A stretch of DNA of 64,000 bases from Candidatus Electronema sp. JM (GTDB lineage Bacteria; Desulfobacterota; Desulfobulbia; Desulfobulbales; Desulfobulbaceae), in assembly GCF_048287415.1 (NCBI RefSeq), contig NZ_JBLWEN010000001.1, positions 88,790 through 152,789 of the forward strand, read 5' to 3'. The notes under the pieces are model-generated. The model did no database searches and was not told where the DNA came from. It saw nothing but the letters and a program-made list of their open reading frames with translations. The translations under genes were made by a program, and so were the position numbers. Shown one piece after another: positions 1 to 64,000 of this stretch. The stretch's first letter is position 1. Each line of letters begins with the position of its first letter.

Positions 1-1486
1 CAATTTGGAAAACGGGGTGATCAAGGCTCGGAATATTTTCATCAAAATCGCGGCCACCGCCCTGACCATCGGCAGCGGCAATTCAGCGGGCGTGGAAGGC
101 CCCATTGCCCAGATCGGCGGCGCACTCGGCTCGCAATTCGGCCAGCGGCTGCGGGTTTCCGGGGCGAGGATGAAGGTTTATGTCGCCGCAGGCTGCGCGG
201 GCGGCGTGGCCGGAATTTTCAACGCTCCGCTGGCCGGGGTCTTTTTCGCGGCGGAGATCATCCTGCTCGGCACCTACGAGATCGCCGCTTTTTCCGCCTT
301 GGTCATTGCCTCAGCGATGGCCACCGTGATTTCGCGGGCTTGGTACGGCGAGGTGGCTGCCTTTCCCATCCCTGCGTATCACATGGTCAATCCGCTGGTG
401 GAATTGCCGCTCTACACCCTGCTGGCTGTCATTATCGGCATCTTGGCGGTGCTGCACATCCGTTTTTTTTATTTTGTCCGCGACCGCTTCGCCGCTCTGC
501 CGCTGCACAGCCAGCTCAAGCCGATTTGCGGGGCCTTTTTTGTCGGCTGCGTCGGCATTTTTTTTCCGCAGGTGATGGGCGACGGCTACGAATACATTGC
601 CGAAGTGCTCGACGGCAAGGGCGAGCTGGGCGTGATGGCCGCCCTCATCCTGCTCAAATCCGCCGCCACTGCTGTGACGCTCGGCTCCGGCGGCGCGGGC
701 GGCGTGTTCGCGCCCTCGCTCTTCATCGGCGCGGTGATCGGCGGTGCCTTCGGCAGTGTGGCTCATGCCTTGCTGCCGGAGCAGACCGCGACCGCAGGGG
801 CTTATGCCACCGTGGGCATCGGGGCCTTTCTCGCCGCCGCAACGCACGCGCCGATGACCGCAATTTTCCTGCTTTTTGAAATGACCGGCAATTATCTGAT
901 CATCATTCCGGTGATGCTCACCGCCATACTCGGCACCGTGGTTGCGGAAAAACTCTACGGCGATTCGATTGACACCGTGGATTTCACCCGCGAAGGCATA
1001 GACATCCACGAAGGACGGGAAGTGGCGGTGCTGAAATCGATCAAAGTCGGCAAAGCGATTACTGAAGATGTGGACTTCATCAGCGAGACAGCGAATATCA
1101 ATCATCTCCTCAATCTTTTTGCTATGGCCGATGATTCATTTTATTTCCCAGTGGTCAATCATGCTGGACACATGGTCGGCGTTGTCTCCATGCAAGATGT
1201 TAAAAATATTATTCATGACGATGAGCAGCGTTGCTGTCATCTTGTCGGCGCAATTTGCAGCCGCGAGGTCATCGCCCTGACTCCTGACCATAATCTCTAT
1301 GACGCAATTCAGCTTTTTGACATCAAAGGCATTGAGGAAATTCCGGTGGTCGAGAATATGGAGGACAAATGGGTGCTGGGCATGTTGAAACGCCGGGACG
1401 TGATCTCGGTGTACAACCGCGAGGTGCTGCGGCGCGGCATCCGCGAAAAAGCGGAGGAAATCAGAATCCTCTGCGCGTCCGCCTGA
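1..1486 (+). CDS. ClC-family chloride channel / H+-Cl- antiporter with C-terminal CBS pair (5' end outside window)
   Basis: The frame is open from the window edge; the TTG at 5 is only the ORF-caller start. ClC selectivity-filter-type motifs GSGNSAGVEGP and GGVFAPSLFIGA are present. Two CBS-like repeats occupy the last ~140 aa (FYFPVVNHAGHMVGVVS, IPVVENMEDKWVLGML). Confidence 0.85.
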   Translation, partial: NLENGVIKARNIFIKIAATALTIGSGNSAGVEGPIAQIGGALGSQFGQRLRVSGARMKVYVAAGCAGGVAGIFNAPLAGVFFAAEIILLGTYEIAAFSALVIASAMATVISRAWYGEVAAFPIPAYHMVNPLVELPLYTLLAVIIGILAVLHIRFFYFVRDRFAALPLHSQLKPICGAFFVGCVGIFFPQVMGDGYEYIAEVLDGKGELGVMAALILLKSAATAVTLGSGGAGGVFAPSLFIGAVIGGAFGSVAHALLPEQTATAGAYATVGIGAFLAAATHAPMTAIFLLFEMTGNYLIIIPVMLTAILGTVVAEKLYGDSIDTVDFTREGIDIHEGREVAVLKSIKVGKAITEDVDFISETANINHLLNLFAMADDSFYFPVVNHAGHMVGVVSMQDVKNIIHDDEQRCCHLVGAICSREVIALTPDHNLYDAIQLFDIKGIEEIPVVENMEDKWVLGMLKRRDVISVYNREVLRRGIREKAEEIRILCASA

Positions 1487-1496
1487 GGAGGCCCGC

Positions 1497-1892
1497 ATGA
1501 AGATCAGGCTTTTTTCCTTCGGCTTCAAATATGGCCGCCCGGAAGCGGACACAGTCTTCGATGTCCGCTTTCTGCCAAATCCCTACTGGGTGCCGGAGCT
1601 GAAGGAGCGCAGCGGTCTCGACGCGGAGGTGGCCGCCTACGTGCTGGAAAGCCAGGCCGGACGGGAATTCCTCTCCCGCTTGGAACCGCTGCTGCTCTTC
1701 ATGCTCGACAGCCACCGGCAGGCTGGCCGCGAGGACTTCAGCTGCGCGGTGGGCTGCACCGGCGGCAGGCACCGCTCCGTGGCTGTGACCGAGCATCTGC
1801 GGCGGTTCTTAGCCGGAACGGCGGGCGATAAATTGGAGTTTTTTCACCGCGATATCGAGCGGACAGATGCACCATCAACTAATTTTCCCTAA
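1497..1892 (+). CDS. Stand-alone RapZ (YvcJ/UPF0042) C-terminal domain protein, lacking the N-terminal P-loop domain
   Basis: ATG is preceded by GAGGAGG, 11 nt after the ClC stop. FGFKYGRPEADTVFDVRFLPNPYW...VGCTGGRHRSV matches my recollection of the C-terminal half of RapZ. There is no Walker A and no room for one upstream. Confidence 0.7.
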   Translation: MKIRLFSFGFKYGRPEADTVFDVRFLPNPYWVPELKERSGLDAEVAAYVLESQAGREFLSRLEPLLLFMLDSHRQAGREDFSCAVGCTGGRHRSVAVTEHLRRFLAGTAGDKLEFFHRDIERTDAPSTNFP

Positions 1893-1904
1893 AGGAGAAC
1901 GAAG

Positions 1905-2960
1905 ATGACTCATGAAGAGCTGCTTCAGGCGATTCAAAGAGCTGCGGATAGCAAAGTGGCACGTTTCAATCTCATCGGCACCCAGCTCAAGGAGCTGCCG
2001 CAGGAACTCTTCGGGTTGAGCAATTTGACCGAACTGAACCTGCGCGGCAACTGCCTGACTGAGCTGCCGCCGGAAATCGGCAGGCTGACCAAGCTGAAAT
2101 CGCTCAACCTCGGCGGCTGCGGCCTGCGCTGTCTTCCTAAAGAAATAGCCAAGCTGAACGCGCTGGAGGAGCTGTATCTGCCCAACAATCTGCTGACGGA
2201 ATTGCCGCCGGAAATCGGCCAGCTCACCCACCTTACCGAACTGAATCTCAACGACAATCAGCTCGAAATGCTGCCGCCGGAGATCGGCAAGCTGACCCGC
2301 CTGCAAGAGCTGTCGCTCAACGGCAACCGCCTGAGCGGGCTGCCTGCGGAATTTTTCCAGCTGACCGAGCTATGCGAGCTGAATCTCGACAGCAACCGTT
2401 TGGCCAGCCTGCCGCCGGAAATTGGCACCTTGGACAAGCTGACTGATTTTTCTATTCTCGACAACCGATTGACCGATCTGCCCGCGACCATTGGCAAGCT
2501 GCGCAGCCTGATCCGCCTCTATCTTGGCGGCAATAAACTGCGCCAGTTGCCGTCGGAAATCACCCAACTGACGAACCTGACCGCCCTCTGTCTCGGCAAC
2601 AACGAGCTGACCGAGCTGCCGCCAGAAGTTTTCCAGCTCACCGGGCTGACTGAGCTGAATCTGCACAGCAACCATCTCAGCGAGCTGCCGCCGGAAATCG
2701 CTAAGTTGAGCGGGCTGGAATCGCTCTGCCTCTACGGCAATAAATTCAATTCCTTCTCGCCTGTGCTTTTCCGGCTGCCGGAACTGACTGAGCTGAATCT
2801 GCACAGCAATCATCTCAGCACGCTGCCGCCGGAAATCACCCAGCTCACCAATCTGGCCGAGCTGCTCGTGGACAACAACCCGCTGATCTCGCCTCCGCCG
2901 GAGATCGCCGAGCAGGGCATTGAGGCGGTGCGGGAGTATTTTGCGGAAACAGAGGCATGA
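1905..2960 (+). CDS. Leucine-rich repeat protein (ROCO-type LRR module only)
   Basis: About 13 tandem 23-aa LRRs (LxELPPEIGxLTxLxxLxLxxNxL). It ends with NNPLISPPPEIAEQGIEAVREYFAETEA, the same LRR-to-Roc linker seen in the ROCO protein at 53413. RBS AAAGGAGAA. Confidence 0.85.
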   Translation: MTHEELLQAIQRAADSKVARFNLIGTQLKELPQELFGLSNLTELNLRGNCLTELPPEIGRLTKLKSLNLGGCGLRCLPKEIAKLNALEELYLPNNLLTELPPEIGQLTHLTELNLNDNQLEMLPPEIGKLTRLQELSLNGNRLSGLPAEFFQLTELCELNLDSNRLASLPPEIGTLDKLTDFSILDNRLTDLPATIGKLRSLIRLYLGGNKLRQLPSEITQLTNLTALCLGNNELTELPPEVFQLTGLTELNLHSNHLSELPPEIAKLSGLESLCLYGNKFNSFSPVLFRLPELTELNLHSNHLSTLPPEITQLTNLAELLVDNNPLISPPPEIAEQGIEAVREYFAETEA

Positions 2961-2973
2961 ACGGATGCTACGG

Positions 2974-5124
2974 CTACGGTTTCGCTTTGGGCAGACTGAT
3001 GGCAAAGACCACGCCGCTTCTGCCGTCATCAAGGTTCCGCACGCTGGCCTTGCCGCCGTGATGCTCCAAAATGGTGCGGACGATATACAGCCCCAAGCCC
3101 ATGTGCGGCCGGTCGTCTTTCACGGGCCGATTTGTTGTCATGGAGTTGAATATCTGCTGCTGGACAGCAGGGTCAATAGTCGGCCCCTGATTGACCACCT
3201 GCATGACAATGAATTCCCCCTGCTCCTCCAGCAGCAGCTCGACCGGCGTTTCCGGCAGATGGAATGAAACCGCATTTTCAACTAATTTGTCGAGGGCCTG
3301 ATGCAGGCGGACTGGATCGCCCTCGACTGCCGCTTCCTGCTCCGGCTGCTGATAGAGAAACTTCACCTCGCTGAAAGCCAACTGCCAGCCATGCTCCAGC
3401 CACATGGAAACGGCCCGGCCCAGATCGAACTGCTCTTTGCTGTCGAGAACCAGGGCATTTTTTAAACTGGCTGCCTCGCGGATTGAGGTGAGCAGGCCTT
3501 CCAGCCGCTGCACATCGCGTTCGGCCCAGCGGATGTACTCCATGATCTGCTTGGGCGGATTTTCCTGCTGCCGCCGCTGCTCCTGCTTGAGATTTTTCAA
3601 CGAAGCGGCGACACCGGCCAGCGGCGTGCGCATTTCATGCTCCAGATTGTCGGCCATCTTCTCCCGATGCTCAATCTGCTGCTGAAGCTGCTCCAGCATG
3701 GAATCCAGAGTCCGGCCCAGATCACCGATCTCATCGTGTGACCGCCGCGCCGGACGGCTGCTGCGGAGATGGCCGTCCGAAGTGATGGCTGTCGCGGCCT
3801 GATCCCGGAGTTTTCTGATCCGGCCTGAGAGGCGGTAGGCGAAGAAGAAAAACACGCCGCCGCCGAAGAGGAAGGCCAAAACGGAAAGGGTGATCGTTTC
3901 CTCAATCATCTGGTTGCCGAGCGCGAGGATGGAGTTGGTGGTCTGCTCAACCACCACCGCAGCAATGACCTTGCCGTTTTCGTGCAGCGGGGCAATGGCG
4001 GCCATTACTTCGGTCTGGCCGTCCTCCATCAGGTATTTGGTGAGCGTGTGCCTTCCTTCCAGCCCTTCCCGGATGCCCTGCATGTCCAGCTCAGTCGGCT
4101 GCGAGGCCTGCTCTTGAATTTTCACATCAGGAGCAATGGTGAAAAAACGGTACAGAGGCCGGAGCAGTTCACCAGCTTGGCGCATGATTTCGGTAAATCG
4201 ATCTGCCTCCTCAGACAGATTTTCAGGATTGCGGAGACTGCCGACCTGCGCCCGGACCCGCTGATTTTGATCCACCACCCGGATGCGGGCATAAGGCCGG
4301 TCCAAGGAACGGAGGATATCCTCTATCGGCTTGGAGGTGCCAAGCAGCCAGCCCGGCTCCTGATTGGCAGAAATATTGGCGGTGCCGATCATGGTGCGGA
4401 CACTCCGCTCCTGCTCATCGTCCACATCAGCTACGATAAAGGCCAGCTTGCTGCCGAGCAGATCAAGGGGAATGCGCAGTTCCAGCACATAGCCTCCGCT
4501 TTTCTGCTTCCATACCCCCTGAATGCGCGGCTCGCTGACCGGAAATTTGATTGGATTGCTCGGCATGAGAAAGGGGCTGATCCAGCCTGGTTCATACGGA
4601 GAAATCAAATACCGCCGCTGGCCTTGCTCATCTTCAATCACCAACTGAAGATGGTCGGAACGATCAAGGCGGAGCGAGCTGCGGCTGCGGTAGATGACCT
4701 GGTCATCTTGCACATCAAAAAAAGCGTAGAGATATTTGTCCTGCTTGCCGGTCAGATGACGGAAGCTGAGGGTTTGCGGCAAATATCCCTCTTGCGGACT
4801 GAGCAGATGCTCTTGACCAAAGGTTTTCGCCTGCTCCAGTTCTGGCTGCCAGTCATCCACATTGCCGTCCAGCCGGATGGTGTTGGAAAGCTGAAACAGG
4901 TAGAGATCGCGGCTTTGGTTGAGTGAGCGGAACTGCTCGCGGTCAAACAGGTCGCTGCGGTTGGTGAGGGCGGCCGCGACGGCCTGCGCCGTGAAATTGA
5001 GGGTGTCTTTCTGGCTGATCATCAGGCTGCGCTTGAGCGTGCTGTTCAGCCGCATTCCCAGCAGCGGGAAGAGCAGCAGCAACAGCGAGAGCAGCGCCAG
5101 TTTAGAGCGGAGGGAAATGCGCAC
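2974..5124 (-). CDS. Sensor histidine kinase with large periplasmic domain, HAMP, HisKA and HATPase
   Basis: GTG start 4 nt after the upstream RR stop. N-terminal TM helix, second TM (VLAFLFGGGVFFFFAY), H-box HEMRTPLAGV, and a G-box region GLGLYIVRTILEHHGG. Confidence 0.85.
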   Translation of the reverse strand: MRISLRSKLALLSLLLLLFPLLGMRLNSTLKRSLMISQKDTLNFTAQAVAAALTNRSDLFDREQFRSLNQSRDLYLFQLSNTIRLDGNVDDWQPELEQAKTFGQEHLLSPQEGYLPQTLSFRHLTGKQDKYLYAFFDVQDDQVIYRSRSSLRLDRSDHLQLVIEDEQGQRRYLISPYEPGWISPFLMPSNPIKFPVSEPRIQGVWKQKSGGYVLELRIPLDLLGSKLAFIVADVDDEQERSVRTMIGTANISANQEPGWLLGTSKPIEDILRSLDRPYARIRVVDQNQRVRAQVGSLRNPENLSEEADRFTEIMRQAGELLRPLYRFFTIAPDVKIQEQASQPTELDMQGIREGLEGRHTLTKYLMEDGQTEVMAAIAPLHENGKVIAAVVVEQTTNSILALGNQMIEETITLSVLAFLFGGGVFFFFAYRLSGRIRKLRDQAATAITSDGHLRSSRPARRSHDEIGDLGRTLDSMLEQLQQQIEHREKMADNLEHEMRTPLAGVAASLKNLKQEQRRQQENPPKQIMEYIRWAERDVQRLEGLLTSIREAASLKNALVLDSKEQFDLGRAVSMWLEHGWQLAFSEVKFLYQQPEQEAAVEGDPVRLHQALDKLVENAVSFHLPETPVELLLEEQGEFIVMQVVNQGPTIDPAVQQQIFNSMTTNRPVKDDRPHMGLGLYIVRTILEHHGGKASVRNLDDGRSGVVFAISLPKAKP

Positions 5125-5128
5125 CGAT

Positions 5129-5821
5129 TCAGGGCTGCCAGCGGTAGCCCATGCCGTATTCCGAACGGATGGCGTTGAATTCTGGGTCAGCTTCCCGGAA
5201 CTTGTCCCGGATGCGGCGGATATGGGCGGCGATGGCGTTGTTGGTCACGATCACGCTGGCCGCCTCCATGAGCTGATCATGATTTTTGACATGGCCGGGC
5301 CGCCGCGCCAGGCAAAGCAGTATCCAAAATTCCGTCAGAGTCAAGCTGACCGGCTCGCCTTTCCAGTGCACCTCTTTGCGGTCCTCGTCAATACGCAAAT
5401 CTTGATGCTCAATGATCCGGTTGTTGGCCGGACTGCTGCGCAGGGCTTCGACCGTGCGGAACAGGGCGGAAATGCGGGCCGGCAGAAAATCCAAGGTGGT
5501 GGTGTCCTTGGTCAGATAATCCCATGCGCCGAGCCGCAGGCCGGAAACCCGGTCCACATCTGAATTGCGGGCGGTGAGGAAAATGATCGGAATCACTGGC
5601 GAAAGCGAGCGCAGATGCTGGCACAGCTCGAAGCCGCCAGCCATCTCCTCGCCGAGCATGATGTCTAAAATGGCCAGATCAGGCAGCGAACGGCTGAAAG
5701 CGGTCATTGCCTCCTGTCTGCTGCTGTAGCTGCTGACTTCATAGCCTTCCCGGTGCAGGGCTTGGGCATAATTGGCCTGAAGCCGTGGGTCATCCTCAAC
5801 CAAGGCGATGCGGTAGGTCAT
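5129..5821 (-). CDS. OmpR/PhoB-family response regulator (REC + winged helix)
   Basis: REC motifs (VEDD, DLAILDIMLG, phosphoacceptor context) and a C-terminal winged-helix tail IRSEYGMGYRW. It lies directly upstream of the kinase. Confidence 0.9.
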   Translation of the reverse strand: MTYRIALVEDDPRLQANYAQALHREGYEVSSYSSRQEAMTAFSRSLPDLAILDIMLGEEMAGGFELCQHLRSLSPVIPIIFLTARNSDVDRVSGLRLGAWDYLTKDTTTLDFLPARISALFRTVEALRSSPANNRIIEHQDLRIDEDRKEVHWKGEPVSLTLTEFWILLCLARRPGHVKNHDQLMEAASVIVTNNAIAAHIRRIRDKFREADPEFNAIRSEYGMGYRWQP

Positions 5822-6018
5822 GGCGGAATGTTGCGGGCGAAATAAGCGGTCATGCTGTTTTTTTAAAACGTTACCACAGATTTTTCTTTTCCGCCAGTTC
5901 GGAATGCGTTGTCATGATTCGTCACCTTTCTTCTCCGACGCGTCATGATTCAGCGGCGGAATGGTCATGGTCATTGATAAAAATACTGACAGGAAGAATT
6001 CTTAGATGGAGAACAATC

Positions 6019-6216
6019 ATGACCACAAAAAAAGCAAACAAACTTGGCAGCCTTCCTGCCGTTGACCCTGGCTCTCTGATGCTGGCTGTTTATGTTTTCG
6101 CGGTGAGTGCGCTGGTGCTGCTTGGCTGGCTTGGCTCCGCCGGCGCCGACGGCAAAACGGATATCGTCTTGGCAAAAACAGAAATTCCGGCGGTGACAGT
6201 TCAAATCCAGCGGTGA
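6019..6216 (+). CDS. Small single-pass membrane protein (hypothetical)
   Basis: ATG with GGAGAA 6 nt upstream. One hydrophobic helix (LMLAVYVFAVSALVLLGWLG). The stop is 4 nt before the next gene. Confidence 0.3.
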   Translation: MTTKKANKLGSLPAVDPGSLMLAVYVFAVSALVLLGWLGSAGADGKTDIVLAKTEIPAVTVQIQR

Positions 6217-6219
6217 ATC

Positions 6220-6747
6220 ATGCGGCACCAGAACATATCACCTGAGTTGCAGTATTGTCCGCAGTGTGGTGACGAATACCGGGCGGACATAGTCCGCTGC
6301 GCCGCCTGCGTTGTTCCTTTGCTCAGTGGTAAAGAGCTGCTGGCACAGCAGCGAGGGCAAGCTGCTGCGCCCCGCCGACCGATCAGCCCGGATGATGAGT
6401 TGGTCACCATCCAGAAAGGGCCGGTGGTGCAGATGCAGATGGTGCAGGCGATGCTGAAGCGGGCGGGCATTCCTTCCTTGGCGGCAGGCGAGTCCTCATC
6501 ATCCTGCGCCAGCGGCGGCTGCGGCGGCCCTAACTTGCTGATTCAAATCAGAAGCAGCGATTATGAGGCTGCCGCTGCGGCACTTGCCGCAGAGTATGTC
6601 CGCAGCACCGGGCTGCGCGATCATGACGTTGCCGCCGCTGGCGCAGTTTTTGACGCGGAAGCCGAAACTGCCCTCTGTCCAGCCTGCGGCTGCCACTTTT
6701 CAACCACGCACGACTCCTGCCCTGACTGCGGCCTCTCCTTTGTCTGA
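6220..6747 (+). CDS. Double zinc-ribbon protein with central DUF2007-like domain (hypothetical)
   Basis: CPQCG...CAAC at the N-terminus and CPACG...CPDCG at the C-terminus. The middle section resembles a small beta-alpha signal-transducing fold (my recollection only). Confidence 0.55.
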   Translation: MRHQNISPELQYCPQCGDEYRADIVRCAACVVPLLSGKELLAQQRGQAAAPRRPISPDDELVTIQKGPVVQMQMVQAMLKRAGIPSLAAGESSSSCASGGCGGPNLLIQIRSSDYEAAAAALAAEYVRSTGLRDHDVAAAGAVFDAEAETALCPACGCHFSTTHDSCPDCGLSFV

Positions 6748-6901
6748 CTTTTTGTTTCCACCTTGATTTTCTCGGCGGAAACGAAAAGTTCTTTTTTTTT
6801 TCAGCCAGGATGATGTACAATTTCTTTTAAAAATCCTGCCAGGCAGCGGCGCGCCGCGCATTCCGCCTGGCTGCGGCAACATTTCAAGGAGAGACAGCAA
6901 C

Positions 6902-7660
6902 ATGAAAAAACTCGCAGCATATGCGGCAGCTGGTCTGATGCTGCTGGCCGTGCATCCGGCGGCAGCAGAGGTCAAATTGGAGACAGAAAGCCAGCGGTTC
7001 AGCTACGCCCTGGGCATGGATTTCGGCACCTATCTGAAAGGGCTGGGCGAGGAGTTTGATCTCAACATCATTGAGCAGGCGATGAAGGATGCCTACACTC
7101 CCGGATCCAAACTGCTGATGACTGCGGAAGAGGCGGCCAAGGCGCAGGAAAACTTCGGCAAGCGGCAGCAGCAGAAGTTCATGGCGATGTTGCAGGCCAA
7201 CAAAGAAGCGGCGAAAAAATTTCTTGATGAGAATAAAACGAAAGAAGGCGTGAAGACTACCGCTTCGGGTCTTCAGTACAAAATCATCAAGGAAGGCAGC
7301 GGAGCTAAACCGACCTCGTCCGACCTCGTCAAAGTGCAGTACAAGGGCACCCTGCTTGACGGCAAGGAATTCGACAGCTCGTACAAACGCAAGGAACCGG
7401 CCAAATTCCGCGTGGATCAGGTCATCCCCGGCTGGACCGAAGCCCTCCAGCTCATGCCGGTCGGCAGTTCTTTTGAGCTGTACATTCCGCCCTCGCTGGC
7501 CTATGGCGACCGGGGTGCGCCGCCGGTGATTCAGCCTGGCTGCCTGCTGAAATTTGAGGTGGAGCTGCTGGAAATCCTGAAGCAGGAGGAAAAGCCGAAG
7601 GCGGAACCGGCGGCAGAGGAGAACAAAGCGGACGACAAGAAGGACGAAGGTAAAAACTGA
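6902..7660 (+). CDS. FKBP-type peptidyl-prolyl cis-trans isomerase (FkpA/Mip-like) with signal peptide
   Basis: Signal peptide [26 protein letters not shown] core [12 protein letters not shown]...[16 protein letters not shown]...[22 protein letters not shown]. Confidence 0.9.
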
Positions 7661-7681
7661 GTTCGTTCTGACGACGGGCAG

Positions 7682-7714
7682 AGCCTGATCCTTTCCGGGA
7701 TCAGGCTTTTTTTT
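7682..7714 (+). terminator. Rho-independent terminator after the FKBP gene
   Basis: AGCCTGATCC (7682-7691) pairs with GGATCAGGCT (7698-7707) and is followed by a T8 run. The hairpin overlaps the last codons of the convergent DUF134 gene. Confidence 0.75.
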
Positions 7715-8003
7715 CTGTCAGTTCATCCTCCTCGAAAATCAAGGCCGCGCCGGAGACCAGCGCATCAGCAGTTTTCTGGCGGGCGGAAGCAAGCAGCCGC
7801 TGCACTGTTCCTCGCGAAACCCCCATCCGCTCCCCAGCCTGTTCTTGAAACAGCCCTTCCAGATCGCAGAGCTTGAGCACCTCCAGCTCGTCGCGAAACA
7901 GCATGATCTGCCTCAGGCTGCGCAGCGGGATGCCGACCGGTTTGAATGCGCTGCTGGGGCAGCCGCCTTCACAGCAGCGTTGTTTCCGGGGGCGCGGCGA
8001 CAT
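7701..8003 (-). CDS. DUF134 (UPF0251) putative DNA-binding protein
   Basis: N-terminal PRPRKQRCC, then FKPVGIP...LFRDELEVLKLCDLEGL.QEQAGERMGVSRGTVQRLL, a sigma-70 region-4-like HTH typical of DUF134. Confidence 0.75.
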   Translation of the reverse strand: MSPRPRKQRCCEGGCPSSAFKPVGIPLRSLRQIMLFRDELEVLKLCDLEGLFQEQAGERMGVSRGTVQRLLASARQKTADALVSGAALIFEEDELTEKKA

Positions 8004-8013
8004 GCGGGGCAGC

Positions 8014-8415
8014 TCAATGGTGGTGGCAGTTGCCGTCGCCTTTGCAGGTCTGCTCAGGCCGCATCAGGGCGAAGCTGCCTGCCAGCAGCCCGGCTGCGGC
8101 ATCCTTGACATGCTTCAGGCCAAGCAATTCAGCACGATAGACCGCAATGCCCACATCCGCGCAGGCCTGCATGGGCCGCGCTCCCATGCCGCCAACCACC
8201 AGTGCGCCGACACCTTTGTTGTGCAGCAATTTCACCGGCCCGACACAGCCGCCTGCGCCATGCTCCACATTGGCGACTGTGTCCACTGAGGCTATGGCCC
8301 CATCCTGAATTTGGATCAGGGTGAACAGATCGCAGTGGCCGAAATGTTCGGAAATTTCCGCATCTAAGCCGCCAGGATTATTGGACGGCACTGCCAGCGT
8401 CATCGTCGCTTCCAT
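8014..8415 (-). CDS. NifB/NifX-family (dinitrogenase FeMo-cofactor-binding fold) protein
   Basis: EHFGHCDLFTLIQI...GAGGCVGPVKLLHNKGVGALVVGGMGARP matches the PF02579-type pattern. Start is ambiguous (ATG at 8415 or 8403). The C-terminus is Cys/His-rich (CKGDGNCHHH). Confidence 0.7.
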   Translation of the reverse strand: MEATMTLAVPSNNPGGLDAEISEHFGHCDLFTLIQIQDGAIASVDTVANVEHGAGGCVGPVKLLHNKGVGALVVGGMGARPMQACADVGIAVYRAELLGLKHVKDAAAGLLAGSFALMRPEQTCKGDGNCHHH

Positions 8416-8627
8416 TTTTTTCGCTCTGCTGAAATTTTTTCTTCTGCGGCAGCCGATTGCTGCCGCACGTTTTGAACATATGCACATTACGCCGCCTGCG
8501 CCAGCATGTCAAGCACGAAAAATCACCGCCTGCCGGTGGACAAGAACAGCGGAATAGTGTACCTTGCAGCAGCTTATCCGCTTCAGAGCAGCGGCGTTCA
8601 GCCTGCTGCCAATTCCCGGAACATCGT

Positions 8628-9194
8628 ATGCGCAGACGTTTTTTTCTTTTTCTTTTTCTTTGTGTTGCCTTGCCCGCTGTCCTGTTTGCGGCAGGAGCTG
8701 AAGATGACAAGCCGACAGTTGCCGGCATCACGCTCACGGCCTCTGGCGGACGGCTGCTGCTGGCCGCCGCTGTCAAAAATTCTTTCACCAAAGAGATGCT
8801 GGAAGGGGTGCAGAACGGCATCCCTGTCATCTTCCGCTTCACCATGAAGCTGGAGCGCGTCCGCAGCTATTGGTTCAACAAGGAACTTGCCGCTCTTGAT
8901 ATCAGCCACACCCTGAGCTACGATCCTATCCGGCGGGAATATCAGATCGTTTTTTCGGAGAAAAAACAGCCGCACAGCACCCGTTCTCTGAGCGAGGCGC
9001 AGCGGCTGATGGCCGAGCTGAAAGGACTTGAAATCGCTAAACTGGATCAGCTTGCCGCTGGTTCAGGCTGCGCCCTGCATATCAAGGCCACGCTGGCGGA
9101 AAATACTTTTCCGCTTGGTCTGCACATGATTATCCCCTTCACTTCGCTGTGGAATATTGAAACCGACTGGCGCACTGTCGAATTCACCTACTGA
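8628..9194 (+). CDS. DUF4390-like periplasmic protein (partner of NtrY-type kinases)
   Basis: ATG at 8628 gives signal peptide MRRRFFLFLFLCVALPAVLFA. It lies immediately upstream of the NtrY-like kinase. The family call is from recollection of this conserved neighbourhood. Confidence 0.55.
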   Translation: MRRRFFLFLFLCVALPAVLFAAGAEDDKPTVAGITLTASGGRLLLAAAVKNSFTKEMLEGVQNGIPVIFRFTMKLERVRSYWFNKELAALDISHTLSYDPIRREYQIVFSEKKQPHSTRSLSEAQRLMAELKGLEIAKLDQLAAGSGCALHIKATLAENTFPLGLHMIIPFTSLWNIETDWRTVEFTY

Positions 9195-9206
9195 GCATGT
9201 GGACCG

Positions 9207-11447
9207 ATGCTGACCCCTGAGCAGCGCAGAAAAAAGCAGCGGCTGATCCGCTGGGTCATAGCCTTCTGCCTGCTGCTGATTCCCTGTCTGATCTGGATGC
9301 AGCGGCAGCTCCTGCAAGGCCAGCTCAACCTGCCGGTATCCAGCACGGTGCTGATCTTCGCCCTGATCAACATCAACGGCCTGCTGCTGCTGCTGCTGCT
9401 TTACCTGATACTCCGCAATCTGGTTGAGCTGCTGTTTGAATGCCGGAACCGAATTATCGGGGCGAGGCTGCGGGCCAAATTGGTGCTTGCCTTTGTCTCG
9501 CTTTCGATTATCCCGACAGCGGCCTTGTTTTTAGTCGCATTAGGATCAGTGTCCACCTCAATGGACTACTGGTTCAACAGCAATGTCGAGGACTCGCTGG
9601 AATCTTCTCTCAAGCTGGCTCAAGGCATATTTCAGGAAACCGAAAACCGGGCCGCCAATATGGGCAGGCAGATCAGTCTGCTGCTGGAAAACATTGATAT
9701 TCGTCTGGAGGACAGCGACGGTCTCCAGCAGCTCTTCAGCAACACCCTTGCTCTTGCCCCTTCCGGCGCGCCAGATGCCTTGGTGCTGATTGATCATCAA
9801 CTGCGGCTGCGGGCCTCTGCCAAAGGGGAGCGGTTGGCTGCAATCGCCCTGCCGGACATCCCCAGCGAGGCACTGCGCCGGGCAGAAAGCAGCCGCAGCC
9901 CGGAGATCGTCACCCGGCAGGTCGGCATCGGCGAGCTGGTGCAGGCTGCTGCGCCGATGCAGTTCAAAGACGGCAGCCGCGCCTTTCTGATCACCAGCCT
10001 GCTCATTCCGTCAGAGCAGTTAGCCCTGATGCAGTCGGTTTCGCAAGGCATCACTGGCTATAAGCAGCTTGTTCTGTTCAAGGCGCCGATCAAGCTGAGT
10101 TTAATCCTCATGCTGCTGATCATCACCCTGCTGATTCTCTTCGGGGCGATTTGGTTCGGTTTTTACATCGCCCGCTCAATGACCAGCTCCATCAACAAGC
10201 TGGCGATCGCCACCCAGCGCATTGCCGAAGGGGATTTGAATTTCACCATCGAGAAGGACTCGGACGACGAGCTGGGCCTGCTGGTGGATTCCTTCAACTC
10301 AATGACCGCCGACCTTTTGGCCAGCAACAGCCAGCTAGCTGAAGCGCATCAGGCCTTGCAGGAGTCAAATCAGATCTCGGAGCAGCGCCGCCGCTATCTG
10401 GAGGCCATCCTCCGCAACGTGGCCGCCGGGGTTATCGCCATCAACGAGCAGCATCAGGTCACGATCATCAATCCCTTTGCCGAAAAGCTGCTGCGCATAG
10501 ACCCCGCGCTCTTCCTGCAACGCGATTTCCATGAGGTGCTGCCCCTCTCGCACGCGGCGATGCTGGAGCAGTTTTTCAGCGACCTGCGCGAGTCCGGCCA
10601 GCGGAGCATTGAGCGGCATCTCAGCCTGACGGTGCGCAAGGGCGAGACCTACTCGCTCTTAGTCAACATCACCCGCCTGCTCGATGACCGCGAGCGGCCC
10701 ATCGGCTACGTCATTGTTTTTGATAATTTGACCAAGCTGGAGAAGGCCCAACGCATCGCAGCCTGGCAGGAAGTGGCCCGCCGCATCGCCCATGAGATCA
10801 AAAACCCGCTCACGCCGATCCAGCTTTCGGCGCAGCGGCTGCGCAAGCGGTATCTGGAAAGCATCAGCAAGGACCGGGAGATATTCGATCAGTGCACAGC
10901 GACCATCATTCAGCAGGTGGACGAGATCAAGCGGCTGGTGACTGAATTCTCCGACTTCGCCCGGATGCCGCGCATCAAGAAGCAGCAGGCGGATTTAACC
11001 GCGCTGGCCGCTGACACGCTGGTGCTCTACCGCGAGGGCTGCAAGCACATTGATTTTCAATTGGAGCGCGGCCAGGTTCCGCCCTTCTCCTTTGATCCGG
11101 TGCAGATCCGCCGCGTGCTGATCAATCTTTTAGACAACGCGGTCAGCGTCCTCAGCAGCGGCGGCGCGGTCAGCCTCGCCATCAGCCTTGACCAGAATGA
11201 GGAAACGGTCAGCGTCTCAGTCAGCGACAACGGCCCCGGCATCCCGGAGGAGGTCAAGCGGCGGCTCTTTGAACCCTACTTCTCCACCCGCAAATCCGGC
11301 ACCGGTCTTGGCTTGGCCATTGCCAACACCATCGTTTCCGAACACAACGGCTCCATCCGCGTGCAGGACAATGCCCCGACCGGCACGACGGTCATCGTGG
11401 AGCTGCCCTTTCTCCGCGAGGAGCCAGCATGTCCGCAAGCATCCTGA
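9207..11447 (+). CDS. NtrY-like sensor histidine kinase (multi-TM, HAMP, PAS, HisKA, HATPase)
   Basis: Four N-terminal TM helices, HAMP (IAEGDLNFTIEKDSDDELGLLVDSFNSM), PAS, H-box IAHEIKNPLTPI, and G-boxes DNGPGIP and GTGLGLAI. Confidence 0.85.
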   Translation: MLTPEQRRKKQRLIRWVIAFCLLLIPCLIWMQRQLLQGQLNLPVSSTVLIFALININGLLLLLLLYLILRNLVELLFECRNRIIGARLRAKLVLAFVSLSIIPTAALFLVALGSVSTSMDYWFNSNVEDSLESSLKLAQGIFQETENRAANMGRQISLLLENIDIRLEDSDGLQQLFSNTLALAPSGAPDALVLIDHQLRLRASAKGERLAAIALPDIPSEALRRAESSRSPEIVTRQVGIGELVQAAAPMQFKDGSRAFLITSLLIPSEQLALMQSVSQGITGYKQLVLFKAPIKLSLILMLLIITLLILFGAIWFGFYIARSMTSSINKLAIATQRIAEGDLNFTIEKDSDDELGLLVDSFNSMTADLLASNSQLAEAHQALQESNQISEQRRRYLEAILRNVAAGVIAINEQHQVTIINPFAEKLLRIDPALFLQRDFHEVLPLSHAAMLEQFFSDLRESGQRSIERHLSLTVRKGETYSLLVNITRLLDDRERPIGYVIVFDNLTKLEKAQRIAAWQEVARRIAHEIKNPLTPIQLSAQRLRKRYLESISKDREIFDQCTATIIQQVDEIKRLVTEFSDFARMPRIKKQQADLTALAADTLVLYREGCKHIDFQLERGQVPPFSFDPVQIRRVLINLLDNAVSVLSSGGAVSLAISLDQNEETVSVSVSDNGPGIPEEVKRRLFEPYFSTRKSGTGLGLAIANTIVSEHNGSIRVQDNAPTGTTVIVELPFLREEPACPQAS

Positions 11448-12796
11448 TCATTGACGACGAAAGCGCCATCCGCGAGAGCCTCTCCGGCATTCTGGAGGAC
11501 GAGGGCTTTCAGCCGCTGACCGCCGCCTCCGCCGAAGAGGGGCTGAACCTGCTGGCGCGGCAGGACGTTGATTTGATTCTTTTAGACATCTGGCTGCCGG
11601 GCATGGACGGCATCGAAGCCCTCAAGCGCATCCGGCAGAACTGGAGCGAGGCCCCGGTGATCATGATTTCCGGTCATGGCAGCGTTGAGACCGCAGTGCA
11701 GACCACCCGCATCGGCGCCTTCGATTTCATAGAAAAGCCGCTCTCTTATGACAAGGTGGTGCTGGCGGTCAACCAGGGCCTGCGGCTGGCCCGCTTGGAG
11801 CGCGAGAACCGCCTTCTGCGCGAGGCCGCGCCTGCCGGAGCGGCGATTATCGGCGAATCCCAAGCCATCCGCCAGCTGCGGCGGCAGATCGAGCGGGTCG
11901 CGCCCACAGACGCTTCCGTGCTGATTCTCGGCGGCCACGGCACCGGCAAGGAGCTGGCCGCGCAGGCTGTGCACCGCCAGTCGTCCCGCGCCGCCAGCCC
12001 GATGGTCGCGGTCAACTGCGCCGCCATCCCAGAGGAGCTGATTGAGTCCGAACTTTTCGGCTATGAGAAAGGGGCCTTCACCGGCGCGGACAAGGCCAAG
12101 CAGGGCAAATTTGACCAGGCCGACGGCTCAACGCTCTTTCTCGATGAAATCGGCGACATGAGCCTGAAGAGTCAGGCCAAGGTGCTGCGCGTCCTGCAAG
12201 AGAAGAACTTCGAGCGGGTCGGCGGCGGCAGGATGATTGAGGTGGATGTGCGCATCCTGGCAGCCACCAACAAGGATTTGGAGCAGGAAATCAAAGCTGG
12301 AAATTTCCGCGCCGACCTTTTCTACCGCCTGAACGTCATCCCGCTGCGCATCCCGGATTTGAAGGAGCGGCTGGAGGACATCCCGCTCCTTGCGGCGGAA
12401 TTCCTCCGCCAGCTCCGCAGCCGGGGCTTGGGCGAGAAGCGTTTAGACGACGGTGCGCTGGCCCTGCTCATGCGCCACAGCTGGCCCGGCAACATCCGCG
12501 AGCTGCGCAACCTGATCGAGCGGTTGGTGATCATGACTCCCGGCCAGCTTATCACCGCCGAGGATGTGAGCTTCTTTCTTCAGCCCAGCGCGGCACGGCC
12601 CATTCAGTCTGTCAGCCTGCCGGATTGGTGCCGCTTCGGCTTCAAGGAGGCGCGGCGGCAATTTGAGCACGATTATCTCTGCAAAAAGCTGGAAGAATGC
12701 GGCGGCAACATTTCCAAGACGGCGGAGACAATCGGCCTGGAGCGCAGCCATCTGCACAAGAAGCTGAAGGCATTGGGCATCAAGGCCGAGGAATAG
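11429..12796 (+). CDS. Sigma-54-dependent response regulator (NtrX/NtrC family: REC + AAA+ + Fis-type HTH)
   Basis: REC (ILIIDDE...DLILLDIWLPGMDG), Walker A GGHGTGKE, GAFTGA loop, ESELFGYEKGAFTGA, and a C-terminal HTH GGNISKTAETIGLERSHLHKKLK. It overlaps the kinase stop by 19 nt. Confidence 0.9.
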   Translation: MSASILIIDDESAIRESLSGILEDEGFQPLTAASAEEGLNLLARQDVDLILLDIWLPGMDGIEALKRIRQNWSEAPVIMISGHGSVETAVQTTRIGAFDFIEKPLSYDKVVLAVNQGLRLARLERENRLLREAAPAGAAIIGESQAIRQLRRQIERVAPTDASVLILGGHGTGKELAAQAVHRQSSRAASPMVAVNCAAIPEELIESELFGYEKGAFTGADKAKQGKFDQADGSTLFLDEIGDMSLKSQAKVLRVLQEKNFERVGGGRMIEVDVRILAATNKDLEQEIKAGNFRADLFYRLNVIPLRIPDLKERLEDIPLLAAEFLRQLRSRGLGEKRLDDGALALLMRHSWPGNIRELRNLIERLVIMTPGQLITAEDVSFFLQPSAARPIQSVSLPDWCRFGFKEARRQFEHDYLCKKLEECGGNISKTAETIGLERSHLHKKLKALGIKAEE

Positions 12797-13061
12797 GGTG
12801 AAGGGCCGACTTGCGCAGGGAATTGCTATCGGCATAGAGCAAGGCATTGCGTGGAAGACTAAACTCGAACCCGCCAGAATCATGCTGTAACGGCATGCCT
12901 GCCGAGCTGATTTGCAGATACACCGTATCGGCAAAGAGACGATTGAACGCCTTCGGGCGGAGATGTAATATGAAATCAAGGATAAATTTGCAATGGCAGA
13001 AAAATTCTGACAGAAGATCAGGAATTGCAAGCATCTCTTTCACCTGAATTAACAAACGCCA

Positions 13062-14159
13062 ATGACTGAAATCACCACAACCATCCCCCACGTCCGCCAG
13101 CGGATTGACGAGATAGACAGCAATATCCTCCGCCTGCTTCAGGAGCGCCTGAGCTGCGCTAAGGAAATCGGCAGGCTCAAGGCGCAGTCCAATCTGCTGA
13201 CTTGGGATCCGCAGCGCGAACGCGCCATTTACGCCCGCCTCTTGGAAGAAAACAGCGGCATCTTCCCGGAAGACGCTGTGCGCAGCGTCTTTCATGAAAT
13301 CATCACCGCCTGCCGCTTGGCCCAGAAACAGGACGAAGTCGCCTTTCTGGGGCCGGAGGGCACCTTCACCCACCTTGCCGGGGTGCGGCATTTCGGCACG
13401 TCCGCCCTCTACCGCCCAGCGGAGTCCATCGAGGATGTCTTCAACGAGGTGGAGAAGGGCCGGGTGCAGCACGGCGTGGTGCCGGTGGAGAACTCCACCG
13501 AAGGCTCGGTCTTCTGGACGCTGGACTCGTTCATGAAGTACAAGGTCAAGATTTGCGGCGAGCTGCAACTGCCTATCCGCCACAATCTCGTGTGCAGCTC
13601 CGGCAGGATTGAGGACATTCAGGCTGTGGCCTCGCACGCCCAGCCGCTGGCGCAATGCCGCGAGTGGCTGCGCAAGCACCTGCCCGGTATTTCCACTCTG
13701 ACCATGCCTTCCACCGCCGCTGCGGCGCAGATGGCGGCGGAGAATCCGAACATCGGCGCAATCGTCAGCGACTTGGCGGTGAAGCTCTACGCGGTGCAGG
13801 TCGCGGTGCCGGGGATTGAGGACTATCAGGGCAACACCACGCGCTTTCTCATCATCAGCAATCACTCGCACTCGCGCAGCGGCAGCGACAAGACCTCGCT
13901 TCTGCTCGGCTTGGCGGACAAGCCCGGCGCGCTGAAGGAGGCGTTGACCATCCTGTCCGACAAAGGCATCAATCTGGCCAAGATTGAATCCAGGCCAATG
14001 AAGGGCAAACGCTGGCAGTACCTCTTCTTCATGGACCTGATCGGCCACATTGAAGACGCGGTGATTCAGGACGGCTGCGAGGCCTTGAAGCAGATATGCT
14101 CCTATTATGAATGGCTCGGCTCCTATCCCAAGGCCGTTGAGCCTGAGGCAGGAATTTGA
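13062..14159 (+). CDS. pheA: Bifunctional chorismate mutase / prephenate dehydratase (P-protein)
   Basis: CM domain (RQRIDEIDSNILRLLQERLSCAKEIGRLK), PDT domain (VAFLGPEGTFTH...VVPVENSTEGSV), and an ACT domain with the ESRP motif (NLAKIESRPMK). Confidence 0.9.
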   Translation: MTEITTTIPHVRQRIDEIDSNILRLLQERLSCAKEIGRLKAQSNLLTWDPQRERAIYARLLEENSGIFPEDAVRSVFHEIITACRLAQKQDEVAFLGPEGTFTHLAGVRHFGTSALYRPAESIEDVFNEVEKGRVQHGVVPVENSTEGSVFWTLDSFMKYKVKICGELQLPIRHNLVCSSGRIEDIQAVASHAQPLAQCREWLRKHLPGISTLTMPSTAAAAQMAAENPNIGAIVSDLAVKLYAVQVAVPGIEDYQGNTTRFLIISNHSHSRSGSDKTSLLLGLADKPGALKEALTILSDKGINLAKIESRPMKGKRWQYLFFMDLIGHIEDAVIQDGCEALKQICSYYEWLGSYPKAVEPEAGI

Positions 14160-14289
14160 CCGCTGGGCTTGCCGCACTCCAAATTTAGCTGACCAATGCT
14201 ATGCTGCGAAGAGCATGATGTCAACTAAGCTGCATTTTTCTCAATGAAGCAGATTTGATGCCGAAGCCGCCGACACGCCGCCTCGTGTC

Positions 14290-14700
14290 CTGCATCCATT
14301 CTTGATGCTGTCAGCTTTCATGCAGCGTATATCAAGCGGCTCCAGCAGACGGTTGAGGATCAATGACCATATTGACAGTCATCCCGGCATGAAGCAGGAC
14401 ATGGAGCTGCTGGTCAACATTCCGGCGGTCGGGCCGCAGACCGGCAGCAAGATGCCCGCAGTCATGAAAGCCCGCCATTTTCAATCTGCCGAGCAGCTCG
14501 CCGCTTATTTGGGCCGGGCACCTCTCGAAGACAGGTCCGGCCAAACTTCGGGCTGTGCCGCACATGGCCGCTGTTGTGGCCGTTCGGCGTAATCCGAACA
14601 TCAAAGCCCCCTATGCACAACTGCTTTCGCGGCAAATCCACAATGTCGGCTTTGGGGGCTGCAATGCGCAAGCTCGCTCATTCTGCTTCGGCGTGGTGCT
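14290..14700 (+). pseudogene. IS110-family transposase remnant (C-terminal third only, at least two frameshifts)
   Basis: Three frames together read ...HPGMKQDMELLVNIPAVGPQTG...FQSAEQLAAYLGRAP...SGQTSG / AAVVAVRRNPNIKAPYAQLLSR / RGKSTMSALGAAMRKLAH. This is the conserved IS110/IS116/IS902 C-terminal region. No N-terminal DEDD domain is present. Confidence 0.7.
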
Positions 14701-14706
14701 CACTTG

Positions 14707-17247
14707 CTATTCTGCTCCAGCTCTATCACTCTCCCCGCTGTCCTCCGCGCCGTCTTCCTCTGCCTCCACATCGCCGGATGAGCGCGCCAAGATGGACATG
14801 TCCACTACCTTTTCGCCCTCGCCGAGATTGATCATCCGCACGCCCTGCGTGTTGCGGCCAATCACCCGGAAGGAGTCCATGGGCAGGCGGATCACCTTGG
14901 CCGAGTTGGCGATCAGCATGACCTGATCGCTGTCCTCCACTTGCAGTGCGCCGACCACCAAGCCATTGCGCTCGCTGGTCTTGATGGTGGAGACACCCTT
15001 GCCGCCACGGCTTTGCAGGCGGTACTCAGAGATGGCTGTGCGCTTGCCGTAACCATTCTCAGTCACAGTGAGGATGGACGTGGACTCGCAGTCGCTCTTC
15101 TTCAGCACCACCGCGCCGACCACCTCGTCCTCGTCCACCAGCGTGATGCCCTTGACCCCGCTGGCGACGCGGCCCATCTCGCGCACGTCATCCTCATGGA
15201 AGTGAATGGACTGGCCGTGCCGCGTGACAAGGAAGACCTCGTCCTCGCCGGAAGTGACAGCCGCGCAGAGTATCTCGTCGTCCTCGCGGATGGTCAGGCC
15301 GATCTTGCCCTTGCGCATGGGCCGCTTGTACTCAGCGATGCTGGTCTTCTTGACGATGCCTTTCTTGGTCACCGTGAGGATGGAGAGGGCCTCGTCAGCA
15401 TGGGCAAGATCAGCTATGGGCAGGATGGCCGCCACCTTCTCGCCCTCGGCCAGCTCCAGCAGATTGACTATTGCCCGGCCTTTCGCTGTACGCCCGCCTT
15501 CAGGCAGCTCATAGACCTTGCGCCAGAAGACGCGGCCCCGGTTGGTGAAGAAGAGGAAGGTGTCGAGCGTCGAGGCGGCATACAGGCCGGAGACAAAGTC
15601 GTCCTTGACATCGGCCATGCCCGCCACGCCCTTGCCGCCGCGCCGCTGCGCCCGGTAGAGACTGAGCGCGGCGCGTTTGATGTAGCCATTGTGCGAGACG
15701 GTGACCACCATCTCCTCGTCGGCGATCATGTCTTCCGGCAGTATCTCATCCGCCGCCTCGATGATCTCCGTGCGCCGCGCGTCGCCGTACTGCTCGCGGA
15801 TCTCGCGGAACTCGTCGCGGATGATCTGCATGACCAGCGCGTCGTCCGCCAGTACCTTCTTCAGCCAGGCGATGCGCTCAAGGATCTCCGCATACTCCTG
15901 CATGATCTTGTCGCGCTCCAAGCCGGTGAGGCGTTGCAGGCGCATGTCCAAGATCACTTGCGCTTGCAGCTCGGACAGAGCGAAGCGCTCCATCAGCCCG
16001 GCCTTGGCCTCCGGCGGGCCAGCAGCGGCGCGGATCATGTCCACCGCCGCGTCGAGATTGTCGAGAGCGATCTTCAGCCCTTCTAAGAGGTGGGCGCGCT
16101 CCTCAGCTTTGCCTAAGTCAAAGGCGGTGCGGCGGTACACCACCGTGCGCCGGTGCTCCAAGAAGTGAACGAGCAGCTGCTTGAGGTTAAGTATCTCTGG
16201 CCTGCCGTTGACGATGCAGAGCATGATCACGCCGAAGCTCTTTTGCAGCGGCGTGAGGCTGTAGAGCTGGTTGATGGTCACGTCCGGGTTCTCGTCCCGC
16301 TTCAGATCCATGACGATGCGCAGGCCGTCGCGGTCAGACTCGTCGCGCACCTCGGCAATGCCCGGCAGCCGCTTCTCCTTCATCAGCAGAGCGATGCGCT
16401 GCACAAGATCGGCCTTGTTCTGCTGATAGGGCACCTCAGTAACAACGATGGCCTCGCCTTCGCCCTTTTTGCGCCGCTCCACGTGCAGCCTGCCGCGCAT
16501 GACGATCCTGCCGCGTCCCGTCTCGTAGGCCTCGCGGATGCCCGCTCTGCCGCAGATGAAGCCGCCGGTGGGGAAGTCCGGGCCGCTGATCTGCTCCAGC
16601 AGCTCCAGCACGCTGATGCCGGGCCGGTCAATCAGCGCGAGCAGGCCGTCCATCAGCTCGCTCAGATTGTGCGGCGGAATCTTGGTGGCCATGCCCACCG
16701 CGATGCCTTCCGAGCCGTTGAGAAGCAGGTTCGGGATGCGCGAGGGCAGGACGGTCGGCTCCTGCTGCGAGCCGTCATAGTTGGGAATGAAATCCACCGT
16801 GTCCTTCTCGATGTCCGCCACCAGCTCCTGATCCAGCCTGCTCATGCGGGCCTCGGTGTAGCGCATGGCCGCCGCCGAGTCGCCGTCCATGGAGCCGAAG
16901 TTGCCCTGGCCGTCCACGAGCGGATAGCGCAGCGAGAAGTCCTGGGCCATGCGCACGATGGTGTCGTACACCGCCGTGTCGCCATGCGGGTGGTATTTGC
17001 CGATCACGTCGCCGACGATGCGGGCCGACTTGACGTAGGGCCGGTTGTGGAATGTGCCCAGCTCGCGCATGGCGTAGAGGCAGCGCCGGTGCACCGGCTT
17101 GAGGCCGTCGCGCACATCAGGCAGGGCGCGGCCGACAATCACGGACATGGCGTAGTCCAGATAGGACTTGCGCAGCTCCTTCTCTATGTCAACGGTCTGA
17201 ATCGCTTCGGGCAGGACTTCGTCCTGCGCTGCTTCTACTGTGGTCAT
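14707..17247 (-). CDS. gyrA: DNA gyrase subunit A
   Basis: An 846-aa full-length match to the GyrA pattern: catalytic region [10 protein letters not shown], the QRDR-type segment [11 protein letters not shown], and a C-terminal beta-pinwheel with an acidic tail. Confidence 0.97.
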
Positions 17248-17280
17248 GCCTTGCCTTGTGTCGTGGTTGCCGGCCGCGGA

Positions 17281-17688
17281 TCAGCGCAGGCCGTTCTCAT
17301 TGAAGAATGCGCTGTACTTCTTGTCTGTGCCCTTGATGTGGCCTTGCAGCCAGTCGCGCAGGAAGTACAGGGTGTCTATGGAGACCGTCAGGCGGCCTCC
17401 CTCAAAGTCGATCTGGAACTCAGTCACCTTCTTGACAAAGGCGGCGTGCTCCTTCACATGCGCCGTTGTGTCCGGGTATTTGAACTGGGCGAAGTACTTC
17501 TCCTCCGCCTTGAAATGGGTGTCGGTGTAGCTGATCAGGCCGCTGAGGATCCTGCCCAGCACATCCTTCCCCTTGCCGCTCTTCATTGCGTCGTGCAGCT
17601 CGTTGATCATCGCCACCAGCTTGCGGTGCTGGCTGTCGATCTCCGCCACATTGACGCTCAAGCTCTCGTCCCACGCTATCAGGCTCAT
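17281..17688 (-). CDS. Bacteriohemerythrin
   Basis: ATG at 17688 with GGGAGGG RBS. WDESLSVNVAEIDSQHRKLV...HF..EE..F......H..EH..F......WL..HI..TD shows the hemerythrin His/Glu/Asp iron-ligand pattern. Confidence 0.85.
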   Translation of the reverse strand: MSLIAWDESLSVNVAEIDSQHRKLVAMINELHDAMKSGKGKDVLGRILSGLISYTDTHFKAEEKYFAQFKYPDTTAHVKEHAAFVKKVTEFQIDFEGGRLTVSIDTLYFLRDWLQGHIKGTDKKYSAFFNENGLR

Positions 17689-17713
17689 TTTGGCACCCTC
17701 CCTGTTTGCTTGG

Positions 17714-18586
17714 TTATTGTGGTGTTGCATTCTTACTGAAATATTTTTTCATGAGAATGAACCGTTCAACAGCGCAATCATTTCTAAGTTTCATGTATTT
17801 GCCATCAAATGGAGTTGGTGCATGCAGGCAGGCGAATTTTTCATCATATACAGTAAGCAGAACACCTCTCGCCCGTGTGAAGAAATCAGCATGTTCTAAT
17901 TTTTTAAGCTTGTTGTCCCAGCCGACTTTTTTTATCCTGTCTGTTCTGCAGATAAAAAAATTTGGCACTTTATCGTAAACAGGAAGGCCTGAAATTTTGC
18001 TGCCGATTGGAGCCACAGGCTGAGAATCAGTCGGATACAAACCTATCTTGCTGTAAGCATGAATTGTAAAAAAAGGAAGGTCAATCACCTTTCCTCCTAA
18101 TATATCAATTCTTGAATCAGAATCTATCAAATAAAGACTATCCTCTATCTTTGTTTTTCTGAAAAAGACAAAATCGTCATCTAAAAAAAGCGTGTACTTT
18201 GTTGCAACGCAACCTAACGCCGCATTTCGTCCTGCGGATATGCCTGAATTATATGGCATGGTTATCTTCTCAACGCTCTTGACTTCTTCTGGATGCAGAC
18301 TGTCATCAACTACAATAATTTTAATAGATGGATAATATTTCCTTATACTCCGCAGAAGACGGACAAGTGCTTTGTAACGTTCAAATGTTTTTATAACAAT
18401 CGTTAGTTCATTCAGCAGCTCGCTGTTGCTTGGAGCGGCAGGTTTTAGTGAATCAAGAAAATTTTGCAGTGCCAATTCAAGATAAATAACAAAATCGTAA
18501 AAAAATTTAGCAACAAATTGAACCCTGCTGCCCATCAGAGCATATTTTATCTTTTTCAGATAAAAAAAAGCGATATTTTTATTCAT
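17714..18586 (-). CDS. Family-2-like glycosyltransferase, strongly AT-rich
   Basis: LTIVIKTFERY...IKIIVVDDS and FLDDDFVF resemble GT-A fold DxD motifs. A hand count of 18101-18200 gives 27% GC. Confidence 0.6.
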   Translation of the reverse strand: MNKNIAFFYLKKIKYALMGSRVQFVAKFFYDFVIYLELALQNFLDSLKPAAPSNSELLNELTIVIKTFERYKALVRLLRSIRKYYPSIKIIVVDDSLHPEEVKSVEKITMPYNSGISAGRNAALGCVATKYTLFLDDDFVFFRKTKIEDSLYLIDSDSRIDILGGKVIDLPFFTIHAYSKIGLYPTDSQPVAPIGSKISGLPVYDKVPNFFICRTDRIKKVGWDNKLKKLEHADFFTRARGVLLTVYDEKFACLHAPTPFDGKYMKLRNDCAVERFILMKKYFSKNATPQ

Positions 18587-19502
18587 GCGACTTGCTTTCC
18601 TTCATTAAATTTTGTTGTTTCTGCTCCTGTAAGCTGGCCAGTTCCTCGCCGGACAGGCCAGTGCTGGCAGCAATAACCTCCAGCGCGACACCGTGCGCCA
18701 GCAGGCTGCGGGCAACAGCGAGCTTCTCCTCACGTTTTCCCTGTTCCATGCCTTGTGCCATGCCCTTCGCCAAGCCATCCTTCTCCGCCTTGGCCAGCGC
18801 TCCCTGCTGGAGCATGATGAAGTCCCGGCGTTTGAACTGCATCTCCAGCTCCTCCTCGTTCAGGGCGGCAGTGTTGGCCAAATCAAAGGCATCAAGCAGC
18901 GGCGGCTCAGTGAAGGTCTTGGGGATGAAGTCAAGGCTGCCAGCGTGCTTGATGAAGTATATCCATTTATCGGTGACGGAATCCAGCTCAGTCTCGCTTT
19001 TGCTGAATTTTGGCAGCTCGATGAAGATCAGCTCAATGTCGCCATTGTACTGAACAAGCTGCTCTTTTTCTCTGAGATCCCAATACGAAATAGCCTTGCC
19101 GAACTCAGGGAACATCGCAAAGTCGGTGATGGTCAGGGCTATGACCGGCTCCAAGCTGGCGTAGTGCTGCGAGCGTTTGAGCTGAGATGAGTAAAGTTTG
19201 GCGGCGTTGTACAACACCCGCTTCTCAAAGCCCTCGACATTCAGCACCTGCATCTCGACGATCACCCTGCGCTGATTGGACAGCACCGCCTTCACGTCCA
19301 CATAGCTGTCTTTCATGCCTTTTAATAGCGGCACCTGATACGGATCAACTATGGTCAGGTCGGTAATTTGCGCATCTTCAAAGTCAATCACGGCATTGAG
19401 GAAGTCAATCAGGATGCCTTTTGACTGCTCGCTGCCGAAGTTTGGCAATCTCTTCTTCAGATAATCCCGTGCTGGCAGCGATGACCGCCGATGCAACGCC
19501 AT
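18579..19502 (-). CDS. Rpn-family (YhgA-like) PD-(D/E)XK recombination-promoting nuclease / putative transposase, paralog 2
   Basis: LIDFLNAV...DLTIVDPY...DSYVDVKA....VIVEMQV shows the nuclease core pattern, with a helical C-terminal tail (LLAHGVALEVIAASTGLSGEEL). Start is uncertain: ATG at 19502 or TTG at 19523. Either start overlaps the upstream paralog by about 100 nt. Confidence 0.65.
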   Translation of the reverse strand: MALHRRSSLPARDYLKKRLPNFGSEQSKGILIDFLNAVIDFEDAQITDLTIVDPYQVPLLKGMKDSYVDVKAVLSNQRRVIVEMQVLNVEGFEKRVLYNAAKLYSSQLKRSQHYASLEPVIALTITDFAMFPEFGKAISYWDLREKEQLVQYNGDIELIFIELPKFSKSETELDSVTDKWIYFIKHAGSLDFIPKTFTEPPLLDAFDLANTAALNEEELEMQFKRRDFIMLQQGALAKAEKDGLAKGMAQGMEQGKREEKLAVARSLLAHGVALEVIAASTGLSGEELASLQEQKQQNLMKESKSHE

Positions 19503-20286
19503 GCGCCAGCAGATTGCGGGCAATAGCGATTTTTTCTTCGTATTTCCCTTCGGTGCGTCCCTCTTCCTTTGAAGACCAGAGCATGGACTGCTGATACGAC
19601 ATATTTAGCATATATTCATCATAGGCTTTGCGCTGCGGCTCATCTAAATTCATCATCCGCAGCCGTGCCGAGGCTTCTTGGATATGCTTGGCCCTGAAAT
19701 CAGGGCGCACTTCGCTGTGCTTGAGCATGTAAATCCATTCATCCAATCCAGACTGCACTTTATCGGGGAAATCCTCAACGCGAATAAGGTAATGCTCAGG
19801 AAATATTTTGCGCACATCGCTGATGCCGAACAGCTCCTGCTGTCTGTTGCTCAGGCTGAGTATATCTTTGCTGTGAACGCCGACAAAATTGGTGGAGCCG
19901 TAATAGAGATAATCTGTGCCGATGCCAAGACTGAAATAGGTGATGCTGACCGAGATGATTTTTTTGATTTCCCGGTACGGCTGGCCTTTTTCTAAATATT
20001 CGGTCATCAGTTTGGCGACACCGTAGGCGATGCGGTGGAAGAAATCGTATTCCGATTTCACCTGCACTTCAATCAGCAGCAACTCGCCTTTGCTGTTTTC
20101 AACCAGCAAATCAACGCGGTTGAATTTATCGAGGCTGTCTTCCTGATTGCTTTCGCTCTCCAAGAGATTGACGACGGTGACATCTTCATCAAGCACGGCA
20201 GTGAGGAAGCCTTCCAGAACGGAAAAATTGGCTTTGTCGCGCAGCAGCTTTTTGATAGCCCAGTCAAAGCGGATGAGTTTTTCCAT
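19405..20286 (-). CDS. Rpn-family (YhgA-like) PD-(D/E)XK nuclease, paralog 1
   Basis: DWAIKKLLRDKANFSVLEGFLTAVL...FNRVDLLVENSKGELLLIEVQV shows the D...E.Q core. The C-terminal tail LLAHGVASAVIAASTGLSEEEI is paralogous to that of the downstream gene. Confidence 0.7.
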   Translation of the reverse strand: MEKLIRFDWAIKKLLRDKANFSVLEGFLTAVLDEDVTVVNLLESESNQEDSLDKFNRVDLLVENSKGELLLIEVQVKSEYDFFHRIAYGVAKLMTEYLEKGQPYREIKKIISVSITYFSLGIGTDYLYYGSTNFVGVHSKDILSLSNRQQELFGISDVRKIFPEHYLIRVEDFPDKVQSGLDEWIYMLKHSEVRPDFRAKHIQEASARLRMMNLDEPQRKAYDEYMLNMSYQQSMLWSSKEEGRTEGKYEEKIAIARNLLAHGVASAVIAASTGLSEEEIAKLRQRAVKRHPD

Positions 20287-20376
20287 GTTACGGTCTATTC
20301 AAAATCAATTACAAGGAAAATTTTTATGGTTATTCCGAGCACAACGAGGAATCTTTGCTGCTTCTGAAACATCCAT

Positions 20377-21864
20377 CTATCGGCTGACACCAGCTTTGCG
20401 CTGGGCTATATCATCCAGTGCTTGCTGAAGCAACTTGGCCTTAGGGTGTTTCATTTTCTGATACAGGTGCAGGCTCCTCTTCCAAGCTGCTTCCGCCTGA
20501 TCAAAATTACCGTATGTCACATACACGCTGCCCAAATTTCCGTATGTGCTCGCCGTTGCTTCTTTTAGCCCCAAGGCTTCGCTGATCTCAAGGCTCTTTC
20601 TGTACATCTCCTCCGCCTTGCCCAATTCGCCGTGTTTGAAGTGTATACTACCCAAATTAGCATACTGTATTGCTGATGTTTCCTTCAACCCCAAGGCTTC
20701 GCTGATCTCAATGCACATCTTGGACATTTTTTTCGCCTTGCCCATCTCGCCGCGTCTTGCATACATATTGCCCAGATTGCCATAATCTTGCGCCATGCAT
20801 TCCCTGCGCCCCAAGGTTTCGTGGATCGCAAGTGCTTTCATGTACATCTCCTCTGCCTCGTCCATCTCGCCGCGCGTAAAGTGTGTATTACCCAGATTGG
20901 CGTACTGGTTCGCTGTTGCTTCCGTCAGTTCCAAGGCTTCGCTGATCTCAAGGCTCTTTTTGTACATTTCCTCTGCCTTGCCCTGCTCGCCACGTATCCT
21001 ATACACATTACCCAGATTCCCGTAATCTTTCGCCATGCCTTCCTTGCGCCCCAAGGTTTCGTGGATCGCAAGTGCTTTTATGTACATCTCCTCCGCCTTA
21101 TATAGCTCACCGCGTGTGCGATACACATTGCCCAGATTACAAATAGCGATTCCCTGTAGCTCGTTGTCCTGATTTGCCTCGCCCAAGGCCAGCACCTTGT
21201 AGTATGCCTCTTCGGCCTGCGCAAATTCCCCTGTGCGGAGGAGTAAGGTGGCAAGCATATTCCAGCCCTCCGCATTGTCCGGGTCAAGCTCCACAGCCTT
21301 CTGATATGCAGTTAGGGCTGCCTTGGTATCGCTCATAAAGGCCAATGCGCCCAAATGCCGGGCGGCGGCGGCTGCTTCCTTGTTCGCCTTCCTTCCTTCT
21401 GCCTCCTTGGTCTTCAGCACTTCAGCAAAGATGGCTTGAGCCAGTTCGGTACGCCCCTGCTCCAAAGCCTTCAAGGCTTCGTTGATGCTCTTTGGTGGCG
21501 CATCCGTCTTGGACAGAGCAGCAATTGCTTCCGTTAATGCCTTGATCTGCTCGTCTTTGGCCTCCAACTGCCCTTGCAATAGCTTTACGGCCAGCTTTCC
21601 CGCATCAACTGCCGGTGCCTTGTCCATGTATTTGTTCCAAACCGCAAGGAAAAAGCCAAGCACCGTCACACTCATCCCAAGCTGGAAGCCATAGGCGAGC
21701 ATCAACTTGATGATCATGCCTGACTCCTCTGGTGAAGGCGGTTGCAGCAGCTTAGAGTCAATGAGCTTAGTGTGGATGCCAAAGACAAGCATCAGGACAA
21801 AGCCCACTAGCACCAGCGGGACAGCCAGATACTTGGCAATCTTCTCAAAGTCTGTGAAGTTCAT
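20377..21864 (-). CDS. Membrane-anchored TPR-repeat protein
   Basis: Two N-terminal TM helices, a coiled-coil stretch, then about 8 TPR units of the YGNLGNVYRxRGExxKAEEMYxKxLxI type. The units are repetitive at the DNA level. Confidence 0.8.
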   Translation of the reverse strand: MNFTDFEKIAKYLAVPLVLVGFVLMLVFGIHTKLIDSKLLQPPSPEESGMIIKLMLAYGFQLGMSVTVLGFFLAVWNKYMDKAPAVDAGKLAVKLLQGQLEAKDEQIKALTEAIAALSKTDAPPKSINEALKALEQGRTELAQAIFAEVLKTKEAEGRKANKEAAAAARHLGALAFMSDTKAALTAYQKAVELDPDNAEGWNMLATLLLRTGEFAQAEEAYYKVLALGEANQDNELQGIAICNLGNVYRTRGELYKAEEMYIKALAIHETLGRKEGMAKDYGNLGNVYRIRGEQGKAEEMYKKSLEISEALELTEATANQYANLGNTHFTRGEMDEAEEMYMKALAIHETLGRRECMAQDYGNLGNMYARRGEMGKAKKMSKMCIEISEALGLKETSAIQYANLGSIHFKHGELGKAEEMYRKSLEISEALGLKEATASTYGNLGSVYVTYGNFDQAEAAWKRSLHLYQKMKHPKAKLLQQALDDIAQRKAGVSR

Positions 21865-22040
21865 GTGTGCTCGTGGTGTATTGCAAGAAACGATGCAGGC
21901 AGGCTGCGGGGACAGTCGCCGCAGCGCCTTTACACATTCGATTCTAAAACTTCCTCATCGCCAACCTACGCTTGGCTGCGCAACTGCTTCGGATAAGGCT
22001 GTATCAACGTTGGCAGGCCAGCTCCGATCTTTTCAAGGCA

Positions 22041-22290
22041 GCCTCCTTTTCTTCCGCGCTCAAGCCCTCTTTTAAAAAGGACAGGCCCTTTTCTTAAAAG
22101 GGCGCATCCTTTCAACGAAAGAGTATCTCCTTTTTTAAATAGGGCTTCCGCTTTTAACAAAAGTGCGCGTTCTTTTCTTAAAAAGAACGCCTCTCTTAAC
22201 GAAAGAGACCTCCCTCTTTAAAAGAGGACACGTCCTATCGAAAAATTAGGGCTTCATTTTCTTAAAAGGACAGCCTCTTTCGTCCAACGG
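22041..22290. repeat. Phased array of ~10 short A/T-cored palindromes with ~21-bp period
   Basis: Units include CCCTTTTCTTAAAAGGG (22086-22102), GCGTTCTTTT-CTTA-AAAAGAACGC (22167-22190, perfect 10-bp arms) and CCTCTTTAAAAGAGG (22213-22227). Unit centres fall at about 22073, 22094, 22115, 22136, 22158, 22178, 22200, 22220, 22242 and 22262. Confidence 0.85.
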
Positions 22291-22336
22291 GGCCGTGCAT
22301 TTGTTCCGCAGCCCCGGTTGTTCGCCGAAGTTCCCT

Positions 22337-25300
22337 TCACACATCCAGCTCAGAAACCTCCAGCGCGTGGTTCTGGATGAACTCGCGCCGTGGCTCGACC
22401 TTGTCGCCCATCAAGGTGACGAACAAATCATCCGCAGCCTCGGCATCCTCAATCCTGACGCGCAGCAGGGTGCGGTTGGCCGGGTTCATGGTCGTCTCCC
22501 AAAGCTGCTCCGGGTTCATCTCGCCCAAACCTTTATACCGCTGCAAATGACTGCCCCGGAAGGTCTCCTCGCGGACAACACGAATCAGCTCGCGCCAATT
22601 TTTAGCCGGAATTTCCTTCTCCTGACCAGAGGCCGCATTCTTGCAGAGGGTGAAACTGCTGCCGATGTGCTCCCTGATTTCAGGATAGAGATCAAGACCG
22701 AGCCGGTATTCGGGAATCAGCGGAATATGCGGCCCGATGACCGCACGGGTGTGGGCCAAACCTTGAAAGGCCGCCTCCGCCTCAAAGCAACTGGGCCGGG
22801 ACGCGCAAACGCGAATGCCGCTGGTGACGGCATTGATGCTGGCGAGCTTATCCAGCAGCCCGTGCAGGAACGCCTCCTCCTTGAATTGATCCGCAGAATG
22901 GACATCGTTTTCAAGCAGGAAGAGGGTGAGCTGCTCCTGAATGTTCATCCGTTCCAAGAAGGTGCTGATGCGCTCAAACAGGGTGAGCTTCTTCAGCAAA
23001 CTGACCAGTTCCTGCCCGGCCAGCACGCTGCCGTTCTCCAAGCGGACTTGCACAAACTGGGCCGCCTGATCGTAAAGGTGGTTGTTGAGCGCGTCCTCAT
23101 CCAGGAAATATTGCTCCTTCTTGCCCCGGCCCAAGCGATAAAGCGGCGGCTGGCCGATATAAACATAGCCTTGCTCGACCAGCGGCAGCATCTGGCGATA
23201 GAAGAAGGTGAGCAGCAAGGTGCGGATGTGCGCGCCGTCCACGTCCGCGTCGGTCATGATGATGATCTTGTGGTAGCGCAGCTTGCTCGCATCAAACTCC
23301 TCCCGCCCGATGCCGGTGCCCATTGCGGCGATCAATTGCTTGATCTCCTCCGAGTCGAGAATCTTGTCGAAACGTGCCTTCTCCACATTCATGATCTTGC
23401 CGCGCAACGGCAGGATGGCTTGGATGGAGCGGTCGCGGCCTTGCTTGGCACTGTTGTGAACAAACACGCCGCTGGCTAAAGCAAAATTGTGCGTGTTCGG
23501 CACTTCGATGTCGTACACATCAATACGCTCGGTCAGCTTCTCCACTGAGACAACGCGGTGGTTGTAATTGCTCACCGCTTCCAGAGCGCGTTCGGTGTTG
23601 TTATCAAAATACCGCTGGCAGAAGGTGTCAAAGCGCAGCAATGATTTGTCCTTTGTGGCAATGCGGTGCTGGCGGTAGCCTTCAAGATCAACTGCGCCGG
23701 GCCGCAGCTCGTGCCGCTTGAGCACGGCCAAAGTTTTCCGGTAATACGTCTGCTGCAACGCAGCTTGGCGGCGGGCGCGGAACTCTGCTGTCCATTGCTG
23801 CTGAGTTTTCTGACTGCGCCACGCCAGCAGCTCGGCATCGCTCCATTGCTCTTTCGCCTTTCGTGACTGCTCCGCACGGGCTTCCGGGTGCTCTTCAAAA
23901 TAGGAACGCACCCGTTCAGCTTGGGCCAAGCGGTTTTCCTCATCCTGCCAGTAGATTTTCTGCGCCTCATTCAACAAAGCGGCATTTTGCTGGCGATATT
24001 CTGCGTTGCTGCGGTAGAACTCCCGCCATTTGTCGGCCATGAAGGCTTTGTACGCCGCATCGTCCCATTGCACTTGAGCGCGTTCAGAGAGCTGCTGCCG
24101 CAACTGCATCATGCGTTGGCTCATCTTGGTGCGGAATTCAGGACTCTGCCGGACAGCCCGACTCTTTTCGATCACATCGGGCCGACGCAGGGTTCGGTCA
24201 GCGTGCTGCCGATGCAGGCGCAAATGCTCTTCCGCCGGAAGCCGCCGGATGTTGGAGGGATTGTTGTTGCGCTTATTGAAATCAAGGTGATGCCGATGTT
24301 CGCCATCTTCAGCCTGATAACCACCTGCCTTGCAGTTATATTTATCGGCAAGGACATGTGTGAATTTCCAGCGGCTGGCATTTGGTTCCCAAACCATTTC
24401 ATAGCCGTCAATGGTGATGCCCGGTTCATTCATATCCGAGAGCTTGCGATACAGCGGCATCAAAGAAGTGCCGACAGTCAGCCGTTCTGCCGGGCAATAG
24501 CTGCCATCGCGAAGCAGGAAGCGGTGATCCGGGGTGCAGACAATCTGCTCGCCATTGTCCAGCGTCACCTGCACAACTTCCTGCTGCCGCTTAGTCAGGC
24601 GCGGATGCAAAATCCGTTCGAGGCCAATCTTGCCGTCTGCTTGAATGGTGTAGCAGAAATGCTCTTTGCCCTGCTCCTGCTCGGCGATCAGCTCCAAAAA
24701 GCTGAGGGCGCGGCCATCGGCCAAAGCCACTTTGGTCTCGCCAGAAAAGCAGCCGCCCGCTGAATCGCCCTCCACGAGAAACAGCTCGCGCTCTGCCGGA
24801 TTCTTCGACTGGCATTCAGCCAGCTTGCCTGCCATCAGCAGAGAAATGCCGTCCTTCTTGCGTGACAAATCACGCGCCTTCCGCGCCGCTTCTCTGGCCC
24901 GCGCCGCCTCGACCGCCTTGCTGAGTATCTGCCGCGCCACCTGCGGGTTGCGCTCCAAGTAATCGCCAAGCTGCTCGGTGCAGATGGAAGCGACGATGCC
25001 CTTCACCTCGGAGTTGCCCAGCTTGGTCTTGGTCTGACCCTCGAACTGCGGATTCGGCACCCGCACTGAAATGATTGCAGTCAGGCCCTCGCGCACATCA
25101 TCGCCCTCCATTTTCTCCTTCATGTGCTTGGGCACAATGTCATCAGTGGCGTATTTGTTGATGCACTTGGTCAGCGCGGCGCGGAAACCCGCCACATGCG
25201 AGCCGCCTTCGCGGGTGTTGATGTTGTTGACAAAGGAAGCCAGCCGCTCAGTGTAGCTGTCCACATATTGCAGACAGACCTCGACCTGCACCTGCTCCTG

Positions 25301-26047
25301 CTCGCCTTCCAGAAAGATCGGCTGCGGATGAATCGGGGTGCGGTTGCGGTTCAGGTGCTCGACATATTCAACCACGCCGCCTTCATAATGAAACACATCC
25401 TCAGCCCCGCTTTGCTCATCCTTCAGGGTGATGTGAACGCCCCGATTGAGAAAAGCCAGCTCGCGCAGCCGGTTGAGGACGATCTCGTATTTGAACACAA
25501 CCGTCTGGGTGAATATCTCCGGGTCTGGCTTGAAAGTAATCGTGGTGCCGGTGTGCTCGCTGGTGCCAACCACCTCCAGCTCGCTGGTCTTTGCGCCGTA
25601 AGAGAAGGTCTGCCGGTAGAGCTTGCCGTTGCGCCGCACCTCAGCGGTGACATGGGTGGAGAGCGCATTGACCACCGACACGCCCACGCCGTGCAATCCG
25701 CCGGAAACTTTATAGGACGAATGATCGAACTTGCCGCCCGCGTGCAAGGTGGTCAGCACCAGCTCAAGAGCGGTCATGTTTTCCGTCGGATGCTTGTCCA
25801 CCGGAATGCCGCGTCCGTTGTCTTCGACCGAGCAGGAACCGTCCTCCAGCAGGATCACCTTAATCTGGTTGCAGTATCCGGCCAGAGCCTCGTCAATCGA
25901 GTTGTCCACCACCTCGTAAATCAGATGATGCAGCCCTTCTTCCGCCGTGTTGCCGATATACATGGACGGACGCTTGCGCACCGCCTCAAGCCCGTCAAGA
26001 ACCTTGATCTGATCCGCCCCGTAGGACGTGTTCTGCTGTTCGCTCAC
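22337..26047 (-). CDS. gyrB: DNA gyrase subunit B, interrupted by an intein
   Basis: GTG at 26047 (AGAAGG 7 nt upstream) gives the canonical N-terminus [31 protein letters not shown]. The GHKL ATPase, transducer and Toprim (EGDSAGG / SAKQGRDR) regions are present. The extein totals about 803 aa once the 433-aa insert is removed. Confidence 0.95.
23453..24751 (-). mobile_element. GyrB intein (433 aa) with HNH-type endonuclease insert
   Basis: The insert lies between EGDSAGG and SAKQGRD. Block [11 protein letters not shown] (Cys codon 24751-24749), block B TPDH, block [15 protein letters not shown], block G VFVHN|S (Asn codon ends at 23453). Internal HNH motif [29 protein letters not shown]. 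Confidence 0.9.
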
Positions 26048-26352
26048 TTGCTTGCCTTCTCTGAAGAATTTATACGGAAAACGGCATGGTTGCGATGCGG
26101 CGCGCCGCATCCTGCCGGAAGCGGCTCATCATACCATAGTTCCGGCAAAAACGGGGAAAAATCTGCGGTTTGCAAGGAATTTTATCCAGATGGCCGCGCC
26201 GCCGCCAAGGAGCATTCCAGCGCGGAGCACTGCTGGCAAAATATGCAATAACGAAGAAAACAGGAACAGCCTGAATACAGTGGCATTTTTTCGCTACGAC
26301 TGGTATGATGGGCGGAGCTTGCCATTTTTATTTTTCATTGAGGAGAAGCGTT

Positions 26353-27045
26353 ATGGAATATTCCCACGAAGTCAAAGAGATGTGCTGCGTCACCAAGGGG
26401 CCGGATCACGGACCTTCGCCCATCCCGCAGGAAGGGCAGTGGAATCAGGTGCGGCAGATCAGCGAAATCAACGGCCTGAGCCATGCGGTCGGCTGGTGCG
26501 CTCCGCATCAGGGGGCCTGCAAGCTGACCTTGAACGTCAAGGGCGGCATTATTGAAGAAGCCTTGGTTGAAACCGTCGGCTGCACCGGCATGACCCATTC
26601 CGCAGCGATGGCGGCGGAAATCCTGCCCGGCAAGACCATTCTGGAAGCCCTGAACACCGACTTGGTCTGCGACGCGATCAACGTGGCCATGCGCGAGTTC
26701 TTCAAGCAGATCAGCTATGGCCGCACACAATCCGCCTTCTCGGAAGGCGGCCTGCCTATCGGCGCGGGCTTGGAGGATTTGGGCAAGGGGCTGCGCACCG
26801 TCACCGGCACCACCTACGGCACCCGCCTGAAAGGGCCGCGCTACTTGGAGCTGGCCGAGGGCTACATCATGGAGCTGGGGCTGGATGCCAACGACGAGAT
26901 CATCGGCTACAAATTCCTCAGAATCGGGCCTATGCTCGACGCGATCAAAAAGGGCGTTGATCCGGCAGAGGCGATGGCCAAGGCCACCGGCACCTACGGA
27001 CGCTTCGCCGAGGCCGTCAAAACAATTGATCCCCGGAAGGAGTAA
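26353..27045 (+). CDS. NifU-N/IscU-like scaffold-domain protein (partner of GGGtGRT protein)
   Basis: ATG at 26353 with GAGGAGAAG RBS. The Cys-containing segments VGWCAPHQGACKL and VGCTGMTHSAAMAAEIL resemble IscU/NifU N-domain motifs. Confidence 0.6.
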   Translation: MEYSHEVKEMCCVTKGPDHGPSPIPQEGQWNQVRQISEINGLSHAVGWCAPHQGACKLTLNVKGGIIEEALVETVGCTGMTHSAAMAAEILPGKTILEALNTDLVCDAINVAMREFFKQISYGRTQSAFSEGGLPIGAGLEDLGKGLRTVTGTTYGTRLKGPRYLELAEGYIMELGLDANDEIIGYKFLRIGPMLDAIKKGVDPAEAMAKATGTYGRFAEAVKTIDPRKE

Positions 27046-27050
27046 CTATC

Positions 27051-28052
27051 ATGGCGCTTTTTGAAGGATACGAACGGAGAATCAGCAAGATCAACGCGGT
27101 GCTGGCCGAACACGGGATCAAGGATTTGGATGCGGCCAAGCAGCTCTGTTTAGATGCGGGCGTGGATGTCTATGCCATTGTCAAGGGCGTGCAGCCGATC
27201 TGCTTTGAGAACGCCTGCTGGGCCTACATCGCCGGTGCGGCCATTGCTTTGAAAAAAAGGCAGAAAAAGGCGGTGGAAATTGCCTCCACTTTGGGCATCG
27301 GCTTGCAGGCCTTTTGCATTCCCGGCTCAGTGGCCGAAAACCGCAAAGTGGGCATTGGTCACGGCAACTTGGCCGCCCGGCTCCTTAGCGAGGAAACAAA
27401 GTGCTTCGCCTTTCTCGCCGGGCATGAGTCCTTTGCCGCTGCGGAAGGCGCCATCGGCATTGCCAGATCCGCCAACCGGGTGCGCACTGAGCCGCTGCGG
27501 GTCATCCTCAACGGCCTCGGCAAAGACGCGGCCTATATCATCTCGCGCATCAATGGCTTCACCTATGTGAAGACACAGTACGACTACTACAGCGGCGCAC
27601 TCAACATTGTTGAGGAAAAGGCGTTTTCCAGCGGCGAGCGGGCCAAAGTGCGCTGCTACGGCGCGGATGACGTGCGCGAGGGCGTGGCCATCAACCACTT
27701 GGAGCTGGTCGATGTGTCCATCACAGGCAACTCGACCAACCCGACCCGCTTCCAGCATCCGGTGGCCGGAACGTACAAGAAGGAATGCCTTGAGCAGGGC
27801 CGGAAGTATTTCTCGGTGGCTTCCGGCGGCGGCACAGGCCGGACGTTGCACCCAGACAACATGGCCGCTGGTCCGGCTTCTTACGGCATGACCGACACCA
27901 TGGGCCGGATGCACAGCGACGCGCAGTTCGCCGGCTCGTCCTCCGTGCCTGCGCATGTCGAAATGATGGGCTTTATCGGCATGGGCAACAATCCGATGGT
28001 TGGCGCATCAGTGGCGGTGGCAGTGGCCTTGCAGCAGGCGGCGGGGCAGTAA
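27051..28052 (+). CDS. GGGtGRT-family protein (function unknown)
   Basis: Contains the family-defining SGGGTGRT motif (FSVASGGGTGRTLHPDN). It starts 5 nt after the upstream gene's stop. Confidence 0.8.
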   Translation: MALFEGYERRISKINAVLAEHGIKDLDAAKQLCLDAGVDVYAIVKGVQPICFENACWAYIAGAAIALKKRQKKAVEIASTLGIGLQAFCIPGSVAENRKVGIGHGNLAARLLSEETKCFAFLAGHESFAAAEGAIGIARSANRVRTEPLRVILNGLGKDAAYIISRINGFTYVKTQYDYYSGALNIVEEKAFSSGERAKVRCYGADDVREGVAINHLELVDVSITGNSTNPTRFQHPVAGTYKKECLEQGRKYFSVASGGGTGRTLHPDNMAAGPASYGMTDTMGRMHSDAQFAGSSSVPAHVEMMGFIGMGNNPMVGASVAVAVALQQAAGQ

Positions 28053-28272
28053 AACAACAGCAGGTCTGCATCACAAATTGGTGCAGACCATGCACAGTTT
28101 ACGGCTCTCGGTAATCAAACAGCAATGAGGACAGGTTCAATTCTGTCCTCAATATCTTTAGTTCATCCGTCAATTGCATCGGCTTTTTCCGAGCGCAGAC
28201 CGGCTGTGATTGGAAATCCGGGAAGATGAATCAATGTGAACGGCCTGAACTGCCACTCTGAACCCGCCTGTC

Positions 28273-31200
28273 ATGCGCATCCTCAAACTCCGCCTGCGCA
28301 ACCTCAACTCCCTTGTCGGCGGGTGGGAGATTGACTTCACCCACCCGGCCTTTGCCGACGGCATCTTCGCTATCACCGGCCCAACCGGCGCAGGCAAGAC
28401 CACTATTCTCGATGCGCTCTGCCTCGCGCTGTATGGCCGCACGCCGCGCTTGGATAAAGTGACGAAGCGCGGCAATGAGATTATGTCTCGGCAGAGCGGC
28501 GAATGCTTTGCCGAGGTGGAATTCTCGGTCGGCAAGGAGGCCCGCCGCTGCTCCTGGAGCCAAGGCCGCAGCCGGAAAAAGGCGGACGGAGAACTTCAGC
28601 AGCCGAAGCGCGAGCTGTCGCTGCTCAACGGCGAGATTCTTGCCAGCAGCGTCAGCAGCGTGGAACAGCTTGTTGAGGAATGCACCGGCATGGATTTCGA
28701 CCGCTTCACCCGCTCCATGCTGCTCGCGCAGGGCGGTTTCGCCGCCTTTCTCCAAGCCTCGCCGGATGAGCGTTCGCCGATTTTGGAGCAGATCACCGGC
28801 AGCACAATTTACAGCGAGATATCCATCCGTGCGCATGAACGCTGGAAACGCGAAAACGACCGCCAGAAGCAGCTTGAGGAACAGGCGGCGGCCTTCCAGC
28901 TTCTCAGCTTGGAAGAAGAGGACGTGCTGCGGCAGGAGCTGGACAGGCTGCGCGGCGAGGTGCGCGTTCAGGGCGACAGGCTGACGCAGCTTGATGCCGC
29001 TCTGAAATGGCTGAAGCGACTTGCTGATCTACGCCAAGACGTGGCAGCGGTCAGCAGGGAGCAGGCCGGGCTGGCTGCGGCGCAAGAGCAGTTTGCCGCC
29101 AGCGAGCAGCGGCTGCGTCTGGACGGACTGGCCCTGCTTGTAGCTGGGGAGCACGCCGCCTTGGCCGCCCGGCGTAAGCAGCAGGCGGATGATCTCAGTG
29201 CAGCGGCAATCTTACGCCGCAGCCTGCCGGAGCTGGAAGCCGCGCTCAAGGCGGCAGACGGGCGGTTGGTCAGCAGCGGCGATGCGCTTGCAGCAGCCAA
29301 AGCAGCGCAGGAGACAGGCCGCGTCCTTATCACCAAAGTGCGCGAGCTGGATTTTCGCTTGCAAGAGAAGCGGGCCGCGCTGCGCAAGCAGGACGAAGCC
29401 TGCGCCGAATTGCGCCGGAAAAATGCTGCTGATCTCGCCGCCTGCGGGAAGCTGGAGCAGGAGCTGCGGCGTGTTCAGGATAGTCAGCAGCAGAGTGCGG
29501 CTTATCTGGCGAAACATGCGGCAGACGAGCGGCTGCTGACAGACTTGACCGGTCTCGGTCAGCAATTGAAGCAGCTTGGCGAGCTGGCCTGGCGGCATGA
29601 GGATGTCAGGCTCGCAGCGGCACTTGCTGAGAAAACCGCTGCCGAGGCGGCGCAGTTCTGGCAGGGCAAAGCTGCGGCGCGGCGCAAGGCGGATGAGCTG
29701 CTTGCCGAAGTGCAAGAGGCACGGGCGGCGGCGGACAACGAATTTGCTCAGCTCCTGCAAGGCCGCCGGGCTGAGGAGCTGTGGCACGAGCAGAACGCCT
29801 TGATCACGCTGACCAAGCTGCTGGCCCAAGCAGATATGCTGGCCAAGGAGCGGGCTGATCTGCATGAGCAGCAGGTTGCGAACAGCGTGGCCAAACAGGT
29901 GCTGGCAGAGACGCTGCGCACGCTGCGGCAGCACTGCAATGCGGCACGGCAGGAGGAGGAAGTCCGGCGGATTGAAGCGGACTTTGCCAAGCGCGTGCTC
30001 AGTCTGGAGGAGCAGCGGGCGCGGCTTCAGGCCGGACAGCCGTGTCCGCTCTGCGGCTCGCCGGAGCATCCCTACGCACAGGGCGGTTTACCTTTGCTGC
30101 ATCAGGCCGAATTGGCCGCGCAGGCAGCCGCTGCGGCCTTGCGGCAGGCTGAGGAAGCTCTGAACAAGGCGGACAAAGAGCAGGCGCGGTTAGATCAGGC
30201 TGCCCAGCATCTCGATGAGCGTCTGACTGAGAAGAACACGGCCATGCAGGCACTTCAGCAGCAGACAGCCAACTGCTGCGCCGAGCTGGCTCTGGTGCCG
30301 GAGCAGCAGCTGTCGGAAATTGAGCAGCGGCTGCATGAGAATCGGCAGACCGTGCAGGCCGCTGAGGCATTGACCAAGAAAATCAGCCAGCTTGGCAAAA
30401 CGCTGGAGCAGCGGCAGGCCGCCTGCATCCAAACTGCGCAGGATGAAAGCAAGGCCGCTGCTGCGCGGGATAAGGCGCAGGAGGCGCGGCAGCGTCTGGC
30501 TGAGGAAGAGCGCAATTTAGCAGAAGATGTGGCGGTAAAGCTGCGGGCGGCGCAAACTGAGCTAGCGGTGTACGGCTGCGCTGAGTTCTCGCTGCGGGAG
30601 ATTGACCAAACCGCCATTGCGTTGACCACCCGCCGCGACACATGGCAGCGGCATCAGCAGCAGCGTATTGCGGCGGAGCAGAAGATTGCCGGGCTTGATA
30701 CAGACGTAAAGGTGCTGCGGGCGGGCATTGAGCAGCGGAACAGGCAGCTTGAGCACGAGGAGCCGCTGCTGCAAGCAGGACGGCAGGAGGCGGAACGGTT
30801 GGCCGCTGAACGGGCCGCGCTCTTTGCCGACAAGCAGCCGGAAGCGGAAGAAAAGCGGCTGGCTGAGGCGGTCAAAGCGGCGGAGCAGGCCGTTGAGCAG
30901 GCGCAGGCGGCGCAGCAGCGACAAGAGAAAACGCTGCATCAGCAACACGCCCTGATCAGCAGCCGGGAGCGTGCCGCTGCGGACAGGATGCCGGAGCTGG
31001 CGCGGCAGGAGGCAGCCTTTGCCGAACGGCTGCGGGCGGGCGGTTTTGCCGATGAAGCGGCTTGGCAGACGGCGCAGCTTGCTGAGGCGGAGCGGGCGGC
31101 CTTGCGGCGGCAGGCGGAAGAGCTGCGTGACCGCCGGACACAGCTTGACGAGCGGCGGCGCGACCGCGAAGCCCGCTTGGCCGAGGAGGAGCAATTAGCC

Positions 31201-31884
31201 CTCACCGACTTGGATCAAGCGCGGCTGGAGGAGGAGCAGGCCGGGCTGACGCTCGCCAGCCGCCGGACAGCGGAGCAGATCGGCTCGCTGACGCAGCGGC
31301 TTGCTGACAACCAGGAGCGGCGCGGCCAGCAGAGCGGCCTGCTCCGTGAGCTGGCGGCGCAGAAAACAGAATGCCTGCGCTGGAAAAGCCTGCATGACCT
31401 GATCGGCTCGGCGGACGGCAAAAAGTACCGCAACTTTGCTCAAGGACTGACCTTTGAGCAGATGGTGCTGCACTCCAACCGCGAGCTGGCCCGCATCCAC
31501 AGCCGCTATCTGCTCCTCCGCGATCCGCAGCAGCCGCTGGAGCTGAGTGTGGCTGATTTCGAGCAGGCGGGCGAAGTCCGCTCCGTCAAAAATCTTTCCG
31601 GCGGCGAGAGCTTCATGGTCAGCCTCGCTCTGGCCCTCGGTTTATCAAGCATGGTCGGCGGCAAGGTGGAATCCCTCTTTCTTGATGAGGGCTTCGGCAC
31701 CTTGGACGACGACGCGCTGGACTCCGCCTTGGCCCGGCTGGCCGAGCTGCGCGGCGAAGGGCGGCTGATCGGGGTGATCTCGCATGTGGCCGCGCTCAAG
31801 GAGCGGATTGCCTGCCAGATTGAGGCCCTGCCCGGCAGCGGCGGGCGGAGTGTGCTGAAAGGGCCGGGCGTGCGGCGGCTGTGA
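28273..31884 (+). CDS. sbcC: SbcC-type SMC-like ATPase (exonuclease subunit C)
   Basis: Walker A GPTGAGKTTILDA, about 900 aa of Ala/Gln/Glu/Arg coiled coil with a central zinc hook CPLCGS, signature LSGGESF, and Walker B LFLDEGFGTLD. Confidence 0.9.
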   Translation: MRILKLRLRNLNSLVGGWEIDFTHPAFADGIFAITGPTGAGKTTILDALCLALYGRTPRLDKVTKRGNEIMSRQSGECFAEVEFSVGKEARRCSWSQGRSRKKADGELQQPKRELSLLNGEILASSVSSVEQLVEECTGMDFDRFTRSMLLAQGGFAAFLQASPDERSPILEQITGSTIYSEISIRAHERWKRENDRQKQLEEQAAAFQLLSLEEEDVLRQELDRLRGEVRVQGDRLTQLDAALKWLKRLADLRQDVAAVSREQAGLAAAQEQFAASEQRLRLDGLALLVAGEHAALAARRKQQADDLSAAAILRRSLPELEAALKAADGRLVSSGDALAAAKAAQETGRVLITKVRELDFRLQEKRAALRKQDEACAELRRKNAADLAACGKLEQELRRVQDSQQQSAAYLAKHAADERLLTDLTGLGQQLKQLGELAWRHEDVRLAAALAEKTAAEAAQFWQGKAAARRKADELLAEVQEARAAADNEFAQLLQGRRAEELWHEQNALITLTKLLAQADMLAKERADLHEQQVANSVAKQVLAETLRTLRQHCNAARQEEEVRRIEADFAKRVLSLEEQRARLQAGQPCPLCGSPEHPYAQGGLPLLHQAELAAQAAAAALRQAEEALNKADKEQARLDQAAQHLDERLTEKNTAMQALQQQTANCCAELALVPEQQLSEIEQRLHENRQTVQAAEALTKKISQLGKTLEQRQAACIQTAQDESKAAAARDKAQEARQRLAEEERNLAEDVAVKLRAAQTELAVYGCAEFSLREIDQTAIALTTRRDTWQRHQQQRIAAEQKIAGLDTDVKVLRAGIEQRNRQLEHEEPLLQAGRQEAERLAAERAALFADKQPEAEEKRLAEAVKAAEQAVEQAQAAQQRQEKTLHQQHALISSRERAAADRMPELARQEAAFAERLRAGGFADEAAWQTAQLAEAERAALRRQAEELRDRRTQLDERRRDREARLAEEEQLALTDLDQARLEEEQAGLTLASRRTAEQIGSLTQRLADNQERRGQQSGLLRELAAQKTECLRWKSLHDLIGSADGKKYRNFAQGLTFEQMVLHSNRELARIHSRYLLLRDPQQPLELSVADFEQAGEVRSVKNLSGGESFMVSLALALGLSSMVGGKVESLFLDEGFGTLDDDALDSALARLAELRGEGRLIGVISHVAALKERIACQIEALPGSGGRSVLKGPGVRRL

Positions 31885-31997
31885 AAGCCTGCCCGGCACT
31901 TCTTTCTTGACAAATGCGGCCCGCCGAAATAAAGTCGGTGTTTATGACCTGTTGCGTAACTGCCCTGCGTTGAGGAGCCGCAAAGCATGTGCTTGAT

Positions 31998-32025
31998 GTA
32001 GGGGCGAAAAATTTTTCGCCCCTGC
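31998..32025. repeat. REP-like element copy 1: perfect 24-nt palindrome AGGGGCGAAAAATTTTTCGCCCCT inside a 28-mer shared with copy 2
   Basis: GTAGGGGCGAAAAATTTTTCGCCCCTGC is identical at 31998-32025 and 60479-60506. It is flanked by the imperfect inverted repeats TATGACCTGTTGCGTAAC (31943-31960) and CTTATGCAAGAGGTCT (32028-32043). Confidence 0.9.
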
Positions 32026-32121
32026 TGCTTATGCAAGAGGTCTGCTGACTGAGGATAAGTTTGCAACAAAACTGGCGGGAACATCCTGCCAAACAAGAAC
32101 TGACATCGGGAGGAGCGGAAA

Positions 32122-32247
32122 ATGGGAGATAAAGGCGGCAAGAAGGATAAAGAAAAGAACAAGAAGCAGCAGGCCCAGAAGCATGACCAGAAGGGCAAGG
32201 CTGCGCCCGCCGCGCAGGAAAAGCCGCCGAAGAAGGCGGAGAAGTAG
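32122..32247 (+). CDS. Small lysine-rich protein (41 aa), absent from the ORF track
   Basis: ATG at 32122 is preceded by GGGAGGAG. It reads MGDKGGKKDKEKNKKQQAQKHDQKGKAAPAAQEKPPKKAEK, with stop TAG at 32245-32247. Confidence 0.45.
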   Translation: MGDKGGKKDKEKNKKQQAQKHDQKGKAAPAAQEKPPKKAEK

Positions 32248-32303
32248 GAGGACAGCTCCCGCCGAGCTGCTGTCTGCGGCTTGGCGGGAGATTGAATCGG
32301 GCA

Positions 32304-32900
32304 ATGATGAAGGACTGCAATGCGATGAAACGGCCAGCAGTTTTTCTTGATCGTGACGGCACCATCAACGAGCAGATGGGCTATGTCAATCATATCAGCC
32401 GCTTTGTCCTTTTGCCCGGCGTGGCGCAGGCAATCCGCAGGCTGAACGAGCATGACATTCCGGCGGTGGTGGTGACAAATCAGTCCGGGCTGGCGCGGGG
32501 CTATTTTCCCGCCTCCCTGCTGGATGAGGTTCACGCGGAGCTGGTGCGGCTGCTGGCAGCGGAAGGGGCGCGGCTGGATGGCATTTATGTTTGTCCGCAT
32601 CACCCGGAGGCGAAAGTGGAGCAGTACCGCCAAGCCTGCCGCTGCCGCAAACCGCAGACCGGGCTGCTGGAGCAGGCCGCCGCCGAGCTTGATCTGGACC
32701 TTGCCCGCTCGTTCATGGTCGGTGACCGCTGGTCAGATTTGGAATGCGGAGTCCGGGCTGGCGCGGCGCCGGTGCTGGTGCTGACGGGCTATGGACGCGG
32801 CGAGCTGGAGTTTATCGGGCCACACAAAAAAATCCAGCCCGCGCTGGTCGCAGCTAATCTGTTGGATGCGGTGGAACAGATTATTCGGCTGAATACTTAG
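32304..32900 (+). CDS. gmhB: D-glycero-D-manno-heptose 1,7-bisphosphate phosphatase (HAD family)
   Basis: HAD motif I FLDRDGTIN, VTNQSG, the Cys cluster CPHHP...CRCRKP, and motif MVGDRWSDLECG. Start is ambiguous (ATG at 32304, 32307 or 32325; the ORF-track start at 32292 is TTG). Confidence 0.8.
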   Translation: MMKDCNAMKRPAVFLDRDGTINEQMGYVNHISRFVLLPGVAQAIRRLNEHDIPAVVVTNQSGLARGYFPASLLDEVHAELVRLLAAEGARLDGIYVCPHHPEAKVEQYRQACRCRKPQTGLLEQAAAELDLDLARSFMVGDRWSDLECGVRAGAAPVLVLTGYGRGELEFIGPHKKIQPALVAANLLDAVEQIIRLNT

Positions 32901-33006
32901 TTTCCAAAAAAAATCGGCATGTTGCACAGGACACTTCCTTTCGGAAGGACATATCCTGCTAATTCCTCTGCACACTGGTGAGGAGGATGGAACATGGATA
33001 GTGAGC

Positions 33007-35025
33007 TTACAGGCCGCGAACTGGCGGCAAGGAAAGGGCAAGCCGGAAGCCCAAGTCGTCGCTGCGGTTGTCCGGCGAGTACCAGTAGCGGAACGCCGCC
33101 CGCACGAACAAGGGTGAGTCGCCCCAGCTACCGCCGCGAAACACGCGGCTCGAGCCTTTCTCAGGGCCAATCGGATTGCCCTTAGGACTGACAGCGTAAT
33201 AACCACTGTTGTACCAATCCGCGCACCACTCCCAGACATTGCCGTGCATGTCGTGAAGGCCCCAAGCGTTGGCCTTCTTTTCACCAACTGGATGGGTTGT
33301 ATTGCCGGAATTTTTGCCGTACCAAGCATAGTCCTGAAGCTGCGCCTCATCATCACCAAAGCACCAAGCCGACTCACTGCCTGCCCGGCAGGCATATTCC
33401 CACTCCGCTTCGGTGGGGAGGCGATAGGTGTGACCTGTTTCCTGACTCAGCCATTGACAGTAGGCAACCGCATCGTCCCAGCTTACATTGATCACCGACC
33501 GCTGCCCTCTGCCCCAGCCCCTGTTTTCTTTACCTGTGGCCTCACAGAAAACATCGTACTCGGCAAAGGTGACTGGATAGCGGCCAATGGCAAAGCTGTC
33601 CAGTTCCACCTCATGCACCGGTCGTGCATCGTCACTGCCATTGCCCTGAATATCTCCCATGCGGAAACGACCGCCGCGTATAAGCATCATCTTTATTCCG
33701 AGTCCACCGCCAAAAGACTCCGGCAAAAGACAAGGTAAGGCAATCTGATCAACGTGCCTGAATATCCCATCAGCAAGATCAACAAAGCGCACGAGCTGAT
33801 CCGTGGCCCGCAGCGGTGTTTGTTCAGCCAACTGCTTCTGCACGATGCCCCAAGCTAAGAGGAACTCCTGCACCGTGTAATGGCTGAAGCGGAAGGCGCG
33901 GTCAGAGTTGCGGTTGAGCAAAGATCGTCCGCCCAGCTCGAACTGCTCCAGCCAGGCTATGTTCGCGTCCGCACGGATGAGCTGCTTCAGCTCATCCTCT
34001 GAGAGTACCCGCGTGCCCTGCCGCTGCATCCGCTCCGCAATCCGCAGGCAGGCCAGAAAGAGTTCCTTGCGCTCAGGCACCTGCTCGCCTTGATGCTGCT
34101 CCCGCAGCTTGCGCACTTCCCGGTCAAGCCATTCCTCCACCGTGTAGGTGTTCCAGTCTTGGCGGCGGCAGTCCTTGGCCAGCAGCTTGTCAATATGCTG
34201 AAGGAGCATGGGCCGCATCCGCAAATCCTGCATGTGCTTGAGCAGACAGTCCGCCTTGGCCCGCTCATCCCTGATCTTCCCAGCCTGAAAGCACAGACGA
34301 TGGTGCCAATGCAAGGGCAGCTTGCGCTCAATGAAGTCCTGCACTTGGGCATCGGTGAAGGGGGAAAGATACAGCACCGGGCAGTGATAGCCGGACAGCA
34401 CCCTGATCTCCGGGCGGCCAAAGCGGTCTGGCTCCATCTCCGGGAAGAACTGCGTCCGGCTGGAGATGAGCACCCGGCGGAAATCCTCGCTGGCGCGCAG
34501 CAGCTCCAGCAGGCGGTCGCGGATGCGCTTCCATGCCTGCGGGTCTTCGTCCAAGGCATCGAGCAGCAGGACGGTCCCGCCCTTGTTCGGCAGAGCCTGC
34601 ACGCGCTCCAAGGTGTCTTTCCCCAGCTTGAACAGGGCGCAGCCATGCCCCTTGGGCCAGAAGCTGGTCAGGTGCATGAGCTTGATCATCAGCAGCAGCG
34701 AGGTCTTGCCCATCCCAGCATCAGAGAGGATGAACATCTGGTGGCGGCCATCCTTCTCCAAAGGCAGACCGCCCTGAAAGAACTCGTTGATCCGCTCAAA
34801 GGCAGGCTGCCGGGCCGCAGAGAGCAGGTCGTCCTGCTGCACATCCGCCGGGTTGCGGTCTTGCAGGAACGGCTCAATGTAGAGGCCGCGCAGGGTTTCA
34901 GGATCAACGAACTCGTCCCGCAGACGGTCAAGCTCCTGCTTCCGCTCGCCGGTCAGTTGCGTGAGCCGCTTCCAAAGATCCTTAATCCACGCTGGCTTGA
35001 CAAAGCTCAGGACTTCCAAGGCCAT
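33007..35025 (-). CDS. NACHT-like STAND P-loop NTPase fused to a C-terminal FGE-sulfatase (SUMF1-type) domain
   Basis: Walker A SDAGMGKTSLL and Walker B VLLLDALDE. The C-terminal ~270 aa carry RGGRFRMGD...PVHEVELDSFAIGRYPVT..EY..F......WDDAVAYCQWLS...YRLPTEAEWEYACRAG...GLHDMHGNVWEWCADWY. RBS AGGAGGG. Confidence 0.8.
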   Translation of the reverse strand: MALEVLSFVKPAWIKDLWKRLTQLTGERKQELDRLRDEFVDPETLRGLYIEPFLQDRNPADVQQDDLLSAARQPAFERINEFFQGGLPLEKDGRHQMFILSDAGMGKTSLLLMIKLMHLTSFWPKGHGCALFKLGKDTLERVQALPNKGGTVLLLDALDEDPQAWKRIRDRLLELLRASEDFRRVLISSRTQFFPEMEPDRFGRPEIRVLSGYHCPVLYLSPFTDAQVQDFIERKLPLHWHHRLCFQAGKIRDERAKADCLLKHMQDLRMRPMLLQHIDKLLAKDCRRQDWNTYTVEEWLDREVRKLREQHQGEQVPERKELFLACLRIAERMQRQGTRVLSEDELKQLIRADANIAWLEQFELGGRSLLNRNSDRAFRFSHYTVQEFLLAWGIVQKQLAEQTPLRATDQLVRFVDLADGIFRHVDQIALPCLLPESFGGGLGIKMMLIRGGRFRMGDIQGNGSDDARPVHEVELDSFAIGRYPVTFAEYDVFCEATGKENRGWGRGQRSVINVSWDDAVAYCQWLSQETGHTYRLPTEAEWEYACRAGSESAWCFGDDEAQLQDYAWYGKNSGNTTHPVGEKKANAWGLHDMHGNVWEWCADWYNSGYYAVSPKGNPIGPEKGSSRVFRGGSWGDSPLFVRAAFRYWYSPDNRSDDLGFRLALSLPPVRGL

Positions 35026-35193
35026 GCTTCCCTCCTTTTTTACTGTTCCTCACCTGCACGACTGTAAATCAGTTCCCAGCCGCAAGCAAGCCGAAAAGCC
35101 CTCTTCGCCTGCCGCAGTTGCAAATTGGCGGCAAGCTGCGTAATATGCTGCGGATGACAATTCTCTCCCGTAACCGCAGCAGACAAGGCCAGC

Positions 35194-38100
35194 ATGAATA
35201 CTACCCAGCCGCCGCCCATCGCCTCCAAGGCTCTTGAAGCCAACTTCCAGCAGACCGCCAGTGCCGTTGCAATTTCTCCCCGCTACGCCCCGCTGCGGGA
35301 GGCCGTGGCCCGCTATCAGGGCTTGTCCGCCCGGCTGGAGCACCTGCTCTACGAAATCAGCCACCCGTTCCGCAACTGGCAGCTCATCATCGCCGAGCTG
35401 CGGCCCTTTGTCCTCAAGAATCTCAATCATTACCTCAGCCATGCGCAGGGGCCGGACTGCTTCGCCCTCTTCAGCTCGATCTTCCTGGACGCGCTGAAGG
35501 ACTCGCGCAAAAACAGCAAGGTCATCGCCCTGACCATGGAGGCCATGCTCGCCTATGCGGACAAAGTCGTCGCCTCGCTCAAGCCGGACATGCTGCCGCT
35601 CTACGGCCCGCAGCTCAACGCTTTTTTCGAGCAGCTCGCCCGCTTGGACGAGATAGACAGCAGCCTGATGGCGCACATGGTGCAGGGCCATCATCCGATG
35701 AAGAAGATGGCGGCCCAGCTCATCAGCCTGAGCCGCAGCGCGGGCGCGGAAACCTTCTCCTGCGCTGCGGCGGCCAAGCTGCTGCGGAAAATCCTCGAAA
35801 TCAACTATGCCTGCTGGCTGGGCGAAGAGGATCCGCAGCCTTGGTTCGAGTCGCAGTGCGGCGGCGGCAGCTGCTGCGGTCAGGCCGGAACCGACTTGGC
35901 GGCGATCTCTCACAGCCGGATGCGCGAGCATCTGACCGCGCTGGAGCAGATCAGCATTGACGAGGATCCGCAGGAGGCCCTCAGCCGCATCTTGGAGCTG
36001 CCCGCGCATATCGACATCGTCCGCCTCTACCGGGAAATCCCCGGCAAATTAGGCGAACATGCTGCGGACACCGACCCGGCGGCGGTGGAGAACCGGAAGC
36101 TCTTCTTCCTCTTCCGCATCATGGAGACCTCCGGCCTCTCGCTCATTCATGAGGAAACCCTGCGCGAGATCAACCGTTCTTTGGTGCAGCTCATCCGCCG
36201 TCAGAGCTTTGACGAGATTGCCGAGTTTTTCACCACCGCCTTTCACTTGCTCAAGGCCAATGTGCGCAAATATCCGCACACTTCGCTGCAATGTATTCAG
36301 GTCATCGGCGGTGAAGTCTTCCAGCGCGGCAACTCGCGTTTAGTTGAAGCCTTCCTCTTCGAGACCGTGCGCTTCGGCTTCCAGCACGCCAATGTCATGG
36401 GCGTGGACGAGGACTGGCAGCCGATCAGCAACCCGGCGCATTTGGCCAACATCCGGGTCTGGCTGAACTTGATCATGCAGGAGCCGAAATGGTGCTCGAC
36501 GCTCTTCTCGGCCCTGATCATCAACCTGCGTCTCTCCGGCACCTGCGTCAAAGACACCGACCTCTTCCAGCGCGACATCACCCAGCTCCTCAATCATCCC
36601 ATCGGCCCGATCTATAACTTGGCCAAGCAGTTCAGCAAGCTGATGCCGGTCTTCTTCAATGAGATCGGCGCGGAAGGCGAGCTGCGCGATGTCTCCACCG
36701 AATTGGATGAACTGCACAAGCGGCACGACGTGCTCATTCATTTTCTCCGCAAGCAGTCGCACGTCGAGTCGTCGAACCTGATTGTCGGCTTCATCCGGGC
36801 CATCTACAGCTTCTGGCTGACCTTGGACAAGAAACCGCTGGCCGCCTATCTGCCGGAAGAAATCCTCAGTCAGGTGGCGAGCAGCGGCCCTTATGTGGAC
36901 GAGCTGCATCTGCTCGCTCAACAGGTGCGCGAGGAATTGGAATACAGCACAGTGGACGAGCTGCTGACCTGGGACGAGGCGGAGCGGAAAGACTGGCTGC
37001 TGCGCCAGAGCGACATTTCCGCTGGCGAGCGCAAACGCTTTGACCTGCTGGTGCGGATGTTCAAGCTGCTCCACCACAAATACAGCTTGGGCATGGATGA
37101 GCTGCGCGGTCAGCTCGAGCACGCGGTGCAGAACGGCTTCCCGGAAATGACCGAGCTGCTGGAGGTTTTGGAGCACGGCGACACCTGGACCTGCTTGGAC
37201 GCAGTGCTGACGCAATTAGAGCAGCTTAAAGAGACCATCCTCAGCGACAAGAAATTTGCGCCGAAGGAGGAAATTTACTACAAGCGGCACATCGCGGTGG
37301 ATATTCCTTCCGTCTATGGCCGCTATTCGGAGCGCAAATTTGACGCGCTCGGCCTGACCTTCCGCTTGGAGAGCCTGGCCAATATTTATTTGGAACGGCT
37401 GAACCGCTCGATCAATCTCGGCTTCATCACCCAAGCCACCTTCATCGGCATCGCCAAAAGCCTCAGCCTCTCTCTCCGCGCCCTGAAGATTGACGGCATC
37501 AGCAGCCGCCGCTTGGACACCTACACCAGCCTGCTCAACTCCTCGATCAGCATCAAACGCTTCACCTACACCCAGCACTTGGACATCTTCCGTGGGTTGT
37601 CAGAAGGGGTGAAGGATGTGATTTATGCCTATTACACCAATATTCATCAGAACAATCTCTCGGTCATCATTCCCCAGATCGGCGGCGAGAATCTGCTGAC
37701 CAAAAACCGGACGCTCTGGGACGAGAAGGACATGTCCTCGACCGTGCACCGCCTTTCCGAGTCCTTCTTCCGCGACCTGATCGCAGCCACCTTCGGCCTC
37801 CAGCATTTGGACAACTTCATCACCCGCATCATCCACACGCTGGAGGCGCAGCGCGACATTCTCGACGAGCAGACCCTCGACCTGCTCATGACCTACAACC
37901 CGGAAATCGCCATCTCCTCGCTCTACAACGAGAATCCGCTCACGCACAACCTGATTCATCTCGGCAACAAGGGCTTCAACCTCATGCTCTTGGCCAACGA
38001 CGGCAAGCCGGTGCCGCCCGCCTTCATCATCACCACTGAAATATTCCGCTGCTGGCAGGCGGTGCAGGGCTTCACCAAGGCGCGGGAGGAGTTTATGCAG

Positions 38101-39444
38101 CGGCTGCACACCTCCATCACCGGCTTGGAGGAGCGCACAGGCCGCCGCTTCGGCTCGCCGGAAAACCCGCTGCTGCTTTCGGTGCGTTCCGGCGCGGCGA
38201 TTTCCATGCCCGGCATGATGACTACGATCCACAACGTCGGCCTGAACGAGGATTTGCTGGAGGAGCTGTGCGTCAAGCACCCGGAGCAGGAGTATTTTCT
38301 CTGGGACACCTACCGCCGCTTCCTGCAATCTTGGGCGATGGGCGAAGGCATGGGCCGCGAGGAGTTCGGCGCGCTGATGAACGCGCACAAGAAACGCTAC
38401 GGCAAGCGGCTGAAACGCGAATTCAGCCCGGCGCAGATGCGCGAGCTGGCTCTTGAATACCGCAACGCCATGCGGCGGCACGGATGCAGCGCGCCGGAAG
38501 ATCCTTGGCTTCAGCTGGTGCGGGCGGTGGAGATGGTGCTGGATTCGTGGAGCACCCATAAAGCCCGCCAGTACCGCCACCTGATGGCCGTCTCCGACGA
38601 CTGGGGCACAGCAGTGATTGTCCAGACGATGGTCTATGGCAACCGCAATCAGCAGTCCGGCAGCGGCGTGCTCTTCACCGCCCATCCCTACCGCAAGGTG
38701 CGGCGGGTCGCGCTCTGGGGCGATTACGCCTCCGGTGATCAGGGCGAGGACATCGTCTCCGGCCTTGTCACCAGCTATCCGATCTCGGTCGAGCAGGCGG
38801 AGCTGGACGGGCGTTCGGTCGAGCAGAGCCTCGAACGCCGCTTCCCGGAGATCTACGAGCAGCTCCTCAGCATCTCCCGCGACTTGGTGTACACTAAAGA
38901 ATGGAACCCGCAGGAGATTGAGTTCACCTTTGAAAGCCCTGACCCGGACGATCTCTACGTGCTCCAGACCCGCGACATGATCACCATCAAGAAGAAGGAG
39001 CATTTCCGGGTCTTCGAGGAAAGCGAGGCGCAGCAGGCGGCGGTGCTCGGCAAGGGCATCGGCGTGAGCGGCTCCGCCATCTCCGGCCTGGCTGTCTTCA
39101 CCGACGAAAACATCCGCCAGCTCCGCCACGAGCAGCCGGACATGCCGCTCATCCTCCTCCGCCAGGACACGGTGCCGGAGGACATCCGGGAAATCTCCAT
39201 GTGCGACGGCCTGCTCACCGCGCGCGGCGGCCAGACCTCGCACGCTTCCGTGGTCGCAACGCGCTTGGAGAAAACCTGTGTGGTCGGCTGCCGCGACTTG
39301 CAGGTCTTCGAGGACAAGGAGCAGGCGGCCATCAACGGCCTTGTGATAAAATTCGGCGACCCGGTCTCCATTGACGGGCGCAGCGGCCTCTTCCTGCGCG
39401 GCATCCATCCGACGCGAGAAGAGGTGCATATTTTGCCGCTGTAG
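35194..39444 (+). CDS. 1416-aa PPDK-like protein: ~900-aa unknown helical N-terminal region + PPDK-type ATP-grasp + swivelling phospho-His domain, with no PEP/pyruvate TIM-barrel domain
   Basis: From about residue 915 it reads HLGNKGFNLMLLA..G.PVPPAFIITTE, LLLSVRSGAAISMPGMMTTIHNVGLN, GVLFTAHPY and GDQGEDIVSG. The mobile domain is GLLTARGGQTSHASVVATRLEKTCVVGC. The protein ends about 65 aa after the catalytic-His motif. Confidence 0.75.
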   Translation: MNTTQPPPIASKALEANFQQTASAVAISPRYAPLREAVARYQGLSARLEHLLYEISHPFRNWQLIIAELRPFVLKNLNHYLSHAQGPDCFALFSSIFLDALKDSRKNSKVIALTMEAMLAYADKVVASLKPDMLPLYGPQLNAFFEQLARLDEIDSSLMAHMVQGHHPMKKMAAQLISLSRSAGAETFSCAAAAKLLRKILEINYACWLGEEDPQPWFESQCGGGSCCGQAGTDLAAISHSRMREHLTALEQISIDEDPQEALSRILELPAHIDIVRLYREIPGKLGEHAADTDPAAVENRKLFFLFRIMETSGLSLIHEETLREINRSLVQLIRRQSFDEIAEFFTTAFHLLKANVRKYPHTSLQCIQVIGGEVFQRGNSRLVEAFLFETVRFGFQHANVMGVDEDWQPISNPAHLANIRVWLNLIMQEPKWCSTLFSALIINLRLSGTCVKDTDLFQRDITQLLNHPIGPIYNLAKQFSKLMPVFFNEIGAEGELRDVSTELDELHKRHDVLIHFLRKQSHVESSNLIVGFIRAIYSFWLTLDKKPLAAYLPEEILSQVASSGPYVDELHLLAQQVREELEYSTVDELLTWDEAERKDWLLRQSDISAGERKRFDLLVRMFKLLHHKYSLGMDELRGQLEHAVQNGFPEMTELLEVLEHGDTWTCLDAVLTQLEQLKETILSDKKFAPKEEIYYKRHIAVDIPSVYGRYSERKFDALGLTFRLESLANIYLERLNRSINLGFITQATFIGIAKSLSLSLRALKIDGISSRRLDTYTSLLNSSISIKRFTYTQHLDIFRGLSEGVKDVIYAYYTNIHQNNLSVIIPQIGGENLLTKNRTLWDEKDMSSTVHRLSESFFRDLIAATFGLQHLDNFITRIIHTLEAQRDILDEQTLDLLMTYNPEIAISSLYNENPLTHNLIHLGNKGFNLMLLANDGKPVPPAFIITTEIFRCWQAVQGFTKAREEFMQRLHTSITGLEERTGRRFGSPENPLLLSVRSGAAISMPGMMTTIHNVGLNEDLLEELCVKHPEQEYFLWDTYRRFLQSWAMGEGMGREEFGALMNAHKKRYGKRLKREFSPAQMRELALEYRNAMRRHGCSAPEDPWLQLVRAVEMVLDSWSTHKARQYRHLMAVSDDWGTAVIVQTMVYGNRNQQSGSGVLFTAHPYRKVRRVALWGDYASGDQGEDIVSGLVTSYPISVEQAELDGRSVEQSLERRFPEIYEQLLSISRDLVYTKEWNPQEIEFTFESPDPDDLYVLQTRDMITIKKKEHFRVFEESEAQQAAVLGKGIGVSGSAISGLAVFTDENIRQLRHEQPDMPLILLRQDTVPEDIREISMCDGLLTARGGQTSHASVVATRLEKTCVVGCRDLQVFEDKEQAAINGLVIKFGDPVSIDGRSGLFLRGIHPTREEVHILPL

Positions 39445-39451
39445 CTGATGG

Positions 39452-39478
39452 CGAAAAAGGGGCGAAGAAAATCGCCCC
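39452..39478 (-). terminator. Rho-independent terminator of the AT-rich operon (hairpin shared with the convergent PPDK-like gene)
   Basis: GGGGCGA (39459-39465) pairs with TCGCCCC (39472-39478). Read on the minus strand, the hairpin is followed directly by TTTTT. Confidence 0.6.
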
Positions 39479-39495
39479 AGTAGAATCAGCGCAAA

Positions 39496-40212
39496 CTATT
39501 GAGCAGTGCCTTTTCGAGGAATCTTCAGCCGTAGTCTTGGATAAATTAAGTTTGGGTTATCCATCAACTGAGGATGCTTCTCTTTATTTGCCAAAATAAT
39601 TTCTTGAACAGAAACGTGGTGTCGTTCAGCGATCTTTCCTAAACAATCGCCTTCCATTACTTGATAGCAGTCTTTGCCTAAATAGCAATCAACAGTCTCC
39701 TTTAGTTCTGTGATATTTTCTGGATTGGCATAGAATATGTAGACTGGCGCGAAAATCAAAGAAACAGCGTACCATCTTTTTTTACGAAATATCCATCTAA
39801 TGTTTATTGTTTTTTCATAAATTTTTTTTATTTTGCTTTTGCAATTTTCAATAAAAATTATGCCGCCGCTCAAGATGCCATCTATTTTATAGACAAAAAC
39901 AGGCAGATTCGACCTGTATTTCCGTATCAATCTATTTCCATATCCTTCCATGTAAAGAAGGATAAAAAACAATGTAAAAACACAGAATGCTATTATTTTA
40001 AATAAAATCATTAAAATCCAAGGAAGCACCCGGAGCGCAAGCCAAGGAATCAACAACATCAATACGAAAAGAATAACAAACGGGAGTGCAACGGATAGCC
40101 ATTCTGATCTTGATGCAGAAAATAGCTGTTCGGAAATAACTTGGAAGAAAAGAATACCTTTTATAAGGTATTCATCTTGAATTTGGTTTAACAGGCTATT
40201 CAGGCGTTCCAT
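39496..40212 (-). CDS. Island gene D: polytopic membrane protein with C-terminal LysM domain
   Basis: There are 3-4 hydrophobic helices (LSVALPFVILFVLMLLIPWLAL, ILMILFKIIAFCVFTLFFILLY, AVSLIFAPVYIFY). The LysM-like C-terminus is YQVMEGDCLGKIAERHHVSVQEIILAN...IYPRLRLKIP. The start overlaps the gene C stop by 17 nt. Confidence 0.7.
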   Translation of the reverse strand: MERLNSLLNQIQDEYLIKGILFFQVISEQLFSASRSEWLSVALPFVILFVLMLLIPWLALRVLPWILMILFKIIAFCVFTLFFILLYMEGYGNRLIRKYRSNLPVFVYKIDGILSGGIIFIENCKSKIKKIYEKTINIRWIFRKKRWYAVSLIFAPVYIFYANPENITELKETVDCYLGKDCYQVMEGDCLGKIAERHHVSVQEIILANKEKHPQLMDNPNLIYPRLRLKIPRKGTAQ

Positions 40213-41437
40213 CTCTCCTTATTGATTCAGGGTGTATATTAATATCCGCACTTTCTTCTTGTTGATCCTGTTGTTTTTCCTCGCTGGATGACTTTTCTCC
40301 AATAAGAGCAGCTCCTTGGTCTGACAATCTTCCTACCTTCTGCACAAGTGATTTGGCAATATCCTCAAACCTCCATTCGCCGATCACACCTTTTTCAACG
40401 AAAATTTTTAATATTTCTATACAAGTTGAATTCTCTTCAACACGCATCTTCTCTTCCCTGTCTATTTGCTGTTTGACAAATGAAAGCAATTCTCTGTCGT
40501 TTGGATTTTCTGGATTGCATATTGCAATAATTCCGCGCCAATTACCAATTGACAGGAGCGGCGACAGCAGCGTTTCCCTATTTAGCCTATGATTGAATTC
40601 AATTCGCTGCATTTCAAGCTGCTTCTCAAATTCAATCTGCTTGATTCGCATCTCTGCTTCCATTTTCTTCAATTCAAAATTCATACTTTGTTCCAGCAGG
40701 ATAGTTTGCCTATAAAGCTCAATTTTCCTATCCTTAAATAGCAGCTCCTGTCTCATGGACTCTATCTCCATTTTCTGCTGCATCAGCCGTTTTTCCATTT
40801 CAGCCTTTATGGCATCTACCGAGAATTGCTCCTGAATGATTTTTTCTTGATTTTTTGCATCTATCGTCCCCAGCTTTCCATCAATCAGCCTTTTGCTGAT
40901 GGATTCATGTGGCGACAGCGTAACGAATGGAGGACGGCTTAACTTGAATCCTAAGTCATGAATTTTATTGCCATATATCAATTGACTTTTAAGCTCCTCA
41001 ACAACAGCTCGTTCTGCCTGCGATGCCTGCTCGTTCGCATAGTTTCGACAGATAGGCCGGATTATATCAAGAGCTGACTCTTTTAAAAAATCCCGAATGT
41101 CTCTCCTTCCATTCTGCACAATAAGCAATGGATTATCTATGCAATAAGTCAATGTGACTTCAGCTTGAAAAGGGAGTTCGTCAGCACAAGGAATACTTAC
41201 TGAAAAAAGAATTGAATATTCCGACAGATCAACTTCATAATACACCTTATATGTGCCGATGAGAATGTCGCCAGCTGTCGGCCCGCCATTTTTTCCTGCG
41301 TAAACAACAATTGGCGGACAATTTTCTCCAAGAAAGACATGTGCCTTTCCGAATTTCGGCGATTCAGGCCGTTTGAAGGAAAATTTTTCCAGTTTTCTCT
41401 CAATAACAAGCGGATATTCTTCAGGAGCGAAATCCAT
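40196..41437 (-). CDS. Island gene C: SPFH/band-7-like N-terminal domain + long coiled coil (flotillin-like architecture), putative
   Basis: FSVSIPCADELPFQAEVTLTYCIDNPLLIVQNG..DIRDFL resembles the SPFH beta-alpha core. Residues ~195-290 are Glu/Lys/Met/Gln-rich heptad-like sequence. The start overlaps the gene B stop by 17 nt. Confidence 0.5.
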   Translation of the reverse strand: MDFAPEEYPLVIERKLEKFSFKRPESPKFGKAHVFLGENCPPIVVYAGKNGGPTAGDILIGTYKVYYEVDLSEYSILFSVSIPCADELPFQAEVTLTYCIDNPLLIVQNGRRDIRDFLKESALDIIRPICRNYANEQASQAERAVVEELKSQLIYGNKIHDLGFKLSRPPFVTLSPHESISKRLIDGKLGTIDAKNQEKIIQEQFSVDAIKAEMEKRLMQQKMEIESMRQELLFKDRKIELYRQTILLEQSMNFELKKMEAEMRIKQIEFEKQLEMQRIEFNHRLNRETLLSPLLSIGNWRGIIAICNPENPNDRELLSFVKQQIDREEKMRVEENSTCIEILKIFVEKGVIGEWRFEDIAKSLVQKVGRLSDQGAALIGEKSSSEEKQQDQQEESADINIHPESIRRDGTPE

Positions 41438-42929
41438 TTTTTATCTCTGTTAAAATTTTCAAGGAAGTTTCAGATTCATCAGACCATTTTTCTAAGTACG
41501 CGCAAATGCAATTGCGATTTCTTGGAATACGAGAGACATCATATAAAATTCTTGCGAGAGTTTTCCAGAATTTTCCGTGCATGTCAATATGTTTCAGCCA
41601 CTTGAATATTTCAGTAAGAGCAAGTCGTCTGATTGGCTCCGAATCAAAAACTCTTTGCAGCAGACGGACAATGAGTTCTTCCGTCTTTGCTTTCTCTTCC
41701 GCAAGAATAAGAAGGCTCGGATGCTGGGAGCCGTCTTTAATTGACCAAGAAATACGCATCAAATCTGAAAATATAAGCAGAGACAAGCGATGAAGCGAGG
41801 ATTTTTTCTCCTGCCGTCCCCATTGGTTAAGAGATTGCAGAACGAGAACCGACGAACTTGATTGCTTGAAGAGCCATTTGACAGCATAAGCTATATCTTT
41901 AAAGAGTATTCCGTTGCCTGAATTTGCAATATTTCTTAAATCTTCGAGAGCTTGTTCAGGAAAATGCTGACCAAGACAAGAGCAATATGCGAAAATTGCA
42001 GTTTGATTCAATTTGACTGAATTTTTCAGACTACTCCAATAATGAATACTATTTAAAGAAAGTTGAGCAACATCTTCGTTTTCATCATATAAAACAACTG
42101 CAAGCGCAAATCCAACTAATTTTTGGATAGATTGACTTTCTGATTTTGCCCAAGGCAACAATATTTGGTCACGAACCGGTTGAAATTCATACCGTGCCAG
42201 CCGACCCGCTGTTGCTGCTGCTCTCAGTCTGATTTGAGAATTTTCATGTTTCCCTAACTCAAACAACCATTGCAGCATTGCTTTTGCATAAACATCACGT
42301 TCATGCCAGATGTGATGCAAAACAGTTTCTGGAGTTTCTTGGTCATCAAATGCAACTTTCTTGACAGGACTTTTGCCGCATTCGGTAACTTCGCAATCAT
42401 TTTCAAGATGCGCTGATATGTCTTTAAGCCACTGACTCCTTTTCTTTTCCTCTATCTCTTCGTCCAGATTAGAAGTATTTTCTATCTCCGCTTCCTTCCG
42501 CGACTGCAACCGAATGATATTTTGCAAATACTGGCTCGCCTCATCAACTAATCGGTAATTGCAGCCATTAAACACTGACAGTGAAATGATAAAACTGCGC
42601 CTGCTTTTGCAGCTATCAAATATAGATTCGATAGAAGAATCAAACGATTTATCTTTGTCCGCTTGCGTTTTTTGGCCAGAATAATTGCTCTGATCTCCGG
42701 CGATTATCGAGCCAGTATTATTTATATTGCTGTTTGATGCATGAAACCCTCCAGTGTAATTATAATTTTTAATTATTTGAATAATAGTTCTGCTGTTCTC
42801 TGTAAAATCATCTGTTTCGTTCGTATGTATTTTATTGTATTTTATAGATTCTTCAACAGATTTTATACCGTCATCTTCAGAAAGATGATCAATTTTTTCA
42901 AAGAAATTTTCTTCGTCGCCTTGTTCCAT
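41421..42929 (-). CDS. Island gene B: hypothetical protein with an acidic/Asn-rich N-terminus and a HEAT/ARM-like helical repeat body
   Basis: A 502-aa ORF at about 35% GC. The HEAT-like motif IRLRAAATAGRLARY is present. The N-terminal motif TGSIIAGDQ echoes the gene A C-terminus. I recognised no enzymatic motif. Confidence 0.6.
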   Translation of the reverse strand: MEQGDEENFFEKIDHLSEDDGIKSVEESIKYNKIHTNETDDFTENSRTIIQIIKNYNYTGGFHASNSNINNTGSIIAGDQSNYSGQKTQADKDKSFDSSIESIFDSCKSRRSFIISLSVFNGCNYRLVDEASQYLQNIIRLQSRKEAEIENTSNLDEEIEEKKRSQWLKDISAHLENDCEVTECGKSPVKKVAFDDQETPETVLHHIWHERDVYAKAMLQWLFELGKHENSQIRLRAAATAGRLARYEFQPVRDQILLPWAKSESQSIQKLVGFALAVVLYDENEDVAQLSLNSIHYWSSLKNSVKLNQTAIFAYCSCLGQHFPEQALEDLRNIANSGNGILFKDIAYAVKWLFKQSSSSVLVLQSLNQWGRQEKKSSLHRLSLLIFSDLMRISWSIKDGSQHPSLLILAEEKAKTEELIVRLLQRVFDSEPIRRLALTEIFKWLKHIDMHGKFWKTLARILYDVSRIPRNRNCICAYLEKWSDESETSLKILTEIKNGFRS

Positions 42930-42942
42930 TTTTGATCTCTCT

Positions 42943-43353
42943 TCATTTTTTATTTATTTGATCCCTGCCTATAAAAGTCCCTTCATTGACAAAGGTGGAA
43001 TTTTTGATAAGCACACCTCCTGTTTGCACAATTCTTTCTACCTTTACCCCATAAAGCCGTGCGATATCTAACGCTAATTCCTGATCTTCTTGGAGCAGCT
43101 TTTTCACTTGAAAGTGCAGAGTCTTCTGCGCATCTTCTTCTGAAGGATCCCGTACCACATCTTCTGCCGCCATTTTCACACCTTCAACTCTTGCAGAAGA
43201 ACGGGAAGAAATTTTTGTCCAGACAGCCTTGGCCGTCTCCCATCCGTCAGAACCTATTTTTTCTAACGCTCCTCCCAGTATCTGTCCCCCACCGCTCAAC
43301 AGATAAGGAAGTACTGGCACTAAAGAAGAAACAACCATTTCAGCAAGTTCCAT
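42943..43353 (-). CDS. Island gene A: small helical protein (136 aa) resembling N-terminal adaptor modules of conflict-system NTPases
   Basis: LVPVLPYLLSGG..ILGGALEKIGSDGWETAKAVWTKI...DPSEEDAQKTLHFQVKKLLQEDQELALDIARL is followed by EGTFIGRDQ. It is the first gene of the operon, 13 nt upstream of gene B. Confidence 0.55.
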   Translation of the reverse strand: MELAEMVVSSLVPVLPYLLSGGGQILGGALEKIGSDGWETAKAVWTKISSRSSARVEGVKMAAEDVVRDPSEEDAQKTLHFQVKKLLQEDQELALDIARLYGVKVERIVQTGGVLIKNSTFVNEGTFIGRDQINKK

Positions 43354-43653
43354 AGTTTTTTCTCAATGTCTCAAGTTGTTCCAGCAGCCAGAGCAATTCA
43401 GGCTTGACAAGGGCAGGCTGCCGATGAATACTGCGCTGCTCAGTATGTGATCACCTGCAATAAATTTCAAGTATTTTAAAAGGGCTTTTGAGCTGCCTTG
43501 CTGCCTGTCTCGGCGGTGCAACAGCGGAGGCCGTCACATCGTTTACATTGAAAAAACAAGGCTACAGGTCACAGCTTGGATTGAGCATTTACGTCGAGGA
43601 AGTTTTCAAATTATCTAAAAACTGAAATACTACAGCTTGCATGTCCGGCAGCT

Positions 43654-45081
43654 TTAATACGCCCCCTTGCCGCTGATCATGCAGCCGACCGTTTTGAGGA
43701 TGATCTTCAGATCGCCGACAAGGGAGTGATTGAGGACATACCAGTCATCCAGCTCAATTCGCTCCTGATAATTTTCCGTATCGCTGCGTTTGCTCACCTG
43801 CCACAGCCCGGTGATGCCCGGCTTCATCGAGACATAGCGGCCCGCGCTCGGCCCGCCGCTGCCCTTGTAGTATTCCTCCAGCTCTCTGCCGACGATAGGC
43901 CGTGCCCCGACCACGCTCATTTCGCCTTTCAGGACGTTGATAAACTGGGGGAATTCATCCAAGCTGCTGCGGCGGAGAAAACGGCCCATCCGCGTCACAC
44001 GGGGGTCATGCTTGAGTTTGAAGGTGCTGCGCCATTCCTCGGCCAAGGCAGAATCACGTTCCAGCAGCTCGTGCAGCTTCTTATCTGCGTCCACCACCAT
44101 CGTGCGAAACTTCAGGCATTCAAATTCCCGGCCTGTCGCGGTGATCCGCCGATGGCGGTAGATCACCGGCCCTCTGCTGTCCAATTTAATCAGCAGCATG
44201 ATCAAGAACATCAGCGGCGCGGTCAGGATGAGGATAAGTAGTGAAAAAACGATATCAAAGCTGCGCTTCCAGCTATGATCTGGGTTGAAGCTGAGAACCA
44301 GCATTTCGCCGATGGACTGTATCTCCGCGTGATGTAAACCGAAAATATAGAGATCAGGCACCAGATAGAGCTGTGCGCCGAGGTCGCGGCATTCGCGCAG
44401 GATCCAGAAGATTTTCCGCTCCGCCCGCATCGGCAAGGCGATATACACGTAGTCAATGTCGTTGACCATCAGATATTCGCGCAAATCACGGATTCTGCCG
44501 AGCAAGGGTTTGTTGACCGCAAGATGGCCTTTTTGCTCCAGCTTGTCGTCAAAAAAACCCAGCACTTCGATGCCCGCCCACGGAATGGCCTCGGTCTGCT
44601 GGGCCATCCGCACCCCCAGTTCGCCCGCGCCGATGACCACCGCATGGCGGATGTTTTTGCCCTGCGCCCGGTAATGGCGCAGAAGCTGACGCACTGCCAA
44701 ATGGGAAAGGAAAAGCAGCAGCGGCGTGGTCAATGACCAGACGATGAAGATTGCCCGCGAGTAGCCTTCCGAAACTTTGCAGATGAAGAAATAGAAAAGC
44801 AGGATGCCGACAACTGCCGCCCAGGCCTTCAGGATGACGAAAAATTCCAGATAGAGCTTCCAGCCCCGCCACGAGCGGTAAAGCTGAAAATAATGAAAGC
44901 TGATAAAACTGGCGACAAAAACGACAGCCTCAAGCCAGGTGTAGTATTGGCTCCACGGCACCTGATGCCAATCCACCAGCAAGCTGAGATAGCCGCAGAC
45001 CAGCAGGCAATCGAGAATATGCAGCAGTTTGTAGATGGACGAGGTGCGCTGACGCAGGTTCCACGACAGGGCAGGGGACAT
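43654..45081 (-). CDS. Polyprenyl-phosphate hexose-1-phosphate transferase (WcaJ/EpsB-type bacterial sugar transferase)
   Basis: Four to five N-terminal TM helices and a Rossmann-like linker. The C-terminal PF02397-type core is KRSFDIVFSLLILILTAPLM...DSRGPVIYRHRR....G..F...KFRTM...A........KHDPRVTRMGRFLRRSSLDEFPQFINVLKGEMSVVGARP. Confidence 0.85.
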   Translation of the reverse strand: MSPALSWNLRQRTSSIYKLLHILDCLLVCGYLSLLVDWHQVPWSQYYTWLEAVVFVASFISFHYFQLYRSWRGWKLYLEFFVILKAWAAVVGILLFYFFICKVSEGYSRAIFIVWSLTTPLLLFLSHLAVRQLLRHYRAQGKNIRHAVVIGAGELGVRMAQQTEAIPWAGIEVLGFFDDKLEQKGHLAVNKPLLGRIRDLREYLMVNDIDYVYIALPMRAERKIFWILRECRDLGAQLYLVPDLYIFGLHHAEIQSIGEMLVLSFNPDHSWKRSFDIVFSLLILILTAPLMFLIMLLIKLDSRGPVIYRHRRITATGREFECLKFRTMVVDADKKLHELLERDSALAEEWRSTFKLKHDPRVTRMGRFLRRSSLDEFPQFINVLKGEMSVVGARPIVGRELEEYYKGSGGPSAGRYVSMKPGITGLWQVSKRSDTENYQERIELDDWYVLNHSLVGDLKIILKTVGCMISGKGAY

Positions 45082-45084
45082 GGA

Positions 45085-46020
45085 TTAACGTGCCCAGCCT
45101 TGCCAGCCGGGATTCATGCTGAGTGTTTTCGCCCAAGACCGGGGCAGCAGGCGGTGCCGTCTGCCGAGCTGATAGGCGATGAATTTGCCTGCATTGCGGC
45201 AAAACCATTCCGGCAGGAGCTGGTATTTTTTCCGGGCCAACAGCAAGGCCAGCTCGGAACGCACATACTGCCTGCCTGCGCCGCCAGCCCCGCCGAACTG
45301 CCGCAGCAGAGCCTGCTCTTCGGCATGAAGCACGCCAATGTCGAAATACCGCCGCGCTTCCTGCATGATAGAGTAATTATGAGAATGCCAGACAAGGGCC
45401 TCGCTGACGTAGAGCACATCATAGCCGTTTTCAAGCAGTTTGGCCAAGGTCAAGGTGTCTTCGCCAAAAAGAAGCCGCTGCGGGAAATAACCAGCAGTAG
45501 CCAGCGGCTCCCGTCGCCATGCGGCAAAGGAATTGGAGATGAAAATGGTTTTGAAGCCGAATTTGGCTCGATCGTTCCAGCGGCGGCATTGCGCCTGCTC
45601 TGGATAATTGAAACGGCGCAGATGCTCGCTGAACAGCGTGGCATCTTGGGCCGGAAGCTGGCGGCCATAGGTGGCGGCCAGCCTGTCTTTATCGTGAAAA
45701 GGCCGGACTAATCGCTCCAGCGCGTCATCTGCCGCCGGAATTGCGTCTTGGCTCATGCAGATGAGAATTTCGCCGGAGGTCTGCTGGGCAGCCCAAGTGC
45801 GAGTGCCGCCGTGATCAAAATCCTGCTGAGGAATTTCCAGCAGGCGGATGGCCGGATTGGTGGTCTGATGCCGCCGGATGATGCTCAAACTGTTGTCAGT
45901 GGAGCCGGAATCCACCAGCAGAATTTCGTCGGGCAGCAAGGTCTGCCGGGCCAGCGCAGTGAGCAGCTCGTCCAGCCAGTACCCGCCGTTCCAAACAGGA
46001 ATAATGAGCGAGACGGTCAT
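45085..46020 (-). CDS. Family 2 glycosyltransferase (rhamnosyltransferase-like)
   Basis: SLIIPVWNGGYWLDELL.....Q......EILLVDSGSTDNS shows the GT-A N-terminal pattern. A 3-nt gap separates it from each neighbouring gene. Confidence 0.8.
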   Translation of the reverse strand: MTVSLIIPVWNGGYWLDELLTALARQTLLPDEILLVDSGSTDNSLSIIRRHQTTNPAIRLLEIPQQDFDHGGTRTWAAQQTSGEILICMSQDAIPAADDALERLVRPFHDKDRLAATYGRQLPAQDATLFSEHLRRFNYPEQAQCRRWNDRAKFGFKTIFISNSFAAWRREPLATAGYFPQRLLFGEDTLTLAKLLENGYDVLYVSEALVWHSHNYSIMQEARRYFDIGVLHAEEQALLRQFGGAGGAGRQYVRSELALLLARKKYQLLPEWFCRNAGKFIAYQLGRRHRLLPRSWAKTLSMNPGWQGWAR

Positions 46021-46023
46021 GCG

Positions 46024-47334
46024 TCACAGCTCGTTCTGCCACTCAGCCAGCAGTCGCAAGGCCAGCTCGGCCCGCTGGCCGCCTCGGTCTTTTTTGCGCA
46101 CTCGGCCCGACAGCGGCGGGAAGAGGCCGAAGTTGACATTCGAGGGTTGAAAATGGGCCGGATCGGTTTCAGTGAGATGACGGATAAGTGCGCCAAGAGC
46201 AGTGCCTGCGGGCGGCGCGGCCATTGTTTGCCCCTGCGCCAAGCGGGCGGCGTTGATACCTGCCAGCAGACCCATCGCCGTTGACTCCACATAGCCCTCG
46301 ACCCCGGAAAGCTGTCCGGCAAGGAAGAGGCCGGGCCGCTTTTTCATCTGTAAAAATGGATCAAGCAAGACCGGGGCGCAGATGAAGGTGTTGCGGTGAA
46401 TGGAGCCGAGACGGACGAACTCCGCCTGCTCCAAGCCGGGAATAGTGCGGAAAACCCGCTGCTGCTCGGCATAGGTGAGCTTGGTCTGGAAGCCGACGAG
46501 ATTGTACGAAGTGCCGTCGAGGTTCTCGGCCCGCAGCTGGACAACCGCGTGCGGCTCCCTGCCGGTGCGCGGATCAGCCAAGCCGACCGGCTTCATCGGC
46601 CCGAAACGCAGGGTGTCCTTGCCGCGTGCGCACATCACCTCAATCGGCAGGCAGCCCTCAAAATACTTCGGCTCCTCGAACGCCTTCAGCGGCACGGTTT
46701 GGGCATTGCCGAGCAAGTCAATGAAGGCGTTGTACTCCGCCTCATCCATCGGGCAGTTGAGGTAATCGCCCGGCGTGTCGTCATCCCAGCGCGATTTGCG
46801 GTAGATACGCTTCATGTTGAGCGAGTCTGCGGCCACAATCGGGGCGATGGCATCGTAGAAAGCGAGATGCTGTTCTCCGGTCAGAGCGATCAAGCTGGCG
46901 GTCATGGCCTCGGAGGTCAGCGGCCCGGTGGCGAGAATCACCGGCCTGTCCGTCTCCGGCAGGGCTGTGACTTCCTCGCGGATGACGGTGATGCGCGGAT
47001 GCGCGTCCATAACTCTGGTCAGATATTCAGCAAACTGCTGCCGGTCAACCGCCAGTGCTGTGCCTGCCGGAACCGCGCTGGCCTCCGCCGCCCGGATGAC
47101 CAATGAATACAGCCGCCGCATTTCCTCTTTCAGCAGGCCGACCGCCGAATCCGGCGCATTGGAGCGCAGCGAGTTCGAGCAGACTAATTCGCCGAGCAGC
47201 TCGGATTCGTGCGCCGGGCTGAAGCGCGTCGGCTTCATCTCGTATAATTCGACGGAGCAGCCGCGCTGCGCAGCCTGCCAAGCGGCCTCGCAGCCCGCTA
47301 AGCCGCCGCCGATGATTTTAATGGATGCGGTCAT
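46024..47334 (-). CDS. trmFO: Methylenetetrahydrofolate--tRNA-(uracil-5-)-methyltransferase
   Basis: FAD-binding [16 protein letters not shown], then YEMKP..FSPAH....[12 protein letters not shown] and a GID/TrmFO-type C-terminal half. The 436-aa length is typical. Confidence 0.85.
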
Positions 47335-47340
47335 GAAAAA

Positions 47341-48318
47341 TCAGTCCTTGCGCCTGCTGATGCTGACGCGTTGCAGCAGGCGGTTCTGGTCTTTGGCACC
47401 GTCATAGGCAATGACAAGCTGCCAGCTGTCCTGCCGCTCCTCAAGCACAGCCAAGCCCTCAGCCTTGGAGTCCTCGTCCGGCGGCGCAATTTCACCAAGC
47501 AGACACAGCCTGCCCATATCCTCCGGCCTGCGGTCTTTGCCCGGCACCGTGTCTTTGCCGTTCCAATGATAAATTTGATACGAATCTGTCCCGTCGCCCA
47601 CCGGCCCGGCCAAGATCAAAAAACCGTCAGCAACAGTGGCGAGATCGCGGATACCCCGCCCGCCGAGCCGGACATACAGCAGCTCGTATTGTTCCGGCTC
47701 CTCCCAACGCAGCCGCAGCACCGGGACGTAATTGTCCCGGAAGACCGGTCCCCGGAAACCGACATGCAGCCAGCCGTCCTTGACAGCAAGGCCTTCAATG
47801 TCAACGCCGTTCTCTTTGCTGGGAATGCCGCAGAAGGCTTTCAAGGCCGGATCATTATAAATGATGCCGCGCAGACTGATTCTGTCCTTCGCCAGCTCCT
47901 TGCCGTCTTCATTCAGCCGCAGGCGGAAGAGCCAGTCCCGGCTGACCTCGTCTTCAATTTTGTCCTGATGAAAAGTCTCCCGGTTTTCCTTCCAGTTGCG
48001 TTCTTTCTTGATCTTCTTCCGTTTGGAGGAGTGCGAGCCGATGACGTAAGCAAGATCGCCTTCAACGCAGATGCCTTCAATATCCAGCTCCTTGCCTTGC
48101 GTTACGAGGATACTGTGCGCCGCCACGCAGCTGCCGTCGCTGTTTATCGTAAGAAACTGAATGCGATTCTCGTCTCCGTCATGGCCTGATGCCTCGTCTG
48201 CGCCGATGATTAAAAAGGAGCGGAACTTTGCGACCGCGCTCACATTCTCAAGGGCCAAAATTTCGCCTGATATGCTTATAAAGCAAGCAGGTGCCATATC
48301 CTCATTTCTCCATAACAT
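47341..48318 (-). CDS. DUF3616-like protein (hypothetical)
   Basis: Repeated D(I/V)EG(I/L)(A/C)V motifs (DIEGICVEG, VDIEGLAVKDGWLHVGFRGP, AEGLAVLEE) match my recollection of DUF3616. The start overlaps the upstream stop by 17 nt; an alternative internal Met exists. Confidence 0.45.
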   Translation of the reverse strand: MLWRNEDMAPACFISISGEILALENVSAVAKFRSFLIIGADEASGHDGDENRIQFLTINSDGSCVAAHSILVTQGKELDIEGICVEGDLAYVIGSHSSKRKKIKKERNWKENRETFHQDKIEDEVSRDWLFRLRLNEDGKELAKDRISLRGIIYNDPALKAFCGIPSKENGVDIEGLAVKDGWLHVGFRGPVFRDNYVPVLRLRWEEPEQYELLYVRLGGRGIRDLATVADGFLILAGPVGDGTDSYQIYHWNGKDTVPGKDRRPEDMGRLCLLGEIAPPDEDSKAEGLAVLEERQDSWQLVIAYDGAKDQNRLLQRVSISRRKD

Positions 48319-48967
48319 TATATTTCTTAATATGCCTGAAAGCGGTCAACGCATCAAGGATGAAATCAAGCGATCCGGCTGGGCCATTGTAATGATAGAC
48401 ATTCTTCTTAGCCATGACCAATTCTCCGATATGCACTGGTGAAAAATCAGGATCAGCGCATGAAAGCTGGAACCATTCTCCTTCTTTTTTTTGAAACTTC
48501 CCCTGCATGGCTTCGATATCATAATTTGCCACCTGGTCATCTGTCGCCCGCCACATATTGTAGCTGCCATGCCCGACAAGCACGATGCTTTGATATTTTG
48601 GATCAGTGAGAACGTTCATGAAATCCGCTTTGGTAGCCGCAAAAAAATAGTCTATTTTTTCTCCTCTTGCATTAAAATACCACGTCCATGCCGGGTAGCT
48701 TCCCAAAAAGCCGAACGGCGGCGCCCAATAATCATAATCTGAAAAGGCATGTGCGGACAGCAGAATTGCGGCGTTCTTATCTGTTTTTGTAAGTAAATTT
48801 GAAGTGAATGCAATCGCCGCTATTGGTATATAAACTGCGATAAGAATAACAACATATTTTATCAGAGGCTTAATGCTGATAGTTCCAAATTTTTTCTTAA
48901 ATATAACGTGATATAAGCTCATGGGTGTCGTGCATGTTGAAATGATATAGCTTTTTCTTATGATCAA
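48302..48967 (-). CDS. AT-rich membrane-anchored hypothetical protein
   Basis: N-terminal TM helix YVVILIAVYIPIAAIAF. I assigned no family. The ORF-track start at 48967 is TTG, and ATG at 48922 is an alternative. Composition is visibly AT-rich compared with both neighbours. Confidence 0.5.
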   Translation of the reverse strand: MIIRKSYIISTCTTPMSLYHVIFKKKFGTISIKPLIKYVVILIAVYIPIAAIAFTSNLLTKTDKNAAILLSAHAFSDYDYWAPPFGFLGSYPAWTWYFNARGEKIDYFFAATKADFMNVLTDPKYQSIVLVGHGSYNMWRATDDQVANYDIEAMQGKFQKKEGEWFQLSCADPDFSPVHIGELVMAKKNVYHYNGPAGSLDFILDALTAFRHIKKYNVMEK

Positions 48968-49025
48968 AACTCTCAGCGTATATCCATGTCGTCACCTGAC
49001 ATGGCTTTAAATTGAAAAAGCAATG

Positions 49026-50480
49026 TTATAGATCACAACTTGGATTGAGTGTATTGTCCTTCATTTTTTTCACCGGCAGGCTGATGAAAAACGCCGCGCC
49101 CTGCCCCTGCGCACTCTCAACCGTGATTGCGCCACCGTGCTTGGTGATGATCTCGCGGGTCACAGCCAAACCAAGGCCGCTGCCCTTGCCAACTTCCTTG
49201 GTGGTGTAGAAAGGATCAAAGATTTTCTCCATATCCACTGCCGCGATGCCGGGGCCGTTGTCGCGCACTTCAATACGGAGCAGCCCTTCCTCTGCCGCGA
49301 TGCCTGCTTTGAGCAAAATCTGCCCTGCGCCGTCCAAGGCTTGCGCTGCATTGCGGAGAATATTGATCAGAGCCTGCTGGAGCTGCCGCTTGTCAGCGCA
49401 GAAGAGGCCGTCCTGCGTGATTTCAGTGCGGAACTCAAGCGTGTCCGGGATGTCGCCTTTGACCAATTTGCAGGTCTCGCGGATGAACGCGCCCAGCTCC
49501 AGCTCTTTGGGCCGCACTTCGCGGTCATGGGCGAACTCCAGCAGAGAGCGGATGATGTTCCGCGCCCGGTCTGTTTCCTCGTCTATCTGCGCGGCCATTT
49601 CAAGCAGAAAGTCGCTGTCCGGCAGGTTTGCCTCCTGCAATTCTTCCAGCAGTATCTGCGCCGAGGTGCTGGCGTTGGAAAGCGGGTTGTTCAGCTCATG
49701 CGCCACGCCCGCCACCAAAGTGCCGACCGCCGCCATCTTTTCGCTCTGGACGAGCTGCTTCTCGCGCTTGTCTAAAATCTCCATCATGTGACAAATCGCC
49801 TTGCTCACCGCCTGGATTTCCACCGGATCAGCAGCATCTTCCCAGCAGGTGAAATTGCCTGCGGCGATGCTGTGGGTGTAATCCACAATATGCTGAAGCG
49901 GCTGCACAATCAAATTGCGCATCTGCCTGCCAAGAAGCAGGGCCATGCCAGCCACAGCAGCGACAAGGAGCAGTCCGGCAACTTTCAGGCGGGCCAGCTT
50001 CCGGTCTATCGCCTCGCGGATGTTCCGGTTCATCGCCCCAGACAGATTCACCAGCTCCTTGCCTGCGCTGCGGATGGCCTCCTCATTCAGATGACGGCGA
50101 TTCGTCTGAAAGAAGGCGAATTCCGCATCCATGAGCTGGCGATAGCGGAACAGCTCGTCCTGCAAGCGCACCTTAGCCTTGCGGTCTTCCCCAACCTGCT
50201 TTTCCCGAAGCAGCATGAAGGCATTCTCAATCTGCGCTTGGTTCTCAAGGAACTCCTGCTGCTCGCGGTACAGGAGCCAGTTCTTCTCATAACGGCGGAT
50301 TTCCAGCACGGTGTCAGTCAGGGCGGCGACAGACTCCAAGGTGGAGACGCGCTGGCGGATGTCGGCAAGGCCCACAGCCACCATGAGGGTGATCGTGGCG
50401 GCCAGCAGCACCATCAGGCAGTAGCCAAGCTGGATGCGCCGGACAAGGCTGTTCGGTAGACGGCTGATAATGGATTGCAT
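49026..50480 (-). CDS. Sensor histidine kinase (TM, HAMP, HisKA, HATPase), orphan
   Basis: ATG at 50480 (MQSIISRL). Two TM helices, H-box VAGVAHELNNPLSN, and G-boxes DNGPGI and GSGLGLAV. Confidence 0.85.
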   Translation of the reverse strand: MQSIISRLPNSLVRRIQLGYCLMVLLAATITLMVAVGLADIRQRVSTLESVAALTDTVLEIRRYEKNWLLYREQQEFLENQAQIENAFMLLREKQVGEDRKAKVRLQDELFRYRQLMDAEFAFFQTNRRHLNEEAIRSAGKELVNLSGAMNRNIREAIDRKLARLKVAGLLLVAAVAGMALLLGRQMRNLIVQPLQHIVDYTHSIAAGNFTCWEDAADPVEIQAVSKAICHMMEILDKREKQLVQSEKMAAVGTLVAGVAHELNNPLSNASTSAQILLEELQEANLPDSDFLLEMAAQIDEETDRARNIIRSLLEFAHDREVRPKELELGAFIRETCKLVKGDIPDTLEFRTEITQDGLFCADKRQLQQALINILRNAAQALDGAGQILLKAGIAAEEGLLRIEVRDNGPGIAAVDMEKIFDPFYTTKEVGKGSGLGLAVTREIITKHGGAITVESAQGQGAAFFISLPVKKMKDNTLNPSCDL

Positions 50481-50726
50481 AATGCAATAGTGCTCTCTGA
50501 AATGCAACAGCCCTTGCAGGCCCAAGCAGTCTGACCTTTTCTATGCAATCGGGCCAGACTGTTGCCTCTTGCAGCAGCGGCAGGCTGACAGGCTGAATCC
50601 GCACCTGCGCTTGTCAGCGTATATCAAGGCATTGCTGGCGTTTTTCTCAACTGGCACAGACCTTGCATTAATTAAACCAAGTGTACTCGGAACTTCCGCT
50701 TTTCACCACATACAAGGAGAAAAATC

Positions 50727-50912
50727 ATGAAACTCGCCTGCACGCTCCGCTGTCTGCTTGAAGAAACCTTTGCCGCCGCCGCTTTTGCTGAAGAAGGCCA
50801 GCATGAAACCGCACGGGAGCTGCTCCGCAAGGAGGAGGCCGAGCGGGCCGCCCGCCGGGCTGCGTCAGTCGGCGGCGACTGCTGCCTGACAGCGGCAGCC
50901 CCTGCCGCATGA
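50727..50912 (+). CDS. Small hypothetical protein (61 aa)
   Basis: ATG with AAGGAGAAAAATC upstream. Its N-terminal motif is shared with the following micro-ORF (see findings). Confidence 0.4.
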   Translation: MKLACTLRCLLEETFAAAAFAEEGQHETARELLRKEEAERAARRAASVGGDCCLTAAAPAA

Positions 50913-50934
50913 AGTCAGCAGTCAAAGGAATAAA

Positions 50935-51000
50935 AATGCAGCTCAACAGCCTGCTCCGCCTGCTGGCAAAGACTTTTGCCGAGGAGGGCGGGCATAAATG
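50935..51000 (+). CDS. Micro-ORF (21 aa) paralogous to the N-terminus of the preceding small ORF
   Basis: MQLNSLLRLLAKTFAEEGGHK, with AAAGGA 7 nt upstream of the ATG. Too short for the ORF track. Confidence 0.25.
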
Positions 51001-51341
51001 AAGGGGAGCAAAGCACGTGCTGCAGCTGCTCCGCCAGCAAAAGAAAGCAGCCTGCCACTCTCGCCGCCGCCATCTGACACCAGCGCGGCTCAACTCGGCA
51101 CTCTTCTGTTTTTTTCTCGCAGCATCCTAAAAATACGGCTGTTTCAGCCTGCCGTGTTATTTCAGCGTTCTTCCTGCTGAAATAATGTGTCAGGCTGCTG
51201 TTTTCCTCTTTGCTTCCGCCGCAGAATTGAGTAAATAACTCCCGCTGAAGCTGCGTGCGCAGCACTGTCTGCCAGTCTGCGCCGCAACCTGCTCTGCCTG
51301 CAAACAAATTGAACCACTTCAACATAAAGGAGAGACCAACG

Positions 51342-52265
51342 ATGTACATGTACCTGCCTGTCGCCCTCACCAGCGTGAACTTCCTGCTGGTGTCGGGCAT
51401 CGGATTCACGGTCGGAATGCTGTCCGGCCTTTTCGGCGTGGGAGGTGGCTGGCTGATGACCCCCCTGCTGATGATGATCGGCATTCCGCCCACCATTGCT
51501 GCGGGCACGGACGCGAACCAGATTGTGGCCGCCTCCACCTCCGGCATGTACACCCACTGGCGGCTGGGCAATGTGGACTACAAGATGGGCATCTGTCTGC
51601 TCATCGGCAGCTTCCTCGGCGGCGCTTTCGGCGTGCAGGTCATCAAAGTGCTCACCGCCACTGGCGGCGCGGACTTCCTGATCAAGATCACCTACGTGCT
51701 CATGCTGGGCATAGTCGGCTCCTTCATGTTTGTCGAGAGCCTGACAGCGATGAAGAAGGCCAAGAGCGGCGAGGCCAAGCCTGCCGCGCCAAAGGACAAT
51801 GCCAAGAAGAGCCTGATCATGCGTCTGCCCTTGCAGACCACCTTTGAGAAGTCCGGCGTGTCCTTCTCCGCGCTGGTGCCGGTGGGCCTTGGCGCCTTTG
51901 TCGGCCTGCTGGCGGCGATCATGGGCGTGGGCGGCGGCTTCCTCATGGTGCCGGTGATGATCTACATGCTGCGCATTCCGATGCACGTGGTGGTCGGCAC
52001 CAGCCTGTTCCAGATCCTCTTCACCTGCATTGAGGTGACCTTCCTGCAAGCCTACTACAACCGGACTGTTGACTTCCTCCTCGCCCTGCTCCTCCTGATC
52101 GGCTCGGTCTTCGGCGCACAGATCGGAGCGAAGCTGGGCCGCAAGCTGCACGGCGACCAGCTCAAGATCCTCCTTTCCGTCATCGTCCTGTCCGTGACCG
52201 TGAAGCTGGTTTTCGACTTGATACTCCAGCCTGCCAACCTGCTTTCCTACGCTGGAGGACATTGA
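51342..52265 (+). CDS. TSUP-family (TauE/SafE) anion exporter/permease
   Basis: ATG at 51342 with AAAGGAGAG RBS. The internally duplicated 4-TM halves each carry a G.GGG..M.P.L motif (GLFGVGGGWLMTPLLM and IMGVGGGFLMVPVMIY). Confidence 0.85.
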   Translation: MYMYLPVALTSVNFLLVSGIGFTVGMLSGLFGVGGGWLMTPLLMMIGIPPTIAAGTDANQIVAASTSGMYTHWRLGNVDYKMGICLLIGSFLGGAFGVQVIKVLTATGGADFLIKITYVLMLGIVGSFMFVESLTAMKKAKSGEAKPAAPKDNAKKSLIMRLPLQTTFEKSGVSFSALVPVGLGAFVGLLAAIMGVGGGFLMVPVMIYMLRIPMHVVVGTSLFQILFTCIEVTFLQAYYNRTVDFLLALLLLIGSVFGAQIGAKLGRKLHGDQLKILLSVIVLSVTVKLVFDLILQPANLLSYAGGH

Positions 52266-52267
52266 TC

Positions 52268-53029
52268 ATGCGCATGATGAAAACAGCCCTGCTCGCAGCC
52301 GCCGCGCTCGCGCTCTCCGTTCATGCCGCCGCTGCGGCAAGCATTCAGGCCGCTCCGTCGGACATCAAAATATCCCTGTTCTACCACGGCGCGGCTGTGG
52401 AGGTCAAAGGACAGGCTGCGCCGGGCGAGGACGTGCTGGTCAAAGTCACGCCCTCCGAGCAGCATGAGTTCCACCTCAAATACAAGGGCAAGGCCGCAGG
52501 CATCTTCTGGATGAAGCTCGGCACCTTGGTGTTTGAGAACCTGCCCAGCACCTATCTGCTCGCCTCCTCCGGCCCGGTTGACAAGGTGCTGGACGCGGAG
52601 GCGCGGACTGCCGAGAACGCGGGCTTGGACGCTTTGCAGAAGAAGGCGGTGATCAAGGCGGAGAAAGGCGCGATGCCTGCTGGCGACTGGTTCGGCCAGT
52701 TCCTTGATTTCAAGAAGAAGGAGAAGCTCTACAATGTTGAGGAAGGCACGGTGAAGGTCGGCGCGGACGGCAGCTACAGCTACACGCTGGCCTGGCCGTT
52801 CCAGGCTCCTCCGGGCAGCTACAAGATTGAGGCTGTCACCGCCAAAAACGGCAAGGTGACAGGCCACGCCGAGACAGCGCTCACGGTTGAGCTGACCGGC
52901 ATTGTCGCCCTGCTGGCTAAGATGTCCGCTGACAACCGCACGCTGTACGGCATCATCTCCATTGTCGTGGCTGTCGCCGCCGGTTTCGGCGTGGGCATGA
53001 TCTTCAAGAAGGGCGGCGGCTCGCACTGA
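52268..53029 (+). CDS. TIGR02186/Alph_Pro_TM-like protein (signal peptide + C-terminal TM anchor)
   Basis: Signal peptide MKTALLAAAALALSVHAAAA and C-terminal helix LYGIISIVVAVAAGFGVGMIF. The family call rests on recollection of its usual pairing with a TSUP permease. Start is ambiguous (52268, 52274 or 52277). Confidence 0.5.
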   Translation: MRMMKTALLAAAALALSVHAAAAASIQAAPSDIKISLFYHGAAVEVKGQAAPGEDVLVKVTPSEQHEFHLKYKGKAAGIFWMKLGTLVFENLPSTYLLASSGPVDKVLDAEARTAENAGLDALQKKAVIKAEKGAMPAGDWFGQFLDFKKKEKLYNVEEGTVKVGADGSYSYTLAWPFQAPPGSYKIEAVTAKNGKVTGHAETALTVELTGIVALLAKMSADNRTLYGIISIVVAVAAGFGVGMIFKKGGGSH

Positions 53030-53061
53030 GCATTTCGTTCGGGACGACGCAGCATGTTCAG

Positions 53062-53093
53062 GGGCAGGCCGCTGGTCTGCCCTGTTTTTATTT
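53062..53093 (+). terminator. Rho-independent terminator after the TSUP operon
   Basis: GGGCAGGCC (53062-53070) pairs with GGTCTGCCC (53074-53082, including one G-U pair) and is followed by TGTTTTTATTT. Confidence 0.7.
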
Positions 53094-53208
53094 GCGCACC
53101 GCCGTGCTTGCAGGGTGATTGCGGAACAGGCGGAAAATTGGTTGAATGGGCAGCGTGGCCACGTAGGGGCGGCTCGCGAACCGCCTCCTACTATGCTGTG
53201 AATCATGC

Positions 53209-53293
53209 TTGCACTATAGTGGAAGCAGCCATTGCACTACAGTGGAAACCTCGGTTGCACCATAGTGCAAACATCGGTTGCACTATAGTGCAA
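53209..53293. repeat. Four 16-bp palindromic sites (TTGCACTATAGTGCAA consensus) on an exact 23-bp period
   Basis: Copies start at 53209 (TTGCACTATAGTGGAA), 53232 (TTGCACTACAGTGGAA), 53255 (TTGCACCATAGTGCAA) and 53278 (TTGCACTATAGTGCAA, a perfect palindrome). Confidence 0.9.
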
Positions 53294-53311
53294 CCGCAAG
53301 CCACAGCCTGC

Positions 53312-53326
53312 TGGCCGCTTGGCTGC
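53312..53326 (+). promoter_or_regulatory. Candidate sigma-54 (-24/-12) promoter
   Basis: TGGCCGCTTGGCTGC fits the TGGC-N8-TGC spacing of the TGGCACG-N4-TTGC consensus. It lies 19 nt downstream of the palindrome array and 87 nt upstream of the ROCO ATG. Confidence 0.3.
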
Positions 53327-53412
53327 GAGGAAGCTGCAAGTATCCGAGCCATGCTCGAAGGCATTGCAGGGGCACCCTTAGCACAACCACACACCCACGG
53401 AGGAACGAGGCG

Positions 53413-55434
53413 ATGAGCAAAGAAGAAGCCTTGCAGCTAATTAAAGAGGCTGCGGAGACAGGGGCAACGTGGCTTAATCTCTTTAATCAAGGATTGAGTG
53501 AAATACCACCTGAGGTGTTTGCGCTTAAGCAGCTCACCTATCTTGGTCTCACTCATAATCGTCTCGCCTTTCTACCGCCAGAACTGTTTGAGATGAAGCA
53601 GCTCACCCAGCTTGAACTCAGCGACAATTGCCTTATCTCATTACCGCCTGAGGTGTTTACACTCAAACAATTAACCTTGCTTAACCTCATTCGCAACCAC
53701 CTTGTCACCCTACCGCCAGAGATTAATCAACTACCCAAGTTAAAAGATATTTGGTCTTTCGATAACCCCCTCGTCTCTCCTCCTTACGAAATAGCTATCA
53801 AAGGCATCTCAGCCATACGCGAATACTTCGCTGAAATGGAAGGCGAGAGCAAGGAGCTGGCCGAGGTCAAGATCATCCTTGTGGGCGAAGGCGCATCGGG
53901 CAAGACCTCATTAGTCAGGCGGCTGCGCGGGGAGCAGTTCGACCCGCACGAGCCAATGACGCACGGCATCAGCATCAACAAATGGCGGCCCGCAAGCGCA
54001 GGCCAGCTGCCCTGCTGCAATGTCTGGGACTTCGGCGGCCAAGAGATCATGCACGCCACGCACCAGTTTTTCCTTTCCCGCCGCAGCCTGTACGTCCTTG
54101 TCCTCGACAACCGGCGCGACGAGCGGCCCGAATACTGGCTGCGCTACATCGAAACCTTCGGCGGCGATTCGCCGGTCTTAGTGGTGCTCAACAAGCAGGA
54201 CATCAATCCCGGCTTTGATCTCAACCGGCCTTTTCTGCACGAGAAATACCCGTTCATCAAGGGCTTTTGGCCGCTTTCCTGCCACAGCGGACAGGGCATG
54301 GCGGCATTCACGCAAGCCTTGCACGAGGAGTTAGACAAGGTGCCCTTGAGCAAGAACCGCTGACCCGCAACCTGGTTCCGGGCAAAGGAAAAGCTGGAGC
54401 AGCTGCACGAGCCGCGCATCAACTACGAACGCTTCGAGCAAATCTGCCTTGAAGCCGGGGTGAAGGGCGCGACCACGCAGCAGGTCTTGGTGGATTTCCT
54501 CAACGATCTGGGCACGGTCATTCACTTTGATCAATTTGAGCTGAACGATCATCACGTCCTTAATCCGCAATGGGTGACAGAGGCGGTGTACAAGATCATC
54601 AACGCGCCGTCGGTGGCACATGCCAAGGGCCTGCTGCACGTGGATGCGCTGGCGGACATCTTAGCAAAGAAGAAGGACAGCGAGCATCGTTATTATCCCG
54701 CTGATCACCATTACATCATCGAGCTGATGAAGAAGTTCGAGCTGTGCTATCAAGTGGGTGAGAGCGAGGTGCTGATACCGCAGCTTTTGGCCGTGCCTGA
54801 GCCTTCCTTCACCTTTTATTACAGCAATGCCCTGCGTTTTGTTCTCCATTATGAGGACTTCCTGCCGCCGTCTGTCATGCCCCGCTTTATTGTCAATCGG
54901 CATAAAGAGATTCAAGGCGAACTGCGCTGGCGCAGCGGCGTTGTCCTGAAGAATGCGCAGCTTGATGCCAGCGCGGTGGTGCGGGCGGATGACGAGGCCC
55001 GCCGCATTCATATCGCTGTGACCGGCAAGGAGCGCAAAATCTTCCTCGCCCTGATTTGGCTCACTCTGCGGGAAATCAATGCGGGCTTTGAAGGCTTGAA
55101 GGTCAGCGAGCGCGTGCCCATGCCGGATGAGCCGGAACGCAGCGTGGATTACGAGACACTTCTCAGCTATGCGGAACAGGGCTTGGAAAAGATTATCCCC
55201 GAAGGCACGAAAAAGGCATATAGTGTGAAAGAGCTGCTGGAACGGGTGCATTTCGCCAATGAAAGCGAGGGCAGGCAGATGCTGGCTTTGGCTGAGGGTG
55301 AACGGAAAGGCGGAGCAGTGAACAAAACAGGCGCCGCATTGAACACCATGTTCAAGCTGGAGCCTTCAGTTTTTGGCGTGGGAATCAACCTCAATGCGAT
55401 GTTTGACGCTCTGCTGAAATGGCAGAGGAAGTAA
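53413..55434 (+). pseudogene. ROCO protein (LRR - Roc GTPase - COR) interrupted by one in-frame TGA at 54361-54363
   Basis: LRRs, then the linker NPLVSPPYEIAIKGISAIREYFAE. Roc G1 GEGASGKTS, G3 WDFGGQE, G4 NKQD. The COR region is (TGA)PATWFRAKEKLEQLHEPRINYERFEQIC...VLVDFLNDLGTVIHF...IIELMKKFELCY. ORFs 53278-54363 and 54460-55434 share a frame, with no other stop between them. Confidence 0.8.
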
Positions 55435-55545
55435 GCCCGCAACCGCTTGGGCCTGAGAATCCTAAGTGCTTGGGATTTTGGCCGAGGCGTTGCTTTGAAT
55501 AACTCGCGCAGCTTATTGGCTGCTCTGAAGATAAAGAAATCTGCA

Positions 55546-55785
55546 ATGAGATGCGTATGCTGCGGAGGGCCGCTCAAAAGCGGCACAGTGACATTCAGCT
55601 ATGAGGATGAGGAAGCATACATCTTTGTTGAGCATGTTCCGGCTGATGTATGCAGTCATTGCGGCGAGAAAGTGTATTCCCCGGCTGTTGCGGACATGCT
55701 GCTGGATATCGCTCAAAGGAAGAGCGAGCCAGTCAAGATGCTCCATATCCCTGTTTATGATTTTGCTCAAACGAAGAGAACATGA
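55546..55785 (+). CDS. YgiT-type (MqsA N-terminal-like) zinc-finger protein, no HTH domain
   Basis: MRCVCCGG...GTVTFSYEDEEAYIFVEHVPADVCSHCGEKVYSP shows the CxxC...CxxC YgiT pattern. The stop overlaps the next start (ATGA). Confidence 0.7.
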   Translation: MRCVCCGGPLKSGTVTFSYEDEEAYIFVEHVPADVCSHCGEKVYSPAVADMLLDIAQRKSEPVKMLHIPVYDFAQTKRT

Positions 55786-57314
55786 CTCCACCTGTCGGCC
55801 TGGCCAAGCACGAGCAGCTGCAAGCGCTTGCAGCTCAATACGGCTGCCCTGTCCTGGAATACAGCGAGAAGGTCAGCGTGCCGTTCCTCATCCTCATTCA
55901 GCTCAATGCGGAGCAGCTGCGGCAGGAAGGCTGGCTGCCGCTACACGTCACGGAAGAGAAGGTGAAAATCCTCACGCACCGCGCCCCGGACGAGGTCGCC
56001 GCCGCTGTCCGCCAGACGCTGGGCGAGGTGGAGCTTGATTTTGTCCTCACTGTGCCGCATGACTTTATCCGGGTCTTTGAGCACAGCTGCGATCTCAACC
56101 CCAGATTCCCCATGCCCGCAGGCCGCACGCCGCTGGCCAGAGTGCGCACTTACTTCGCAGGCCGCCGCTCGCTTTTCGCGCACTACCGCACCTTGATGGC
56201 CAAAAGCCGCACCGATCTGGCCACCGTCCGCACCGCGCTGTCCTTCATGACCATCGCCCTGCTCGGCGTGCGGGTCTTCGGCCTGGGCACGCTGGCAGTG
56301 CTGGAGCTGCCGCTCTTTCTCCTCGGCGCATGGGTCTGCGTTGACAGCATCGTCAGCTACCTGCCTGCCCGCCGGGTGAAAAGCCGTCTGCCCGCCTGCT
56401 CCGGCACCACGCCGACCAACGGCACCACAGTCTTGGCGGCCTCGAACGCGGAGGATTTCCCGCTCTTCCGCCGCCTGCCTGAGACACCGGGCGCAGCCGC
56501 CTTGCGGGCAGGCTGGACCAAGCTCACCCCGCTGATGCGCCGCCGCTTTCTCGCCAGCGACCGCACCGACATGGCCGAGGAGCGGACAACGCTGGCCTGC
56601 CTCCGCACCAAAATGGCGAAGGCGCGCACCGGCCTGGCTTTTGTCCGCACCGGCCTGGCCTTTTTCTCCCTCGGCTTCGGCCTGATGCGGGCCTTTCCCG
56701 AAGTCATTTATTGGCACATCTTAGATGTGAGTTTGATGGCCGCCGGAATCCTCATGGCACTGGAAGGCTTCTTCTGGTATAAAAAAGGTCGGCCTGCGGG
56801 CGAGGAAGGGCAGGCTTCGGTGGAGAAAGCGAACAAGGCGGGCACGATCTGGGATTTCTTCTTCCCGCATGTCGCGGCCTGCCCCAGCCCCAATCCCCTG
56901 CAAACCCCGCCAGTGCGCCGCTCGCACGCGCCGGGCCTCTGGGCGACCACAGGTCTAGCTTTGGAGCGCACCGTCTTAGCTGACCGCCGCAATGTCATGG
57001 CGCGGCTACGGACGGTCATGGCCCGCTCGCGCACGGGCATGGCCTTCATCCGCACCGGCCTGAGCATCCTGCTGATCGGTGTCACCTTCTTGGTCTCCTT
57101 CCCGGATGCGGGCCTGCTCTGGCAGCTGCTCGACTGGTGCCTGATCCTCGGCGGCTCCGTCTTAGTTGCGGACGGCTTTTACTGGACGGTGCCTGCGGAG
57201 CGGAAACGGACGGAGTTCCCCTACTGCTTCGCGGATTTGGAAATAGCTCTGGCGGATTACGGCATTCCCTCCCGCCATTGGCGGAAGACGGTGTTTTATC
57301 GTGCAAGCAAGTAA
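55782..57314 (+). CDS. Membrane protein: T2SSE_N (GspE/MshE N-terminal-like) domain + three DUF202 (YidH-like) modules
   Basis: The N-terminal ~100 aa fit the GspE_N pattern (QYGCPVLEY...LNAEQLRQEGWLPLHV.EEKVKILTHRAPDEVAAAVRQTLG.VELDFVLTVPHDFIRVFE). There are three RTxLAxxRTxLA motifs (SRTDLATVRTAL, ERTTLACLRTKMAKARTGLAFVRTGLA, RNVMARLRTVMARSRTGMAFIRTGL), each followed by paired TM helices. Confidence 0.7.
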   Translation: MTPPVGLAKHEQLQALAAQYGCPVLEYSEKVSVPFLILIQLNAEQLRQEGWLPLHVTEEKVKILTHRAPDEVAAAVRQTLGEVELDFVLTVPHDFIRVFEHSCDLNPRFPMPAGRTPLARVRTYFAGRRSLFAHYRTLMAKSRTDLATVRTALSFMTIALLGVRVFGLGTLAVLELPLFLLGAWVCVDSIVSYLPARRVKSRLPACSGTTPTNGTTVLAASNAEDFPLFRRLPETPGAAALRAGWTKLTPLMRRRFLASDRTDMAEERTTLACLRTKMAKARTGLAFVRTGLAFFSLGFGLMRAFPEVIYWHILDVSLMAAGILMALEGFFWYKKGRPAGEEGQASVEKANKAGTIWDFFFPHVAACPSPNPLQTPPVRRSHAPGLWATTGLALERTVLADRRNVMARLRTVMARSRTGMAFIRTGLSILLIGVTFLVSFPDAGLLWQLLDWCLILGGSVLVADGFYWTVPAERKRTEFPYCFADLEIALADYGIPSRHWRKTVFYRASK

Positions 57315-58539
57315 CGAGACGCTCCTGACGGCCTTGGCCCGGAAGGGCGTTCTGCCGGCAGAGACGCTGGCGGAGATTGAGCAGGCCGCCACGCTGCGCG
57401 GGCTGGCGCCTGCGACGCTGCTGGTCTATGAGTACAATGTGCCGCGCGTCACGCTGCTGGAGGCCTTGGCTGAGATTCACGCCTGCCAGCCGGTGGAGTA
57501 TGATGAGCGGCTGCCCATCCCGCCGGACTTCCTGCCCAAGCTCTCCGGTCCGGCCTTGCTGAAGGAAGGCTGGTTCCCCATCTTCTTGGAGGAGGACGGC
57601 ACTGTGACGGTCGCCGCCTCCAACCCTGCCGCGCCGGGCCTGTGCGCTTCGGTGCGGCAGACGCTCGGATGCAGCAATGTGGTCTGCATGGTCACCCTGC
57701 CGGAGGACGTGCAGTGGTTCATTCAGGATTATCTGCACGCGCCGCCCGGCCTGCTTATCGGCACTGAGCGCACTGGCCTGGCCTATTGGCGCAACACCAT
57801 GGCCCAGTGGCGGACGCTGCTCGCCTGCTGCCGCACCGACATGGCCAAGGCGCGCACAGCACTGGCCTTTGGCCGCTTTGGCCTCTCGCTGATCACGGTC
57901 GCCATGACCTTGCTGCGCCTGACTCCGCCGCGCCTGCCCAAGCCTGCGGCCTTCCTCCTCCTGGCTTTGGGCCTGCTCTGCAACGGACTGGGCGTGGCGG
58001 TGTATCTGCGGATCCGCCGCTCGCAGCTACGCCCGCCCGGCAGCCAGACGATCATGGAAGTGACTGCGGCCACCATCTCGTTCTTGGAGCAGTACCATTT
58101 CCCGGAAGAGCTGAAGGGCAGCCTGCCGCCGCCGCAGACCGGCGCATCCATGCTCGCCCGCCTGGGAGAGCTGCTCGCCGACTACTCGACCATCCTTTTC
58201 CCGGCTCCGCCCAGCCGCGAGCGCACGCATCTGGCCCGTGAGCGCAACGTGCTGGCGGCCCAGCGCACGGTGGCTGCTTGTTACCGCACCATCTATGCCC
58301 GCGCCCGCACTGGGCTGGCCTTCACCCGCACTGGCGTGAGCTTCTTCAGCTTTGGCGTGGGCCTGATCCTCTATTTCGGCCTCGGCCTGAACACCATCTT
58401 TGATGCGCTGCTGATTGCCGCAGGCCTGCTGATGATCACCGACGGCCTGCTCTGGTATCTGCCGGTGCGCAAAGAGCAGGCCGAGCTGCCGCGCTCGCGC
58501 AGCGGTGCCCTGGCTGGCTGGGAGGATGACGACGAATGA
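57301..58539 (+). CDS. Paralogous membrane protein: T2SSE_N-like domain + two DUF202 modules
   Basis: GTG start overlaps the upstream gene by 14 nt. ARKGVLPAETLAEIEQAA...LSGPALLKEGWFPIFLEEDGTVTVAASNPAAPGLCASVRQTLG...MVTLPEDVQWFIQDYL is followed by RNTMAQWRTLLACCRTDMAKARTALAF and ERNVLAAQRTVAACYRTIYARARTGLAFTRTG. Confidence 0.7.
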   Translation: MQASNETLLTALARKGVLPAETLAEIEQAATLRGLAPATLLVYEYNVPRVTLLEALAEIHACQPVEYDERLPIPPDFLPKLSGPALLKEGWFPIFLEEDGTVTVAASNPAAPGLCASVRQTLGCSNVVCMVTLPEDVQWFIQDYLHAPPGLLIGTERTGLAYWRNTMAQWRTLLACCRTDMAKARTALAFGRFGLSLITVAMTLLRLTPPRLPKPAAFLLLALGLLCNGLGVAVYLRIRRSQLRPPGSQTIMEVTAATISFLEQYHFPEELKGSLPPPQTGASMLARLGELLADYSTILFPAPPSRERTHLARERNVLAAQRTVAACYRTIYARARTGLAFTRTGVSFFSFGVGLILYFGLGLNTIFDALLIAAGLLMITDGLLWYLPVRKEQAELPRSRSGALAGWEDDDE

Positions 58540-59942
58540 AGATCCTGCACCGCATCTGCCTGTCTGACGCGATCAACATCTGCCTTTTGGTGCTGATCGG
58601 CCTCTTTGCGATCCACTCCTTTGACGAGCTGCTGGCCAAGTTCCGCTTCACCACGATTGCTGACGGCCTCAACGCGGCCTTTTTGGAAATGCGCATCGCC
58701 GAGAAGAACTATCTTCTTTACGGCGACAAGGAGGCCCTGAACTCCATTTCCACCCGCATTGCTGAGACTGTCCCGGTCTTGGAGAAAGAGCGGGAGAACA
58801 TCGAGCAGGTCACGGGCGGCAGCGACTACAAGTACCTTGTCCAGCTGCTGGCCGAGTACCGCAGCGATGTCCTTGCCCTGCGAGACGGGCATGGCGCGGA
58901 CAAGCGGGTGCGGGAGTCCGGCCACAGCCTGCGCGCCTTCTCCGAACATCTCACCGCCATGGAGCGGGACAAGGTGGCGCAGATCATCGAGCGCTCGAAA
59001 GCCGTGCTCCGTCATTCCTTCTGGGCGGTGATCTTCTTCGCCTTTGTCTTCACCCAGTGGAATGCGCGGAGCATCCGCCGTTCCCTTCGGCAGGTGGAGC
59101 AGCTGACACGCTCGATTGCCAAGGGCGAGTTCTCCCTTATCCAAGAGAAGCCAGCGGCAGATGAGCTGGGTTCCATCGTCCAGGCGATCAGCACGATGTC
59201 GGACGAACTGAACCGGCGCGAAGAGGAGATTGTCCGCTCCAAGCGCCTGGCTTCCATTGGTGTGTTGGTGGCCGGTGTGGCCCATGAGCTGAACAATCCG
59301 CTCAACAACATCTCCATGATTGCGCAGACCTTCACAGAGCTGCACGACAAGCTGAACAGCGGGCAGCAGCTGGAGTTCATGGCCCAGATTGATGAGGAGA
59401 CCGAACGCCTGCGGGTGACAATCAAGAACCTGCTTGATTTCTCCAAGCCCAAGGAGAAGGAAATGGAGCCGCGCTGCCTGAACGAGGTGGCGCAGAAATG
59501 CATTGGCTTAGTGCAGAACATGCTGACCATCGGCAACATCCGCACCAAGCTGGCCTTGGCCGAAAACCTGCCCCAGCTCTGCTTGGACGAGCACCAGATT
59601 CAGCAGGTGCTGGTGAACATGCTGATCAACGCCATTCAGGCCATGCCGCCCGGCGGCGTGCTCAGTGTCAGCACCCGCCTGCTGCCTGAGCAGCACATGG
59701 CGGAAATAGAAATCAGCGACACCGGCAAGGGCATTCCGCCGGAGCTGATCAACCACATCTTCGACCCCTTCTTCACGACTAAAGACGAGGGCGGCACCGG
59801 CCTTGGTCTCTGGGTCAGCTACGGAATCATCAAAAACCACGGCGGGGAGATTCACGTCAAGAGCACAGTGAACAAGGGCACGACCTTCACTGTCACCCTG
59901 CCGACAGACTTGGAGCGATGTCAGCTATGCACAGCATCATGA
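58536..59942 (+). CDS. Sensor histidine kinase (TM, HAMP, HisKA, HATPase)
   Basis: ATGA overlap with the upstream gene. H-box VAGVAHELNNPLNN, N-box NMLINAIQAM, and G-boxes DTGKGIP and GTGLGLWV. Confidence 0.85.
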   Translation: MKILHRICLSDAINICLLVLIGLFAIHSFDELLAKFRFTTIADGLNAAFLEMRIAEKNYLLYGDKEALNSISTRIAETVPVLEKERENIEQVTGGSDYKYLVQLLAEYRSDVLALRDGHGADKRVRESGHSLRAFSEHLTAMERDKVAQIIERSKAVLRHSFWAVIFFAFVFTQWNARSIRRSLRQVEQLTRSIAKGEFSLIQEKPAADELGSIVQAISTMSDELNRREEEIVRSKRLASIGVLVAGVAHELNNPLNNISMIAQTFTELHDKLNSGQQLEFMAQIDEETERLRVTIKNLLDFSKPKEKEMEPRCLNEVAQKCIGLVQNMLTIGNIRTKLALAENLPQLCLDEHQIQQVLVNMLINAIQAMPPGGVLSVSTRLLPEQHMAEIEISDTGKGIPPELINHIFDPFFTTKDEGGTGLGLWVSYGIIKNHGGEIHVKSTVNKGTTFTVTLPTDLERCQLCTAS

Positions 59943-60307
59943 TTATTGACGACGAACGGATAGTGGGCGACATGGCCAAACTGTCCCTCAGTCAGGATGG
60001 CTACGATGTGGAAACGTTTCTCGACGGCGAGAGCGCGCTGAGGCGGCTCAAGGAGAAGAGCTTCGCTGTCGTGGTCACGGATTTGAAGATGAAAGGCGTG
60101 GACGGGCTGGAAGTCTTGCGCAACGTCAAGCAGCTTTATCCGGCAACAGCGGTGATCATGATCACTGCCTTCGCCAATCTTGATGTGGCCATCGAGGCTC
60201 TGCGCGACGATGTTTTTGATTTCTTCCCCAAGCCGGTGAAGATCAAAGACCTGAAAGCGTCGGTCAAGCGGGCAGTGGAAAAGGGAAACATGCCGCAGGC
60301 AGGCTGA
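59927..60307 (+). CDS. Single-domain response regulator (CheY-like REC)
   Basis: IMIIDDE...VVVTDLKMKGVDGLEVL...VIMITAF......A......DFFPKP. Start is ambiguous (59918, 59927 or 59939); 59939 would give an ATGA overlap with the kinase stop. Confidence 0.85.
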   Translation: MHSIMIIDDERIVGDMAKLSLSQDGYDVETFLDGESALRRLKEKSFAVVVTDLKMKGVDGLEVLRNVKQLYPATAVIMITAFANLDVAIEALRDDVFDFFPKPVKIKDLKASVKRAVEKGNMPQAG

Positions 60308-60370
60308 GTCTGTGGCTGCTGTCGGCGATGGAGTTCTTCCTGGCAGCTTATGCTCTGGCAGAGGACACCA

Positions 60371-60448
60371 TTATGCTTGACAAGAGGACAACGTTATCCT
60401 CTTGCGGAGCATAACATTATGCTCTTTGGCTGCATAGTGCTATGCAGC
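60371..60448. repeat. Two consecutive hairpins related to the REP/MITE-like family
   Basis: TTATGCTTGACAAGAGGA (60371-60388) pairs with TCCTCTTGCGGAGCATAA (60397-60414) with a 3-nt internal mismatch. GCTGCATAG (60429-60437) pairs with CTATGCAGC (60440-60448). Confidence 0.75.
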
Positions 60449-60478
60449 GGCAGCAGCAAATATGGTCGTGGCAATGGT

Positions 60479-60506
60479 GTAGGGGCGAAAAATTTTTCGC
60501 CCCTGC
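60479..60506. repeat. REP-like element copy 2 (identical 28-mer containing the 24-nt perfect palindrome)
   Basis: GTAGGGGCGAAAAATTTTTCGCCCCTGC is identical to 31998-32025. Confidence 0.9.
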
Positions 60507-60542
60507 AGCATTGCGGAAAACATGCAAAGGAGGAACGAGGCG

Positions 60543-60674
60543 ATGAACAAAGAAGAAGCCTTGCGGCGGATTAAACACGTGGAGGAGACAGGAGCAACGA
60601 GGCTTGATCTGAGCTTTCAAAGATTGACTGAACTGCCGCCTGAACTCTTTCAAATAAAAAATGAACCAACTTGA
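60543..60674 (+). pseudogene. Truncated duplicate of the ROCO/LRR gene 5' end (43 codons)
   Basis: GGAGGAACGAGGCGATGA(A/G)CAAAGAAGAAGCCTTGC is shared with 53399-53434, with one mismatch in 36 nt. The product MNKEEALRRIKHVEETGATRLDLSFQRLTELPPELFQIKNEPT* parallels the ROCO N-terminus, then terminates where the PpsA-like ORF begins. Confidence 0.7.
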
Positions 60675-63261
60675 TAGTTCTGCCGACAAAGGAGCAACTC
60701 TCCGCAGCCTGTGGACTGCCTTGCTCAAGCTGCTGCCGGGCCGCAGCGCGCCGCCAGTCAGCCCGCGTCTGGTCTTTGAACGCTTTCAGAAGGTGCTGGC
60801 CAGCAACAATCAGGCTTTGGAGATCATTGCCGATCTGGGCGAGAAGCTGGGCGGCGACTACCTCTTTGACATGCGCTATGTTGAGTCCTCGGTTGAGGAG
60901 CTGATTGCGGCGGTGCACAGCTCAGTGCTGGCGGTGAATGAGCTGTGCGGCGACCGTCACGCCAAGCTGCATCAGGTGCATGAGCGTCTGAGCGAGGACT
61001 TGCGCCTGACCCTGGCTGGCCGTGAAGACCGCGAGGGGCCGCTGATCTTCACGCTGGATGAGATCCGCCCGCGCAACTGGGCCTTGGTCGGCGGCAAGGC
61101 CGCGCACTTGGCGGTGATGCGGCATGATCCGCAGCTGCGCGTGCCGGACGGCTTTGTCATCACCGCCCGCGCCTACAACGATCTGATTGACCATAACGGC
61201 CTGCGGCAGCAGCTCACTGCTTTTGAGGAGCTGATGTCCGCCACTGAGCCGGATGCCGACCTGCTGGAGGAGCAGCGCAGCTTGATTGAACAGGCCGTGC
61301 TCGCTGCCGCGCCGCCGCCGGGCCTGTTGGACGCGCTTGCCCAAGCAGCAGGCCGTCTGCCGCAGACCAGCAAGCCGCTCTTCTTGGCGGTGCGCAGCTC
61401 GGCGCAGGAGGAAGACATGGACTTCTCCTTTGCCGGCCAGTTCACGTCGGTGCTCAACGTGCCTGCCCAGCCGGATGCGCTCTTTGCTGCTGCCCGCGAG
61501 GTGATGGCCAGTCTGTTCTGCGCCGGGGCTGTGTCGTACCGCCGCCGCGTCTTCCCGGATGAAGGCAAGATGGCTATTGCCGTGGTCTGCCAGCGGATGG
61601 TGGATTCCCGCAGCAGCGGCATCGTCTTTTCGGTGGACACCATGCAGCTCGCTCACGACACGATGGTGGTGGTGGCCGCGTGGGGCCAAGGCGAGGCGGT
61701 GGTGGAAGGCGGCACAGCCACTGACACCTTCCAGCTCCACAAGGGGCCGCCGCTGCGCATCGCTGCCCGGCAGGTGGCGGACAAAGAGCAAGGCCTCTTT
61801 GCCGGAGCCGAGAGCGGCCTGACCAGCCGGGCCATCGCCAAGGAGCTGCGCACTGCGTCCTGTCTCTCAGACGATGAGCTGCTCCAGCTTGGCAGCACAG
61901 CCCTGCACTTGGAAACGCTCTTCAAGCGGCCGCAGGACATCGAATGGGCCTTTGACAGCAGCGGCCAGCTCTACATTCTCCAAGCCCGGCCCTTGGTGCT
62001 CAACACCCCGGCGCGGGAAAAGGCCCTGCCAGTCCGTGTGGAGCAGCACGAGGTCATCTGCGCCGGACAAGGCAAAGTGGCCCAGCAAGGCATTGCCGCC
62101 GGGCCAGTGCATTTGGTCAATTTTGCTGAGGAGACCGGCGAGTTCACGGAAGGCTCAGTGCTGGTCACGCACCACGATTCCTCCCGCCTCGTCACCTACA
62201 TCCAGCGGGCCGCCGGTGTCATCACCGAGACCGGCACGCCGGTCAGCCACATGGCCACCATCTGCCGCGAGTTCCAAGTGCCCTGCTTGGTCAATGTGGG
62301 CAGCATCCTCGGCAAGGTGCGCGAAGGCGAGCTGATCACCGTGGACGCGGAAGACCGCCGCATCTATCGAGGCTTAGTTGACGAGCTGCTGGTCTATCGC
62401 GCCACCTCCTGCATCAACCTGATGTCCAGCCGCGAGTTCCGCCTGCTCCGCCGCATTCTCAAGAAGGTCTCTGAGCTGCATCTGGTGGATCCGATGATGC
62501 AGGACTTCAGCATAGACGGCTGCCGCACCTATCACGACATTCTCCGCTTCTCGCATGAGTCAGCAGTGCAGGAGATGGTCAACCTTGGCCGCGATGAGCG
62601 GCGGCTGATCAAGGGCAGCATCGTCCGGCCGATGAAGCTGCCCATTCCCACCGGCATTCTGGTGATTGACATCGGCGGCGGCCTTGCCTCTGACGCGCCT
62701 GAGCGCGATGTGCCGTTTCAGGCCATTGCTTCCGTGCCCTTCCGTGCTGTGCTGCAAGGGATGCTCTTCCCGGAGATATGGCACAACAATCCTATGCCGG
62801 TAGGCATCCGCGACCTGATGAACAGCATGTTCAGTCCGATCCGCGAAGAGGCGGCGGAGCAGTACAGCGGCCACAACATCGCCATCATCGGCGGAAATTA
62901 TGTCAATCTTTGCTTTCGTCTGGGCTATCATTATAATATTATAGACGCGCACTGCGGCGAGGCGGAGCAGAACAACCATCTTTACTACCGCTTTCTGGGC
63001 GGCGTGACGGACATGACCAAACGCTCGCGCAGGGCGGCGATGATCGCGCAGATACTCAAGGAGTTCGAGTTCAATGTCCAGACCAAAGGCGACCTGGTCA
63101 CAGCCCGGCTCTCGCGCCTGCCGCAGCGGGAGGCCGAGCGCGCGCTGGACATCCTTGGCAGACTGGTGGGCTACACCCGCCAGCTGGATGTGCGCATGGA
63201 GAGCGACAATGATCCGGGCAGATATGCCGAAGCGTTCCTGAACGGGGAATACAGGGTTTGA
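60661..63261 (+). CDS. PpsA-like protein: PEP synthase-type ATP-grasp + swivelling phospho-His domain + ~300-aa non-canonical C-terminal domain
   Basis: NWALVGGKAAHLAVM, LAVRSSAQEEDMDFSFAGQFTSVLNV, MAIAVVCQRMVDSRSSGIVFSVD, QDIEWAFDSSGQLYILQARPL, and the mobile domain AGVITETGTPVSHMATICREFQVPCLV. The C-terminal region lacks the PEP-utilizer TIM-barrel motifs I know (no GTNDLTQ-like segment). Confidence 0.75.
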   Translation: MNQLDSSADKGATLRSLWTALLKLLPGRSAPPVSPRLVFERFQKVLASNNQALEIIADLGEKLGGDYLFDMRYVESSVEELIAAVHSSVLAVNELCGDRHAKLHQVHERLSEDLRLTLAGREDREGPLIFTLDEIRPRNWALVGGKAAHLAVMRHDPQLRVPDGFVITARAYNDLIDHNGLRQQLTAFEELMSATEPDADLLEEQRSLIEQAVLAAAPPPGLLDALAQAAGRLPQTSKPLFLAVRSSAQEEDMDFSFAGQFTSVLNVPAQPDALFAAAREVMASLFCAGAVSYRRRVFPDEGKMAIAVVCQRMVDSRSSGIVFSVDTMQLAHDTMVVVAAWGQGEAVVEGGTATDTFQLHKGPPLRIAARQVADKEQGLFAGAESGLTSRAIAKELRTASCLSDDELLQLGSTALHLETLFKRPQDIEWAFDSSGQLYILQARPLVLNTPAREKALPVRVEQHEVICAGQGKVAQQGIAAGPVHLVNFAEETGEFTEGSVLVTHHDSSRLVTYIQRAAGVITETGTPVSHMATICREFQVPCLVNVGSILGKVREGELITVDAEDRRIYRGLVDELLVYRATSCINLMSSREFRLLRRILKKVSELHLVDPMMQDFSIDGCRTYHDILRFSHESAVQEMVNLGRDERRLIKGSIVRPMKLPIPTGILVIDIGGGLASDAPERDVPFQAIASVPFRAVLQGMLFPEIWHNNPMPVGIRDLMNSMFSPIREEAAEQYSGHNIAIIGGNYVNLCFRLGYHYNIIDAHCGEAEQNNHLYYRFLGGVTDMTKRSRRAAMIAQILKEFEFNVQTKGDLVTARLSRLPQREAERALDILGRLVGYTRQLDVRMESDNDPGRYAEAFLNGEYRV

Positions 63262-63273
63262 CAAGGAGACGGA

Positions 63274-63717
63274 ATGCAGCTTACAACCACGGCCAGCGAC
63301 AGCTCTGACCTGCTCATTATTGATGACGAGCCGATCATCGGCAAGCGGCTGCAACACACCTTCAGCAAAATTGGACTGAACGCGCAGGCCTTCACCAGCC
63401 CGCAGGCGGCGATGGAGCGTATCAGCAGTGCGCCGGTCCATGTGGTGATCACCGATTTCCGCATGAAGGGCATGGACGGCCTGGAGGTCTTCCGCCAGGT
63501 CAAAAAATTGAGTCCGCGCAGCAAGGTGATCATCATCAGCGGCTACGCCAGCCCGGAGACGGTGGACATCGCTTTTCAGGAAGGGGTGTTCGATTTTCTC
63601 GTCAAGCCGTTCCGCTTGGACGAACTGAAGGAGGCGGTGCGTCGGGCGCTGGAGGAGATCAGCAGGGAGCGGAAAGCAGAAGCGTCAGCCGCGCCATCTC
63701 CAGTGTATGGCATGTAG
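63274..63717 (+). CDS. Single-domain response regulator (CheY-like REC)
   Basis: RBS AAGGAGA. LLIIDDE...HVVITDFRMKGMDGLEVF...VIIISGY......A...G..DFLVKPF. Confidence 0.85.
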   Translation: MQLTTTASDSSDLLIIDDEPIIGKRLQHTFSKIGLNAQAFTSPQAAMERISSAPVHVVITDFRMKGMDGLEVFRQVKKLSPRSKVIIISGYASPETVDIAFQEGVFDFLVKPFRLDELKEAVRRALEEISRERKAEASAAPSPVYGM

Positions 63718-63753
63718 AATTGTCCCCTGCGTTGAGTGGCTACGTGATGCAGC

Positions 63754-63771
63754 AGGGGCGAAAAATTTTTC
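63754..63771. repeat. REP-like element copy 3, truncated after the left arm and loop
   Basis: AGGGGCGAAAAATTTTTC matches the first 18 nt of the 24-nt palindrome and then diverges (ACACCTTATATT...). The upstream motif CCCTGCGTTGAG (63725-63736) is shared with copy 1 (31963-31974). Confidence 0.75.
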
Positions 63772-63860
63772 ACACCTTATATTAGAGCCTGTTACTGTTA
63801 ACACTAGACCTCTTGCGTAAGTCACAACTTATTGATAAAAGAAGCTATGACCTGTTAGCA

Positions 63861-64000
63861 TTATTTGATTGCAATCACGATCAAGGCAAAAACGACAAAC
63901 CCGATGAACATGACATCCAGTTTGTCAAACCGGGTGAAGATGCGGCGGAATCCCTTCAGCCTTCTGAACAGCCGCCCGACTTCATTCCGTTTTTCATACA
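63861..64000 (-). mobile_element. IS5-family (DDE_Tnp_1-type) transposase gene, 3' end only (continues beyond the window)
   Basis: The minus-strand translation YEKRNEVGRLFRRLKGFRRIFTRFDKLDVMFIGFVVFALIVIAIK* matches the conserved Y..RN.vER.F..LK.fRRi.tRydK C-terminal signature of IS5-family transposases. Confidence 0.7.

What the first reader, a model, noticed from the sequence alone, without database searches (positions are those of the whole stretch)
60661..63717. PpsA-like ATP-grasp/His-swivel protein with a novel C-terminal domain, bracketed by stand-alone response regulators
The 866-aa protein has PEP-synthase-type grasp motifs and a mobile His domain (TGTPVSHMATICRE). Its last ~300 aa replace the PEP/pyruvate TIM barrel (LPIPTGILVIDIGGGL..., NYVNLCFRLGYHYNIIDAHCGE..NNHLYYRFLGGVTD). 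It is preceded by HK + REC and followed 12 nt later by another CheY-like REC. A phospho-His swivel domain next to two Asp-receiver proteins raises a speculative possibility. An ATP-grasp-driven phosphorelay, or a REC-regulated phosphotransferase, might operate alongside the classical kinase.
Basis: inference. Interest (0 to 1): 0.6.

Follow-up and report, generated by a model that had tools for sequence, protein, structure and literature searches.

The report
PpsA-like dikinase tied to receiver proteins
This gene is not a PEP synthase: it belongs to a large, uncharacterised family of ATP-driven phosphate-transfer enzymes in which the pyruvate-binding end is replaced by an unknown domain, and which sulfur-cycling bacteria almost always encode beside small signalling 'receiver' proteins and a sulfur-anion transporter.

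The parts
50652..50667 (+). sigma-54-type -24/-12 promoter consensus (TGGCACAGACCTTGCA) upstream of the TauE operon
   Evidence: This is the only zero-mismatch match in the 64-kb window. Type-A loci encode a sigma-54 activator RR just upstream of TauE. Function is inferred.
51255..52265 (+). TauE/SafE-family anion permease
   Evidence: Pfam PF01925, 3.7e-49, full-length match. TauE was found within 10 kb of PpsL in 59 of 85 loci.
52262..53029 (+). Alph_Pro_TM membrane protein, the constant partner of TauE
   Evidence: Pfam PF09608, 2.9e-44. Its start overlaps the TauE stop. Present in 62 of 85 loci.
55782..57314 (+). MshEN + 2x DUF202 membrane protein (first of a pair)
   Evidence: Pfam DUF202 2.3e-12, MshEN 1e-4. 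The pair recurs in 37 of 85 loci.
57301..58539 (+). MshEN + 2x DUF202 membrane protein (second of the pair)
   Evidence: Pfam DUF202 1.3e-11, MshEN 4.4e-8. It overlaps both neighbouring genes, as expected within an operon.
58536..59942 (+). Sensor histidine kinase (TM - periplasmic helical region - TM - HAMP - HisKA - HATPase)
   Evidence: Pfam HAMP, HisKA and HATPase_c. The H-box AHELNNPL is visible in the sequence.
59918..60307 (+). REC-only response regulator, 'upstream partner' type (REC_up)
   Evidence: Pfam Response_reg 1.8e-26. The D12/D13/D57/T87/K109 equivalents are present. It is 74-78% identical to the REC directly upstream of PpsL in Nitrospirota loci.
60661..61050 (+). PpsL N-terminal helical segment (aa 1-130), part of the family-specific N+C module
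   Evidence: No Pfam match. Homologous to the N-terminus of mini proteins that lack the grasp and His domains (hhalign probability 96.4%, E 1.3e-9).
61051..62055 (+). PpsL ATP-grasp nucleotide-binding domain (aa 131-465)
   Evidence: PPDK_N 4e-74. 27 positions are invariant across 116 family members, including K146, R245, S246, S247, E251, D252, E428, Q441 and R443.
62056..62382 (+). PpsL swivel phospho-His domain (aa 466-574); catalytic His530 = codon 62248-62250
   Evidence: PEP-utilizers 4e-17. G525, H530, R536 and E537 are 100% conserved in 116 orthologues and paralogues.
62383..63261 (+). PpsL C-terminal domain (aa 575-866) of unknown fold family; presumed acceptor/partner site
63274..63717 (+). 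REC-only response regulator, 'downstream partner' type (REC_down)
   Evidence: Response_reg 5.3e-26. The acceptor residues are intact. It is orthologous to the REC that follows PpsL in type-A loci. The same position is fused to PpsL in P0230, P0242 and P0252.

Best explanation
The 866-aa protein (here called PpsL) is an active ATP-dependent dikinase of the PEP-utilising superfamily. It is not a PEP synthase. By analogy with PpsA, PPDK and RPH, the ATP-grasp domain would pyrophosphorylate His530 on the swivel domain. The swivel would then carry the retained phosphoryl group to a family-specific module made of the N-terminal helices plus the C-terminal domain, which replaces the pyruvate barrel. 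There an acceptor other than pyruvate would be phosphorylated, most likely a hydroxyl group on a protein or a metabolite. The stand-alone REC proteins encoded beside the gene, phosphorylated by the cluster's histidine kinase, bind this module and switch the enzyme. The whole unit (HK, REC, PpsL) controls or supports a TauE/Alph_Pro_TM sulfur-oxyanion transporter, probably for thiosulfate or sulfite. Shown here: the domain architecture, the conserved catalytic residues, the non-barrel C-domain, the conserved and sometimes fused REC partner, and the conserved transporter neighbourhood. Inferred: the phosphotransfer chemistry, the direction REC to PpsL, the nature of the acceptor, and the transporter link.
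For: Architecture and intact catalytic residues. The C-domain is not a barrel and has no known relative. A REC-only gene is adjacent on the same strand in 75 of 85 loci. About 3 of the exceptions are genuine and the rest are truncated contigs or frameshifts. The conservative background rate is about 14%. All REC partners keep D12, D13, D57, T/S87 and K109. Rosetta-stone fusions exist: PpsL::REC in P0230, P0242 and P0252, in the context TauE-AlphTM-PpsL::REC-REC. Mini proteins with only N+C, and with all invariant C-domain residues, are still followed by a REC and lie next to TauE-AlphTM. This shows that REC and transporter coupling follow the N+C module. An HK lies within 10 kb in 23 of 26 fully flanked loci, so an ordinary phosphodonor for REC is available. 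A DSP/PTP phosphatase is fused in P0299 and is a neighbouring gene in Desulfovibrio, which points to a phosphoester product that gets reversed. TauE and Alph_Pro_TM are in the window and in most loci. Genetics (PMC4001038): transposon mutants of the TauE, REC-only and PPDK_N/mobile-domain genes of the Desulfovibrio nitrate cluster share one phenotype (nitrate resistance), the DvH phosphatase mutant does not, and G20 mutants are mildly sick on thiosulfate. Proteomics (PMC13490349): TauE, its TM partner and a 'PEP synthase' listed with the next locus tag all rise under thiosulfate disproportionation.
Against: No biochemistry exists for any family member. REC sits C-terminal to PpsL in gene order and in the fusions. 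That is the topology of hybrid kinases, where REC is the acceptor, and not of typical REC-output regulators. Three fully flanked loci have no HK within 10 kb. Membership of DVU0246 itself in the C-domain family was not verified; it is inferred from identical synteny in L088. In G20 the phosphatase mutant has the same sign of fitness as the others. The Dissulfuribacter paper gives two different locus tags for the 'PEP synthase'. In the window's own lineage the upstream HK-REC pair is separated from PpsL by a scar, or by four inserted genes in L005.
Confidence: 0.5

Rival explanations
1. ATP-grasp-driven phosphorelay. PpsL autophosphorylates His530 from ATP and passes the phosphoryl group directly to Asp57 of the downstream REC, which docks on the N+C module. 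PpsL would then be a kinase for a two-component receiver that does not depend on a histidine kinase. The upstream REC and the HK would modulate it.
For: REC adjacency is conserved, and all phospho-acceptor residues are intact. REC is fused at the C-terminus of PpsL, the same order as kinase core then REC in hybrid histidine kinases (own knowledge). Loci L007, L013 and L083 have PpsL plus REC but no HK within 10 kb. In the window's lineage the type-A HK that normally follows the downstream REC is absent. REC domains can autophosphorylate from phospho-imidazole-type donors (established knowledge).
Against: An HK is present in 23 of 26 fully flanked loci. Mini proteins that lack both the grasp and His domains keep the REC partner, so REC pairing does not require a phospho-His donor. 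The alternative partner in the same position is a Cys-based DSP/PTP phosphatase, which acts on phosphoesters and not on acyl phosphates. In type-B loci the REC lies upstream of PpsL, the regulator-like order. To my knowledge no swivel-His to Asp transfer has been described.
Confidence: 0.17
2. Metabolic small-molecule dikinase. Like rifampin phosphotransferase or HpeHI/phenylphosphate synthase, PpsL phosphorylates a low-molecular-weight compound handled by the adjacent transporter, such as a sulfur oxyanion or an organosulfur metabolite, as a catabolic or trapping step. REC only tunes its activity.
For: The superfamily repeatedly swaps acceptor domains for small molecules (PMC12167813). The C-domain has a dense invariant Cys/His/Asp/Arg constellation suited to binding an anion. 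The gene is tightly linked to TauE/AlphTM or YeeE/TusA transporters. Thiosulfate-related phenotypes and induction have been reported.
Against: Three paralogues per genome with one REC and one HK, together with MshEN/DUF202 partners, look more like a signalling unit than a pathway. No further catabolic enzymes are conserved in the cluster. Mini proteins without the kinase module keep all 'active-site' residues, so that site does something that does not need His~P. A DSP phosphatase partner would make a futile cycle for a catabolic step.
Confidence: 0.2
3. Ordinary, merely divergent PEP synthase (pyruvate, water dikinase), as most database annotations say. On this reading the REC genes are neighbours by chance.
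For: The best NCBIfam, Pfam and PDB matches are PEP synthases. Sources name homologues 'pyruvate, water dikinase'.
Against: The matches cover only model positions 5-467 of 798, and the scores are far below the cut-offs (312 vs 598; 297.7 vs 739.75). There is no PEP-utilizers_C even at E<=10. Profile alignments to PpsA, PPDK and EI stop where their barrel starts. The fold model is not a barrel and matches no barrel. REC adjacency is 75 of 85 against a background of about 14%.
Confidence: 0.01
4. The N+C module is a sensor or scaffold, not an acceptor site. It binds a ligand or the transporter, and the grasp/His cassette serves only as an ATP-consuming switch through autophosphorylation, with no external phospho-acceptor.
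Against: In every characterised relative the swivel His delivers phosphate to a second substrate site. His530 and the grasp residues are 100% conserved in all paralogues. A dedicated phosphatase partner implies a stable phosphorylated product.
Confidence: 0.1

Closest known systems
PEP synthase (PpsA; pyruvate, water dikinase) and PPDK
   Same: The domain order is ATP-grasp then swivel-His then third domain. The grasp domain is 30-35% identical and the catalytic His motif is conserved. A dikinase mechanism is presumed.
   Different: The PEP/pyruvate TIM barrel is absent and is replaced by an unrelated 290-aa domain. There is an extra ~125-aa N-terminal helical segment. The window copy has no regulatory Thr at His-2 (V528). 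The gene is embedded in a two-component/transporter cluster.
Rifampin phosphotransferase (RPH), PigC/RedH, and the two-component small-molecule dikinases HpeHI/CreHI/phenylphosphate synthase
   Same: These are grasp plus swivel-His enzymes in which the pyruvate barrel has been exchanged for another acceptor-binding domain (PMC12167813). The grasp domain matches at 1e-56 to 1e-60.
   Different: The domain order differs: in RPH the acceptor domain lies between the grasp and a C-terminal His domain. The C-domain shows no sequence or fold similarity to the RIF-binding domain. To my knowledge those enzymes have no REC partner.
Desulfovibrio 'nitrate cluster' protein DVU0246/Dde_0604 with DVU0247 (REC), DVU0248 (HK), DVU0251 (TauE), DVU0245 (DSP phosphatase) (Korte et al. 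2014, PMC4001038)
   Same: It is a PPDK_N plus mobile-domain protein with no annotated barrel, next to a REC-only regulator, an HK and a TauE permease. A family member (P0299, C-domain E 1e-114) sits in an identically ordered PtxB-HK-REC-PpsL-phosphatase locus.
   Different: DVU0246 is shorter (744 aa), and its C-domain homology could not be checked here. The window has no PtxB-like or DSP phosphatase gene. It carries a second, downstream REC and MshEN/DUF202 genes instead.
Glucan, water dikinase (GWD) with the DSP-family glucan phosphatases SEX4/laforin (own knowledge)
   Same: A PpsA-type dikinase is paired with a dual-specificity-type phosphatase that reverses its product. The PpsL::DSP fusion and the weak lectin-like C-terminal extensions in P0306 and P0336 echo this logic.
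   Different: No carbohydrate-binding module or DSP gene occurs in the window. The domain order differs. The lectin hits lie at or below the Pfam thresholds.
PTS Enzyme I and hybrid histidine kinases (phospho-His to protein transfer)
   Same: EI uses the same swivel-His domain to phosphorylate a protein (HPr). Hybrid kinases carry a C-terminal REC that accepts from their own His, which is the order seen in PpsL::REC fusions.
   Different: EI is charged by PEP through a barrel that is absent here, and it transfers to a His, not an Asp. PpsL has no HisKA/DHp or HPt domain.

Membership tests
PEP synthase (TIGR01418 / NF005057) | ATP-grasp nucleotide-binding domain (PPDK_N) | tested here: met
   PF01326, 4e-74, aa 142-460.
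PEP synthase (TIGR01418 / NF005057) | Swivel domain with catalytic His | tested here: met
   PF00391, 4e-17. His530 is invariant in 116 sequences.
PEP synthase (TIGR01418 / NF005057) | C-terminal PEP/pyruvate-binding TIM barrel (PF02896) | tested here: not met
PEP synthase (TIGR01418 / NF005057) | Score above the curated equivalog cut-off | tested here: not met
   312 vs 598 bits and 297.7 vs 739.75 bits; only model positions 5-467 of 798 are aligned.
Rifampin phosphotransferase / PigC-type dikinases | Order grasp - acceptor domain - C-terminal swivel His; score above cut-off | tested here: not met
   The His domain is central here. NF041857 scores 202 vs 999 and PigC 197 vs 1300. RPH chains match only through the grasp and His parts.
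Unnamed 'PpsL' family (N-helical + grasp + swivel-His + C-domain) | C-domain with invariant C621, H625-D626, R629, D670-x-GGG, Y747, H757, R777-F-x-GG, R788, R791, R840-x-x-D843 | tested here: met
   The window residue equals the consensus at all 28 near-invariant C-domain columns.
Unnamed 'PpsL' family (N-helical + grasp + swivel-His + C-domain) | REC-only gene directly adjacent on the same strand | tested here: met
   The window has one on each side. This feature is present in 75 of 85 loci.
Unnamed 'PpsL' family (N-helical + grasp + swivel-His + C-domain) | TauE + Alph_Pro_TM pair in the neighbourhood | tested here: met
   Window 51255-53029. Present in 59-62 of 85 loci.
Desulfovibrio nitrate cluster (DVU0245-0251) | PPDK_N/mobile-domain protein + REC-only RR + HK + TauE permease in one cluster | tested here: met
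   All four are present in the window. The published composition is in PMC4001038.
Desulfovibrio nitrate cluster (DVU0245-0251) | Orthology of the C-domain to DVU0246/Dde_0604 | not testable with these tools
   No named Desulfovibrio sequence could be retrieved. This is inferred from identical gene order around family member P0299.
Desulfovibrio nitrate cluster (DVU0245-0251) | DSP/PTP phosphatase and PtxB-like binding protein in the cluster | tested here: not met
   No homologue in the window or in the 85 closest loci.
Two-component phosphorelay donor (HK / HPt) | HisKA/DHp or HPt domain carrying the donor His | tested here: not met
   Pfam finds only PPDK_N and PEP-utilizers. The N-terminal helices have no conserved His.
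Two-component phosphorelay donor (HK / HPt) | Phosphotransfer from His to the REC aspartate | not testable with these tools
   This needs biochemistry. The REC partners do keep all acceptor residues.

The most novel reading that the evidence does not exclude
PpsL is a new class of kinase for two-component receivers. An ATP-grasp/swivel-His dikinase would charge the downstream stand-alone (or fused) REC on its aspartate without a histidine kinase, using the N+C module as the REC docking site. The upstream REC and the conventional HK would act as its regulators. This would be a second, mechanistically distinct entry point into His-Asp signalling, widespread in sulfur-cycling bacteria.
Probability: 0.15. 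Interest if true: 0.9.

Novelty: new variant of a known kind. Interest (0 to 1): 0.62.

Why it matters
The family is large and is routinely annotated as PEP synthase. That annotation has probably already misled the interpretation of at least one proteome: a thiosulfate-induced 'PEP synthase' apparently encoded next to TauE was read as gluconeogenesis. Recognising the family as a REC-coupled dikinase with an unknown acceptor domain gives a concrete biochemical handle on the unexplained Desulfovibrio nitrate-resistance/thiosulfate cluster. It does the same for the poorly understood TauE/Alph_Pro_TM transporters in sulfate reducers, sulfur disproportionators and relatives of cable bacteria. It also defines a new domain (N+C) with an invariant Cys/His/Asp/Arg site and no structural relative. 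And it sets up a clean experiment to decide between a REC-regulated enzyme and a new route of receiver phosphorylation.

Tried and rejected
(1) A divergent PEP/pyruvate barrel was rejected at the Pfam, profile and fold levels.

(2) An RPH-like rifampin-binding domain was rejected: there is no sequence or fold match and the domain order differs.

(5) I tried to retrieve DVU0246 or a named Desulfovibrio homologue using the C-domain of P0299. Only unnamed fragments came back.

(6) The plasmid collection has no copy.

(7) The structure of a natural mini (N+C) protein has N-terminal helices at pLDDT 30-50, so N/C packing cannot be interpreted.

(8) The sigma-70 promoter and terminator scan around the gene was no better than shuffles.

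(9) The loose-threshold counts of the representative search are inflated by His-domain columns in the profile. Only the count at E<=1e-30 was used.

(10) The RS-1 magnetosome tauE paper mentions no dikinase or REC link and was set aside.
Full report
OBSERVATION. The ORF at 60661..63261 (+) encodes 866 aa. Pfam assigns PPDK_N (ATP-grasp) to aa 142-460 (4e-74) and the PEP-utilizers mobile domain to aa 495-564 (4e-17), and assigns nothing else. NCBIfam PEP-synthase models align only to their first ~467 of ~798 positions and score far below their cut-offs: 312 vs 598 bits and 297.7 vs 739.75 bits. RPH and PigC models also fall far below threshold. Residues 1-~125 and 575-866 have no Pfam match even at E<=10. 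The C-terminal 292 aa have no PDB sequence match (best E 0.52).

IT IS A LARGE FAMILY, NOT A ONE-OFF. The C-domain alone retrieves 72 proteins, almost always downstream of PF00391/PF01326. The full-length protein retrieves more than 100 homologues of about 860 aa at 50-98% identity from Desulfobulbales and other Thermodesulfobacteriota, including the isolate Thiovibrio sp. JS02. The closest are Desulfobulbaceae UBA5173 (91%) and Candidatus Electronema halotolerans (77%), with further members in Nitrospirota/Thermodesulfovibrionales, Syntrophobacterales, Desulfobaccales and others. An exhaustive profile search finds 952 clusters (50% identity) at E<=1e-30. The looser counts are inflated by His-domain columns in the profile. 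No copy occurs on plasmids. Across 116 full-length orthologues and paralogues, His530 with G525, R536 and E537 is 100% conserved, as are the ATP-grasp residues. The C-domain is the most conserved region, with 28 near-invariant positions rich in Cys, His, Asp and Arg: C621, H625, D626, R629, H632, E633, D670, G674, Y747, H757, D762, N772, R777, F778, G780, G781, R788, R791, D811, R840 and D843. The window copy deviates at only two conserved columns, and conservatively. These look like active dikinases with a functional third site.

THE NEIGHBOURHOOD. I built HMMs from genes that Pfam had already identified and scanned 85 loci, the window included. Two arrangements recur. Type A (Desulfobulbia and others) reads: sigma-54 RR, a small ORF, TauE, Alph_Pro_TM, PpsL, REC, HK, PpsL2, PpsL3, then two MshEN/DUF202 genes. 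Type B (Nitrospirota) reads: TauE, Alph_Pro_TM, a gap, two MshEN/DUF202 genes, HK, REC, PpsL. The paralogues share all four regions. A REC-only ORF lies within 450 nt on the same strand of a PpsL in 75 of 85 loci. Of the ten exceptions, five are contigs cut at the relevant end and two are frameshifted genes with the REC in place, which leaves about three genuine exceptions. A deliberately conservative background from the same loci is about 14%. The binomial P is about 6e-53, ignoring phylogenetic non-independence. All REC partners retain the D12, D13, D57, T/S87 and K109 equivalents. The window's upstream REC is orthologous to the type-B partner, at 74-78% identity even to Nitrospirota copies. 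Its downstream REC is orthologous to the type-A partner. The window in fact carries the whole conserved set: TauE (51255-52265, 3.7e-49), Alph_Pro_TM (52262-53029, 2.9e-44), two MshEN/DUF202 proteins, HK, REC, PpsL and REC. The only perfect sigma-54 consensus in the window lies upstream of TauE. In the closest long relative, L005 (74% identity), four unrelated genes separate the HK-REC pair from PpsL, while the downstream REC stays attached. In the window, the same junction holds a 43-codon remnant of an LRR-Roc gene.

FUSIONS AND MINI PROTEINS. P0230 (987 aa) is PPDK_N + swivel-His + C-domain + Response_reg. P0242 and P0252 end the same way. The P0230 locus reads TauE, Alph_Pro_TM, PpsL::REC, REC. 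P0299 (1252 aa) is PpsL fused to a DSP/PTP-type phosphatase. Its locus reads YeeE-type Sulf_transp, TusA, a gap, a PtxB-like binding protein, a PAS/HAMP HK, REC, PpsL::DSP. P0306 and P0336 carry weak lectin-like extensions. Conversely, P0056, P0060, P0061 and P0065 (about 392 aa) have no grasp or His domain. They consist of an N-terminal helical segment homologous to PpsL aa 27-123 (hhalign 96.4%, E 1.3e-9) joined directly to the C-domain, with all invariant residues kept. P0061 is still followed immediately by a REC gene and lies beside TauE and Alph_Pro_TM. PpsL is thus an N+C module with the grasp/His cassette inserted, and the REC and transporter coupling belong to the N+C module. A model of the mini protein reproduced the C-domain topology, but the N-terminal helices are at low confidence, so N/C packing is left open.

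LITERATURE. Korte et al. 2014 (PMC4001038) found that transposon insertions in a 'nitrate cluster' of D. alaskensis G20 (Dde_0597-0605) and D. vulgaris (DVU0245-0251) confer nitrate resistance. The cluster encodes a TauE permease, a small hypothetical protein, a PtxB-like protein, an HK, a REC-only regulator, a PPDK_N/mobile-domain protein and a DSP phosphatase. In DvH the TauE, REC and dikinase-like mutants are resistant, whereas the phosphatase mutant is not. G20 mutants are mildly sick on thiosulfate. The authors proposed a leaky thiosulfate transporter and called the genes poorly annotated. The L088 locus around family member P0299 has the same gene order, which ties that cluster to this family. 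I could not retrieve DVU0246 itself to test its C-domain. A 2026 proteome of Dissulfuribacter thermophilus (PMC13490349) reports TauE (DITHS69_1990), its co-occurring TM protein (1989) and a 'PEP synthase' listed as 1988 as more abundant under thiosulfate disproportionation, and reads the latter as gluconeogenesis. The text of that paper gives a different tag (1161), so the adjacency is probable, not certain. PMC12167813 summarises how grasp/swivel-His dikinases exchange acceptor domains (RPH, HpeHI, CreHI, phenylphosphate synthase).

MECHANISM. What is shown: an intact grasp plus swivel-His machine; a conserved, non-barrel third module; a conserved and sometimes fused REC partner with intact acceptor residues; and a conserved sulfur-anion transporter neighbourhood. 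What is inferred: ATP charges His530, as in all characterised relatives. The swivel delivers phosphate to the N+C module, where a non-pyruvate acceptor is phosphorylated. REC, charged by the cluster's HK, binds N+C and switches the enzyme. The output controls or supports TauE/Alph_Pro_TM-mediated thiosulfate/sulfite transport. Three lines favour a REC-regulated enzyme over a swivel-His to Asp phosphorelay. An HK is nearby in 23 of 26 fully flanked loci. Mini proteins without a His domain still pair with REC. The alternative partner is a Cys-based phosphatase, which implies a phosphoester product. Against that reading, REC sits C-terminal to PpsL, the topology of hybrid kinases, and a few loci lack any HK nearby. 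I put the best explanation at 0.5, a metabolic small-molecule dikinase at 0.2, the phosphorelay at 0.17, a sensor or switch without an external acceptor at 0.1, and a true PEP synthase at 0.01.

VERDICT. The gene is a member of a widespread but biochemically uncharacterised branch of the PEP-utilising dikinase superfamily, with a third domain that has no known relative and an obligate association with receiver proteins. This is a new variant of a known kind. Interest is 0.62: the family is large, it is mis-annotated, it is linked to unexplained phenotypes in model sulfate reducers, and one in vitro phosphotransfer experiment would decide between an ordinary and a truly new signalling mechanism.

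Noticed in passing
window 35194-39444 (+): A second, unrelated dikinase-like ORF of 1416 aa. PPDK_N lies at aa 965-1205 (2e-27) and the swivel-His domain at aa 1319-1398 (3.4e-16), the extreme C-terminus. Residues 1-960 have no Pfam match. The order X - grasp - His is a different architecture from PpsL.
   Followed up: partly
window 53278-54363 and 54460-55434 (+): LRR + Roc GTPase and COR-A/COR-B are two separate ORFs here but one gene in the related locus L005. This is probably a frameshifted or split Roc-COR gene, inserted between Alph_Pro_TM and the MshEN/DUF202 genes.
   Followed up: partly
window 60543-60674 (+): A 43-codon remnant (MNKEEALRRIKHVEETGATRLDLSFQRLTELPPELFQIK...) resembles the N-terminus of the LRR-Roc ORF at 53278 and overlaps the PpsL start codon in another frame. 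It is a rearrangement scar at the spot where L005 has four inserted genes (NB-ARC/TPR, YhcG and others).
   Followed up: partly
window 32001-32022, 60482-60503, 63755-63776: The perfect 22-nt palindrome GGGGCGAAAAATTTTTCGCCCC occurs three times (0.07 expected by chance), and the third copy is slightly degenerate. Two copies bracket the PpsL-REC pair. It looks like a REP-like intergenic element or a terminator hairpin.
   Followed up: partly
window 63826-64000 (-): An ORF running off the window end finishes with ...YEKRNEVGRLFRRLKGFRRIFTRFDKLDVMFIGFVVFALIVIAIK*. From my own knowledge this looks like the C-terminus of an IS5-family DDE transposase. In this genome an IS element therefore follows the downstream REC, where L005 has murG.
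   Followed up: no
window 50652-50667 (+), with HK 49026-50525 (-): The only perfect sigma-54 -24/-12 consensus in the window lies between a divergently transcribed histidine kinase and TauE. The small conserved ORF that precedes TauE in type-A loci was not detected here.
   Followed up: partly
window 59918-60307 vs loci L040-L082: The upstream REC is 74-78% identical between this Desulfobulbaceae-like genome and Nitrospirota genomes, far more than the 43-48% of the adjacent PpsL C-domain. That indicates either unusually strong constraint or horizontal transfer of the MshEN/DUF202-HK-REC cassette.
   Followed up: no
window 55782-58539 (+) and 37 of 85 loci: Paired membrane proteins with an N-terminal MshEN-type domain (a known c-di-GMP-binding fold in MshE) and two DUF202 repeats always precede or follow the HK-REC/PpsL genes. 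Their role is unknown, as is any link to c-di-GMP.
   Followed up: no
L088 1465-3393: In the PpsL::DSP-phosphatase locus, the transporter partner is a YeeE/YedE-type Sulf_transp protein with TusA and an Se_S_carrier protein instead of TauE. This is a YTD-like sulfur-trafficking cluster, and it strengthens the sulfur-anion link.
   Followed up: no
PMC13490349, Table 2 vs section 3.2.1: The same UniProt accession (A0A1B9F8F1, 'PEP synthase') is given locus tag DITHS69_1988 in the table and DITHS69_1161 in the text. If 1988 is right, the protein is probably a PpsL mis-read as a gluconeogenic enzyme.
   Followed up: partly
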